A stretch of DNA of 35,865 nt from Blastocystis sp. subtype 4 (taxonomy: Eukaryota): NCBI RefSeq assembly GCF_000743755.1, contig NW_014569464.1, positions 1-35,865 of the forward strand, in the 5' to 3' direction. Shown here piece by piece: positions 1 to 35,865 of the stretch. How positions within the stretch are numbered: the first letter of the stretch is position 1; every line of letters begins with the position of its first letter. The notes below the pieces were generated by a model. That model did no database searches, was not told the DNA's origin, and was given only the letters and a program-made list of their open reading frames with translations. Position numbers and translations under genes: made by a program.

Positions 1-122
1 TTTGCTCCTTTACGCTGACCTACACGACTCGTTAGTACCTCATTTACACAAAACTCATTCTATCAACTCAATTTTGAATTCATTCGATTCTACAAATACT
101 TACCTCGAATCACACGACCCAT
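1..122 (-). CDS. RPL8: 60S ribosomal protein L8 (uL2), 5' part; runs off the window edge
   Basis: ATG at 122. Exon 122-104, intron 103-20 (GTAAGT...TACTAAC...TAG) and exon 19-1 give MGRVIRGQRKGA, the conserved eukaryotic uL2 N-terminus. Confidence 0.93.
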
Positions 123-303
123 AGAGTGTTGTTGATGTGTGGAAAGTGAATCAAAATGAAGACTGTAATTAAATGGGTTTCTGTTGGGAAAATGGTTCTG
201 TATCCAACATGTGTTATTATCCCATTTAGGGTCATTTTTCATCCAAACTATAATCGTGTGAAAAACATCACAATTTCAAATCACAAACATTCCAAATACA
301 TAG

Positions 304-833
304 TCACTTCTTATCACTAAGAACTACAGTGGGGTCTGTAGTATCAAGTAGATTCGCCTGATTTGGCAATAGAACCCCCTCATCATCTTTCCGAAGTTTT
401 ACATTTCCGGTAACTTCTTTATCTCCTGTATACTACAACTGATTAACGCATTTCTTGCCTACAGTCCTTCCCATAGCAAAATTTCTCTTATATAGTGACA
501 TAGCGGCATCTGAAACATGAACTTTGGAAATATAGGAAGCTCCGGCAACTTCTGCATATGTCTTTGCTTCAGCAAGAATTTTATTTCTAAATTCTATTCT
601 GTTATCGAAATTAAGCAATGAAACCAGAATAAAACTCCAAAAGGAAGGGAATGACGTTCTCTTCATAAGCTGGCACTCCCATCGACTCCAGTAGTGCTTG
701 AATGTTTTGAATATATGGATTTACCTCTTCCTTTTTGAAAATGGCATTATCTTCTCATAACAGCTCTTCGACAAGTCATACCTGGATTTAATCCATCTGG
801 AGGACAATCTAAAGCAGTTGGCTCTTCTTCCAT
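304..833 (-). CDS. TAF9: TFIID subunit 9-like histone-fold protein
   Basis: ATG at 833. The spliced frame gives IQALLESMGVPAYEENVIPFLLEFYS, then ILAEAKTYAEVAG, then GVLLPNQANLL, ending in TGA at 306-304. This matches the TAF9 histone fold and C-terminal motif. TGTTTGTG follows at 289-282. Confidence 0.75.
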
Positions 834-905
834 TCCCGTGAACAGAAATGTGTATGTTCAGAAACAGAACGAACAACTAATAAAAGGACCAGATAGAGAA
901 GAGTA

Positions 906-3403
906 CTATGAACCGCTTTTCCTCTTCTGTTTACACCACGAACAAATGAAGTCACCCCCTTTCTCAGGATCATACTCAGTGCAATCAATATGGGACCAAT
1001 CCTCACATATACAGCACTGTACCATGGCTTTCCCGTCATCGTAGTTCTCTTGTTCAATTCCACAAGGACATCGAAACATCCAGGTTTCGCTCTCTTCCTT
1101 CTTCTCAGAGAGTGGTGACGCATCAGCTACAAACTGATCGATGTTCTCATTGCTATCAATGCTATCAGGATACGGTGAGATATCCACAAATACTGTAGTA
1201 TCCTCACTAGTAGCCGACATATCATCTATATTCACATACATTCCACACTCCTACCAGGATGCAGCAATTGATGTCCTCCTGGTGTCCACCGATTATCTCG
1301 ACACCGAGTTGATAGTTCCAAAAGCACCCCCAGTGGTCCTGGAGAGTTCAACTTTTCTGCTATCAATGCCTCGAAGGCTTGTAAATCATTCCTGCCTGAT
1401 CCATAGATTTCATGCAGGATCTTCAGCGCTACGACAAGAAAAGGAATTGTGAGTTTCTCTGAAGGAGACATTCGATCACGTTCTGAAGGATCATCCATCG
1501 GAATACCACTCTGAGCACGCATAAACCGAACATATCTCATAGCCGCCAACCAATTGACTTTCCAGAACTGCCATTTGAATGCATCTTCATACTACATATC
1601 AACCACTCTTCTAATGTCGTACTGCATCTGTGAATAATTGGCGATAAGAGGTGATTTGTCGGCGCATCGACAAACCACACAAGAACCGCGAGATTACGAT
1701 AATCGAAGGTGTATGTGCTTGAATGATGAAGAGCTTTCCAGAAGGCATTACAACTTGTTCTCCTATCCATCATTCACTCCATCGAATTTCACCTTCTTTC
1801 ACATCCACACTCATGACCAGAGTCAGAGAAGCCAAACCTTGTGAACATGTTTGAAGTGACTCTGAACTCAATCGGCCACTGATAGGAAAGAAAAACACAC
1901 GAATTGAACCTTTCTGTACGAAGATTAGAGAGTTATCAATCACATGAAGCAATCGACCATCATATACTCCTTCAGATGACAGAAAAACGACTGATTTTGG
2001 TGACTAGATTATCAATAAACTAGAATCCTTACCACAACAAAGGTAGTATCACGATGTTTGGGTTTCTCTTGCTTCTGAAACTCCTTTAGATCAACTGTCC
2101 AATCCAACTGATCGATGAGAGTTCCAGGTGAGAACGAAGCAATACTATTGGTGGAATTACTGTCCAGCACCACACACAATGGCCAGGTATCCAATTGGAA
2201 GAGTGCTTCACATACATTCAGACCACACTTGAATCGAGCACCCTTGATCTAAACATGAATGAAGTGATGAGTTCTCACTGTTTGGACATAAGCTTCATAA
2301 TAGTCTCCCAGTGATTCACGAAACCAATTGAGAGAGAGTTTGTCATGAGGTATAGTACACCCAGGCAAGATGCCTTGAATGATGAAGACATCCCGAAGTG
2401 TTGTATCTGTTTATGATCGAATAGATCTGATATTACCAAGAAGAGAATGATATGTCACAGTGGAGGCAATTAGAACAGGCACAGTCACTGCAGATGCTGT
2501 CAGCAGTTGTGTGTACCATCCAGGTTTGTCTGCGAATGATTCATATTGATTGAAGCTACCATTCTGTTGAAGGATATCACAGACATAGGGAGGAATCTGG
2601 CTCTGGAGATCTCGTTTACGGCTCTTTCTATAAGTGAATGTCACTCACCAAATTCACTCTGCAGGGGCTGGGAGCGATGGGAACAGAGGTGGCTGGAGAA
2701 GTGTTTTCAGAACGGTATTCTTCTCTGGGGATTGTGTTTGCCTCCTTGGAGATAACGAAAGATTGATAGGTTCAAAAAGCGAATTGTTAAAACCAGATAA
2801 TCGTTGATTTCCCGTGGTCAGACTTCGTCCTTCGAGTGCTTGTGGTTGTGGCTCCTGTTGAAACGCGCGATTCTAACAATCAGTACAGTATTCAACTACA
2901 CACATCAGTGAACGGGGTGGAGGGTTGCAATCCCATATCTAGAAATGGCATTTCCAATTCTATGAATCAAATTAACCAATGAAGACAAACGCATTGACGT
3001 GGGATCAATACCCTGACCAGTGATGAGAGGACTATTCAACCTGGAACCAAGATCTATACTGTGATCAATACCACGATTCCAAACCATTCCCCGATCGATT
3101 CTTATCTTCGTGAATGATACTCCCAATGGTACTCTGATATAGAACTCCAAGAGAGTTTCCATCACTTTCTGCTTCTCGTGTACTTGATCCATGGGGTTGA
3201 TTGGAGGAAAAAGGAATGACCGGACTACCAAATATGTCTGCATGATATCCTGGAGAAGGGACAATTGGAACTTCATCCATTCCATCATATTCCGGATTCG
3301 GAATGATAGGACTCGCCATGTTATCTTGATCCTCTTGAACAAGAGCAAGGGGTGTCGGATTGCCATCACTAGACCGGCGAGGTACTTTCCTGTTGAAATT
3401 CAT
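906..3403 (-). CDS. Multi-exon protein with a C-terminal PHD finger; N-terminal part unassigned
   Basis: The last exon has C4HC3 spacing: FRCPCG...DDGKAMVQCCICEDWSHIDC...FICSWC. Upstream minus-strand ORFs can be linked by ~30-nt introns. The start at 3403 is approximate. Confidence 0.6.
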
Positions 3404-3608
3404 GATACTATACATCACATCTTTTGACCCGGATAGAAACCTTTCTGATCTTATTACAGATGTGTTTGAATTGGCAGATACAGGTTAAGGAAAAGGCTTC
3501 AAACACAAAAGATTGCAAAATAGCTTTGTTGAATAGTATAGAGTGTGTCGCAAAAACAGATAAATTCCCGTGATACTCGAATGACTGTATGAGAATCAAT
3601 AAACATAT

Positions 3609-5315
3609 CTATCCCGAATTCAAGGTTACGTAGAATCGACCTCCAATGGCCGATTCATCCAAATCACTTTTCATTACTAAAAGACAGAGTAAACACTCCT
3701 TGTAACAACTCTTAAACATCTCCATAAAATCATTTAGATCCAATGGGCTTTCACACGATTTCTTGTCAGGACCCACTTGATTGACTTCAGTGAAATGATA
3801 CTCAGCACCAAACACATAGGTGAATAGTGGAAGGTTAGAACTCCGACTTAGTGATCTGACCTTGGTAGAGATGGAACTGGTGTTCTTCAACATGAACATG
3901 TCTCCAACAGTACTCATCTGACTCACACTCATAACATAATCATTCCAACCCATGAAAGCAATTCGCTTACCAGGATTTGCCTTGCTGATCTGTTGGAGAA
4001 TGCAATTATGTCGATTCAAGAATGGTTTCGATTCTGTGAACGACTTCTTGAACTCCACTCCCTAAAATGAACAGTCATCAATTATCCCCACACAACTGTT
4101 GTAGAAAATGGTAAGATCGAGAGCAGCACGCGCATCTTCTGCAGGATCATGCCCACGAGGAACACGAGTGGTATCAGAATGAATACTCTGGTTGTGACTA
4201 GCACTTTGGATTGATCGATTAAGATAATGAACAGTCAGATATCGAAGTGAATGTTTGAATCCAGGTGTAGGATGAGTATATCGTACTGCTGTATCAATTA
4301 CACGGTCAGGAACAATCTTCAATACCGAGAGATCATTCTCCAGAGAGTGACCAACTAAAATAATTGGCTTCCGTGTCAAGAGATCGAATACCTCCTTCTG
4401 AATTACTGGAAATGCTATGGAATGATTGTAAGAATCAGGTTTCACAGTTAGTACAATTCTTGATAATTTCGGGAGTAATTCCTGACCATTCTGTGCGATA
4501 ATCTGTGATCTCACCTTCTGGTTTCACATATTTGTCATATAAAATTCCCTTCGTTGATACCACACTTATATGAGCCAGTTCATCACGGTGTCCCATAGTC
4601 TCCACCATTTCACAATCCAAAGCAAGCAAATCACTACAACTCATAGAATTCCATTAACGAAACTCTTCTAAATATTCATCTAATACTTCCTTACAAGCAT
4701 CTTTCATAAACAGAAAACCCTCATTTGCCAATTCTTCATGATGTTCTAGAGAATCAATCTGATATACATCCTACCTTTTGACCTGACAACCATATAGTTA
4801 TTGGCCTGTAACTCTTCTTCAGTAAGACACATAGATGAATAGGATAGTTTATCCACCCATAGAGATTCTTCACCTGACGATCTACTTCGCTTTTGAGACT
4901 GGATACCATAAAACAAGTATTGATCCCAAGAATCTGGAATGGGAGCTTTTCGAACTGGAACTGAACACAAAGAAGATAATAACTCATCATTCACTAAAAT
5001 TGAAGGAAAAATGGACACTTACTTAGTTCGTTATCACGAACGGCAATAAAGGTAACATTTCGAATATTTGGCTTGTTTCCAATAAAAATCCAATTTGGTG
5101 GAAGTGGTTCCATTGTCAATGTCCAAAGAAGGAAATTACGTACATCCTACAAGTTGTCAACATTCCAAAAAGCCATACCATGACAGAAATACCCGATTTA
5201 CGCTTTTCCAATTTGTCGATAGCTGTTTGGTTGATTTCGAAATAAGGCGACTAGATGATGAGAAGGAATGATAGAGAGTAACCTTAATTCGATGTGTTTG
5301 GTCTTCATTGTCCAT
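3609..5315 (-). CDS. DEDDh RNA exonuclease, REXO1/REXO5/Rex1-like
   Basis: Exo[31 protein letters not shown], Exo[17 protein letters not shown], and Exo[17 protein letters not shown]. Probable ATG at 5315. Confidence 0.9.
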
Positions 5316-5709
5316 TTCATAAATAACAAATGGTTTATTTTAGGTCTTTATTTGATCATTTGGAATGATTGTGCATATTTAACAAAAGAAGAGAACTTCA
5401 CCGAACAAATGCATTCTAGTTGATGTTTAATTCGTTAACATGGGTACCACCATTCTGACTGTTGGTTTAAAGAAAAAGAAAGGCATTCTAGAAGATGGAA
5501 CCACATTAAACAAGAAGAGATACTATTAGAATAACAGTATGTGACTTATTCCCGCGGTTCATAACAATGAAACGCCCTCTCTCGTTCTCCAACTCGTCAC
5601 AGATTCGTCAATCAAATCCAGTAGTCAAGTATGTATTGCAAAATAGTGTCTCCTTGGATGGACTTGTCGATAGAGCGAGAATGGTTGTTTAACTGGTTTC
5701 TAGACAAGA

Positions 5710-6184
5710 ATGGCTCCCATTCGTAAGGTGAAGATTGTAAAGAAGAAGTTGACTTCGTTCCCTCGTTTTCAGGCTGATAAGTTCAAGAGAATGAATGTAC
5801 GTCTTGTGTTGAGAGTTGAGGGTCTAATTTTTGTAGCAGCACTGGAGAAAGCCCAAAGGTATTGATGGACGTTGCAGACGTCGTTTCCGAGGTGCTACTC
5901 TGATGCCCAACATTGGTTACGGTTCTAATGCTGCCACCAAGCACATGCTCCCTAACGGACTGTACAAGTTCATTGTGAGCAATGTGAAGGATCTGGAGCT
6001 TCTGATGATGCATAACACCACCTATTGTGCTCAGATTGCTCATAACGTTTCTGCCAAGAAGAGAGCTGAGATTCTGAAGCGTGCTAATGAGCTTTCGATT
6101 CGTGTGGTGAATGGAAAGTTGGAATGGAGGAAATGGATAATTTGTAGCGCTGCTGTAACCAAGGTTGAGGCTGAGGCTGAATAA
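5710..6184 (+). CDS. RPL32: 60S ribosomal protein L32 (eL32)
   Basis: [13 protein letters not shown]...[17 protein letters not shown]...MPNIGYGSN...[10 protein letters not shown]. Introns at 5797-5836 and 6118-6147, with a probable 5'UTR intron at 5629-5703. Confidence 0.97.
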
Positions 6185-6278
6185 GGATCATATGGATGGA
6201 ATGATTGACATTCTTGATGTTTGTTTCAAAACGGGGTTTCGGTTGTCCATATTTTCATCAAGTCTCCAGAAATAGAGG

Positions 6279-8803
6279 ATGGGGAAGCGTGACTGGAAGA
6301 AGGTCAGTAAAAGAAAGAATGGAGAAGATGTTGAGCCCACAGAGTGTGAATTGGTTTGGGATAGTGATTGTTTGTAGAGAGGAGATGAAGTTCTACCCTC
6401 CAATTGCTGAGAAACCTACCTCTGAAAGTAAATGGAGTTATGCTATAGACAATGAAGATGTGTTTGGAGATGACAATTTTGAAGGTTTTATGGGTTTGGA
6501 AGTGTTTCATGGTTTGCTTTGTGAGGCTGTTTGATGTGCAGGGTCTCTAGCTGAATTGAATGGAGAAAAGAAGGGAGAATCGTATCGGTATCTGTCAAAG
6601 AGTGATTTATAGAACTGCTGATATGAAGGTGGAAGGTGATACTTCAATGGAGGAGGATTCAGCATTATTAGAAGATACTGAATTGCTGGCAGATGAGCTT
6701 CCTTCTAAGATTGTAAAAAAGCAATCGAAAGACTCCTTGAAGTAGACTTGATATCTTTCCGTTCTCTTATAGAGCTCAAAAGAAGCACGAGCAATTACGC
6801 AATGAAGTAGATGAAATATCTGGAGGCCAGAATGCCTTCTTGTTGTATGGGAAAGTATCCTGGAAACACTTCCATTTACATTCTCAGTTACTTCACAATC
6901 TCACTGGAATGCATTGTGACCGTCCTACTCTAATTCAGGAGAGAGCTATTGAGAGTGCTTTTAGTGGTAATGATGTTTTGGGTGCTGCTCCTACGGGAAG
7001 TGGAAAGACGCTTGCTTTCTGTATACCAGCTGTGGATTGGTTGATGAAACATGAGAAGAGGGGTGACAAGGAGGAGAGTGAGAGTGAGGAGGAGAACAGT
7101 GTGAGTGAAGAGGAGAATGACAAGGAGGAAGAGAGTGACAAGGAGGAGGAGAATGTGAGTGAAGAGGAGAATGACAAGGAGGAGAAGAGTGAAGAGGAGA
7201 ATAACAAGGAAGAGAAGGGAATGAAAGAAGAATCACATCATCAGACATCTCGAAAGCATGGTACTCGTATCTGGGATGTTAAATGTCTAATAATCACTCC
7301 TACACGAGAACTTGCTCTTCAAATCAATCGTGTAATCACCCGTCTCACTGAACATACTTCTATTCGGACTGCAGGACTTATTGGTGGTCTTGCCATTCCC
7401 AAACAGCAACGTCTCCTTCGCAAGCACCCTGAAATCATTATTGGTACACCAGGTCGAATATGGTACTTTATGGAACAGAAACTCTTGGGAGAATCTTGTT
7501 TGCATCATGTTCGATTCATTATTGGAGATGAAGCTGATAAGCTAGTAGTGATTCATAATTATTATGATTATTAGATCACACCTGGAGCATATCCTGAAAT
7601 ATCCAAGATTATTACAATATTAGCAGATTCTGCCGTGGTACCAAAAATCAGAGGTATTTATCATTGCATAATTCTGATCTTAGATGAACGATCACAATCT
7701 CTCTTCTTCTCAGCAACACTTGATCTTCATTCAAATTCCACTCAAATTCAAGCATTGAGAAAATACATGAAACAACTTAGTCAACGTGGGAATCCTGAAG
7801 TAATTATGACAAATGATGTTCCATCACCTCGACAAGATCAGAATATCCTGCCTTCAGGATTGAAGTTATGTTCAGTGATTACTGGAGGTGATCATGAAAA
7901 GGAAGAATTCTTATACTATTATGGAAAACAGTTTAGTGGTCGAACCCTAGTCTTTTTCAATTCAATTCGTAAGTATGTCGATGAACAATTATTGATAGGT
8001 GTGGTGAAGCGTGTGTATGATCTTCTGAAGAATCTTAATTTGACGGTTTATAAGATTTATTCTGGAATGCAACAAAAACAGCGTATTCAGCATATTAACG
8101 CTTTCACTTCTCATTCAGATAGTCTTCTTCTAGCTACCGATGTGGCTGCTCGTGGTCTAGATCTCCCAGATCTTACTACTGTGATTCATTATCACTTACC
8201 TCCTACACCCACCATCTTTGTTCATCGATCTGGACGTACTGCTCGTGCAGGAGCCCGTGGTATCTCCATCTCACTTGTGAGTTCTCAAGAGAAGACTCTC
8301 TATCAGAACATTTGTACTCATCTTCATATGACAAATGGATTCCCTTCGTTCCCTCTAGGTGTGTCGTTGAATCCTACTCTCAAACAGTGTGTGAAACTGG
8401 CTCGTCAAATAAGTGATATTGTGACAAAGAGTACTCATGAGGATCGTGATGCTATGTGGTTGAAGAAGAATGCCATTGAAGCAGGTCTCCAAGAGAATCT
8501 CGAGGATACAGATGATGCAGTGAAGCTAACAAATGCTGATAAGAAACGGATTCGAGTTGGAATGTAGAGGATAATTGATTGTAGGGAATGAAGTATGAGT
8601 TGAATCAGTTGTTGAAGCAACCGATCACTGGGTCTACTTATACTGGTTCGTATATTACATCGGATCCAAAGGTCTTAGGTAAGTAAGTGATAGGATGATG
8701 AAGTGTAGAGATGCTTCGGAGAGGTAATTCGTTTAATCAGAAACGAAACCCATTAGATGAATGTTCCACACCTCAAGAACATCGTAATTCTAAGCGAAAT
8801 TGA
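6279..8803 (+). CDS. DDX24: DEAD-box RNA helicase DDX24/Mak5
   Basis: Motifs APTGSGKTLAF, PTRELALQI, GGLAIPKQQRLL (Mak5-like), DEAD, SAT, TDVAARGLD and HRSGRTARAG. Acidic insert after motif I. The N-terminal exon boundaries are approximate. Confidence 0.88.
7063..7216 (+). repeat. Imperfect purine-rich coding repeat encoding an acidic (E/S/D/K/N) insert in DDX24
   Basis: Recurring units GTGAGTGAAGAGGAGAATGACAAGGAGGA encode repeats of VSEEENDKEE. Confidence 0.85.
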
Positions 8804-8805
8804 TC

Positions 8806-8820
8806 TGTTTGTAACAAAGA
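8806..8820. terminator. Overlapping bidirectional GU-rich polyadenylation elements between DDX24 and the E2 gene
   Basis: TGTTTGTA (+, 8806-8813) overlaps TCTTTGTT (-, 8820-8813). Confidence 0.7.
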
Positions 8821-8824
8821 TGGA

Positions 8825-9443
8825 AGGAGTTCATTTGTAATGACTTCTCTGCACACTGTCTTACCCGCTTTTTGTACTCTTTTATATTTGTAACGTACAA
8901 CTAACGTTCATATTCCACTCAATCAACTACTGAGGCCGCTGCTGCATTCGCTGGACTCTCTGGATTTGGATCATTTAACAGACTCTATCCATCACAACGA
9001 ATCCTTGCAAATAACTTGTATTGATGTTAATACCATACTAACGGTGTTGATTGGAGACCACTTCTCCTTAATAATATCCAAACAAATCATCCCATCAACA
9101 AAAACTACATTTCAACATCTAAAAACAAATACCATTCGGGTGGAAAATGGGAGTGACAAATCGAACAACTGGTGGATTTGAGGGATAATCGTCTGGAAAC
9201 CGCAGCTGCAAAGCAAACATTCCTCCTACTCATGATAATAACCACTGACAACAACCCTCCCAAGGAGAGTCATCGGGGCCGGAAATCATAGCATCCCATA
9301 GAAAGAGGTCCTCCATCTTTGACGGTGATGCACTGATTCCCTAGGCAATGAAGATGTTCGCTTATCCTTACATAGGGCGGATCATTTTGTAGTTCTTCAT
9401 AATCCTTTAATAACCTTATCTGTGCCCGATTCCGCTTATTCAT
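8825..9443 (-). CDS. Ubiquitin-conjugating enzyme E2, Rad6/UBC2-like
   Basis: [23 protein letters not shown]..., [14 protein letters not shown], catalytic [11 protein letters not shown] and DPNPESPAN. The end shown is the predicted poly(A)-made stop; the genomic in-frame TAG is at 8792-8790. Confidence 0.88.
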
Positions 9444-9516
9444 TCTCCTTAACAGAAAAAACTGAAATACTTTTCAACTATATCCTTTCTCCCTTTGATC
9501 AATCGCAAGTGACTAG

Positions 9517-10627
9517 ATGCATGCCGACAGTATTATCAATTCCATTATGTCGTTTTGGAGGATGGATGCAGTTTCTATCTGTGATCTCATTTTGATTATT
9601 GGTTATTTGCTGATTGGATTGCTGTGTATCATAGCCAAAGTAAAGTGAGTTATCCCTCGATCTTCTCACTCCTCTAGAAAATCCAGATCACAGGCCATTT
9701 TTATCGGAACCACATCATTTCTGAACTATACATTGGCCTTTGGAGTTGGTATATTGGTTTTCTTCGTTTGTTATAATAGGTCGTACAATTCATCTTTGTC
9801 TTTGCTATTTTTATGGTTATCGGATCCAAGTGATTGGCGTATTACCAATCTATCGCTATAACGATCATTTCACTGTCCTTGTGGATATGGCATGTAACCT
9901 ACTCTACTTCTTTTCTATGATGATGTTTGTACTCATTTGGTAGTAGCTGGAAGTGTGTATCATGAATAGTCTTCATTCGGTGAACACACATCCATCAGTT
10001 ACTGTAGTCAATGAGAAACTAGATATTTCGGTCAAGAAAATGTGGGTGATTGTGATCTCTGTGATTCTCTGTATTGCAGTTGTTGCATGCTATTTGCTTG
10101 GATTTATAACGAACAGTCGGATTATTTTCCTCTCTTGACTCTAGATGTCTTCATTTTTGCTTCTGCTGGAATCTTTTCGGTTTTGGAAATTATCCTAATT
10201 GTAAAATGGATTCAGTTCTATAAGAGTATTCGAACGGTAATCTTGTAGGATTTGAGAATTCGCTTCATAGTAGAAATACCGTGATTCCATTGAATGTGAA
10301 ACGAAATCAGATTTGTAGCGCGAATCAACGCTGTAGTCTGTATATTGTGAGCTTGGTAGGTCGTATCAGTCTACAGATTCTCCTTTCCTTCAATTATGTT
10401 CTGCATATTGTAACATTCCTGATTCTCTTTCATTTAGTCTTCGTTTGCTCTCACATTGTTGTATTTACTCTTCACAGAAATTACACCGTTGCTTGCAGCT
10501 GTCATTCACCAACTGTCCTCTATTCATACTTCTCAGATGTAAAAGAGTTGTTTCTTGGTTGATGCATAGTTTTGAAGGATACTTCACAAATCTGCTTACA
10601 TCACTTCAAGATGTCCTTTCTGTATAA
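9517..10627 (+). CDS. Multi-pass (about 7-TM) membrane protein, THH1/TOM1-like
   Basis: Spliced hydrophobic segments include LLYFFSMMMFVLI, LYIVSLVGRISLQILL and LTLLYLLFTEITPLLAAVI. One middle junction is unresolved. The gene may continue into the downstream kinase (see findings). Confidence 0.6.
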
Positions 10628-10746
10628 TATTTTTTAGTCTTGACGTTATATCTGTTTGTTGGTATTACGCCATTTCGGCGACTCCAAATTGCGACACCGT
10701 ACCGCATCTATTGGTTTCGTAACGGCTACTTATAATTACTTTTCAG

Positions 10747-11912
10747 AGCTGTTGCCAAAGGAATCAATAAGTACTACCTTTCTCCATGAGGATACGGAGG
10801 ATGAATTTGTATGGCCGGTAGATCCAACTCATTATCGCCTGGAAGGCTTAGTTGGACATGTAGTTTTTTTTGACTACTTTGAGTGATAGGGGTCCTCGGC
10901 TCTAGTGTATAAAGGAATTTGTGTCGACAACAACCAAGTTGTTGCTGTGAAAGTTGTGAAATTGGATGTTCAGTATTCAAACTTGACTTCTCTACAAAAC
11001 GAAGTAATCACAATGAGACTTTGTCATCATCCCAATATCATTCGTTGTTATAGTTGTTTTATCAGTGGTACCTCTTTATGGATTGTTTGTCCGTACATGT
11101 GTAAAGGATCCTTTTTGAGGATTCTCCAGTATTTGAAGTCGACTTCTTTCATTCGAGAGGGAGAAGGATTTGAAGTATATGATTCTGTTCCATGTCATCT
11201 CTAGGAGTCTGTCGTAGCTTATATTATTTCTGAAACTGCTAAGGGATTGCAATATCTGCATTCTTCGGGTCTGATTCATCGGTTTGCACCTTAAATACTT
11301 TTCATCTATAGTGATATTAAAGCGGGGAATATTCTTGTTGATGCAGACGGACATATATGTATTGGTGATTTGGGTATGGTTGTGAAGGAAGGTCACCGCA
11401 ATTCGACCTTGAACCGACTCCATATCTCAGGTACTCCCTGCTACATGGCTCCCGAAGCTATCACACATAAACACTGTCATTGCCAATCTGACATTTGGTC
11501 GTTAGGAATCACTGCTATGGAACTGTACAAGGGAACCCCTCCTCTTGCGCGGTTTGATAATGAGGAGATTCTTCAATACACTGTTCATGAAGAAGCTCCT
11601 TCTTTGAATTCCTATTCAGATGCGTTCCCAAGGGATCCATCTTCTTCGTTCGATGCATGGATTCATGGTGTATTGCGAAAGGATATGAAAGAACGCTATC
11701 CTATTGGACGAGTGTTGACTCATCGTTGGCTGTTGCAAGCAGAAGAAGGTCGTGAAGCATTAGTCAGATTGCTGCAATCCATTCCTGATCTCCCCGTTCT
11801 TGAGAGTGTGGAAGAGTTGAATCCATGGACTGAAGATCCGAATGCATGTATGCAGGACATATCATGGGATTTCAGTTTACCTCCCGTAAAGGCTATTTCA
11901 ACTAGTGATTAA
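10747..11912 (+). CDS. STE20-family (FRAY/OSR1-SPAK-like) Ser/Thr kinase; start codon not found
   Basis: WPVDPTHYRL, VGHGSSALVY, VAVK, IHRDIKAGNIL, GDLG, GTPCYMAPE and DIWSLGITAMELYKG. There is no in-frame ATG upstream of the catalytic domain. Confidence 0.88.
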
Positions 11913-11965
11913 TGCAAATTATGTATGTTTCTAATCATTCTTTGTTTCAATCGATCTTTGAATTC

Positions 11966-12252
11966 ATGGCGAATAATAACAAAGTAGAAGAAGAATCTGT
12001 CCGAGTAAGAGAAAAAAGATTCGATAAGAAACAGGTTCCATCGAAATGGCTTCTTCTGGTGATTGGATTCTTTATTGTACTTGGACCCTTCACTACTCCC
12101 AATGGTCTATGGTTTTGTTGGTGTCTTTCAGCCTCGTAGGGATGAAGTATTACGCTAATCCTAGATTGACATACATTTATATTAATATGTCGCTCAAAGT
12201 AAAACGGTTGGAACAAGAACAAAAAGAAAAGATGGGAAAGAAACAACAGTAA
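11966..12252 (+). CDS. Small hypothetical two-TM protein (~85 aa)
   Basis: ATG at 11966. One 29-nt intron (12136-12164) joins KWLLLVIGFFIVLGP...WFCWCLSAS to LTYIYINMSLKVKRLEQEQKEK. TGCTTGTT follows the stop. Confidence 0.55.
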
Positions 12253-12263
12253 ACCATTGCTTG

Positions 12264-13555
12264 TTAGTTACTCTTTATTCTATTCAAAAAATCATTGAGG
12301 AAGTCTCTCCATTCATCTGGTGTGTAGTACACAACTTCTCGGCAACGCTTCATCAGAATCTCCTCACTATTCGTGAAACTCAGATACAGAACCCACTTTG
12401 CCTCATTGAAGCACTTCTCAGAACGATACACTACAATACCTGTCAACTCAACACAAGCTGGCTAGATATTAGGAGTAGATAGCATACTAACATTCACACA
12501 AAGATCTTCTAACGGTTGTTGATACTTGCGAACAAAGACATAGATATCTCTTCCGTGTCTAGCGTTCATTCATCCATTCAGCATTACTGACAAAAGACAA
12601 CGTCATATGGGTACTGATACTTGTAACATAGGCGAATCAGATCATTAAAGTAGGTACATAGCTCTTTTCGCTTCGTTTCCTTCACTTCGATAGAATCATT
12701 TGCTTGAATGTCCACAGAGAGTTTCACGGTTTGACACATCCAGTCACAAACGTCACTCACTGTTACAGAACCTTTCTAAAATCAAATCCATAGAACAAAG
12801 GCACTTGATAGAGAATGTGACAAGGTGCATATTCTAATGGCAGTCTATTTACCGTGAAATCATCAGAAAGAGGTGGTTGTGGGTTTCCTGCTATAGTAGC
12901 ATAAAAAGATGAAGTATACATCACTTGCAACTAGAATTAACAAATGGGAACCAAAGATACGTGAAAGTGATTTACAGAAGAAAAACCACCCAACGAATTG
13001 AAGAATAAAACGTAGTCATCTCGTTCACTGTTCTCACACATCGTTACAAAATCCTCCGTTAGATCATATTTCCACACCTGATTGTAGCAATTCTCAAGAT
13101 TGGGAATAATGAGATGATGATTGTTACAGATTGGAGAAACTAGTCTTATTTCATTTCATATTTCCTACCATTCAGCAAAATCGTATAGATTGTAGGAACA
13201 TCGATTTCGGATCCATCCACAAAATATACCTTTCCATCCTTCACATAGATCTTTGCTAGTAGCTCTGTCGGATTCACTTTTGTAAAGTTAAAACCTTCAG
13301 AGGAAAACGGTTCATCTACTCTAGGTCTCGTAAAGAATGGTTTTCGCTTCTTCAAAATGACATCCATCATGGAATAATACCACTAACTGCCAGGTAGGAT
13401 GGTATTGGGCGACAAAGTGCTTAGATCCCGGAATCCATTTCATTCTTAACCCTGCCACATCCGATCTGCACAGTCCTTCTGCTTCACTACTGCATTACAT
13501 CTTAGACGGAAACGAAATACCAGCGATCAAACTGGGCCTTGATTGCAGTATCCAT
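12264..13555 (-). CDS. GDP-hexose phosphorylase, VTC2/GDPGP1 family (HIT superfamily)
   Basis: GLCRSDV...IPGSKHFVAQ, EPFSSEGFNFTKV, LLNVSPICNNHHLIIP, FNSLGGFSSVNHFHLQ and ELTGIVV all match VTC2/GDPGP1 blocks. Confidence 0.87.
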
Positions 13556-13596
13556 TCGTTAACAAACAAATACTCAGTTCAAGAGGAATTAGACTA

Positions 13597-15154
13597 TTAA
13601 TAATTGGAACTCATGAGCACTTGAAGAAGATTCTATGCTTAATTTCTCTAATTTAATTCGTACTGTAGCTTTAGGAGTAAGAGGTTTGTTATTGACTACA
13701 CAGTCACAAATGTCTCCCAGACACTCTGGTCCAATAACAATTCCAAGTTCAATCAAGAGATTAAAATCAGAGAGTGTTGTTAGTAACTGCTTTGGATCAT
13801 TCTGGTTCCGTCGCAATGTAACCATCAATTCCTCTACAACTAATCCTTTCCAGCCATTCTTACTCAGAAGTGTATCACGAGTCTCTGCTTTTGATGTCAA
13901 TACAGGGAAATTGTACTTCTTGAAGATCACTGGATATGTCTGAGCTTTAGCCGTCGTTACTGTAAGTTCCACAAGGAAGAACAGAGGTTCAAATCGAGTT
14001 ACTTCTTGGGATCCCAACTTTTTATCATTTCTGATCACAGTGGAGAGAAGTTCCTTATTCTTTCCAATAGTTGTACACTCACAGAATTCTGGATCCTTAG
14101 GTTTGCAGAGGAGTCCATCTCGATACATGCACATACACTGATCACTTAACATGAAGGCCAATGGCTCGATATTCCTCTCAGCATTCCTGCTAATAACAAT
14201 CGATACGAACTTGGAACAGTAGTCGCCTCGTTTACGATAGGCCCACTGAAGAGGAGCGATCAGATCCACATCCCAGGAGGTGAGTGGAGTATCTCGATAA
14301 GGAGAAGTATAGACCGCTCCCAGACACACCAGACCGAGATTCGCCGCTACGCTATTAACAGTTGGCATATTCTCGTCTCGCTCAAGAACAATATGACCAT
14401 TCTCGAAGCGTTGACAAGGTTTGTACAATCCATAGATCAGAGCTATCTCTCGTTGACCACTCGGACCTGTACGAGTCTCGTATCGACCGAATAGCAGCCC
14501 AAGAATTTGCTGCTGTTCTCGACCATAGATCCATTCCTGAATGAAGACATCGAGACATTGCTTATCAACAACTTGTACATTGTCCACATGGCGATATTTC
14601 TATTGATGAAGAACGAATAGAAAGAGTACTTGACGAGCCAGAGTACATGGCTTGGGAGAACAAGCAGTACACAATCCTTGAGGATATGGACGGTGATTAG
14701 GACAGTACCGTTTGACTTTATATGTGGGAAGTGTGGGTGTTGCACAATGAGGACATTTTTGATTCGGTCCATGAGTGCACAGCAACTTTTCTTTATTAAT
14801 GTAATCAGCAAACGAGATATGTTTAGCTCCATCATTTTCCTCTGTCAGAAGACAATTCGTACAACTATGATCTTCAGACAAATAAACAACATACTATTGA
14901 TTTGGACCATGATTACAAAGCATTGGAAGTTCAACCTTCTCCCCTTTCTTTAGCTTTACACAATTCGGACACATTTGCCCCTATAAGTAAAGTCATACTT
15001 AATCTACTACAGGACCATGTTGACACATCCAACGAATCGTTTCGCCATCATCTTCTTTATCCATACAGTGAATACACGTTGTGTTACTTGAGTGATTACA
15101 ACTAGAAACATGAAGCAATACTGTAAAGAAATACAAAGGGGTTCGTTTACCCAT
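13597..15154 (-). CDS. NPL4: NPL4-like p97/Cdc48 cofactor with an expanded zinc-knuckle N-terminus
   Basis: HISFADY, HRPYPQGLCTACSP..TLARQKYRHVDNV, and an MPN-like region (GLLFGRY, YKPCQ, SKFVSIVIS, AFMLSDQC). ATG at 15154; spliced stop TAA at 13599-13597. Confidence 0.88.
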
Positions 15155-15172
15155 CCTAAAAAAAGAATGTCA

Positions 15173-15180
15173 AACAAACA
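15173..15180 (-). terminator. TGTTTGTT polyadenylation element behind Pth
   Basis: Perfect motif 4 nt after an in-frame T at 15185. Confidence 0.8.
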
Positions 15181-15184
15181 GACA

Positions 15185-16037
15185 AAGAATCATCCGTATC
15201 AAAATGAGAAAAGTTAGCATTGGGATGGAGTTGCTTATATTCCACAATACAGTTCTTGTAATTGCAACTACTAGCTGCAAGTGTAACGCCTCGATATAAG
15301 TATACACGCAAACCCTCGCATGCGAAGTGCATAATATAGGGAAGTACATTCAATTGAGTGCAATCCCAGCGCCCAACAACATACCGAGGATCTGCACGCA
15401 TGGGAGGCTCTCCGAGAGGTGCTCCTATGCCAATTCGTAAACGGGGGAACTTTTCCGTGTTCATACACTTGATAATCGATTTGACTCCATTCTGTCCACC
15501 ATCTCCTCCCTAAAAGTCATGGATTCAATCAATTTCTACCTTCGGACTGAATCGAATTTCACCAAAAGGAATACTGATATCGTCATGAACAACAAGAAAC
15601 TCATCCATCAGGTTCTTGGACCCTGGATTCTTCAACCGGAAACCATTTCGCTTTGTATACAACGCAACAGATTGTCCACTATTATTCATATAGGTCGTAG
15701 GGAGTGCCATTGCCAGTTTGATGTGAGGAAATGGAACTCCATTTGTTTTTGTCTTCTCTTTCGCTCTTTCCGAGACGTTGTCAACCAAATCAAGTCCTAA
15801 CAACGATTCTTGATTGAAATCGATCGAATCCTGCAGAAGATAGCATTTTGATCCCTTATTCAATTTCCATTCTTGTTTTTGTCCCGATGAACTCATTTTG
15901 GGAAGATATTCCGAAGCAAATAACCTACATACAGCAAAACCCACATTGTGACGTGTTCGATGAAATTCTGATCCAGTATTGCCTAGTCCGACGATAAGTC
16001 GTCGAACTGAAGGTCCTGCCACCTTCACGGTGCTCAT
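15185..16037 (-). CDS. Bacterial-type peptidyl-tRNA hydrolase (Pth1/PTRH1 family)
   Basis: LIVGLGN...TRHNVGF, PTTYMNNSG, VVHDDI, GGDGGQNGVKSI and FPRLRIGIG. The end shown is the predicted poly(A)-made stop; the genomic TAG is at 15158-15156. Confidence 0.92.
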
Positions 16038-16094
16038 GGAGAAAGAAATGGCAAACAAGTGACTTTCATATTTCAGTTTTAAACAAACCATGCC

Positions 16095-16733
16095 TTAATT
16101 ATTCGTTTTTGACTTCCAGTTTTTACCACAAGCTCGAGCTATCATTCTATCTATCAATCCTTACATTCATGTTGCTACTTATTATATGTCCGAATCTGTG
16201 CTTTTCGAGCCTTTTCGGGATCCACATCACGAGCCACACGTTCTCCTAGAAGAACCGGTGTTTCAGAAATGATTCGATCACGCTCTTCTTTTGATTTATA
16301 TAGAAATGGATTGATACATTCTTCATCTGGAGGTTTTGGTAGACTTCTATACTTCATTTGAAAGAAGCATACTATACGAAGGATCTGAAATATAACCACT
16401 AGACTTACTCAACCGCTCTCGAATGACACCAACATCCAATTCAGGATCTGTGCTTTTCTTAACTGGTTCTGCTAGTTGTTCTTTCTGTTTCTGCCTCTTT
16501 AGTAAAGGTATCTCAATCTCAGCATTCTCGTCATCTTCTTCTGAATTCAAAGAATCCGGTTTGATATTTGATTTTGATCCTTTTCGTATATATACAGTGT
16601 TCTTTTCTTCATCCTCCAAATAAGACCGCTTTGAATTCTGACTCCGGTATATTATGACATTTTGAGATCCATTTAACGGATACTCTGAAGTCGAACGAAT
16701 TGGTTGTCCTGAAGTAGGAAGCACCGCAGACAT
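16095..16733 (-). CDS. Hypothetical charged/hydrophilic protein
   Basis: ORFs 16347-16775 and 16175-16399 can be joined by a short intron. A probable final exon ends in TAA at 16097-16095, followed by GGTTTGTT. No family recognised. Confidence 0.5.
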
Positions 16734-16800
16734 AGACAATCCAGTAAAAAAATACACGAATACCAAATAATCCACAAAATACAGAGTCAGTTGAATTGTT

Positions 16801-18198
16801 ATGTCGAAGGGAAAGAAGAAGAGTCAAGCTTCTAAACCGAAAGATACACCGAATTCTGATGAAAGAAGAACAGAAGAAGACATTCGTAACGATGAGCAAG
16901 AAGTCGCTCATTTTAGGGATGTACAACTAATCAGATTCGTTAAATGTAGATTCAATACTCATTTCTCGATTATGCTTCATTCATGTTACTGGAATTGAGA
17001 CGACGGCAACATGCATATGACATTCTGGAAGATAAATATAAACAGTACATTCCTCAGGATGTTTGGAACGCAAAGCAAATGGAGTTCAAGAATTGCATCT
17101 TAGCCAACGCTCGATTTCTAGCGTAGATTGTTTGGACTGTTTGTAACTGTAGGAACGTGGTGAAAACACATAACTATTATACAGAGATGTTTGGTATTCC
17201 AACTCAACCAAGGGATTATCTCTCAGCCCCTTATCAAATGAGTAAAGTGAAGAGTACACTCCATCAATTGATCCGTGACTGGTCGGATGAAGTGGGGGAT
17301 TCGGAGATTATTCACTCTAGGGTAAAGAAGAACGAGAACTATGTTATACACCTCTTCTCAAGCGTCTTGAACACTATATTCCTCTCGTTCGTAATGAGGA
17401 TGGTTCTATCTCTCCTGAGAATCAGTATCATATTATATTTATTGTTATGACTAGACGCCGTGTTCTTGTCCCTGGAACGGGTCTAAGTCGATTACTCTTG
17501 GAAGTAGTAGAAAGAGGATATGCTGGTCAAGGAAACGAATTTTCGTATCAAATGTTGCTTGTTTCCAACTACATGCTTAATCATGTATCCGAAGCATATA
17601 GTGTTAGTATATGGTTTTTCTATAACTTCTAGATTCCCATCTATCCGTGGACAGATAATCCAAACAATGTCTTTGCTACGGGTGATAACAATCGTTGCAT
17701 TTTGATTCCAGACGTAGTTCCTCGTGTCTGTGTGCACGAAGGAGCTGACTTCTCAATGTGTGCAGGTGAATTCCTTGAGAGCTATTCAGATCAGGAAAAT
17801 GCATGGGATTGTGTGTTAACATGTTTCTTCATCGATACGGCTCCTGTAATCATCGAGTATATTACTGTAATTCACAAAATCCTAAAACCTGGAGGATATT
17901 GGATTAATTTAGGACCTTTGTTGTATCATTGGCAAGTAGGGATAACTAGATGGATTCATAGTAGTCCACAGAGGATATCACAGCAGAAGAAATGGACGAA
18001 CGCTATGGACAGTCACTAGAACTCTCGTTTGAAGAGATCCAAGACATCATGAAGAAAGTTGGATTCAGGATTCTGGAGGTGGAACGATTTTGCTCGCCCT
18101 ATACGGATAATATGTTCAATTGGATGGCTTGAGTGATGTGTAGACGTTCTATGATGACGACATTATTCCGAGGAGTTCTTTTTGTTGCTCAGAAGTGA
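16801..18198 (+). CDS. CARNMT1: Carnosine N-methyltransferase / histidine methyltransferase (N2227 family)
   Basis: [57 protein letters not shown] and [17 protein letters not shown]. Confidence 0.93.
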
Positions 18199-18219
18199 CA
18201 AACATTTTTGTTTGAACAC

Positions 18220-18227
18220 AACAAACA
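18220..18227 (-). terminator. TGTTTGTT polyadenylation element behind TAF11-like
   Basis: Perfect motif 4 nt after an in-frame T at 18232. Confidence 0.8.
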
Positions 18228-18231
18228 GACG

Positions 18232-18870
18232 ATGGAAACAAGTCATGGTTTTCATCGCGCCATTCCCTCGCCGCCTGTCGTAAAACATCTGGAGATATAA
18301 TTTCACTGTCTTTATCTTGATGTTGTTTTGCTAGGGATCATCTCCTTCTTCCATGTATACCTTTCATTATCAAATCTCGAACATATAACTTTGCCATACC
18401 TGCAATTGCTATTGCATCTTTTCGTTGAGGTTTATATTTCATTCCCATCTTCTTTGCACATCGAGCAATGATCTACACTCAATATTTAACTCTATCTGTA
18501 CGGATTCCACTTTTACAGGATGTAATCGAGACGAAAGCAAACATTTCTTCCTTGTATACTCCATTGGTGACAAGGACGTCGATGCTTCCTTTCTAATATT
18601 TAAATCGATTCTATAGTCTACGTACAATTGAAGTAATATTCGATTTTTCTCAATGAATTCATCCTGATCTTGTTCAGTTATAACAGACTCAGGATTAACC
18701 GATTTGGTTTCTCTCATGTCAGTAAATTCTGTTATGGCATTGGATTGCCTTGTAGTTGTTGTAATACCAGAAGTACTCTCCGACTCCGAAACCAGATTAG
18801 GAGACACGGACTCATCATCATCATTTGAATACTGAACTAATCCGAAGAAATCATTGCCATCATCATCCAT
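18232..18870 (-). CDS. TAF11: TFIID subunit 11-like histone-fold protein
   Basis: The spliced C-terminus AIAIAGMAKLYVRDLIMKA...ISPDVLRQAAREW resembles the TAF11 histone fold. The stop is predicted to be made by poly(A) at 18232. Confidence 0.7.
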
Positions 18871-18953
18871 GGTAATCGAATAATAGCAATTCAAGCAAAC
18901 GTGAAACAAACAAACACTAAGAAACGAAGCACAAATAGATTATAAAAAAGTTA

Positions 18954-19896
18954 CTACAGTCTTCGTGCATTCTCCCACAACCTTGTGTGTCTACGAACAT
19001 CCTAATCATTACTCCAAATATCAAGACAAACAGATTTCTTAGCTAAATATTGAAGAAAAGGAAGAAGATGCATCAATTCTTCATCCGATTTGTTACCAAA
19101 GAAAGACTCACAACAAATACCATTTGCTGGCTGAAGAATATAACTATCTCGCAAATTGTCGACCAAAACGACTTTTGATAGATCACGACCCAAAATAGAA
19201 AGATCCTTTACTAGTACTCCGTTAAATAACCGACAATTCTCTCGAAATAGTCTGTATGCAATGCAGCAATGAGGATCAATAAAATCAAGAACACTATTTG
19301 CATACTATGTATGACTCTCAAATCCTTTACTTACACTTTTTGAGCTTGCAGTGAATACGACAATCTCATACATATAGCTTAGTGAATGGAGAAACTCCTG
19401 AACTCCAGGACGAACACATACATAGATATTTGAAACCGTATCATTTAGTTGAAGCGGAATTACAGTATCACAACATGGAGGGGGAGAAAACGAAGAATGA
19501 ACTAAGGTTTCATCAAGATCAAGAACCAAAGTTTTCTTCCCCTTATCACAAGGACGTTGTTTACCGATTGCAAAGCACTCTTTGGAGTCATTCAAATGAG
19601 GACAGGAATGACTCCCCTTCAAACACTTCAATTCACGAAAGTAATTCGGCTACATTTCATATTCATAACACATAGAATACATTTGAATGGTTGTCAGATG
19701 GCAAAGGACAAATGTGAGAAGACCGTATGACAGAGCCAAGAAATGCATTTTGCATGTATTTATGCATGCTCTGATTATATCGGTTCATAAAAACTGGAAA
19801 AAAGCAGTTCTGTGACACTAATACTACAACATCATTAACACACTTTCATAATTTACCGGACATCTCATCATCGCACTTTGGCCTATAAGAGTCCAT
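18954..19896 (-). CDS. CTD small phosphatase (SCP/NIF, HAD family)
   Basis: [17 protein letters not shown] (DxDxT), [17 protein letters not shown] and [13 protein letters not shown]. Confidence 0.93.
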
Positions 19897-19998
19897 TAGA
19901 AAGAAAAACTGAACTTTAGAAAGAAAAGAATGGATAAGCGAATAATGAAACGCCCACTTTTCAACAGTCATTTGACAACTAGTGTTAATCTTGTGTCT

Positions 19999-22133
19999 AT
20001 GGATTTTCTGAACCATCCAAAATATTATCCAAGTGAAAAGGATGAGTATTTTCCACAATCTGAGAGAGTTGTCTTAAATACATTGTTGTTTGGTGATAGA
20101 ATTATTTTACCAGAAGTATGCATACGTATTGGACTATGATCCATAGGTGTTATTGCATCCTACACAAGATGATAGTTCTATTCCTTGTACCTATCTTTTA
20201 CGGCCTGTTCATCCAACAGAGAACAGTAATCCCGTTGTTTGTGGAGTGTTAGAGTATTCAAAGCCAAAGGGAGTAATTGAAGTCTCCAATGATGTTTATT
20301 GAGATGTTGCATTTTAATAGTATAGGTATTAGCAAATCTTGGGATTGAAGAAGGAATGGAAGTGACTGTTGAAGAAATAACTCTTCCTAAGGTATGGACA
20401 TTGGATTTGATTATGATTGTAGGCTTCTTTTCTAACTCTTAGAAGTATGGATGTGATTCAAGGTTCAAATCATTTGGAACGCATGCTGATGAATCGTCTG
20501 ACAGAGCGATATTGTTGTGCCTTTCTTCATGAAAGGATTGAGTTAGAGTCGATTTTGATTGTGATTCTGAAACATAGTTGGGAAGGGAATCACTATACCT
20601 TTTCAGTGGAAGAAATTGAACCAAATTGGGCTTGTTCTCTCGTGGATACTGATATGTCCCTCCAATGGGATTTTAGGTATGAAGAAACTCCTCAGCCATC
20701 CGAAACTGCATTTATACTCACTGCAGAGAGCCCCAATCTCCATTTGTCTACCAAAGTCAATGAAGTTATATTATTGACAGTTCTTCCCTCAAATCACCGT
20801 CAACTCCAAATCAGGGGTCACCATCTCTATTGCGTGGTCTTTCAAGCAATTCCCAAATCTAGTTATGACTATGATGAAGAAACGCCCATTGGACCATATT
20901 TCAATAGTGGAGTGATCGAATGTGATGAAGAATGCACAGTATCACTCTCTGATGAAACACGCTTTCGAATTGAGATTATGGATGGATCGGAAATAGATTT
21001 TCACTTAGGAGAGAAGAAAACCGATCTTTTTCCTTCCGATGGAATGGTTTGTGAGAATTGTGGAAAATCAATTAGTCGATCCGTGTTTCAAGTCCTTTCA
21101 TTTAGTGAACCTGACCCGTAGATCCATTCTATTCAATGCAAACGACGCATCATACGTTGTCCCATCTGTCAGCAGCCATATAATCAACAGAATTCCAATT
21201 ACCATGTTCATTGTCCTCAGTGTAACCAAGTCACTTCAGAACAGCATCTTCCTCTTCATCAATCTCTGTGTCACAACACTCAGTCATGCCATTGTGGGTT
21301 ATCCTTCTCTATTCCATCTCTCTCCCATCACTATCGATTTGAATGTCCCACAAGAACTCTTCATTGTCGCTTTTGTGGTGAGAAACATCGATTTGATGGA
21401 CAAGGAGACATCCGAGTGAGGGGATTTAAGCAAGACCCAGTGGATCGATTCAATGGATTGTCGCTTCATGAGTCCATCTGTGCGAATAAGACGGTGACGT
21501 GTCGATACTGTGGAGAGTATGTGATGTGTCGCTTCCTCAGTGAACACTATCTTACTCATCATCACATCGCTCGTAAAGATGACTTAATCCAATCACCTGT
21601 AGTGAATGATTCACGAAGTGTTCTTTGTGAGGTGTGCGGGTATCGACAGCAATCAGTTACCGATTTCTGTCTCGTAACTATGTCTTGAAAATGTAATGAA
21701 AGAGATGTAATGCGATAATGAATACAACTTCACTGAAAAAGCAGTGCGTCTGCTCCAATACAATGTGTGAAAGGATCTTTGTGGAGGAAGATGGTCTTCA
21801 AGTAGGAATGATTATTGGGTATTCCGGTAGTATGGACTCTGTCCTGAGTGCTACAAAGGAATTGTGAAAGGAAATGGTGATGCGAAACAGTTCGTCAAAT
21901 CTCTAATGGTTCTTTACTTAAATCAGTGGGTGAAGGGCTGTAATAAGAAGAATTGTGGGAATCCATTTTGCAAGTGTTGTGGCCCTCATCCTAAAGAAGT
22001 GGATGCTGCATTTTCTTCCATTTCGTTGAAGGAATCTACCCAAACGGAGCTTCCGAGGGTTCTTCTTGATCTCACCAAGATTTCGGCCTCACAAGTTCAA
22101 TTTTGGGTTTGCAAATCTATGTTCAAGTCATAG
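19999..22133 (+). CDS. UFD1-domain protein with TRAF-type zinc fingers and a C-terminal AZUL-like domain
   Basis: UFD1 (UT3)-like blocks GDRIILP, CGVLEYS and LPKASFLTL. Cys/His repeats include CENCGKSI and HESICANKTVTCRYC. The C-terminus has LYLNQWVKGCNKKNCGNPFC. Confidence 0.8.
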
Positions 22134-22219
22134 CGTCTTTTCAACTGTTTGTTCATTAGGAGTTTTGAAACTGAATTGGGATCCCAAATGCGGTCTCCCA
22201 AAAATACTATTACTTAACG

Positions 22220-23979
22220 ATGTGGAGAGAACTAGCAAATGTATTACTGGCTCTAGCTATCACCGTTCTTTACATTGTATTTTCGGGGACTGCGACTAAG
22301 GAGAGTCTGCTTCACAAGGAGGTTCTTCAGTGGAACTTTCTATTTCATACAGACGATGTTTCTATATACAAACTCGAAAGTGAAAAGTAGGAATTAAGGA
22401 AGTCCGTTAATTGTAGCTTACGAGACCACTCACATCACATTTTGACGAGTTTGGATCCGGTACAGCAGTTCGATATTTCGTTAACTATTAGACTAAGAAT
22501 CCAATTCACTCCGTTCCACAGAAGTCGTTTTTTATTCCTGCAGCAGATCTCTTGTCTCAGCTCGTTCCTACGACTCCTGTTCCAACTATTCTTTCTAGAT
22601 TACCTAGTTTGATTCCACCAAAGTTAGAAGAGCCTACAGTCATCATTCCAGTTAAGGGGAAAGAACCAACTTCCAATTATTTCCGAGTGCCGGCCTATCG
22701 AGTGATTCATGGTCAGTCCTTTGGTTCTTACTATCTTGACGATATATCCAGAGGTGTAGTTACTCCTGAAGTGGTTACCAAGAATTTCTTCTTCTCCATT
22801 CTGTTTATTCCTCTTTCGTCAAGCGAGAAGGATAAACAACAACAGCTCTTCACCCAATTTCTATTCTATATGGATTCTTTGTGTTCAAAGACGAATCAAG
22901 ATGGAGATGTTATCATTCTTACTCCTCATCGTCTATCTGGTTTTGGCAACAATATTCGCTCATTAATGACTGCGTTTTACATTGCAGTTACGACCAATCG
23001 AGGCATTCGTGGTAGTTCTGTTTCTAATCCATAACATATAGTCAATTCTACCCCAAGTATCTACTGGAATATGTTTGTTCCTTTTTCAAATTTCACTGAT
23101 CCATATAGGAAATGGATTGTGAAGATGGAATGGATTCAAACAGAAATGGAGAGACAACGGTTCTTAAGACATCCTATGAGTTATTATTACCGCTATCATG
23201 CATTTAGTCTACGTACATTTTCTGATATGACATCCTCATTCATTAATCCTACTCTCTATCAAAGTGTATTTCAGAGTGATGGTATTATTCCTCCTTTGAA
23301 GGAGAAAGCTTCGGCTATCTATTTGGGACAGATGTTTCGTTCTGCTATGCTACAAGTCCTAATCAATCCAGAGGAAGGTCTCTGTAATCTAATCAACGAT
23401 CATATTGAGAAATTGAAGAAGCGACATATGATTGGAATTCAGATCCGCGTAGGAGGGTCCGAATCCAACTACAAGGAGAGACGGATTCAAGGCTACTATG
23501 CAGTGAACCATTTTTTTAATGAAGTAATTCGCTACATGAAAAAGGAGAAGATTAAACCTCAGGATGTATTCGTGTATATTTCCACAGATTCTGATATTGT
23601 TCTATCTAACATATCGGAGTTATTTAAGAAGATTCGTCCAGATATGGTGTATTCTGTGACTGATTTCCGTATTGGTCATTCTGCGATTGGTAAAACATAT
23701 CACGGAGATGGAGATGCATGGAAGGAATATAGCAGTCGAGCATTGATGGATCTTCTAATTCTCAAGGAAAGTGATTTTCTTGTTTTTTCTCAGGGTAGCA
23801 GTTATGGACAGTTTTCTCATGAGTTACAACAGACTTACAACAATCCAATATCTCCTAAGGAGTATTTGGAAGCAAAGGGATTAAAATGTTCTGTGTATGG
23901 TCATCGAAAGTTTGCTGGAAAAGCGAGGATTATCAAGAAGACTACTTCTCGAATGTTTGTGCCTTTGGAATCTCTTTAA
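22220..23979 (+). CDS. Type II membrane fucosyltransferase-like glycosyltransferase (GT37/GT23/GT11-like motifs)
   Basis: N-terminal signal anchor MWRELANVLLALAITVLYIVF. Motifs SGFGNNIRSL, IGIQIRVG, VYISTDS and ALMDLLILKESDFLVFSQGSSYG. Confidence 0.75.
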
Positions 23980-24067
23980 CCATTTCTTATTCGTTTAGCT
24001 ATCTATTCCATTTGTTTGTTAACACATGGAATGACATTGTCATTTTCTTTTTTCGTTGGAAGGAATC

Positions 24068-24875
24068 ATGGATAAATCCATGAATGAGTATCTCAATAAT
24101 TCCAAATGATGACAATAAGAGTCGAACACTCAATTCACACACTCTGCATGAAAGGGGATCTCGAAAGTGTGATGGAACTCATTGATAACGGAACTGATAT
24201 AAATGTAGGTAACAAAACTGTTAAAATCAGAAGCAGATTCGGGATGATGATCAACGAACTCCCCTTCACTGGGCATCGTCATCGAAAAATAGTGCACTTG
24301 TGGAGTATCTCCTGTCTATTTCGGGGATTCTTGTCAATGTTCAAGATGAAGTAAGTATCAAGTGATTCTATTATTATTAGGCTGGATACACACCCCTTAT
24401 GTGTGCTGTATCTGCAGGAAGGGAAAAGAATGTTGCGTTGTTACTAGGAGCCAATGCCGATGTTAATATGGAAAATGAGAATGGAGAAACTGTTCTCCAT
24501 ATGACCAAGGGTGGTTCTACTCTAACCAAGTGACATGTAGATCGATCTGACATTCTCATTCTCTTTATTGACCGTGTAGCTGATATAAACAAAAAGGTTG
24601 GTTATCGCTATGTTCGTGATATTAAGGATTGTTATGGATTAACAGTTCTCATGAAGTGTGCATCAAGGGGTTGTACTGAGAGTATCCAACTGTTACTGGA
24701 CCGTGGAGCAGACATGTCCATACAGGATGAGAATGGAAATACAGCAGCACATTATGCTGCTTTTGATAATCAGCGTGAGGCCTATGTAATGCTCCTTCAC
24801 AATGGCTACGATGAGTCAACCGTAAACAAGGAATCCAAAACTGCATTAGACTATGTACATTCTGTTGTTTCTTAA
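24068..24875 (+). CDS. PSMD10: Gankyrin-like ankyrin-repeat proteasome assembly chaperone (PSMD10/Nas6)
   Basis: DDDQRTPLHWASS, DEAGYTPLMCAVSAGR, IQDENGNTAAHYA and NKESKTALD follow gankyrin repeat order. The mRNA stop is probably made at 24861. Confidence 0.75.
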
Positions 24876-24885
24876 AACAAACAAA
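24866..24885. terminator. Bidirectional polyadenylation element (gankyrin / RPS12)
   Basis: TGTTTCTT on + and TGTTTGTT on -. The same 20-mer occurs at 29159-29178. Confidence 0.75.
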
Positions 24886-24909
24886 ACGGTGTTCTCAGTA
24901 AGAAATCAC

Positions 24910-25372
24910 TTACTGCTGGCTCTTGACGTACTCAAGAACAACTCCCAGAGCGGGACTGTCCTCACCAAAGTCAGTAATGACAGCGCTAGAGCACTTGACG
25001 ATCTTTCTGGCGTTTCCCTCAGCATCAATCTTGCAGAGTCCACACCACTGACCAAGGGTCTTTCCCTCAGGGATCTTGATCAGAGGAACCTGGCGATCAG
25101 CACAGAGAGCCTCAATCAGACGGGTGTACATAGCCTCATCGCAATCCTCAGCAAGGAAGCAAATCTGGGCAACACCACGGTCCAGAGCCTTCACAGCCAG
25201 ACGGAGACCACGCTGGAGTCCCTCATGGTGAAGAGCGTTCTTCAAAACCTCAGACACAGCGGTCATGATGTCCATTTGGGGAACAACGTTCACGCTACAC
25301 TTTAGCCACATATTCCATCAAGTACGGCTCAGCAACGGGTTCAGTAGCAACAGGAGCAGCTTCCTCAGCCAT
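24910..25372 (-). CDS. RPS12: 40S ribosomal protein S12 (eS12)
   Basis: MDIMTAVSEVLKNALHHEGL...LGQWCGLCKIDAEGNARKIVKCS. Intron at 25325-25295; ATG at 25372. Confidence 0.96.
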
Positions 25373-25521
25373 ATTAATCAATGGTGTCCTTAGAAGAGAA
25401 CAAATAGTGAAGAACGATTGAATGGTTACTAACGAATAGTGGTCTTTTGATTATTATAGAATTAGAATCAACCTCGATTTTTGGAATTCCCTGTATTTGA
25501 CAATCGGAAAGACAAGTCAAC

Positions 25522-28500
25522 ATGGACTCATCATTTCAAGAATTGTGCAAACTATATCTTCTGCAACTAACCAAAGGTTGCAAGAATGATAGTTGTCGCA
25601 ATATGGATTGTGCACGGAATTGTGTTTGTATGTGTTTTGCATAAATGGTAATGCAATAGATAATGATAAAAAACGAGTTACTTTACGAGCTGTGGAAATG
25701 GCGAAGAATGGGACTCTATTAAGCTGTTCTTCTGTAAATCGGGTTTTTAATACTCCTCTGGACAAAATTGAAACTGCTCTTCCTGAAACAGTGTGGGATG
25801 CTGAAACAAGTGGGAAAGTGTTGAAGTAGGATTGATATATATATTATAATTCCAAGGATTCTATCATTATCATTGAAAGATGAGAAGTATAAGAGAGTGA
25901 AGAGTGAATCGACTGTTTTTGAGAGCTTGCTAAAAGATATGCCTCTACTCTCTCTGGTATTTGCAGCTGCAGGGTTCTACTATGATCATGGTTGGATTGT
26001 GAACTAAGGTTCATGGTTAGGATACTTTGTGTTCACTTCCGATGAAAGAACTCGCAAAGTGATTGAGATTCTTCGGAAACATCAGAGTGTAGGAATTCTG
26101 TTCCATTCTTACTCTAGAAAGCAACAGACATGGAATATACATCATTCTCAAATGCATCTAAAGTACTAAAATCAATTCAAATTCATTTTAGTTGTCTTTA
26201 CTACCTAGTTCAATCATTGACAAAGATCGTCTTGTTCTGATGTCCTATGACCCTTTCATGGAACGCTATGGTCGTTGTGTGTTTCCTTCCACTGTAACAG
26301 TGGATGATGTCTTCTCGCTCAGTATTGATGGGGAATTCAGCAAATGTGATTTGTTGATAGCTCTATCATCTGACCTACAAGCCCTCCAGGATATGACAGT
26401 GACTGAAGGAGTGATTCACTGCAATTCTCCATTTGTTCTGATTCATATTCAGTTATCAGACACACCTCGATTCATTTTTGATTTTGGTTCGAATCTCTCT
26501 GTGGACGAACCATCATATCAAAGTACACAATTCCCTATTAACACAGAGTCCATTACACACAATGTTCACATTTTACACAGTAATTCTGAACTTAATCTCA
26601 TTCTCAATGTATCCTTGATCACACATCATCATAGCTAGAATCAATGTTACGTATGCTGTTCGGATTCAATCCTCTCTTCCATTCCATCCTCTGTCTTTCT
26701 TTCCATTCTCTCATATTCGAATGGTAATCACAAATTCAAAGCAACACTTGACTCCATTTCATTCCATCACTCCATTACTTCTCAACTCCTACAGCTTACA
26801 GAACCTGATGCCGATCCTTCTGATGAAATTGTGAGACTTCTATCGATCACTCACTCCCAGCATCCTTCTCTCCGAGATTCACCTATTGATAGTTTGATTG
26901 AACTCTGCCATTATGAACCGATCGAACCTGCTACTGCTCCTCTTCGGAGACGATATCCTGATTCTACTCGCATGGTAAGGATCATGAAAGATAATCACTG
27001 AACAGAGAGTTCTCCACTGTCATGACATGCGTGGCGGATATCACGAAGATTCTGCTATTTACGTAAATATTCCTGTTTTCTGGCATTGTAGGGAACTCAT
27101 TCTCCTTCATATATGTTCGAATATTGGTCCGTGATTGATCTGTTCGTCTATTTCTCTCATCATTTCATCACAATTCCAATATCCTTCCGATTTCTGAAAT
27201 CCATTTTTATCCTTGATTTCATCCAGCAAGTTGGATCGAAGCAGGTCATCAAAATGGTGTTCCTGTCCTGGGTACCATCCTTCTGGAAGGTCACTCAGAA
27301 GAGTTATTGAAGCAATTTCTCTGTGGACCTGATGCTGACGAACGGCGCGCTCCAATGTATTCAAAATGATTTTTTGTCATATTGTAGGTTTGATTCATTC
27401 TTTACTGAACGTTTGGTGAACATCTGTGATCATGCTCATTTCGATGGATACTTGGTGAATATTGAAATTCCATATATCCCCCCGAATTTACTTCGAATGC
27501 TACCTTCGTTTCTGAAGAAACTACGAGATGGACTTCATGAGTTGAATCCAGATGCTCAAGTTATCTGGTATGATAGTATTGATTCCCGTGGTTATCTCAA
27601 CTATCAAAACAAAGTGTCACGGGAGAATCAGGAATGGTTCCGATGTGTTGATGGTTTGTTTCTCAATTATTGGTGGACTCCCGAAGACCTCAATTCTTCT
27701 GTCTTATTAGCCAAATCAAGGTTGTTGTTCTAAGGAGTTTCAAACATAGAGCAAGAGATGTCTATGTGGGAGTTGATGTCTGGGGCAGAAATACACGAAG
27801 TGGAGGAGGGTGGAATGTACCTCAGGATCTGGCCCTGATTGAATCAAAAGGTTTATCGTGTGCATTGTTCGCAGCTGGATGGATCTTCGAACATGAATGT
27901 AATGGACAAATCAATGAAGTTTATTTCCAAAAAGAAAGACAATTTTGGCATCATACTATTACAGAAGTTACGATGGATGGATCAATGAAACTCCTTACTG
28001 ATCCCTCATGTGTAGCATTCTTTGTATCATAAATATCCTATGATTATTCGTAGTCCAAACAACATGACATTGGTTATTCATTACCCTTGTATTCAAACTT
28101 CAATTCTGTAAGAGATTGATTCATTCTCATATGTTCAGATGCTCTCTAAAATAGAGTATGTGAAGGGTATTCCTCACAGCCTCCATTTCTATTCACCTCG
28201 CTTCACCAGCACACAACCTACACTCGATATCTCATTTACAGGAGGAGCTGAACTTATGGCTGAGTTCAATTCTACGGATGGATTTGATGGAGATGGATGT
28301 CTCCTGATTCAATCACACTTGGGAGGTCGAGTCAAGAGTCAGGAATTACTCTTGTGGAGGTGCAACGACATTATGATCACCGAACCCATTATCATTGAAA
28401 CGGTTATGAAACGTTCATCAAAACACAAATCTCATTGGTCGTGGGTTCTTCGTGGAAATGTGGAAACCGTAGAACCCTTGAAAAAACAGAAATCAGAATT

Positions 28501-29168
28501 CATTCGGAGATTGGTGTTGGATGAATCGGTCAGAAATCACACAGAAGAATCAATTCTGATGATTGGCCCTAGTTTTCACACTCATTGTGGTCAGGAATGG
28601 GAGCGATTCTACTGGATCGTATATCCAGTAGTTCATGATTATCATGTCACATGTATTACTTCCATTTCATTGGCTTGTGAGTGTGAGACGTACGAAGAAG
28701 ATACACTGCGATTGGGTCTGTTTTATCTCAATAAGGTGGATTGGCATATGAGTCTACTTCAGGCGGATTGTAGGAATTTCAGAAATATCTAATATTTTAG
28801 ACAAACCGCAAAATGTCCGGATTCAAGTCTTATCGAACCCAACAAAGAGTAACAAGCGTGAAGAACTACAATGTGTTCACGGAGTGATTCGCTGGAATTG
28901 TGGAAAGAGTGATTTGGTTGTATCAGATGGTATTATTCCCGCAGTGAACTATTATCGTGTGTATGTGAATGGTCGACTGATTGGAAAAACAAAGTCAATG
29001 AGTTACTGTTTGAAGAGAAGTGAGTAAGTAATGACTGACTAATATTTAGAGAAAACAGGCAAGATTCGTTCATATGTGGTTCTTATTCAACCGGTTACTA
29101 TCTATGGAACATCAATTCCACTTCAACAATGTACTCCTTTTACTCTTTCTTTCTTTCATGTTTCTTAA
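25522..29168 (+). CDS. GH85 endo-beta-N-acetylglucosaminidase (ENGase) with an N-terminal AZUL domain and long linker
   Basis: GH85 motifs VLHCHDMRGGY, IDLFVYFSHH, FDGYLVNIE (catalytic N-x-E), VIWYDS, FLNYWW and GVDVWGR. The frame is open from ATG 25522 using introns 25628-25659, 25826-25856, 25991-26020, 26089-26117, 26163-26191, 26609-26638 and 26975-27005. Confidence 0.8.
27179..27222 (+). other. U12-type (minor spliceosome) intron with AT-AT termini, 44 nt
   Basis: 5' ATATCCTT, branch site TCCTTGAT (A at 27216), 3' AT. Removal restores the conserved TIP|PASW...HQNGVPVLGT. No GT occurs in the gap. Confidence 0.8.
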
Positions 29169-29178
29169 AACAAACAAA
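29159..29178. terminator. Bidirectional polyadenylation element (ENGase / secreted protein)
   Basis: TGTTTCTTAAAACAAACAAA, identical to 24866-24885. Confidence 0.75.
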
Positions 29179-29187
29179 TCTCTATCA

Positions 29188-30605
29188 CTATGGAAAGAAT
29201 CTTCGTTTTGTAGGTCCCAAAATATTCTTTCCTTTCACAGCCACCAAATACACTACATTTCGCACAGAACTCACATAATCAGTGACAACAATATCAAATG
29301 ATGTGTCACTAAACTGACCTGCCTAATAATCATGTTTCCACTCCATATTCACTTTTTCTCCAAATCTCATAACAATTCGATCATCAGGGTCACCTCGTTC
29401 TTTACTTTCAGGACGAACCATATAGTACACATCAAAAGGACCTCCTATCACAATACAACGGATATACAATGCATTATTGATTGTCTGGATTGTACGAATT
29501 CGAAGTGGAGTATTGTTTGGATTCCCGTGACGAGCCTCTACAAATTACCACTGATTTCTGGAAATACTGGAATCATCCACTTCGAGACCTCCACTGTTCT
29601 CTTGTGGATCTACCAAATAATCACGGGAATTCATACATACTGACAGGAAGAGGTCGTTCTCGCGGATGTACTTTCGCACTAATTTGATCTATAATTCACC
29701 CGTTTATTCCACTTTTACATTGACTTTCACGATTAAAATGAGATACAGGAGTAGGAAGCGGATCATTCAAAGATACTTTTACAATTGGACTCCGACTGTT
29801 TTCTGCTGAACATCCCACAAAAGCAAATTCAGAATCCTTATCAGTGACATTCCAACGGAAGTAATGACCATTTTTCCCTCTGATGATGAATCCCCTCTCT
29901 TATTCCTACAGACCAACGTAGTTTTCGTCTTGGAACAATTCTGCAGGAGAAACAAATGAATCCGTAGCACGATACAACACATAGTACTGAGTTTCCATAG
30001 CTGTGTTTCCACGCATTATAATTTGAGGAATACCACTATTTTCAATCAACGAAGCATCAAACGAAAGAGTATTACCAACAACATCTCATTGTTAAGGTAA
30101 ACATGAATACTTACAGTCATTTAATGGAAGATTGACATATATTGGACGGGTAATACAATGACCATTGTTGTACACACCGACAATGTACAAAGCACCAGGG
30201 AAGGTATAAAACCTTTCAGTTGATACTACCCAGTGTTCTCCTTTAATGTACTTTCCTTGGTACACTCCCTTCGTGATAACATCTTCAGGAGTCATTGAAG
30301 GGGTAGTATCATCGACAGTTAGAACAAAAAGGTTCATATAACTGGAAAGAACACTCCCCGATATGGAGGTGCTCGAAATCTCGTAAGATAGAATTGGGTG
30401 GGAGCAAGCTACAAATTATGGTGAAAATCACAGATACCTACATGTAGTACCGGTATCTGAAGAAAGAGAAAGGGAATTGTCTATGTATTTAGTTCATTCG
30501 TTGAAGGAACGTACTTCCACCAAAATAGCTGTAGCAGATGAATCCAAAGGCACCAATTAAGAGATATGTATACAATGAAAGGAGTCTCTGTCTTGACACA
30601 ACCAT
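29188..30605 (-). CDS. Hypothetical secreted or surface protein
   Basis: ATG at 30605 is followed by the hydrophobic leader MVVSRQRLLSLYTYLLIGAFGFICYSYF. Several exons look beta-strand rich. Stop TAG at 29190-29188. No family recognised. Confidence 0.55.
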
Positions 30606-30638
30606 TTTGTAATCAACAAACAAGTCTTTGCGTTAAGT

Positions 30639-33226
30639 CTAGCTTCTGAACACACAGCAACAATCGCACGTAGGAACTGCACACTTTTGATTCTCCGTCC
30701 CAAACCATTCCTGAATATGAACTAAATGACCACCATGTCCACATCGCAAACACATTGCTACCAACCCCTGATTCTTCATATGACACACACTACAAAACGA
30801 GTTCACCTCTGCCTGACGATCACCTCGTCGACTTCGTGTAATCTCATTCTCTCGCTTCAAGTGACCTAATTGCTTCGAATCACGATGCTTTCTCCATCGT
30901 TCTGGTTTCTGTCGACTCGAAGACCGCTTGCTTAGAGGTGAACCGGGTTGTCCCGTAGGAACGAATGGAACTTCAGAGAGATCAGAGGGAGGTGGAGTCT
31001 CAGAACGATCTTGATATCGAGGTCCCTCTGCAAAGAAGTGGAGAGAAGTAGCAAAATCCTTCTGATCACCAGCAGTGGCTGTTTGATAAGTCACTTCAGG
31101 AGAATAAAGTTGAATAAGAGGAATCATCAGTTGATCACACACGCCACGAATAGTCACGATTTCTTCATAATACTCTTCTCGTGTTAGAATATCAATTAAA
31201 CCATGAATCCAGGTTTGAATTTCTGAAACTGTAGTTTTGTCGTTGCGCAGATATTCCCATAATACACAACTCATCGTAATTGCAGATTGCAAGTCACCTT
31301 CTTGTGCAAGTGCTCGTAAGAATCCCAGATCCTCATCCAGTGTCAATTGAAGTGAAAACTGACAGAGAACAGGCTCACAGAGAGAAACAGGGGATTGAAA
31401 GGAGAGAAATGAACTGGTTCGAGTAGACTAATTGTGAGGTCAAGAAAGACTGTGATACAAGAGAAATATCACCTCCAGAATAGGTACGATGAGTTGAATT
31501 GATACTATTGGTACGAGACCTGCTTTGCCGCGGGGATACGGAACTTCCAGCACGAACTCGTTCGACTCCAGATTTTTCAATCTCTTCAATCTGAATCATC
31601 TCACAGAGACTTTCCCAAATAGAGCTTACAGCAGATAAACCTGTCTGTTTAGCGATCTGTGCATGATAATCGTGATTATCGCTCACCTCGGCATTATGAA
31701 GACAAACAGCAGGAAGAGAGGGATATAGAGGAGATGGAAGATAGAGATAGGAAGAAGCTAATTTCTTTATTTGGTTGGCATCGAAACGGAATCCTTCACA
31801 TGCATACAACGGATGAAGTTCAGTTATTGTGATTCGATCTGATTTAAATTCAATTAGAAGTCTTACTGTCTGTCATTGCATTCATTACTTCATTCTCTCC
31901 AAGTGATTCTAATTCATCTTCAGTTTCACTAGCATTCAAAACCGTTGCGACCCTTTGGAATGCAGTAAGTGATAGCGGTTGCCGACAAATCAACGATTTG
32001 AAGAGTGGAATTGATTGTGACGGAAAGACATCAATTGTAGTGGAGTTGGCTCCAATTTGTAGAACAGATAGATAGTCATTTGAAGTAACTGCTCCAGGAT
32101 GCGTTAACCAACTAATCTCTTTCACTTGTTGCGATTGCTCGAGAAGACGAAGTGGAAGTGTTCTATACATCAATTGAAGATCACTAGCTTACGGTTTGCG
32201 AATGTCCCACACTCCAACCACATTATTGTCAGACATACCACTAGCAGCTAGCAGATCTTAGGGAAAGAGAACAATATCAGTCGTACTTGGATTCTGCCCA
32301 TTCCAACTAATCTTCATCACTTCAAATTCTGTTTCGATGCATGAGGGAACTTCGGCATCTTCGTTCTTCATATGATACAAAGTAGAATATAGATTCGAAA
32401 ATGATAGATTATTGGTGTTGAAAAGCAGAATGGAACGATCAGAACACCCTGCTCCCATAATGCTTGGCTTAAATGGATTATAATGGATTGTAAGGAAAGA
32501 AGCACTCATTGGATGGTTGATTTTGGAAATGGGTTCAGACGAATTGACATCAAAGAGCTAGCGATTAAAGAGAGAATGAATCTATACTAAAATTGATGTA
32601 CCCTCGTGGATACAAGAGAATAGGCTATCGTGAAACGGATCAAACTCAATAGAACTGATTCCATGACTCCCACTCGGAATAAACCACTGACTAACAATTT
32701 GACTCGAACGACGATCCTATTGGTCATTTACGATCACCACTGTTACTCTAAGGACGATGGTTCCATCTTGATAACAAGAGAGTAAGAGATTCGTGTTTGA
32801 GCGATTCCAACTGATCCCCTGACAGGTTGATAGGTGTGCTCCAACGATATTAAACGATTTGATATGCTTCTCATAGTCAACATCCCAAATCACAATATTT
32901 CCATTTACTCCAGTAGATGCCATTGTATACACTACGAATCATAACAGAAACAAACCTTGACTCTCATTCGGATGTGGTTTCAGATATTTGATCGGATAGG
33001 GTCGTTCTCTCCTCTTTTCTCGAGCCAATTTGATCTCCTCATGTTTGTATCTCCATTCGGAATCAATAGACACCACATCCAAGTCTATTACTTAGGTTCC
33101 ACTTTCAATCAAACTGTTTTGGCATCCAATAAAGATCTTGGAGTTATCAATCCGACTTGGACAGAACGTATTTACAACACCTTCCGTCTTGATGCTAACT
33201 AAAGGATCAACCTCGTAGTTACGCAT
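30639..33226 (-). CDS. WDR24: GATOR2/SEA complex WD40-RING protein, WDR24/Sea2-like
   Basis: N-terminal WD40 repeats (NGNIVIWD, LLLSCYQDGTI), VCLHNAE, AQEGDLQSA, and the C-terminal RING CSVCH...MCLRCGHGGHLVHIQEWF...CDCCC. Confidence 0.8.
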
Positions 33227-33297
33227 ATTCGATGTAGAAAGGCAATCAGAGCCAGTTCTAACACAAATGGGAATAAACAAACAAATGACTAAAGCCA

Positions 33298-35292
33298 CTA
33301 CTGCAATTGATAAGATACAGATCGCGCAATAGGTTGCGGAGTTACAAAACTTGGTACCTCTATGAGTTCAGGTTGTTGAACTTCCTCTTGTTCACTTTCA
33401 TTATCGCTCACAATGAGTTCCATTCCTTCTTCATCACTCTATTCATAATTCCTTCCTCTCACGCCCACAGAATTATCCTTTCTCGGTGTCAGCCAGTCAT
33501 CTCCTGCTATACATCATTCTCTCATTTATTCTCTACTGTACAGCTTGCTACCAGGTAAAGTAGAAGGTAAACTCATTTGAAGTGTCTGATTGGTCCGTGC
33601 TGATGTTGTATGATGCTACAATTAACAACCATCTTCAATCTCACATGTTGTGGAGGTTTCATCACCCAAGGACAGGATAACACTCCATCAAGAGAGATTC
33701 GTTTCTGAGGATCCTTTTCCAACATTGCAGATACAAGTGATCGAGCTTGAGAAGAGATTCCACTCCATTGATCTTCAGGATAAGCAATATCTCTCTTTCT
33801 TCACTTAAATCCATTCATTATTCTTACACTGTATTCATAAGAATCTCAGGAGTTGTTGAGCCATAATAAGGGGGTGCCCCAACTAATAGAATATACAGAA
33901 GAACTCCTAACGAATACACATCACACTTGGCACTGTAACAGCAATCCTAATCTTCATATCCTCATTTTAATCAAACGGTAATCACTTCAGGAGCAATATA
34001 TCCAGCAGTTCCGACAATTTCATTCGGTTTTTCGGTTGTCGCATCAACCACCAAACAACACCCAAAATCTGCCAATTTCATATCAGATGCAGGATCTTGT
34101 GAGACATAAATAACATTCTCTGGTTTAATATCCAGATGGAAGATATTCTGAACATGTAATGCTTTGACAGCTTCACCAATATGTCGGATCACACATGCTG
34201 ATTCCGGTTCAGTGAAGAATCCTCTTTTAGAAATGCGTTCATAAAGATCACCTCCACCAAGATATTCCATCACAATGTGAATGAGATAATCATCTTCGTA
34301 TATCTCATGAATTGTAACCAAATGTTCATTATATACACGAGACTAATGATAAGAAAATACATAGGAAAGCACTTTGATAGCCTTGAGAACGATTAACTCA
34401 TGCTTCAATATATCACGGTCAACTTTCTTCTTGTTGACAATTTTCACTGCATAATTCTTCATAGTTTCCTATTTATGAGAATTGTATCAAAAATGTACAT
34501 TGCATTCAGCTAATCGAACCACTCCATATCGACCTTTCCCAAGAACTTGGCCCAATGAGAAATGATCATAAATGTTCCCTTCTCCTCGCAGAGTTGGACG
34601 ACTATTAATGCGTTGTACCAAGAACTTGCAAACTTGAATACACTGAATCCACATATCCTAGAAATGAGGAATACAAGAGAGAATTACTCGATCCTGCTGT
34701 GTGACACCATCAAGAATATAGAGACGATCAGTTTTATTAGGAAGTACTGAAAAAGCGAATGGACGGTTTGGAAGATTCTCCAACGTTATTCTACAATCTA
34801 CTGAGATTTCAGCTTGATGACGCATCTTGTTGTGATTACTAACCTACGATAAAGATCACTCCGAGGTTATACTTCCCAATAAGATAGGATCTTTCCCGAA
34901 AGAATAAAGAATCGCATTTTCCACATACGCAAGCGTTTGAACCCCTTTTTCATCATGTTTCCTTCGACTCGAAGTTGAAAAAGAGTTTCATGAGCATCAC
35001 TAAGGGACATACTCATGATGTCTTCACGAGAGAGGGCAAGAATGTTATGTCCATTGCACATAATTGTTCTGTTCTGCTGCTGGATTCCAAGATGATCCTC
35101 AGAGCCTATATTTCTCCCCTCTCCAAAAATCCCCGCAAGCCCAGGTCTAGAATGCATATCTGTAATTGAAACAGTATTTGGTGTTCCTTGTGATCCCTTT
35201 ACCACTCTATTAAAAGCGGACAACCAAGACTCGCTTTGTTCCCGATTACTGTCCATCATGTTATCAAAATCCGGGCAGCTCCCTCTGTCCAT
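33298..35292 (-). CDS. CAMK-group Ser/Thr kinase with an N-terminal PH domain
   Basis: PH: EGNMMKKGFKRLRMWKMRFFILSGKILSYWE. Kinase: LGKGRYGVV, YAVK, IVMEYLGGGDLYERI, HLDIKPEN, ADFG and GTAGYIAPE. Acidic C-tail. Confidence 0.88.
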
Positions 35293-35865
35293 AGTGCAGA
35301 TAAATTGAACACAAATAAGCGTACACCCTATGAAATGATGACACTAATACAGTGTTTCCGCAACTAGTTTTCAATCTCCGTGATTCAAAGGATTTCACTT
35401 ATTCCTATGGTTCAATTCAGTTATCATATTTGAATTGTCGAAAGATCCTATATAACACCTTCTTTGGTATTCATTTCGATTTGGATAAATATAATGCTAG
35501 GTAATAAGAATGATGGGAGTGTTCGTAGAATAGTTTGATAAGTCGACAGAGTGCTATGAAAGAAATCGGAATAACAGATTGTTTAAGATCACCCGATTCT
35601 TCACAAAATGGTAAAGTGGATAGTACCAAATAATTCGTACATGGGTGAAAATGGAGCAAAGCTGAAGGAGTTGATTGTTGTACAGTGTCATTCATGATTT
35701 GAAGATAACCAAATAGTTCATTACATACCAAATTTATTATAAACAAAGTTTGAAATTAGTGAGAATGAATGAATGAAATAGAATAGAATAGATGAATAAA
35801 AAGAGAACAAAATGAGCAATTCCAGAACAAGATGGAATGGATTCGTTGTAATTGGAGTCGGTCTG

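Follow-up and report, generated by a model that had tools for sequence, protein, structure and literature searches.

Separate membrane-protein and kinase genes in Blastocystis subtype 4, with likely near-cognate initiation of an AUG-less FRAY-type kinase

We found that a multi-pass membrane protein gene and a kinase gene, which adjoin in a 35,865-nucleotide stretch of Blastocystis sp. subtype 4 (ST4) DNA (contig NW_014569464.1; hereafter "the window"), give rise to separate main RNAs, and that the absence of an AUG from the N-terminal part of the kinase frame is real. Both points are shown by spliced contigs of two runs (X6 and X16), by matching DNA (run X4 and locus L001) and by the BT1 gene model. 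The locus holds two separate genes, and translation of the kinase, which is of FRAY/OSR1 type, probably begins at a near-cognate codon a short way upstream. A preliminary description of this DNA had favoured a fused 7-TM/STE20 receptor-kinase, with a CUG or UUG start of the kinase as its fallback idea; among the readings, that fallback now appears to be the best supported.

The region holds, in order, a minus-strand gene, which we take from its sequence to be ubiquitin-conjugating-enzyme-like, the membrane gene at 9517-10627 and the kinase, which extends to 11912. The membrane gene (plus strand) encodes 299 amino acids from ATG 9517, with six hydropathy peaks above 1.6 over that length. Its seven GT-AG introns, of 28-33 nt, are all missing from one spliced contig (X6 record 9), and a start at ATG 9562, in register with that of the orthologue (L002/L003), is an alternative. 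The TAA stop at 10625-10627 is present in the spliced contig and aligned with the stop of the orthologue, to which the last exon is 50% identical over 28 positions. Pfam gave no match to PF06454 in seven window and four orthologue frames, all of them unspliced pieces, and the protein had an Atlas score of 0.83, below the 0.9 bar, to a cluster with PF06454 in 36% of its members; the "TOM1-like" identity proposed earlier is a lead only.

Several further features of the locus were observed. The start codons of the divergent pair (9443-9517) are only 73 nt apart and one spliced contig covers both genes, which suggests that their 5′ leaders overlap. Between these genes, the plus-strand segment 9480-9513 has a perfect ATATCCTTT, AC 34 nt on and TCCTTAAC just upstream, and is not spliced out in contig X6. 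About 1.2 kb of extra sequence with a short repeat present three times lies between the divergent genes in L003:1020-2270 and L002:2130-2220, and is not found in the window. Near position 2650 of L002 the orthologue has an apparent GC-AG intron, the window counterpart of which is the GT-AG intron 9940-9969. Directly after the kinase, a small conserved hydrophobic gene is found at 11966-12139 (plus strand) and at L003:4737-4915, where its ATG abuts the poly(A) motif of the kinase.

We compared eight of the 24 listed runs with the window, all in the form of contigs, which are blind to exact ends and to rare isoforms. X6 is labelled only as a guessed RNA run; it lacks 11 short introns and is therefore spliced. 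X16 is RNA-seq from a different study, and X4 is a DNA run. In X6 record 9 the stretch 10570-10644 is continuous; it includes the TAA and the donor of an AT-AT intron proposed in the preliminary description, with 41 letters before and 34 after that donor. X6 record 10 spans 10749-11853, lacks three 30-nt introns and is otherwise identical to the window. The membrane gene and the kinase are thus on two X6 contigs with 10645-10748 not bridged, a gap that, like the uncovered stretches of X7, is no proof of absence. X16, a fold-back contig, extends over 10734-11053 with a splice at 10860, and the 13 letters of 10734-10746 are still present in it; a 7-nt microhomology in the fold-back places the end of the molecule near 10727, which is a weak hint. 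The BT1 model, flagged partial, equals the spliced translation of the window from 10746, and together with X6 and X16 it hints at a 5′ end of the kinase transcript at 10727-10749. The pipeline behind this annotation gives preference to introns with RNA support and breaks transcripts where coverage falls to zero (PMC10690189, in excerpt).

The letters on which the proposed fusion had rested were confirmed. Segment 10611-10649 is 39 nt long, begins ATGTCCTTT and ends AT, with a branch-like TCTTGAC within it; 10719-10746 is a GT-AG segment of 28 nt; TGTTTGTT stands at 10653-10660; and removal of both segments opens the frame into the kinase. As introns they fared differently from their letters, since 10611-10644 is retained in spliced RNA, so that the AT-AT minor intron is rejected as the main form, and X16 holds the end of the second segment unspliced, so that this intron is not supported. 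Removal of the second segment would also put Gln where the BT1 model has Glu as its first residue (codon 10746-10748). Segment 10719-10746 probably contains the 5′ end of the kinase transcript. A 25-nt GT-AG intron at 10613-10637, which would give another stop, was not seen in RNA either. The proposed AT-AT donor, ATGTCCTT, has G at +3, a mismatch to RTATCCTT at a position where the ENGase donor of the same window matches. The window has one instance of the combination of a one-mismatch donor, a branch-like site and a nearby end, where 60 second-order Markov simulations give an expectation of 0.37, for a pattern defined after the site was seen. No U12-like donor was found in the membrane gene of the orthologue (L002/L003). 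Among 2,419 Blastocystis genes, about 96% have the poly(A) motif four nt beyond the poly(A) site (PMC4159000, in excerpt), and for TGTTTGTT the predicted cleavage is after 10648; the X6 contig end at 10644, 4 nt short of it, is a weak hint only. The same motif also follows the stop of the orthologous membrane gene.

In the ENGase (GH85) gene, at 27179-27222 (plus strand), a 44-nt AT-AT minor-type intron has a perfect ATATCCTT donor and falls exactly between Pfam GH85 positions 39 and 40; by these sequence features it is probably real. Blastocystis has minor introns, with a median length of 39 nt (PMC5608401 and PMC10639083, in excerpt), which makes the AT-AT idea reasonable even though it fails here.

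Contigs drop rare variants, so a rare isoform could still join the membrane protein to the kinase, through 10611-10649 and the second intron or through one longer intron, and we regard this as very unlikely. Such a join would be in frame, as would nine single-intron joins of 127-187 nt from donors in the last exon, and the 39 nt of the segment equal the median length of Blastocystis minor introns (PMC10639083, in excerpt), of which the ENGase gene probably has an example; however, 10611-10644 is kept in RNA, the two genes are on two contigs, the AT-AT pattern is at chance level and the confirmed introns here measure 28-33 nt. The switch between minor splicing and polyadenylation that had been envisaged also finds no counterpart in the orthologue, where the stop and the poly(A) signal are conserved and the kinase is unfused, with an ATG of its own. 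Furthermore, a search of proteins of 350-2,000 amino acids returned two 359-amino-acid kinases among 778 candidates, a weak count, as the search missed one fused gene model.

The kinase gene (plus strand) consists of four exons. Exon 1 (10749-10859; contigs X6 and X16), the coding part of which is inferred, carries the conserved Trp at 10812. Exon 2 (10890-11174) carries the end of the Gly-loop, the VAVK lysine, alpha-C and the first in-frame AUG, at 11013; exon 3 (11205-11281) and, as far as 11853, exon 4 with the stop (11312-11912) are seen in X6. A fourth intron of the family is missing. The catalytic Lys, the alpha-C Glu, HRD, DLG (for DFG, as in P0010) and APE are all present, and Trp..Tyr-x-Leu precedes the Gly-loop as in FRAY kinases (OSR1/SPAK). 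The best matches among solved structures are OSR1 and SPAK (E values from 1e-49 to 2e-48), followed by STK25 at 9e-39, and NCBI names the protein "STE fray protein kinase" (XP_014528061), in a model that starts at the out-of-frame ATG 10811 and conflicts with the spliced contigs. The activation loop (11421-11438) reads HISGTP where relatives have TFVGTP, the Thr of which is presumably the WNK site; this Thr is also lost in P0027 and P0003-P0005 and is present in L002, L007 and L064. Canonical OSR1 has a C-terminal RFxV-binding domain. About 59 residues follow the ST4 kinase domain, and Pfam found no match beyond that domain, either here or in P0010. Because the activation-loop Thr is absent and no C-terminal domain was detected, the sequence points to a FRAY-type kinase domain that is not a canonical WNK-activated OSR1.

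As had been noted before, the kinase frame has no N-terminal ATG, and the ATGs at 10786, 10801 and 10811 are out of frame; a start at AUG 11013 would lose the ATP-binding loop and the catalytic lysine. It had been suggested that a sequencing indel might hide an in-frame ATG, which could indeed account for the frame by a single missing base. No indel is found at 10786-10812 in the runs that cover it (X1, X4, X6 and X16, that is 4 of the 8 compared, the others being X7, X17, X19 and X20), which show zero differences from the window. X1 is a possible source of the window sequence itself, and X4, X6 and X16 come from three studies. X4 and locus L001 are letter-identical to the window at the start site (L001 with 100% identity along 8,597 nt) and the BT1 model agrees, and we consider the chance of a sequencing or assembly error negligible. 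The other suggested way out, a 5′ exon that supplies an AUG, was not seen in the contigs or in the BT1 model. The specific splice named, from ATG 10562 to 10747, is in frame; it needs a 178-nt intron that starts inside an intron of another gene, and the RNA contains 10734-10746. Trans-splicing at 10746 left no loose end in the contigs, which are a weak test of it, and RNA editing or polymerase slippage as the main form is rejected, as no inserted base occurs in the spliced contigs.

Candidate starts in the kinase frame are the near-cognate codons CTG 10749, TTG 10752 and ATA 10767 (within 10749-10769), with AAG 10758 as a weaker candidate, and an ACG at 10794-10796, which has G at -3 and +4 and lies downstream of AUG 10786. 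The contexts of the first two are middling (CUG with G at -3 and U at +4, UUG with C at -3), and no stable hairpin was predicted downstream of CUG/UUG (folding z 0.56 and 0.71). If the transcript starts at 10744-10749, CUG and UUG would be almost leaderless. The open frame upstream of AUG 10786 is unremarkable, as 251 of 2,000 shuffles were open too. AUG 10786 opens an 11-codon out-of-frame ORF (10786-10821) and was probably the ancestral kinase start, now one base out of frame, since it has a pyrimidine-rich leader like that of the orthologue and is followed by acidic E-D-T-E codons like the N-termini of the family. In these N-termini, Met and acidic residues stand a little ahead of the Trp, and the N-terminus of L044 is the best match to the codons after AUG 10786. 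An ATG was found at the aligned start of four neighbouring genes in two lineages (8 of 8; the starts of NPL4 and HIRA lie outside the compared stretches), so that loss of the AUG is not general in this sample.

We propose that the ancestral start AUG 10786 fell one base out of the kinase frame, and that some scanning ribosomes would initiate at CUG 10749, UUG 10752 or AUA 10767 to give a kinase with a short N-terminal extension. Ribosomes that scan past these codons would mostly be caught by AUG 10786, which would act as a sink and yield an 11-residue peptide, and kinase output would accordingly be low. Ribosomes might also queue behind AUG 10786, with UUG/CUG lying 34-37 nt upstream of it; this guess was suggested by PMC9082881 (in excerpt). 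The 35 alignable residues before Met 11013 are identical to the sister-lineage protein P0027 at 33 positions, compared with 73 of 81 and 164 of 198 downstream, and this identity may predate the loss of the AUG. The coding sequence, of about 1,040 bases, shows a single visible lesion, which falls within the first 26, which we infer to be the sole place where an upstream start can bypass it. In a comparison with the closest variant proteins (P0001/P0025), 4 residues are derived in the window lineage against 1 in theirs, and 2 are ambiguous (p about 0.19), which is a faint sign of relaxation. The kinase clade stands on a long branch in a tree of 19 rows, where there is no supported grouping of the orthologue L002 with this clade.

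The orthologous loci L002/L003 (54% GC) are collinear with the window along their length and are probably ST1. In their kinase an ATG precedes the Trp by 19 codons, and the candidate near-cognate codons of ST4 are not conserved there. Counted as lineage-by-paralogue units for which DNA is available, 6 of 8 have an in-frame ATG (two by way of a predicted 33-nt intron), and the remaining two are the ST4 kinase and a paralogue in L064/L070; the metagenome scan for kinase relatives considered the best 80 of 554. For the 5′ region of the sister lineage, runs X17, X19 and X20 yielded no sequence, genome and viral scans gave no relative, and no short-protein candidate with residues 1-48 was found. 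The AUG-less paralogue, a FRAY gene assigned to ST1 by named cluster members, lies at L064:2636-3821 and L070:3407-4592, with an in-frame ACG at -57 that has A at -3 and a leader with slightly more stable folding than its shuffled versions (z -1.85). The NandII model of the paralogue, marked as partial, has no Met and begins 25 codons before the Trp, and another ST1 model joins it to an upstream WD40/HIRA-like gene by an intron that covers the stretch before the Trp; the "partial" JDR cluster member is the upstream gene and not the kinase. The poly(A) motif of this upstream gene is degenerate, and a real fusion of the paralogue with the WD40 gene keeps a small probability. Over 320 codons, the differences between L064 and L070 comprise 6 synonymous sites and a single replacement site (p = 0.0008, anchored gene models), and those between the AUG-bearing controls L002 and L003 have a ratio of 5:1 (p = 0.004), all of them small counts. 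As far as such substitution patterns can tell, this shows that an AUG-less FRAY gene of ST1 stays under purifying selection among strains; it is a different gene, by which nothing is directly proven for the ST4 kinase. In L044:1190-1360, exon 2 of a paralogue is apparently broken by an insert with stops, either a true disruption or a misassembly.

The main rival reading is that the kinase is a recently arisen pseudogene that is still transcribed: loss of one base after AUG 10786, in the ancestor of those ST4 strains that were sampled, would have silenced a redundant paralogue too recently for decay, and ribosomes would make only the 11-residue peptide. We hold this to be rather unlikely, although AUG 10786 retains an ordinary leader and would capture most ribosomes, at least one other ST4 FRAY kinase has an ATG (L006/L007), and the near identity of the sampled ST4 copies implies that little time has passed, to which the 4:1 excess of derived residues, not significant, may be added. 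A second lesion is not found, however, and the three introns are spliced correctly; moreover, the ST1 paralogue indicates that a FRAY gene can stay under purifying selection after losing its AUG. The gene call of P0027, on a 1,220-nt contig of the sister lineage, begins internally, whereas relatives on contigs of similar size (P0010, P0011 and P0040) were called from an N-terminal Met, which faintly suggests that the AUG is missing from the sister lineage as well. Translation could also start at AUG 10786 or 10801, both one base off the kinase frame, and slip back by one base, or yield a fragment from AUG 11013. Folding and sequence show no evident slippery run or downstream structure, the spliced contigs carry no inserted base, and a fragment without the ATP-binding loop fits poorly with the conservation upstream of Met 11013; recoding or restart of this kind is improbable.

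Non-AUG starts have precedents in mammals, plants and fungi. Our literature search, which covered few subscription journals, found no report of them in Blastocystis nuclear genes or in OSR1/SPAK; the one paper to come up for Blastocystis deals with the mitochondrial genome of a bicosoecid. What is left once the fusion falls away is a kinase that truly lacks its AUG, together with a comparable gene under selection. Going further, we consider it possible, and so far doubtful, that some Blastocystis nuclear genes run without an AUG, that FRAY-type kinases dropped theirs independently at least twice and stay functional, and that the displaced AUG acts as a brake. Kinase dose would then be set by start-codon stringency, and current annotations would conceal a class of AUG-less genes under models that are partial, truncated or wrongly fused. 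Annotation problems are visible here: one model of the ST4 kinase wrongly begins at an out-of-frame ATG and another carries a partial flag, and the ST1 paralogue has a partial model in one strain and, elsewhere, a model that joins it to the neighbouring gene. Earlier work on Blastocystis has cautioned against chimeric models and spurious introns (PMC4159000 and PMC5608401, in excerpt). Two independent losses of the AUG in one kinase family, one of them with purifying selection, would show how a sole non-AUG start can arise quickly from an ordinary gene. If the ST4 kinase is a pseudogene, it would be an ordinary young loss of a redundant paralogue.

Oomycetes carry GPCR-enzyme fusion proteins. 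The locus described here resembles them in that a multi-pass membrane gene adjoins an enzyme gene in a stramenopile, and differs in that no joined transcript or protein was found here and the orthologues are separate. In Blastocystis, 3′ ends are directed by poly(A) signals and stop codons can be made by poly(A) addition (PMC4159000 and PMC5608401, in excerpt); similarly, TGTTTGTT at 10653 closes the membrane-protein transcript, but this gene has a genomic stop, and the oddity lies at the 5′ end of the next gene. A further likeness is to mammalian EIF4G2/DAP5, which has a sole non-AUG start, demonstrated by ribosome profiling, and a short out-of-frame AUG ORF downstream (PMC9082881, in excerpt). 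The ST4 kinase shares with it the lack of an in-frame AUG, a near-cognate codon upstream and a short out-of-frame AUG ORF just downstream; unlike that of EIF4G2, its start is putative, not conserved in the distant orthologue, apparently recent and found in a stramenopile.

Follow-up and report, generated by a model that had tools for sequence, protein, structure and literature searches.

A candidate ENGase of Blastocystis that would join AZUL and probable PUB and lectin-fold domains to a GH85 catalytic barrel

The window, i.e. the whole 35,865-nucleotide stretch of Blastocystis sp. subtype 4 DNA that was analysed (contig NW_014569464.1), carries on its + strand at 25522..29168 a predicted gene of 17 exons whose open spliced frame runs through an AZUL zinc domain, a likely PUB domain, a probable lectin-fold domain and a GH85 domain. 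Exons 1-9 lie at 25522-25627, 25660-25825, 25857-25990, 26021-26088, 26118-26162, 26192-26608, 26639-26830, 26861-26974 and 27006-27062, and exons 10-17 at 27092-27178, 27223-27356, 27388-27720, 27750-28023, 28054-28107, 28139-28769, 28801-29019 and 29050-29168. The predicted protein counts 1,049 residues to the genomic TAA, or 1,045 if the gene ends at a likely polyadenylation-made stop. Spliced alignment of the protein of a relative (locus L007) to the window recovered the identical 16 introns. The gene start that the first-pass annotation had placed at 25522 was confirmed as an ATG, and all seven of its GT-AG introns of 29-32 nt hold, keeping the frame open as far as the GH85 motif RVLHCHD; it had overlooked a likely eighth intron at 26831-26860 (30 nt, in frame and open if retained), which has the same position and phase in both relatives, L004 and L007. 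Its statement that an exon at 26639-26971 contains no in-frame ATG did not survive, as the exon really extends to 26974, where it closes with an in-frame ATG codon (Met414); a methionine occupies this position in all three models.

That the frame leads into an intact GH85 domain was only partly borne out: the open frame does reach GH85, but the domain is intact only when a U12-type intron at 27179-27222 (+) is spliced, its retention truncating the protein at 505 aa. This non-canonical intron of 44 nt has AT-AT ends, with ATATCCTT at the 5' end, a branch-like TCCTTGAT and CAT at the 3' end. The ATATCCT 5' end, the TCCTTxAx branch and the conserved position are those of a U12-type intron, and in L004 and L007 the identical codon is the site of canonical AT-AC introns, 38 and 37 nt long; the AT-AT 3' end is inferred from the register. 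U12 introns are known in Blastocystis (PMC5608401, PMC10639083).

Between 25400 and 29168 the + strand lacks an exact polyadenylation motif TGTTTGTT, in agreement with the earlier remark that none intervenes. Allowing one mismatch, the motif occurs in this interval only at 25623, 26276, 27653 and 29159, and 26639-26974 is free of it even so. The exact TGTTTGTT is present in a GH85 intron of both L004 and L007. The site TGTTTCTT at 29159..29166 (+) is placed such that cleavage after T29154 would create a TAA, according to the rule of polyadenylation-made stops described previously (PMC5608401). This is likely to be the true gene end, and a stop there brings the C-terminus into register with both relatives.

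L004 and L007 represent two other lineages, in which the GH85 region is 57-59% identical to that of the window, and the domain order, the open frame and the synteny on both sides are kept. The spliced models of the three lineages are all open and measure 1,045-1,053 aa, and 14 of the 16 intron positions are common to them. As the relatives' models were seeded from that of the window and then hand-corrected (one L004 intron lies at 5970-5999 in L004 coordinates), the agreement of introns is partly circular. Comparing L004 with L007, pN was lower than pS in 8/8 regions. The three lineages thus back, at the DNA level, the proposal that AZUL and GH85 are fused in one gene, and the open frame predicts that AZUL, PUB, the probable lectin-fold domain and GH85 would be carried on one mRNA.

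The AZUL domain (aa 1-58; 25522..25727, +) is split by the intron at 25628-25659. Its identity, proposed from motif likeness, was upheld, since exon 1 alone scored 30.6 bits on Pfam PF16558 (cut-off 23.8, E 3.9e-7) and found E6AP AZUL chains as its best PDB matches. The relatives scored 29.0 and 32.3 bits, and all six copies scanned (exon 1 of the window, L004, L007 and P0024-P0026, leaving out P0022, P0023 and P0027) were above the Pfam cut-off. The four cysteines previously pointed out are present at 20, 25, 30 and 58 and are invariant in 7/7 aligned Blastocystis-type rows; the first three align to E6AP, whereas the distal one falls outside the PDB alignments. Identity across the three lineages is 58-75%, with pN well below pS. 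A second AZUL is found within the window, on a Ufd1-like gene 3.4 kb upstream.

A PUB domain likely follows at aa ~84-156 (25803..26082, +), which the first-pass annotation had missed. Searched as 44-aa exon pieces, Pfam PF09409 gave 16.9, 14.6 and 12.4 bits, below the cut-off of 34.3, and these sub-threshold matches fell on profile positions 23-57 in 3/3 lineages. In the ESM Atlas, 27 of 30 matches of the region were PUB domains (score 0.90, recognition 2453, 199 shared features). For the best of the Atlas PUB clusters, one record gives oomycete as the source. Sequence searches of the PDB with pieces of this domain matched no PUB chain, an AlphaFold model of a PUB fragment without the first helices reached a pLDDT of 49.9 and a best VIA Z of 3.6, PUB not being among the structures listed, and the family was not found in prokaryote controls. 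The pocket for the p97 tail appears degenerate. KY at 101-102 and GF at 130-131 are retained; assuming no gap from the tyrosine, the pocket residue Tyr51 is kept, the +4 position (Arg55) is K/N/N and the +7 position (HOIP N102) is S/A/A. The cornerstone Asn is thus missing in 3/3 lineages, and the pocket is not of the p97-binding type found in PNGase; this residue (N102 in HOIP) grips the p97 tail, and Tyr51 and Arg55 also belong to the PIM pocket (PMC4017264). The domain is 40-70% identical across the three lineages, with pN well below pS.

Residues ~174-354 (26192..26764, +, spanning the intron 26609-26638) probably form an L-type (legume) lectin, ConA-like beta-sandwich, which had also escaped the first reading; the call is borderline. 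Legume-lectin families were the top Atlas matches (0.92), with a recognition of 2295 and 146 shared features that fall slightly short of the tool's marks, and weak VIA rows pointed to SPRY and galectin folds with Z up to 4.1 (model pLDDT 45.6). The domain was not matched by a profile built on 5 L-type lectins of bacteria (probability 0.17%, below the best shuffle), Foldseek with the low-confidence AlphaFold models of this middle domain and of the PUB fragment gave no match at E 0.001, and a PDB sequence search with the middle domain returned a single weak, unrelated match. DG and EFDT, which we take to be lectin loop motifs, are by eye not retained, and the domain shows no obvious sugar site. 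The stop-bearing intron 26609-26638 is missing from both relatives, and the 42 residues that follow it align with them without gaps, at scores reached by 5 and 13 of 10,000 shuffles; the intron therefore interrupts a domain and does not mark a gene end. An argument that the lineages differ in the place of their stop-bearing introns was dropped, as the intron after the lectin domain is common to all three.

Ahead of the catalytic domain lies the ENGase N-terminal segment (IDSLxxLCxYE ... LRRR; 26861..26974, +), which ends in Met414 at the exon edge; aa 376-414 are 41-46% identical to the relatives, and a similar segment precedes GH85 in loci L009 and L011. The GH85 barrel (27006..28023, +) was confirmed by Pfam PF03644, which scored 110.3 bits on one exon and 64.4 on another against a cut-off of 22.2. 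It keeps FLNYWW, and the catalytic Asn-x-Glu and Tyr are retained in 3/3 lineages: Asn531 (27458-27460), Glu533 (27464-27466) and Tyr568 correspond to N171, E173 and Y205 of Endo-A, as mapped through an alignment of L004 to Endo-A, with the residue roles taken from PMC2646837. A Tyr stands at the position of Endo-A Trp216. The C-terminal beta-rich ENGase region (aa ~728-1045; 28139..29153, +) is 43-46% identical to the relatives and matched nothing in Pfam or NCBIfam; none of 8 pieces of the protein matched NCBIfam. The protein start does not resemble a signal peptide, N-terminal hydropathy being below 0.3 in 3/3 lineages. In Blastocystis ST1, Alg1, Alg3, STT3, GH47, GH38 and a single GH85 gene are listed, the last as an endo-beta-N-acetylglucosaminidase (AV274_0673; PMC5608401 file 28) that would be the orthologue of the gene described here.

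The combination of AZUL, PUB, lectin and GH85 was not found in the published literature searched, and AZUL, PUB or a lectin-like fold accompanied GH85 in 0/6 outside loci (L009-L014, scanned with low-sensitivity profiles, L010 being only 1.1 kb). Protein searches, weak for long proteins, gave 3 of 47 candidates for a GH85 exon within longer proteins, all short gene-caller fragments; 0 of 1,893 for the middle domain; and for the AZUL profile 1 of 7,998, an AZUL-HECT protein at E 4.9. HMMER over cluster representatives returned 6 proteins of 71-156 aa, all unnamed first-exon read-throughs. These searches do not establish that the AZUL-GH85 architecture is absent from databases.

Based on these data we propose, with a probability of roughly 0.45, that the locus is one spliced gene and that its protein acts in the cytosol as a deglycosylase brought to the ERAD/proteasome path. 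The link to the ubiquitin-proteasome system was strengthened, as the protein itself carries a likely PUB domain, a module that the first-pass annotation had brought in solely by way of comparison. In this model, AZUL and PUB would tether the enzyme to carriers of the ubiquitin-proteasome system. With the glycan presented by the lectin-fold domain, GH85 would cleave the chitobiose core, such that a single GlcNAc would be left on the protein when it goes to degradation. Since the canonical surfaces through which AZUL and PUB bind are both altered, the most likely partner would be a UBL-UBA shuttle of the Rad23/Dsk2 type, with a diverged p97 tail or Rpn10 as second choice. The UBA of UBQLN is a further ligand of the E6AP AZUL, and a second face of the PNGase PUB takes up the Rad23 UBL. 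The enzyme would work in the manner of PNGase/NGLY1, with its PUB, catalytic core and mannose-binding domain, by other chemistry. Direct action of ENGase on ERAD substrates is possible in mouse cells and is harmful in mammals (PMC5398483).

The earlier proposal that, as in E6AP, AZUL tethers the enzyme to the proteasome subunit Rpn10 through the C-terminal RAZUL of the latter appears improbable. The domain is a true AZUL by Pfam and PDB, and the E6AP AZUL-RAZUL affinity is 12 nM (PMC7064531); yet E6AP K25, R26, A29, I33 and Y37 correspond to M1, D2, F5, C9 and L13, so that 0/5 N-terminal and helix-1 contact residues are identical (mapped by PDB alignment and the numbering of PMC7064531, the helix-2 contacts not being alignable) and the basic patch of K25/R26 has no counterpart. 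For this reason it is doubtful that Rpn10 in particular is the docking site, and further arguments against it are that RAZUL is reported absent from fungi (PMC7064531) and that AZUL is not special to E6AP, as it also occurs on the Ufd1-like gene. It is possible, if somewhat unlikely, that the fusion is real and that the enzyme does an ordinary ENGase job, trimming free oligosaccharides released by a separate PNGase, while AZUL and PUB place it nearby, bind other proteins or are leftovers. This role is the normal one for a cytosolic ENGase (PMC9102325, PMC5398483) and would sit well with two altered docking surfaces, whereas the conservation of AZUL (58-75%) and PUB (40-70%) with pN well below pS in three lineages argues against structural leftovers.

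We regard it as very unlikely that only the splice model unites the parts and that the locus in fact encodes an AZUL-PUB-lectin adaptor as one product and, as another, an ENGase with its start at Met414 or slightly upstream of it. The Met ahead of RVLHCHD in 3/3 models could act as a start, conservation is weak at aa 313-375 (12-15% identity between window and relatives; pN/pS 0.42/0.50 for L004 vs L007), and the proteins of L004 and L007 would stop at aa 400 and aa 396, respectively, if the intron that follows the lectin domain were retained. The window, however, has no stop, polyadenylation motif or intergenic gap from the lectin domain to GH85, and 26639-26974 stays open whether or not the eighth intron is removed, as did 75 of 10,000 shuffles. 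A start at Met414 would moreover lose the conserved ENGase N-terminal segment, and besides Met414 no Met is common to the three models between PUB and GH85.

If the single-gene, recruited deglycosylase that we favour is real, sugars would be stripped from misfolded proteins before their destruction, a job that belongs to a different enzyme in other organisms, and two unrelated deglycosylating enzymes would be able to swap roles in ERAD. A bolder version, which we hold unlikely, is that Blastocystis replaced PNGase in ERAD by an ENGase furnished with the docking modules of PNGase, namely AZUL, PUB and a domain of the ConA fold, N-GlcNAc proteins being its normal degradation route. Toxicity in human NGLY1 deficiency has been attributed to such proteins. 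An ENGase with ubiquitin-proteasome docking modules of its own would offer a natural test of the N-GlcNAc hypothesis of that disease (PMC5398483). An enzyme that trims free glycans only would be a lineage-specific architecture of modest interest. AZUL emerges here as a mobile module outside E6AP-type ligases, and that the window has it on an ENGase as well as on a Ufd1-like protein points to a partner that predates the animal Rpn10 RAZUL.

The AZUL resembles that of E6AP/UBE3A (PF16558; PDB 6u19, 2kr1) in its LxxxYxxQLTxGC-x4-C-x4-C core and distal Cys, but it begins at Met1, has not retained the helix 1 Rpn10-contact residues and belongs to a protein with no HECT domain. With the cytosolic GH85 ENGases (human ENGASE; Arthrobacter Endo-A, PDB 2vtf/3fhq; Blastocystis ST1 AV274_0673) the protein has in common the GH85 barrel, Asn-x-Glu, Tyr and FW motifs, and it adds to them ~375 residues at the N-terminus, which hold AZUL, a likely PUB and a probable lectin-like fold. 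Like animal PNGase/NGLY1 (PUB - transglutaminase core - PAW; PMC9102325), it would unite in a single chain a PUB domain, a core that deglycosylates and a domain of the glycan-binding type; unlike it, the Blastocystis enzyme is predicted to be a glycosidase and not an amidase, would leave Asn-GlcNAc and not Asp, and has an altered PUB pocket and an extra AZUL. By analogy, the module logic of the Blastocystis ENGase would mirror that of PNGase.

Read from genomic DNA, the gene at 25522-29168 (+) encodes a predicted protein in which an AZUL zinc domain, a PUB domain, a domain of probable lectin fold and a GH85 ENGase follow one another, and this architecture is real at the DNA level and conserved. 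The fusion of AZUL to GH85 proposed in the first-pass annotation holds at that level and across relatives, and has to be extended by the PUB domain and the probable lectin fold that also lie within it. Both named domains were borne out by profile searches: AZUL scores 30.6 bits in Pfam from exon 1 alone (cut-off 23.8), exceeds the cut-off in all six scanned copies and finds its best PDB matches exclusively in E6AP, and GH85 gives strong Pfam matches, with the catalytic Asn, Glu and Tyr of Endo-A conserved in three of three lineages. The likely PUB domain shows in exon 3, which matches PF09409 below the Pfam cut-off from position 23 to about 56 (E 0.0063); the equivalent exon of both modelled relatives also matches, weakly, and PUB clusters account for 27 of 30 ESM Atlas matches with 199 shared features. 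The predicted fold of the PUB fragment gave no informative result. For the middle domain, a lectin-like pattern was noted by eye ahead of the ESM Atlas result, which pointed to legume-lectin families (0.92, its marks slightly below the tool's thresholds). Most of the long VIA alignments paired it with SPRY and galectin sandwiches (Z ≤4.1), and a profile of five bacterial L-type lectins gave no match. We favor an L-type-lectin-type fold for this domain and hold sugar binding by it to be less probable than the fold. A stretch of ~130 open codons ahead of the GH85 N-terminal segment at L011, a ciliate-type ENGase locus (~5209-5620, table 6), looks LamG/ConA-like by eye and has no Pfam match. As no hydrophobic N-terminus was found, the protein is likely cytosolic.

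A metagenome scan reduced 98 candidate stretches to 11 loci, of which L001-L003 and L008 belong to the window's own lineage (99-100% identical), L004-L006 to a lineage of 54-55% GC and L007 to one of 55.5% GC, while L009-L011 come from other organisms. The whole window protein is matched in order by L004-L007, and the spliced models made for two of these four, L004 and L007, are both open at 1,053 aa. Intron positions and phases are common to the window and both models at 14 of 16 sites; as the models were seeded from the window protein and hand-corrected, this agreement is not fully independent. Neighboring genes are syntenic on both flanks, and the AZUL start was seen in six further first-exon read-throughs from more lineages, which carry no genomic context. 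Between L004 and L007 pN is below pS in all eight regions, comparisons with the window being saturated. L008 lacks 5 nt matching window 27021-27025, in the GH85 HCHDM motif, owing to either an assembly error or a null allele.

The seven introns originally annotated do keep the frame open from the ATG at 25522 to the GH85 motif RVLHCHD, and alignment of the L007 protein to the window added an eighth upstream intron, 26831-26860. Near 27180, within GH85, introns with GT-AG or GC-AG ends are lacking; a 44-nt intron at 27179-27222 (+), starting with ATATCCTT and ending in CAT, restores the GH85 frame, and both modelled relatives carry a canonical AT-AC intron at that codon. The window intron is U12-type with AT-AT ends as against AT-AC in the relatives, and in all three lineages only ~6 nt separate the branch-like motif from the 3' end. 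Hundreds of U12 introns are reported for Blastocystis (PMC5608401, PMC10639083). The resulting gene model comprises 17 exons, which encode 1,049 residues before the genomic TAA. As TGTTTCTT, a one-mismatch poly(A) motif at 29159, lies 5 bases past T29154, polyadenylation would create a stop that ends the protein at residue 1,045, matching the register of both relatives' C-termini. The exact motif TGTTTGTT occurs 14 times in the window against 2.7 expected, a count reached in 0 of 100 shuffles; such motifs, a GC content of ~40% and introns of 29-32 nt are features described for Blastocystis (PMC5608401), and on these grounds the window is taken as Blastocystis DNA.

We put the probability that AZUL through GH85 form one fused product at about 0.9. 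The obvious candidate break between two genes is the 30-nt intron 26609-26638 (+), whose last bases form an in-frame TAG. It is lineage-specific, missing from L004 and L007, and begins with the U12-like GTATCCTT, yet has no clear U12 branch motif. The 42 residues past this intron align ungapped to both relatives, with scores reached by 5 and 13 of 10,000 shuffles. The following exon ends at 26974 and not, as first annotated, at 26971; 26639-26974 is open whether the eighth intron is spliced or retained (75 of 10,000 shuffles are open) and contains no poly(A) motif with up to one mismatch. Against a single gene stand the 12-15% identity of residues 313-375 to the relatives, the pN of 0.42 and pS of 0.50 of these residues between L004 and L007, a Met just ahead of the GH85 core in all three models, and an exact TGTTTGTT at L004 5697 and L007 5698, in the same, next-but-one GH85 intron, a motif without a counterpart at that place in the window. 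Cleavage at these intronic sites would, by the 5-base rule, yield no stop, and the motifs may reflect chance or intronic polyadenylation.

What the fused protein binds was first proposed to be Rpn10, the AZUL domain docking the enzyme on this proteasome subunit as in E6AP. Such docking now appears unlikely, as the N-terminal and helix-1 RAZUL contacts of E6AP, K25, R26, A29, I33 and Y37 (PMC7064531), are replaced by M1, D2, F5, C9 and L13 in the PDB alignment, and RAZUL itself is reported missing in fungi (PMC7064531). In the p97-tail pocket of the PNGase PUB domain Tyr51, Arg55 and a cornerstone Asn are key (PMC4017264); if positions are counted from the Tyr, all three lineages have Ser or Ala where this Asn would stand. 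Ubiquitin or the Rad23 UBL docks on the opposite face of that PUB (PMC4017264), and E6AP AZUL weakly binds the UBQLN UBA at about 460 uM (bioRxiv 10.1101/2022.09.29.510132). Since the second partners of AZUL and PUB are both UBL-UBA shuttles, we infer that a shuttle of this kind would be the likeliest partner.

A second AZUL (30.0 bits, above the cut-off) at 21831-22133 (+) ends a Ufd1-like gene 3.4 kb upstream of the ENGase gene (~19930-22133, +; weak UFD1_N1/N2 matches and a TRAFD1-type zinc finger in an unspliced ORF reading) and is followed by TGTTTGTT at 22146. This second copy suggests that AZUL travels with p97/ERAD-type proteins. In a weak test, profiles of the Blastocystis modules matched around GH85 in none of six outside loci (L009-L014). 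An eS12-like ribosomal protein gene (24910-25390, -; PF01248) is divergent from the ENGase gene across a gap of <200 nt and syntenic in L004, L006 and L007. Elsewhere in the window are a fucosyltransferase-like ORF (23035-23979, +; weak FUT8_N_cat match) and a long minus-strand gene whose C-terminal end, of zinc-ribbon/RING type, lies at 30639-31427.

Full-text searches, whose coverage excludes most subscription papers, returned no paper combining AZUL with a PUB domain or Blastocystis with GH85. Papers found on ENGase and the PUB domain all concern NGLY1, judged by title and the start of the abstract, and a wider term set gave no mention of Blastocystis among the matches listed. Protein searches, weak for long proteins, found no full-length annotated orthologue; AZUL with GH85 may already be visible in InterPro via the ST1 gene model. 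Blastocystis ST1 is reported to have the N-glycan pathway, and a single GH85 is listed for it, AV274_0673 (PMC5608401 file 28). Regarding PNGase, no mention of 'glycanase' turned up in the supplement of that paper among the 24 files (of 33) that hold text; these give no full gene list, and the other nine may bear on the question.

An ERAD-docked role for the enzyme is plausible, if tentative. Kept close to glycoproteins once these have been extracted, the enzyme would cut the chitobiose core, one GlcNAc remaining. ENGase is reported to act in this manner in mouse cells lacking Ngly1, where this action is considered harmful (PMC5398483). In NGLY1 itself the catalytic core is accompanied by a PUB domain and a domain that binds mannose, with an HR23 route to the proteasome (PMC9102325); the window protein would follow a matching module logic, but built around a glycosidase core.

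What the first reader, a model, noticed from the sequence alone, without database searches (positions are those of the whole stretch)
27179..27222. 44-nt U12-type intron with non-canonical AT-AT ends inside the ENGase catalytic region
Seen: the conserved GH85 motif TIPP-x-x-W is split by 44 nt that contain no GT. The gap starts ATATCCTT (U12 5' consensus), carries TCCTTGAT (U12 branch consensus) and ends AT, 6 nt after the branch A. Using the nearby CAG at 27224-27226 would frameshift. Known: U12 introns tolerate non-AC 3' dinucleotides, and Blastocystis retains minor introns. Inference: this is a very short minor intron that gene callers would miss, and it could limit ENGase expression.
Basis: partly seen in the sequence, partly recalled or inferred. 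Interest (0 to 1): 0.75.

Follow-up and report, generated by a model that had tools for sequence, protein, structure and literature searches.

The report
Real AT-AT minor intron, Blastocystis ST4
A 44-base stretch with unusual AT...AT ends is cut exactly out of the messenger RNA of a sugar-trimming enzyme gene in the gut protist Blastocystis, likely by the rare "minor" splicing machinery; such introns are a known rare class, and the published gene model for this subtype gets this one wrong.

Summary
Confirmed. An RNA-derived contig joins 27178 to 27223 with no ambiguity, skipping 44 nt with AT..AT ends. T at 27222 is real: three metagenome assemblies and the published Blastocystis ST4 intron table carry it. 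The exons meet at adjacent GH85 profile positions 39/40. The public ST4 model covers the site with a 139-nt GT-AG intron that swallows an 87-nt exon, and none of the 336 ATATCC-starting introns in that table is from ST4, so the miss is systematic. The intron is ordinary for Blastocystis. Among 150 of the 336 ST1 ATATCC introns that I read, 5 end AT, 52 AG, 3 AA and 90 AC, and 135 end 6-7 nt after the branch A. AT-AT minor introns are also known in human and mouse. Likely mechanism: the 3' site is the first A-N at a fixed 6-7 nt from the branch, so AT at +6 wins over CAG at +10. No evidence bears on limited ENGase expression. More interesting is lineage-wide: about half the human branch-to-3' spacing, 40% non-AC ends, and no long GTATCCTT introns in ST1. 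The scan's earlier notes did not cover this DNA.

The parts
27179..27222 (+). 44-nt phase-0 AT-AT intron, U12-type by its signals; intron 10 of 16, after codon 462
   Evidence: RNA contig joint; phases
27179..27186 (+). U12-type 5' splice site ATATCCTT
   Evidence: same start as the ST1 class
27210..27217 (+). U12-type branch motif TCCTTGAT; inferred branch A at 27216, 38th base of the intron, 6 nt before the 3' end
   Evidence: compared with ST1 rows
27221..27222 (+). 3' splice site AT, the first A-N dinucleotide after the branch A
   Evidence: T confirmed
27224..27226 (+). CAG at +10 from the branch A; not used in the RNA contig, used by the public model; frameshifting if paired with the AT donor
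27092..27178 (+). 87-nt upstream exon (GH85 profile 14-39, ending T-I-P); lost from the public ST4 model
27223..27356 (+). 134-nt downstream exon (GH85 profile 40-77, starting P-A-S-W)
27388..27720 (+). Exon with the GH85 N-x-E motif (residues 526-533 region) and WYD, downstream of the intron
25522..29168 (+). Host gene: 17 exons, 1049 aa, N-terminal AZUL domain, weak PUB-like hit, GH85 ENGase domain; 15 GT-AG introns of 29-32 nt plus this intron
27088..27226 (+). 139-nt GT-AG 'intron' of the public ST4 model (KNB44626_8), contradicted by the RNA contig
   Evidence: 356 vs 440 bits

Best explanation
The 44 nt at 27179-27222 are an AT-AT intron that is cut exactly out of the mRNA of a Blastocystis ST4 GH85 ENGase gene, likely by the minor (U12) spliceosome, which is predicted to place the 3' cut at the first A-N dinucleotide 6-7 nt after the branch A. 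Shown: exact excision, genomic AT ends, an open 1049-aa frame, and the published mis-model. Inferred: U11/U6atac read ATATCCTT, U12 pairs with TCCTTGAT and bulges A27216, and spacing rather than the last base fixes the 3' site, so AT at +6 is used and CAG at +10 is passed over. Also inferred: the site is an AT-AC intron whose last base drifted from C to T in ST4, because out-of-frame gene calls from related Blastocystis loci force C (P0001, P0005) or AC (P0002, P0007) at the matching place.
For: Junction in an RNA contig with no ambiguity and no mismatches; the same run shows poly(A) tails beside TGTTTGTT motifs, so it is mRNA. T in 3 of 4 loci and in the published ST4 row. 44-nt model scores 440 bits on a 120-homologue profile against 433 (41 nt), 429 (47 nt) and 356 (public model). 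In 150 of 336 ST1 ATATCC introns read by eye: ends AC 90, AG 52, AT 5, AA 3; bases after the branch A: 5 in 1, 6 in 85, 7 in 50, 8 in 10, 9 in 3, unclear in 1, none 10 or more; shortest 37 nt. The gene's other 15 introns are GT-AG and 29-32 nt, so this one falls in the separate longer class. ST1 and ST7 have minor-spliceosome components (PMC5608401 section Introns). Back-translation of P0001/5 and P0002/7.
Against: No test of spliceosome dependence and no ST4 U11/U12 sequence (no genome held; no Rfam hit in the window). The RNA evidence is one contig from one run, whose RNA status is a guess on record; 2 of the 4 runs laid nothing and the other gave only short unspliced pieces that miss the intron end. 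Contigs drop rare forms, and a frameshifted AT-AG product could be made and degraded. TCCTTGAT exactly was not among the 150 ST1 rows, though its variants CCTTGAC and CCTTCAT were. Orthologue ends rest on back-translation and assume the same exon start; their DNA and 5' ends were not seen, and their inferred spacing is 9 nt. PMC11347168 (passage) reports not finding minor components in some stramenopile clades.
Confidence: 0.9

Rival explanations
1. Ordinary AT-AC intron with an assembly error (C read as T) at 27222.
For: The RNA junction would be identical; relatives appear to end in AC; AC is the commonest end, 90 of 150 in ST1.
Against: T in L001, L002, L004, of which L001 and L004 differ from the window elsewhere, and in the published ST4 row.
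Confidence: 0.01
2. Excised by the major (U2) spliceosome as a non-canonical AT-start intron, or a member of a mobile AT...AT intron family.
For: U2-type AT-AC introns exist (PMC1557818 passages); major introns of this gene also show a TNA motif about 7-8 nt before their ends in most cases; earlier scan notes describe non-U12 AT...AT families in another protist (unchecked).
Against: 5' site is ATATCCTT, not a U1-type site; a U12-type branch motif is present; 44 nt is outside the 29-32 nt size of the other 15 introns; no target-site duplication at the joint (both = 0); single copy of the pattern in the window.
Confidence: 0.05
3. The joint is a reverse-transcription or assembly artefact and the real mRNA follows the public 139-nt GT-AG model or retains the intron.
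For: One contig only; the public model keeps an open 1037-aa frame.
Against: No microhomology at the joint; the 7-nt repeat nearby (27163-27169 and 27217-27223) would delete 54 nt, not 44; the contig contains the exon that the public model removes; public model loses the FSHH and TIPP motifs and 84 bits; retention stops at 27308.
Confidence: 0.02
4. Add-on to the best explanation: the AT end splices slowly and throttles ENGase output, retained transcripts being non-productive.
For: Retention stops translation at 505 aa, before the N-x-E motif at about 529-533; non-canonical termini often splice less well and slow U12 splicing has been proposed as rate-limiting (PMC3584512); T is shared by all ST4 copies seen.
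Against: The spliced form assembled as a single contig and no retained-intron contig was laid (contigs cannot show absence); relatives seem to have AC, so AT is not conserved; ST1 uses AT and AA ends in 8 of 150 introns.
Confidence: 0.12

Closest known systems
U12-type introns of Blastocystis ST1 (Gentekaki et al. 2017, PMC5608401, section Introns and S11 Data; Larue and Roy 2023, PMC10639083, passages)
   Same: ATATCC start, CTT[C/A/G]A[C/T] branch motif, 6-7 nt from branch A to the end, 37-53 nt typical length; AT-AT ends in 5 of 150 rows read (OAO17781_10, OAO17623_9, OAO17300_5, OAO15713_7, OAO13599_6).
   Different: This one is in ST4, whose sheet in that table has no ATATCC-starting intron; the papers' text that I saw speaks of AT-AC and does not mention AT-AT in Blastocystis or the short spacing.
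Non-canonical AT-AT (A-type, AT-AN) minor introns of animals (Sheth et al. 2006, PMC1557818 Tables 2-3; de Wolf et al. 2021, PMC8280824 passages; PMC10639083 section 30)
   Same: Same ends; 6 human and 6 mouse cases listed, with AT-AC/AT-AT switching between orthologues (ERCC5, Gpaa1, Slc9a8), as inferred here; second commonest non-canonical end in animals.
   Different: Optimal branch-to-3' distance given as 11-13 nt (PMC3584512 section 4) against 6 here; AT-AG said to be disfavoured there but is 52 of 150 in ST1.
Cytosolic GH85 endo-beta-N-acetylglucosaminidases (Pfam PF03644; Endo-A structures 3fha, 3fhq, 2vtf)
   Same: GH85 domain across four exons, N-x-E and WYD motifs aligned.
   Different: N-terminal AZUL domain, which none of the 120 listed homologues carries among its precomputed Pfam domains.

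Membership tests
U12-type (minor) intron | 5' splice site RTATCCTT | tested here: met
   ATATCCTT at 27179-27186
U12-type (minor) intron | Conserved branch motif close to the 3' end, no separate polypyrimidine tract | tested here: met
   TCCTTGAT at 27210-27217, 6 nt from branch A to end; a variant of the ST1 motifs
U12-type (minor) intron | Terminal dinucleotides AT-AN or GT-AN | tested here: met
   AT..AT in RNA joint and in DNA
U12-type (minor) intron | Precisely removed from mRNA | tested here: met
   One contig of one run, unambiguous joint
U12-type (minor) intron | Pairing with this organism's U11, U12 and U6atac; presence of these RNAs in ST4 | not testable with these tools
   No genome held; none in the window; reported for ST1 and ST7 only
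U12-type (minor) intron | Splicing depends on the minor spliceosome; lariat at the predicted A | not testable with these tools
   Needs knock-down or lariat sequencing
Animal-type U12 geometry | Branch site 11-13 nt from the 3' splice site | tested here: not met
   6 nt here; 5-9 nt in 149 of 150 ST1 rows; figure for animals from PMC3584512, whose counting origin I did not see
Blastocystis ST1-like minor intron class | Length of 37 nt or more and 5-9 nt branch-to-end spacing | tested here: met
   44 nt, 6 nt
U2-type AT-start intron | U1-type 5' site apart from position +1, and the local major-intron size of about 30 nt | tested here: not met
   ATATCCTT start; 44 nt against 29-32 nt for 15 of 15 other introns
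GH85 ENGase | PF03644 above cut-off with N-x-E motif | tested here: met
   Four exons each above the cut-off; alignment to Endo-A; that N-x-E is catalytic is recalled, activity untested

The most novel reading that the evidence does not exclude
Blastocystis runs a compact, almost purely A-type minor spliceosome that sets the 3' splice site by a 6-7 nt ruler from the branch A, about half the human spacing, and nearly ignores the last base (40% non-AC ends in the ST1 rows read; all 25 ST1 GTATCCTT introns are major-sized). This intron is a natural test of it, because AT at +6 is chosen over a CAG at +10 that lies nearer the human optimum, and a whole set of such introns is missing from the published ST4 intron table.
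Probability: 0.55. Interest if true: 0.5.

Novelty: new member of a known kind. Interest (0 to 1): 0.3.

Why it matters
Practically, it shows that the published ST4 intron table has no ATATCC-starting intron among about 24,000, and that here the miss deleted conserved catalytic-domain sequence from the protein model; if ST4 resembles ST1, a few hundred genes may be affected (inference). Mechanistically, it is a clean case for how the minor spliceosome picks its 3' site in a genome of 30-nt introns: spacing over sequence. The single intron is not a new kind of thing.

Tried and rejected
No whole genome held, so no ST4 snRNA pairing or genome-wide count. No run is on record as RNA; X1 was a guess, supported by splicing and poly(A) tails. 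X3 and X4 laid nothing; X2 does not cover 27222. The second laying (7000-26999) listed no other AT-start joint, but 4 joints and 34 indels were not shown. ST1 orthologue's intron rows not found with 12 guessed short motifs; P0008 may be another subtype. No annotated Blastocystis ENGase came up in three protein searches. A degenerate junction pattern found nothing in prokaryote genomes, as expected. The representative-protein search and the Atlas gave no answer. Alternative 41-nt and 47-nt in-frame ends rejected. L003 is chimeric just downstream of the intron and uninformative. No paper held both 'ENGASE' and 'minor intron', so whether the position is ancient is open. PMC1370826 (Dietrich 2005) is not held; nothing is taken from it. 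The statement that the short spacing and AT-AT ends of Blastocystis are not discussed in print rests on searches and on passages of PMC5608401, PMC10639083, PMC11347168, PMC10690189 and PMC2846911; figures (the logos in Fig 1 of PMC5608401 may show it), most supplements and subscription journals were not seen, nor newer ST4 annotations, which may model the intron correctly.

Full report
Observation. The 44 nt at 27179-27222 start ATATCCTT, carry TCCTTGAT at 27210-27217, end AT, and contain neither GT nor AG. The A at 27216 is followed by 6 bases; the A-N dinucleotides after it end at +6 (AT), +10 (AG), +13 (AA) and +14 (AG). The flanking exons match Pfam GH85 positions 14-39 and 40-77, with no gap. 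Of 120 homologues, 106 matched my motif pattern and all 106 have the spacing that the 44-nt removal gives. A loose version of the motif pair turns up in 20 of 100 simulated windows, so sequence alone would not prove it.

RNA evidence. Four runs were listed, none on record as RNA. One contig of run X1 (3092 nt) lies on the gene with no mismatches and skips 27179-27222 exactly, ends AT..AT, no ambiguity, 134 letters on the shorter side. It also lacks nine other introns in that stretch and implies a tenth; a second laying shows two more joints upstream and 148 missing letters that equal five introns. Poly(A) tails at 18921 and 24888 sit beside TGTTTGTT motifs; that this motif marks Blastocystis 3' ends is recalled. 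X3 and X4 laid nothing and X2 gave short unspliced pieces that miss the intron end. With all 16 introns removed the frame is open from 25522 to 29168, 1049 aa; three upstream intron places were taken from the published rows. Retention or use of CAG 27226 stops at 27308, before the N-x-E motif.

Is the T real? The RNA cannot tell AT from AC. Of four metagenome loci, L001, L002 and L004 carry the identical intron; L002 may be the window's source, L001 and L004 differ from it elsewhere, and L003 does not reach the site. The intron table of Gentekaki et al. 2017 (PMC5608401, supplementary file 32) has the same bases in ST4 row KNB44626_8. The window is therefore Blastocystis ST4 and the T is genomic.

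The public model. That row is a 139-nt GT-AG intron, window 27088-27226, which removes the 87-nt exon and uses the CAG. The model also lacks the introns at 26831-26860 and 27063-27091. It loses the FSHH and TIPP motifs and scores 356 bits against 440 for the RNA-supported form, 433 and 429 for in-frame 41- and 47-nt alternatives. All 336 rows that start ATATCC lie in the ST1 sheet, since the last hit is still ST1; the ST4 sheet is held whole, the ST7 sheet is cut. The paper says RNA-seq correction was available for ST1 only.

How unusual is it? I read 150 of the 336 ST1 rows (places 1-60, 151-180, 231-260, 307-336) and counted by eye. Ends: AC 90, AG 52, AT 5, AA 3. Bases after the branch A: 5 (1), 6 (85), 7 (50), 8 (10), 9 (3), unclear (1). 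The shortest is 37 nt. Larue and Roy give a mean just under 42 nt and median 39 (PMC10639083, passages and section 30) and call AT-AT the second commonest non-canonical end in animals. Sheth et al. list 6 human and 6 mouse AT-AT cases (PMC1557818, passages and tables). So length, spacing and ends all fall inside the known range for Blastocystis. All 25 ST1 introns that start GTATCCTT are 29-33 nt, which suggests G-type minor introns are rare or absent; I did not test other GT-start variants.

Relatives. Three metagenomic gene calls matched the catalytic exon at 72, 72 and 55%. P0001/P0005 and P0002/P0007 read through the matching intron end out of frame. Back-translation forces a last base C in the first pair and last bases AC in the second, excludes a T-I-P directly upstream, and fits 29 and 33 of 36 downstream exon residues. 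This is inference from protein letters; it suggests an AT-AC intron at the same site with a C-to-T change in ST4.

Mechanism. Shown: exact excision, AT ends, open frame. Inferred from established U12 biology (PMC3584512, section 4 and passages): U11/U6atac read the 5' site and U12 the branch motif. Inferred from the ST1 counts: the 3' site is the first A-N 6-7 nt after the branch. No ST1 row read has 10 or more, which explains why CAG at +10 is not used, although decay of a frameshifted product could hide its use. The review gives 11-13 nt as optimal and calls AT-AG disfavoured; both differ in Blastocystis. A-type introns show higher basal retention in human cells and depend on CENATAC (PMC8280824, abstract and passages), a lead for a throttle, but nothing here measures retention.

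Comparison and verdict. It works like, and meets every sequence test of, an A-type U12 intron; spliceosome dependence and ST4 snRNAs could not be tested. It is a new member of a known kind. Other papers seen: PMC10690189 (passages, section Gene annotation), PMC11347168 (one passage), PMC2846911 (passages); none of what I saw discusses the short spacing. Earlier scan notes had nothing on this DNA; notes on other genomes supplied the non-U12 rival. Interest 0.3.

Noticed in passing
window 25522-26974 (+): The ENGase frame begins with an AZUL zinc-binding domain (E 3.9e-7, above cut-off) and a weak PUB hit (E 0.006, below cut-off), in the same RNA contig and open frame. Several homologues (P0069, P0072-P0074, P0091) carry PUB, none of 120 lists AZUL. 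It may tie the enzyme to proteasome/p97 glycoprotein turnover (inference).
   Followed up: partly
window 26609-26638 (+): A 30-nt GT-AG intron in the same gene starts GTATCCTT, like a U12 donor, but has major-intron size and no separate U12 branch motif, as do all 25 such ST1 rows. Probably U2-type; a converted minor intron is not excluded.
   Followed up: partly
PMC5608401 supplementary file 32: AT-AG makes up 52 of 150 ST1 ATATCC introns read, although the subtype is called disfavoured in a review; no ATATCC intron is listed for ST4.
   Followed up: partly
window 26831-26860 and 27063-27091 (+): Two ordinary GT-AG introns removed in the RNA contig are absent from the public model KNB44626.
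   Followed up: yes
window 24910-25380 (-): Very high contig depth beside the gene (bin 25009-25675) belongs to a 40S ribosomal protein S12 gene, head to head with the ENGase gene; no credible RNA family there.
   Followed up: yes
L004, matching window about 27021: 5-nt deletion at a short tandem repeat in a coding exon, plus 4 substitutions near 27510-27555; a frameshift if real, possibly an assembly error.
   Followed up: no
L003 1-858: Unrelated sequence joined to the ENGase exon at window 27238; looks like a chimeric contig.
   Followed up: partly
L001, matching window about 29275 and 29796: Two small deletions of 8 and 7 nt relative to the window, downstream of the ENGase gene.
   Followed up: no
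window 29160-29176: The ENGase stop codon (ending 29168) abuts a minus-strand TGTTTGTT motif at 29176, so the two convergent transcripts probably overlap at their 3' ends.
   Followed up: no
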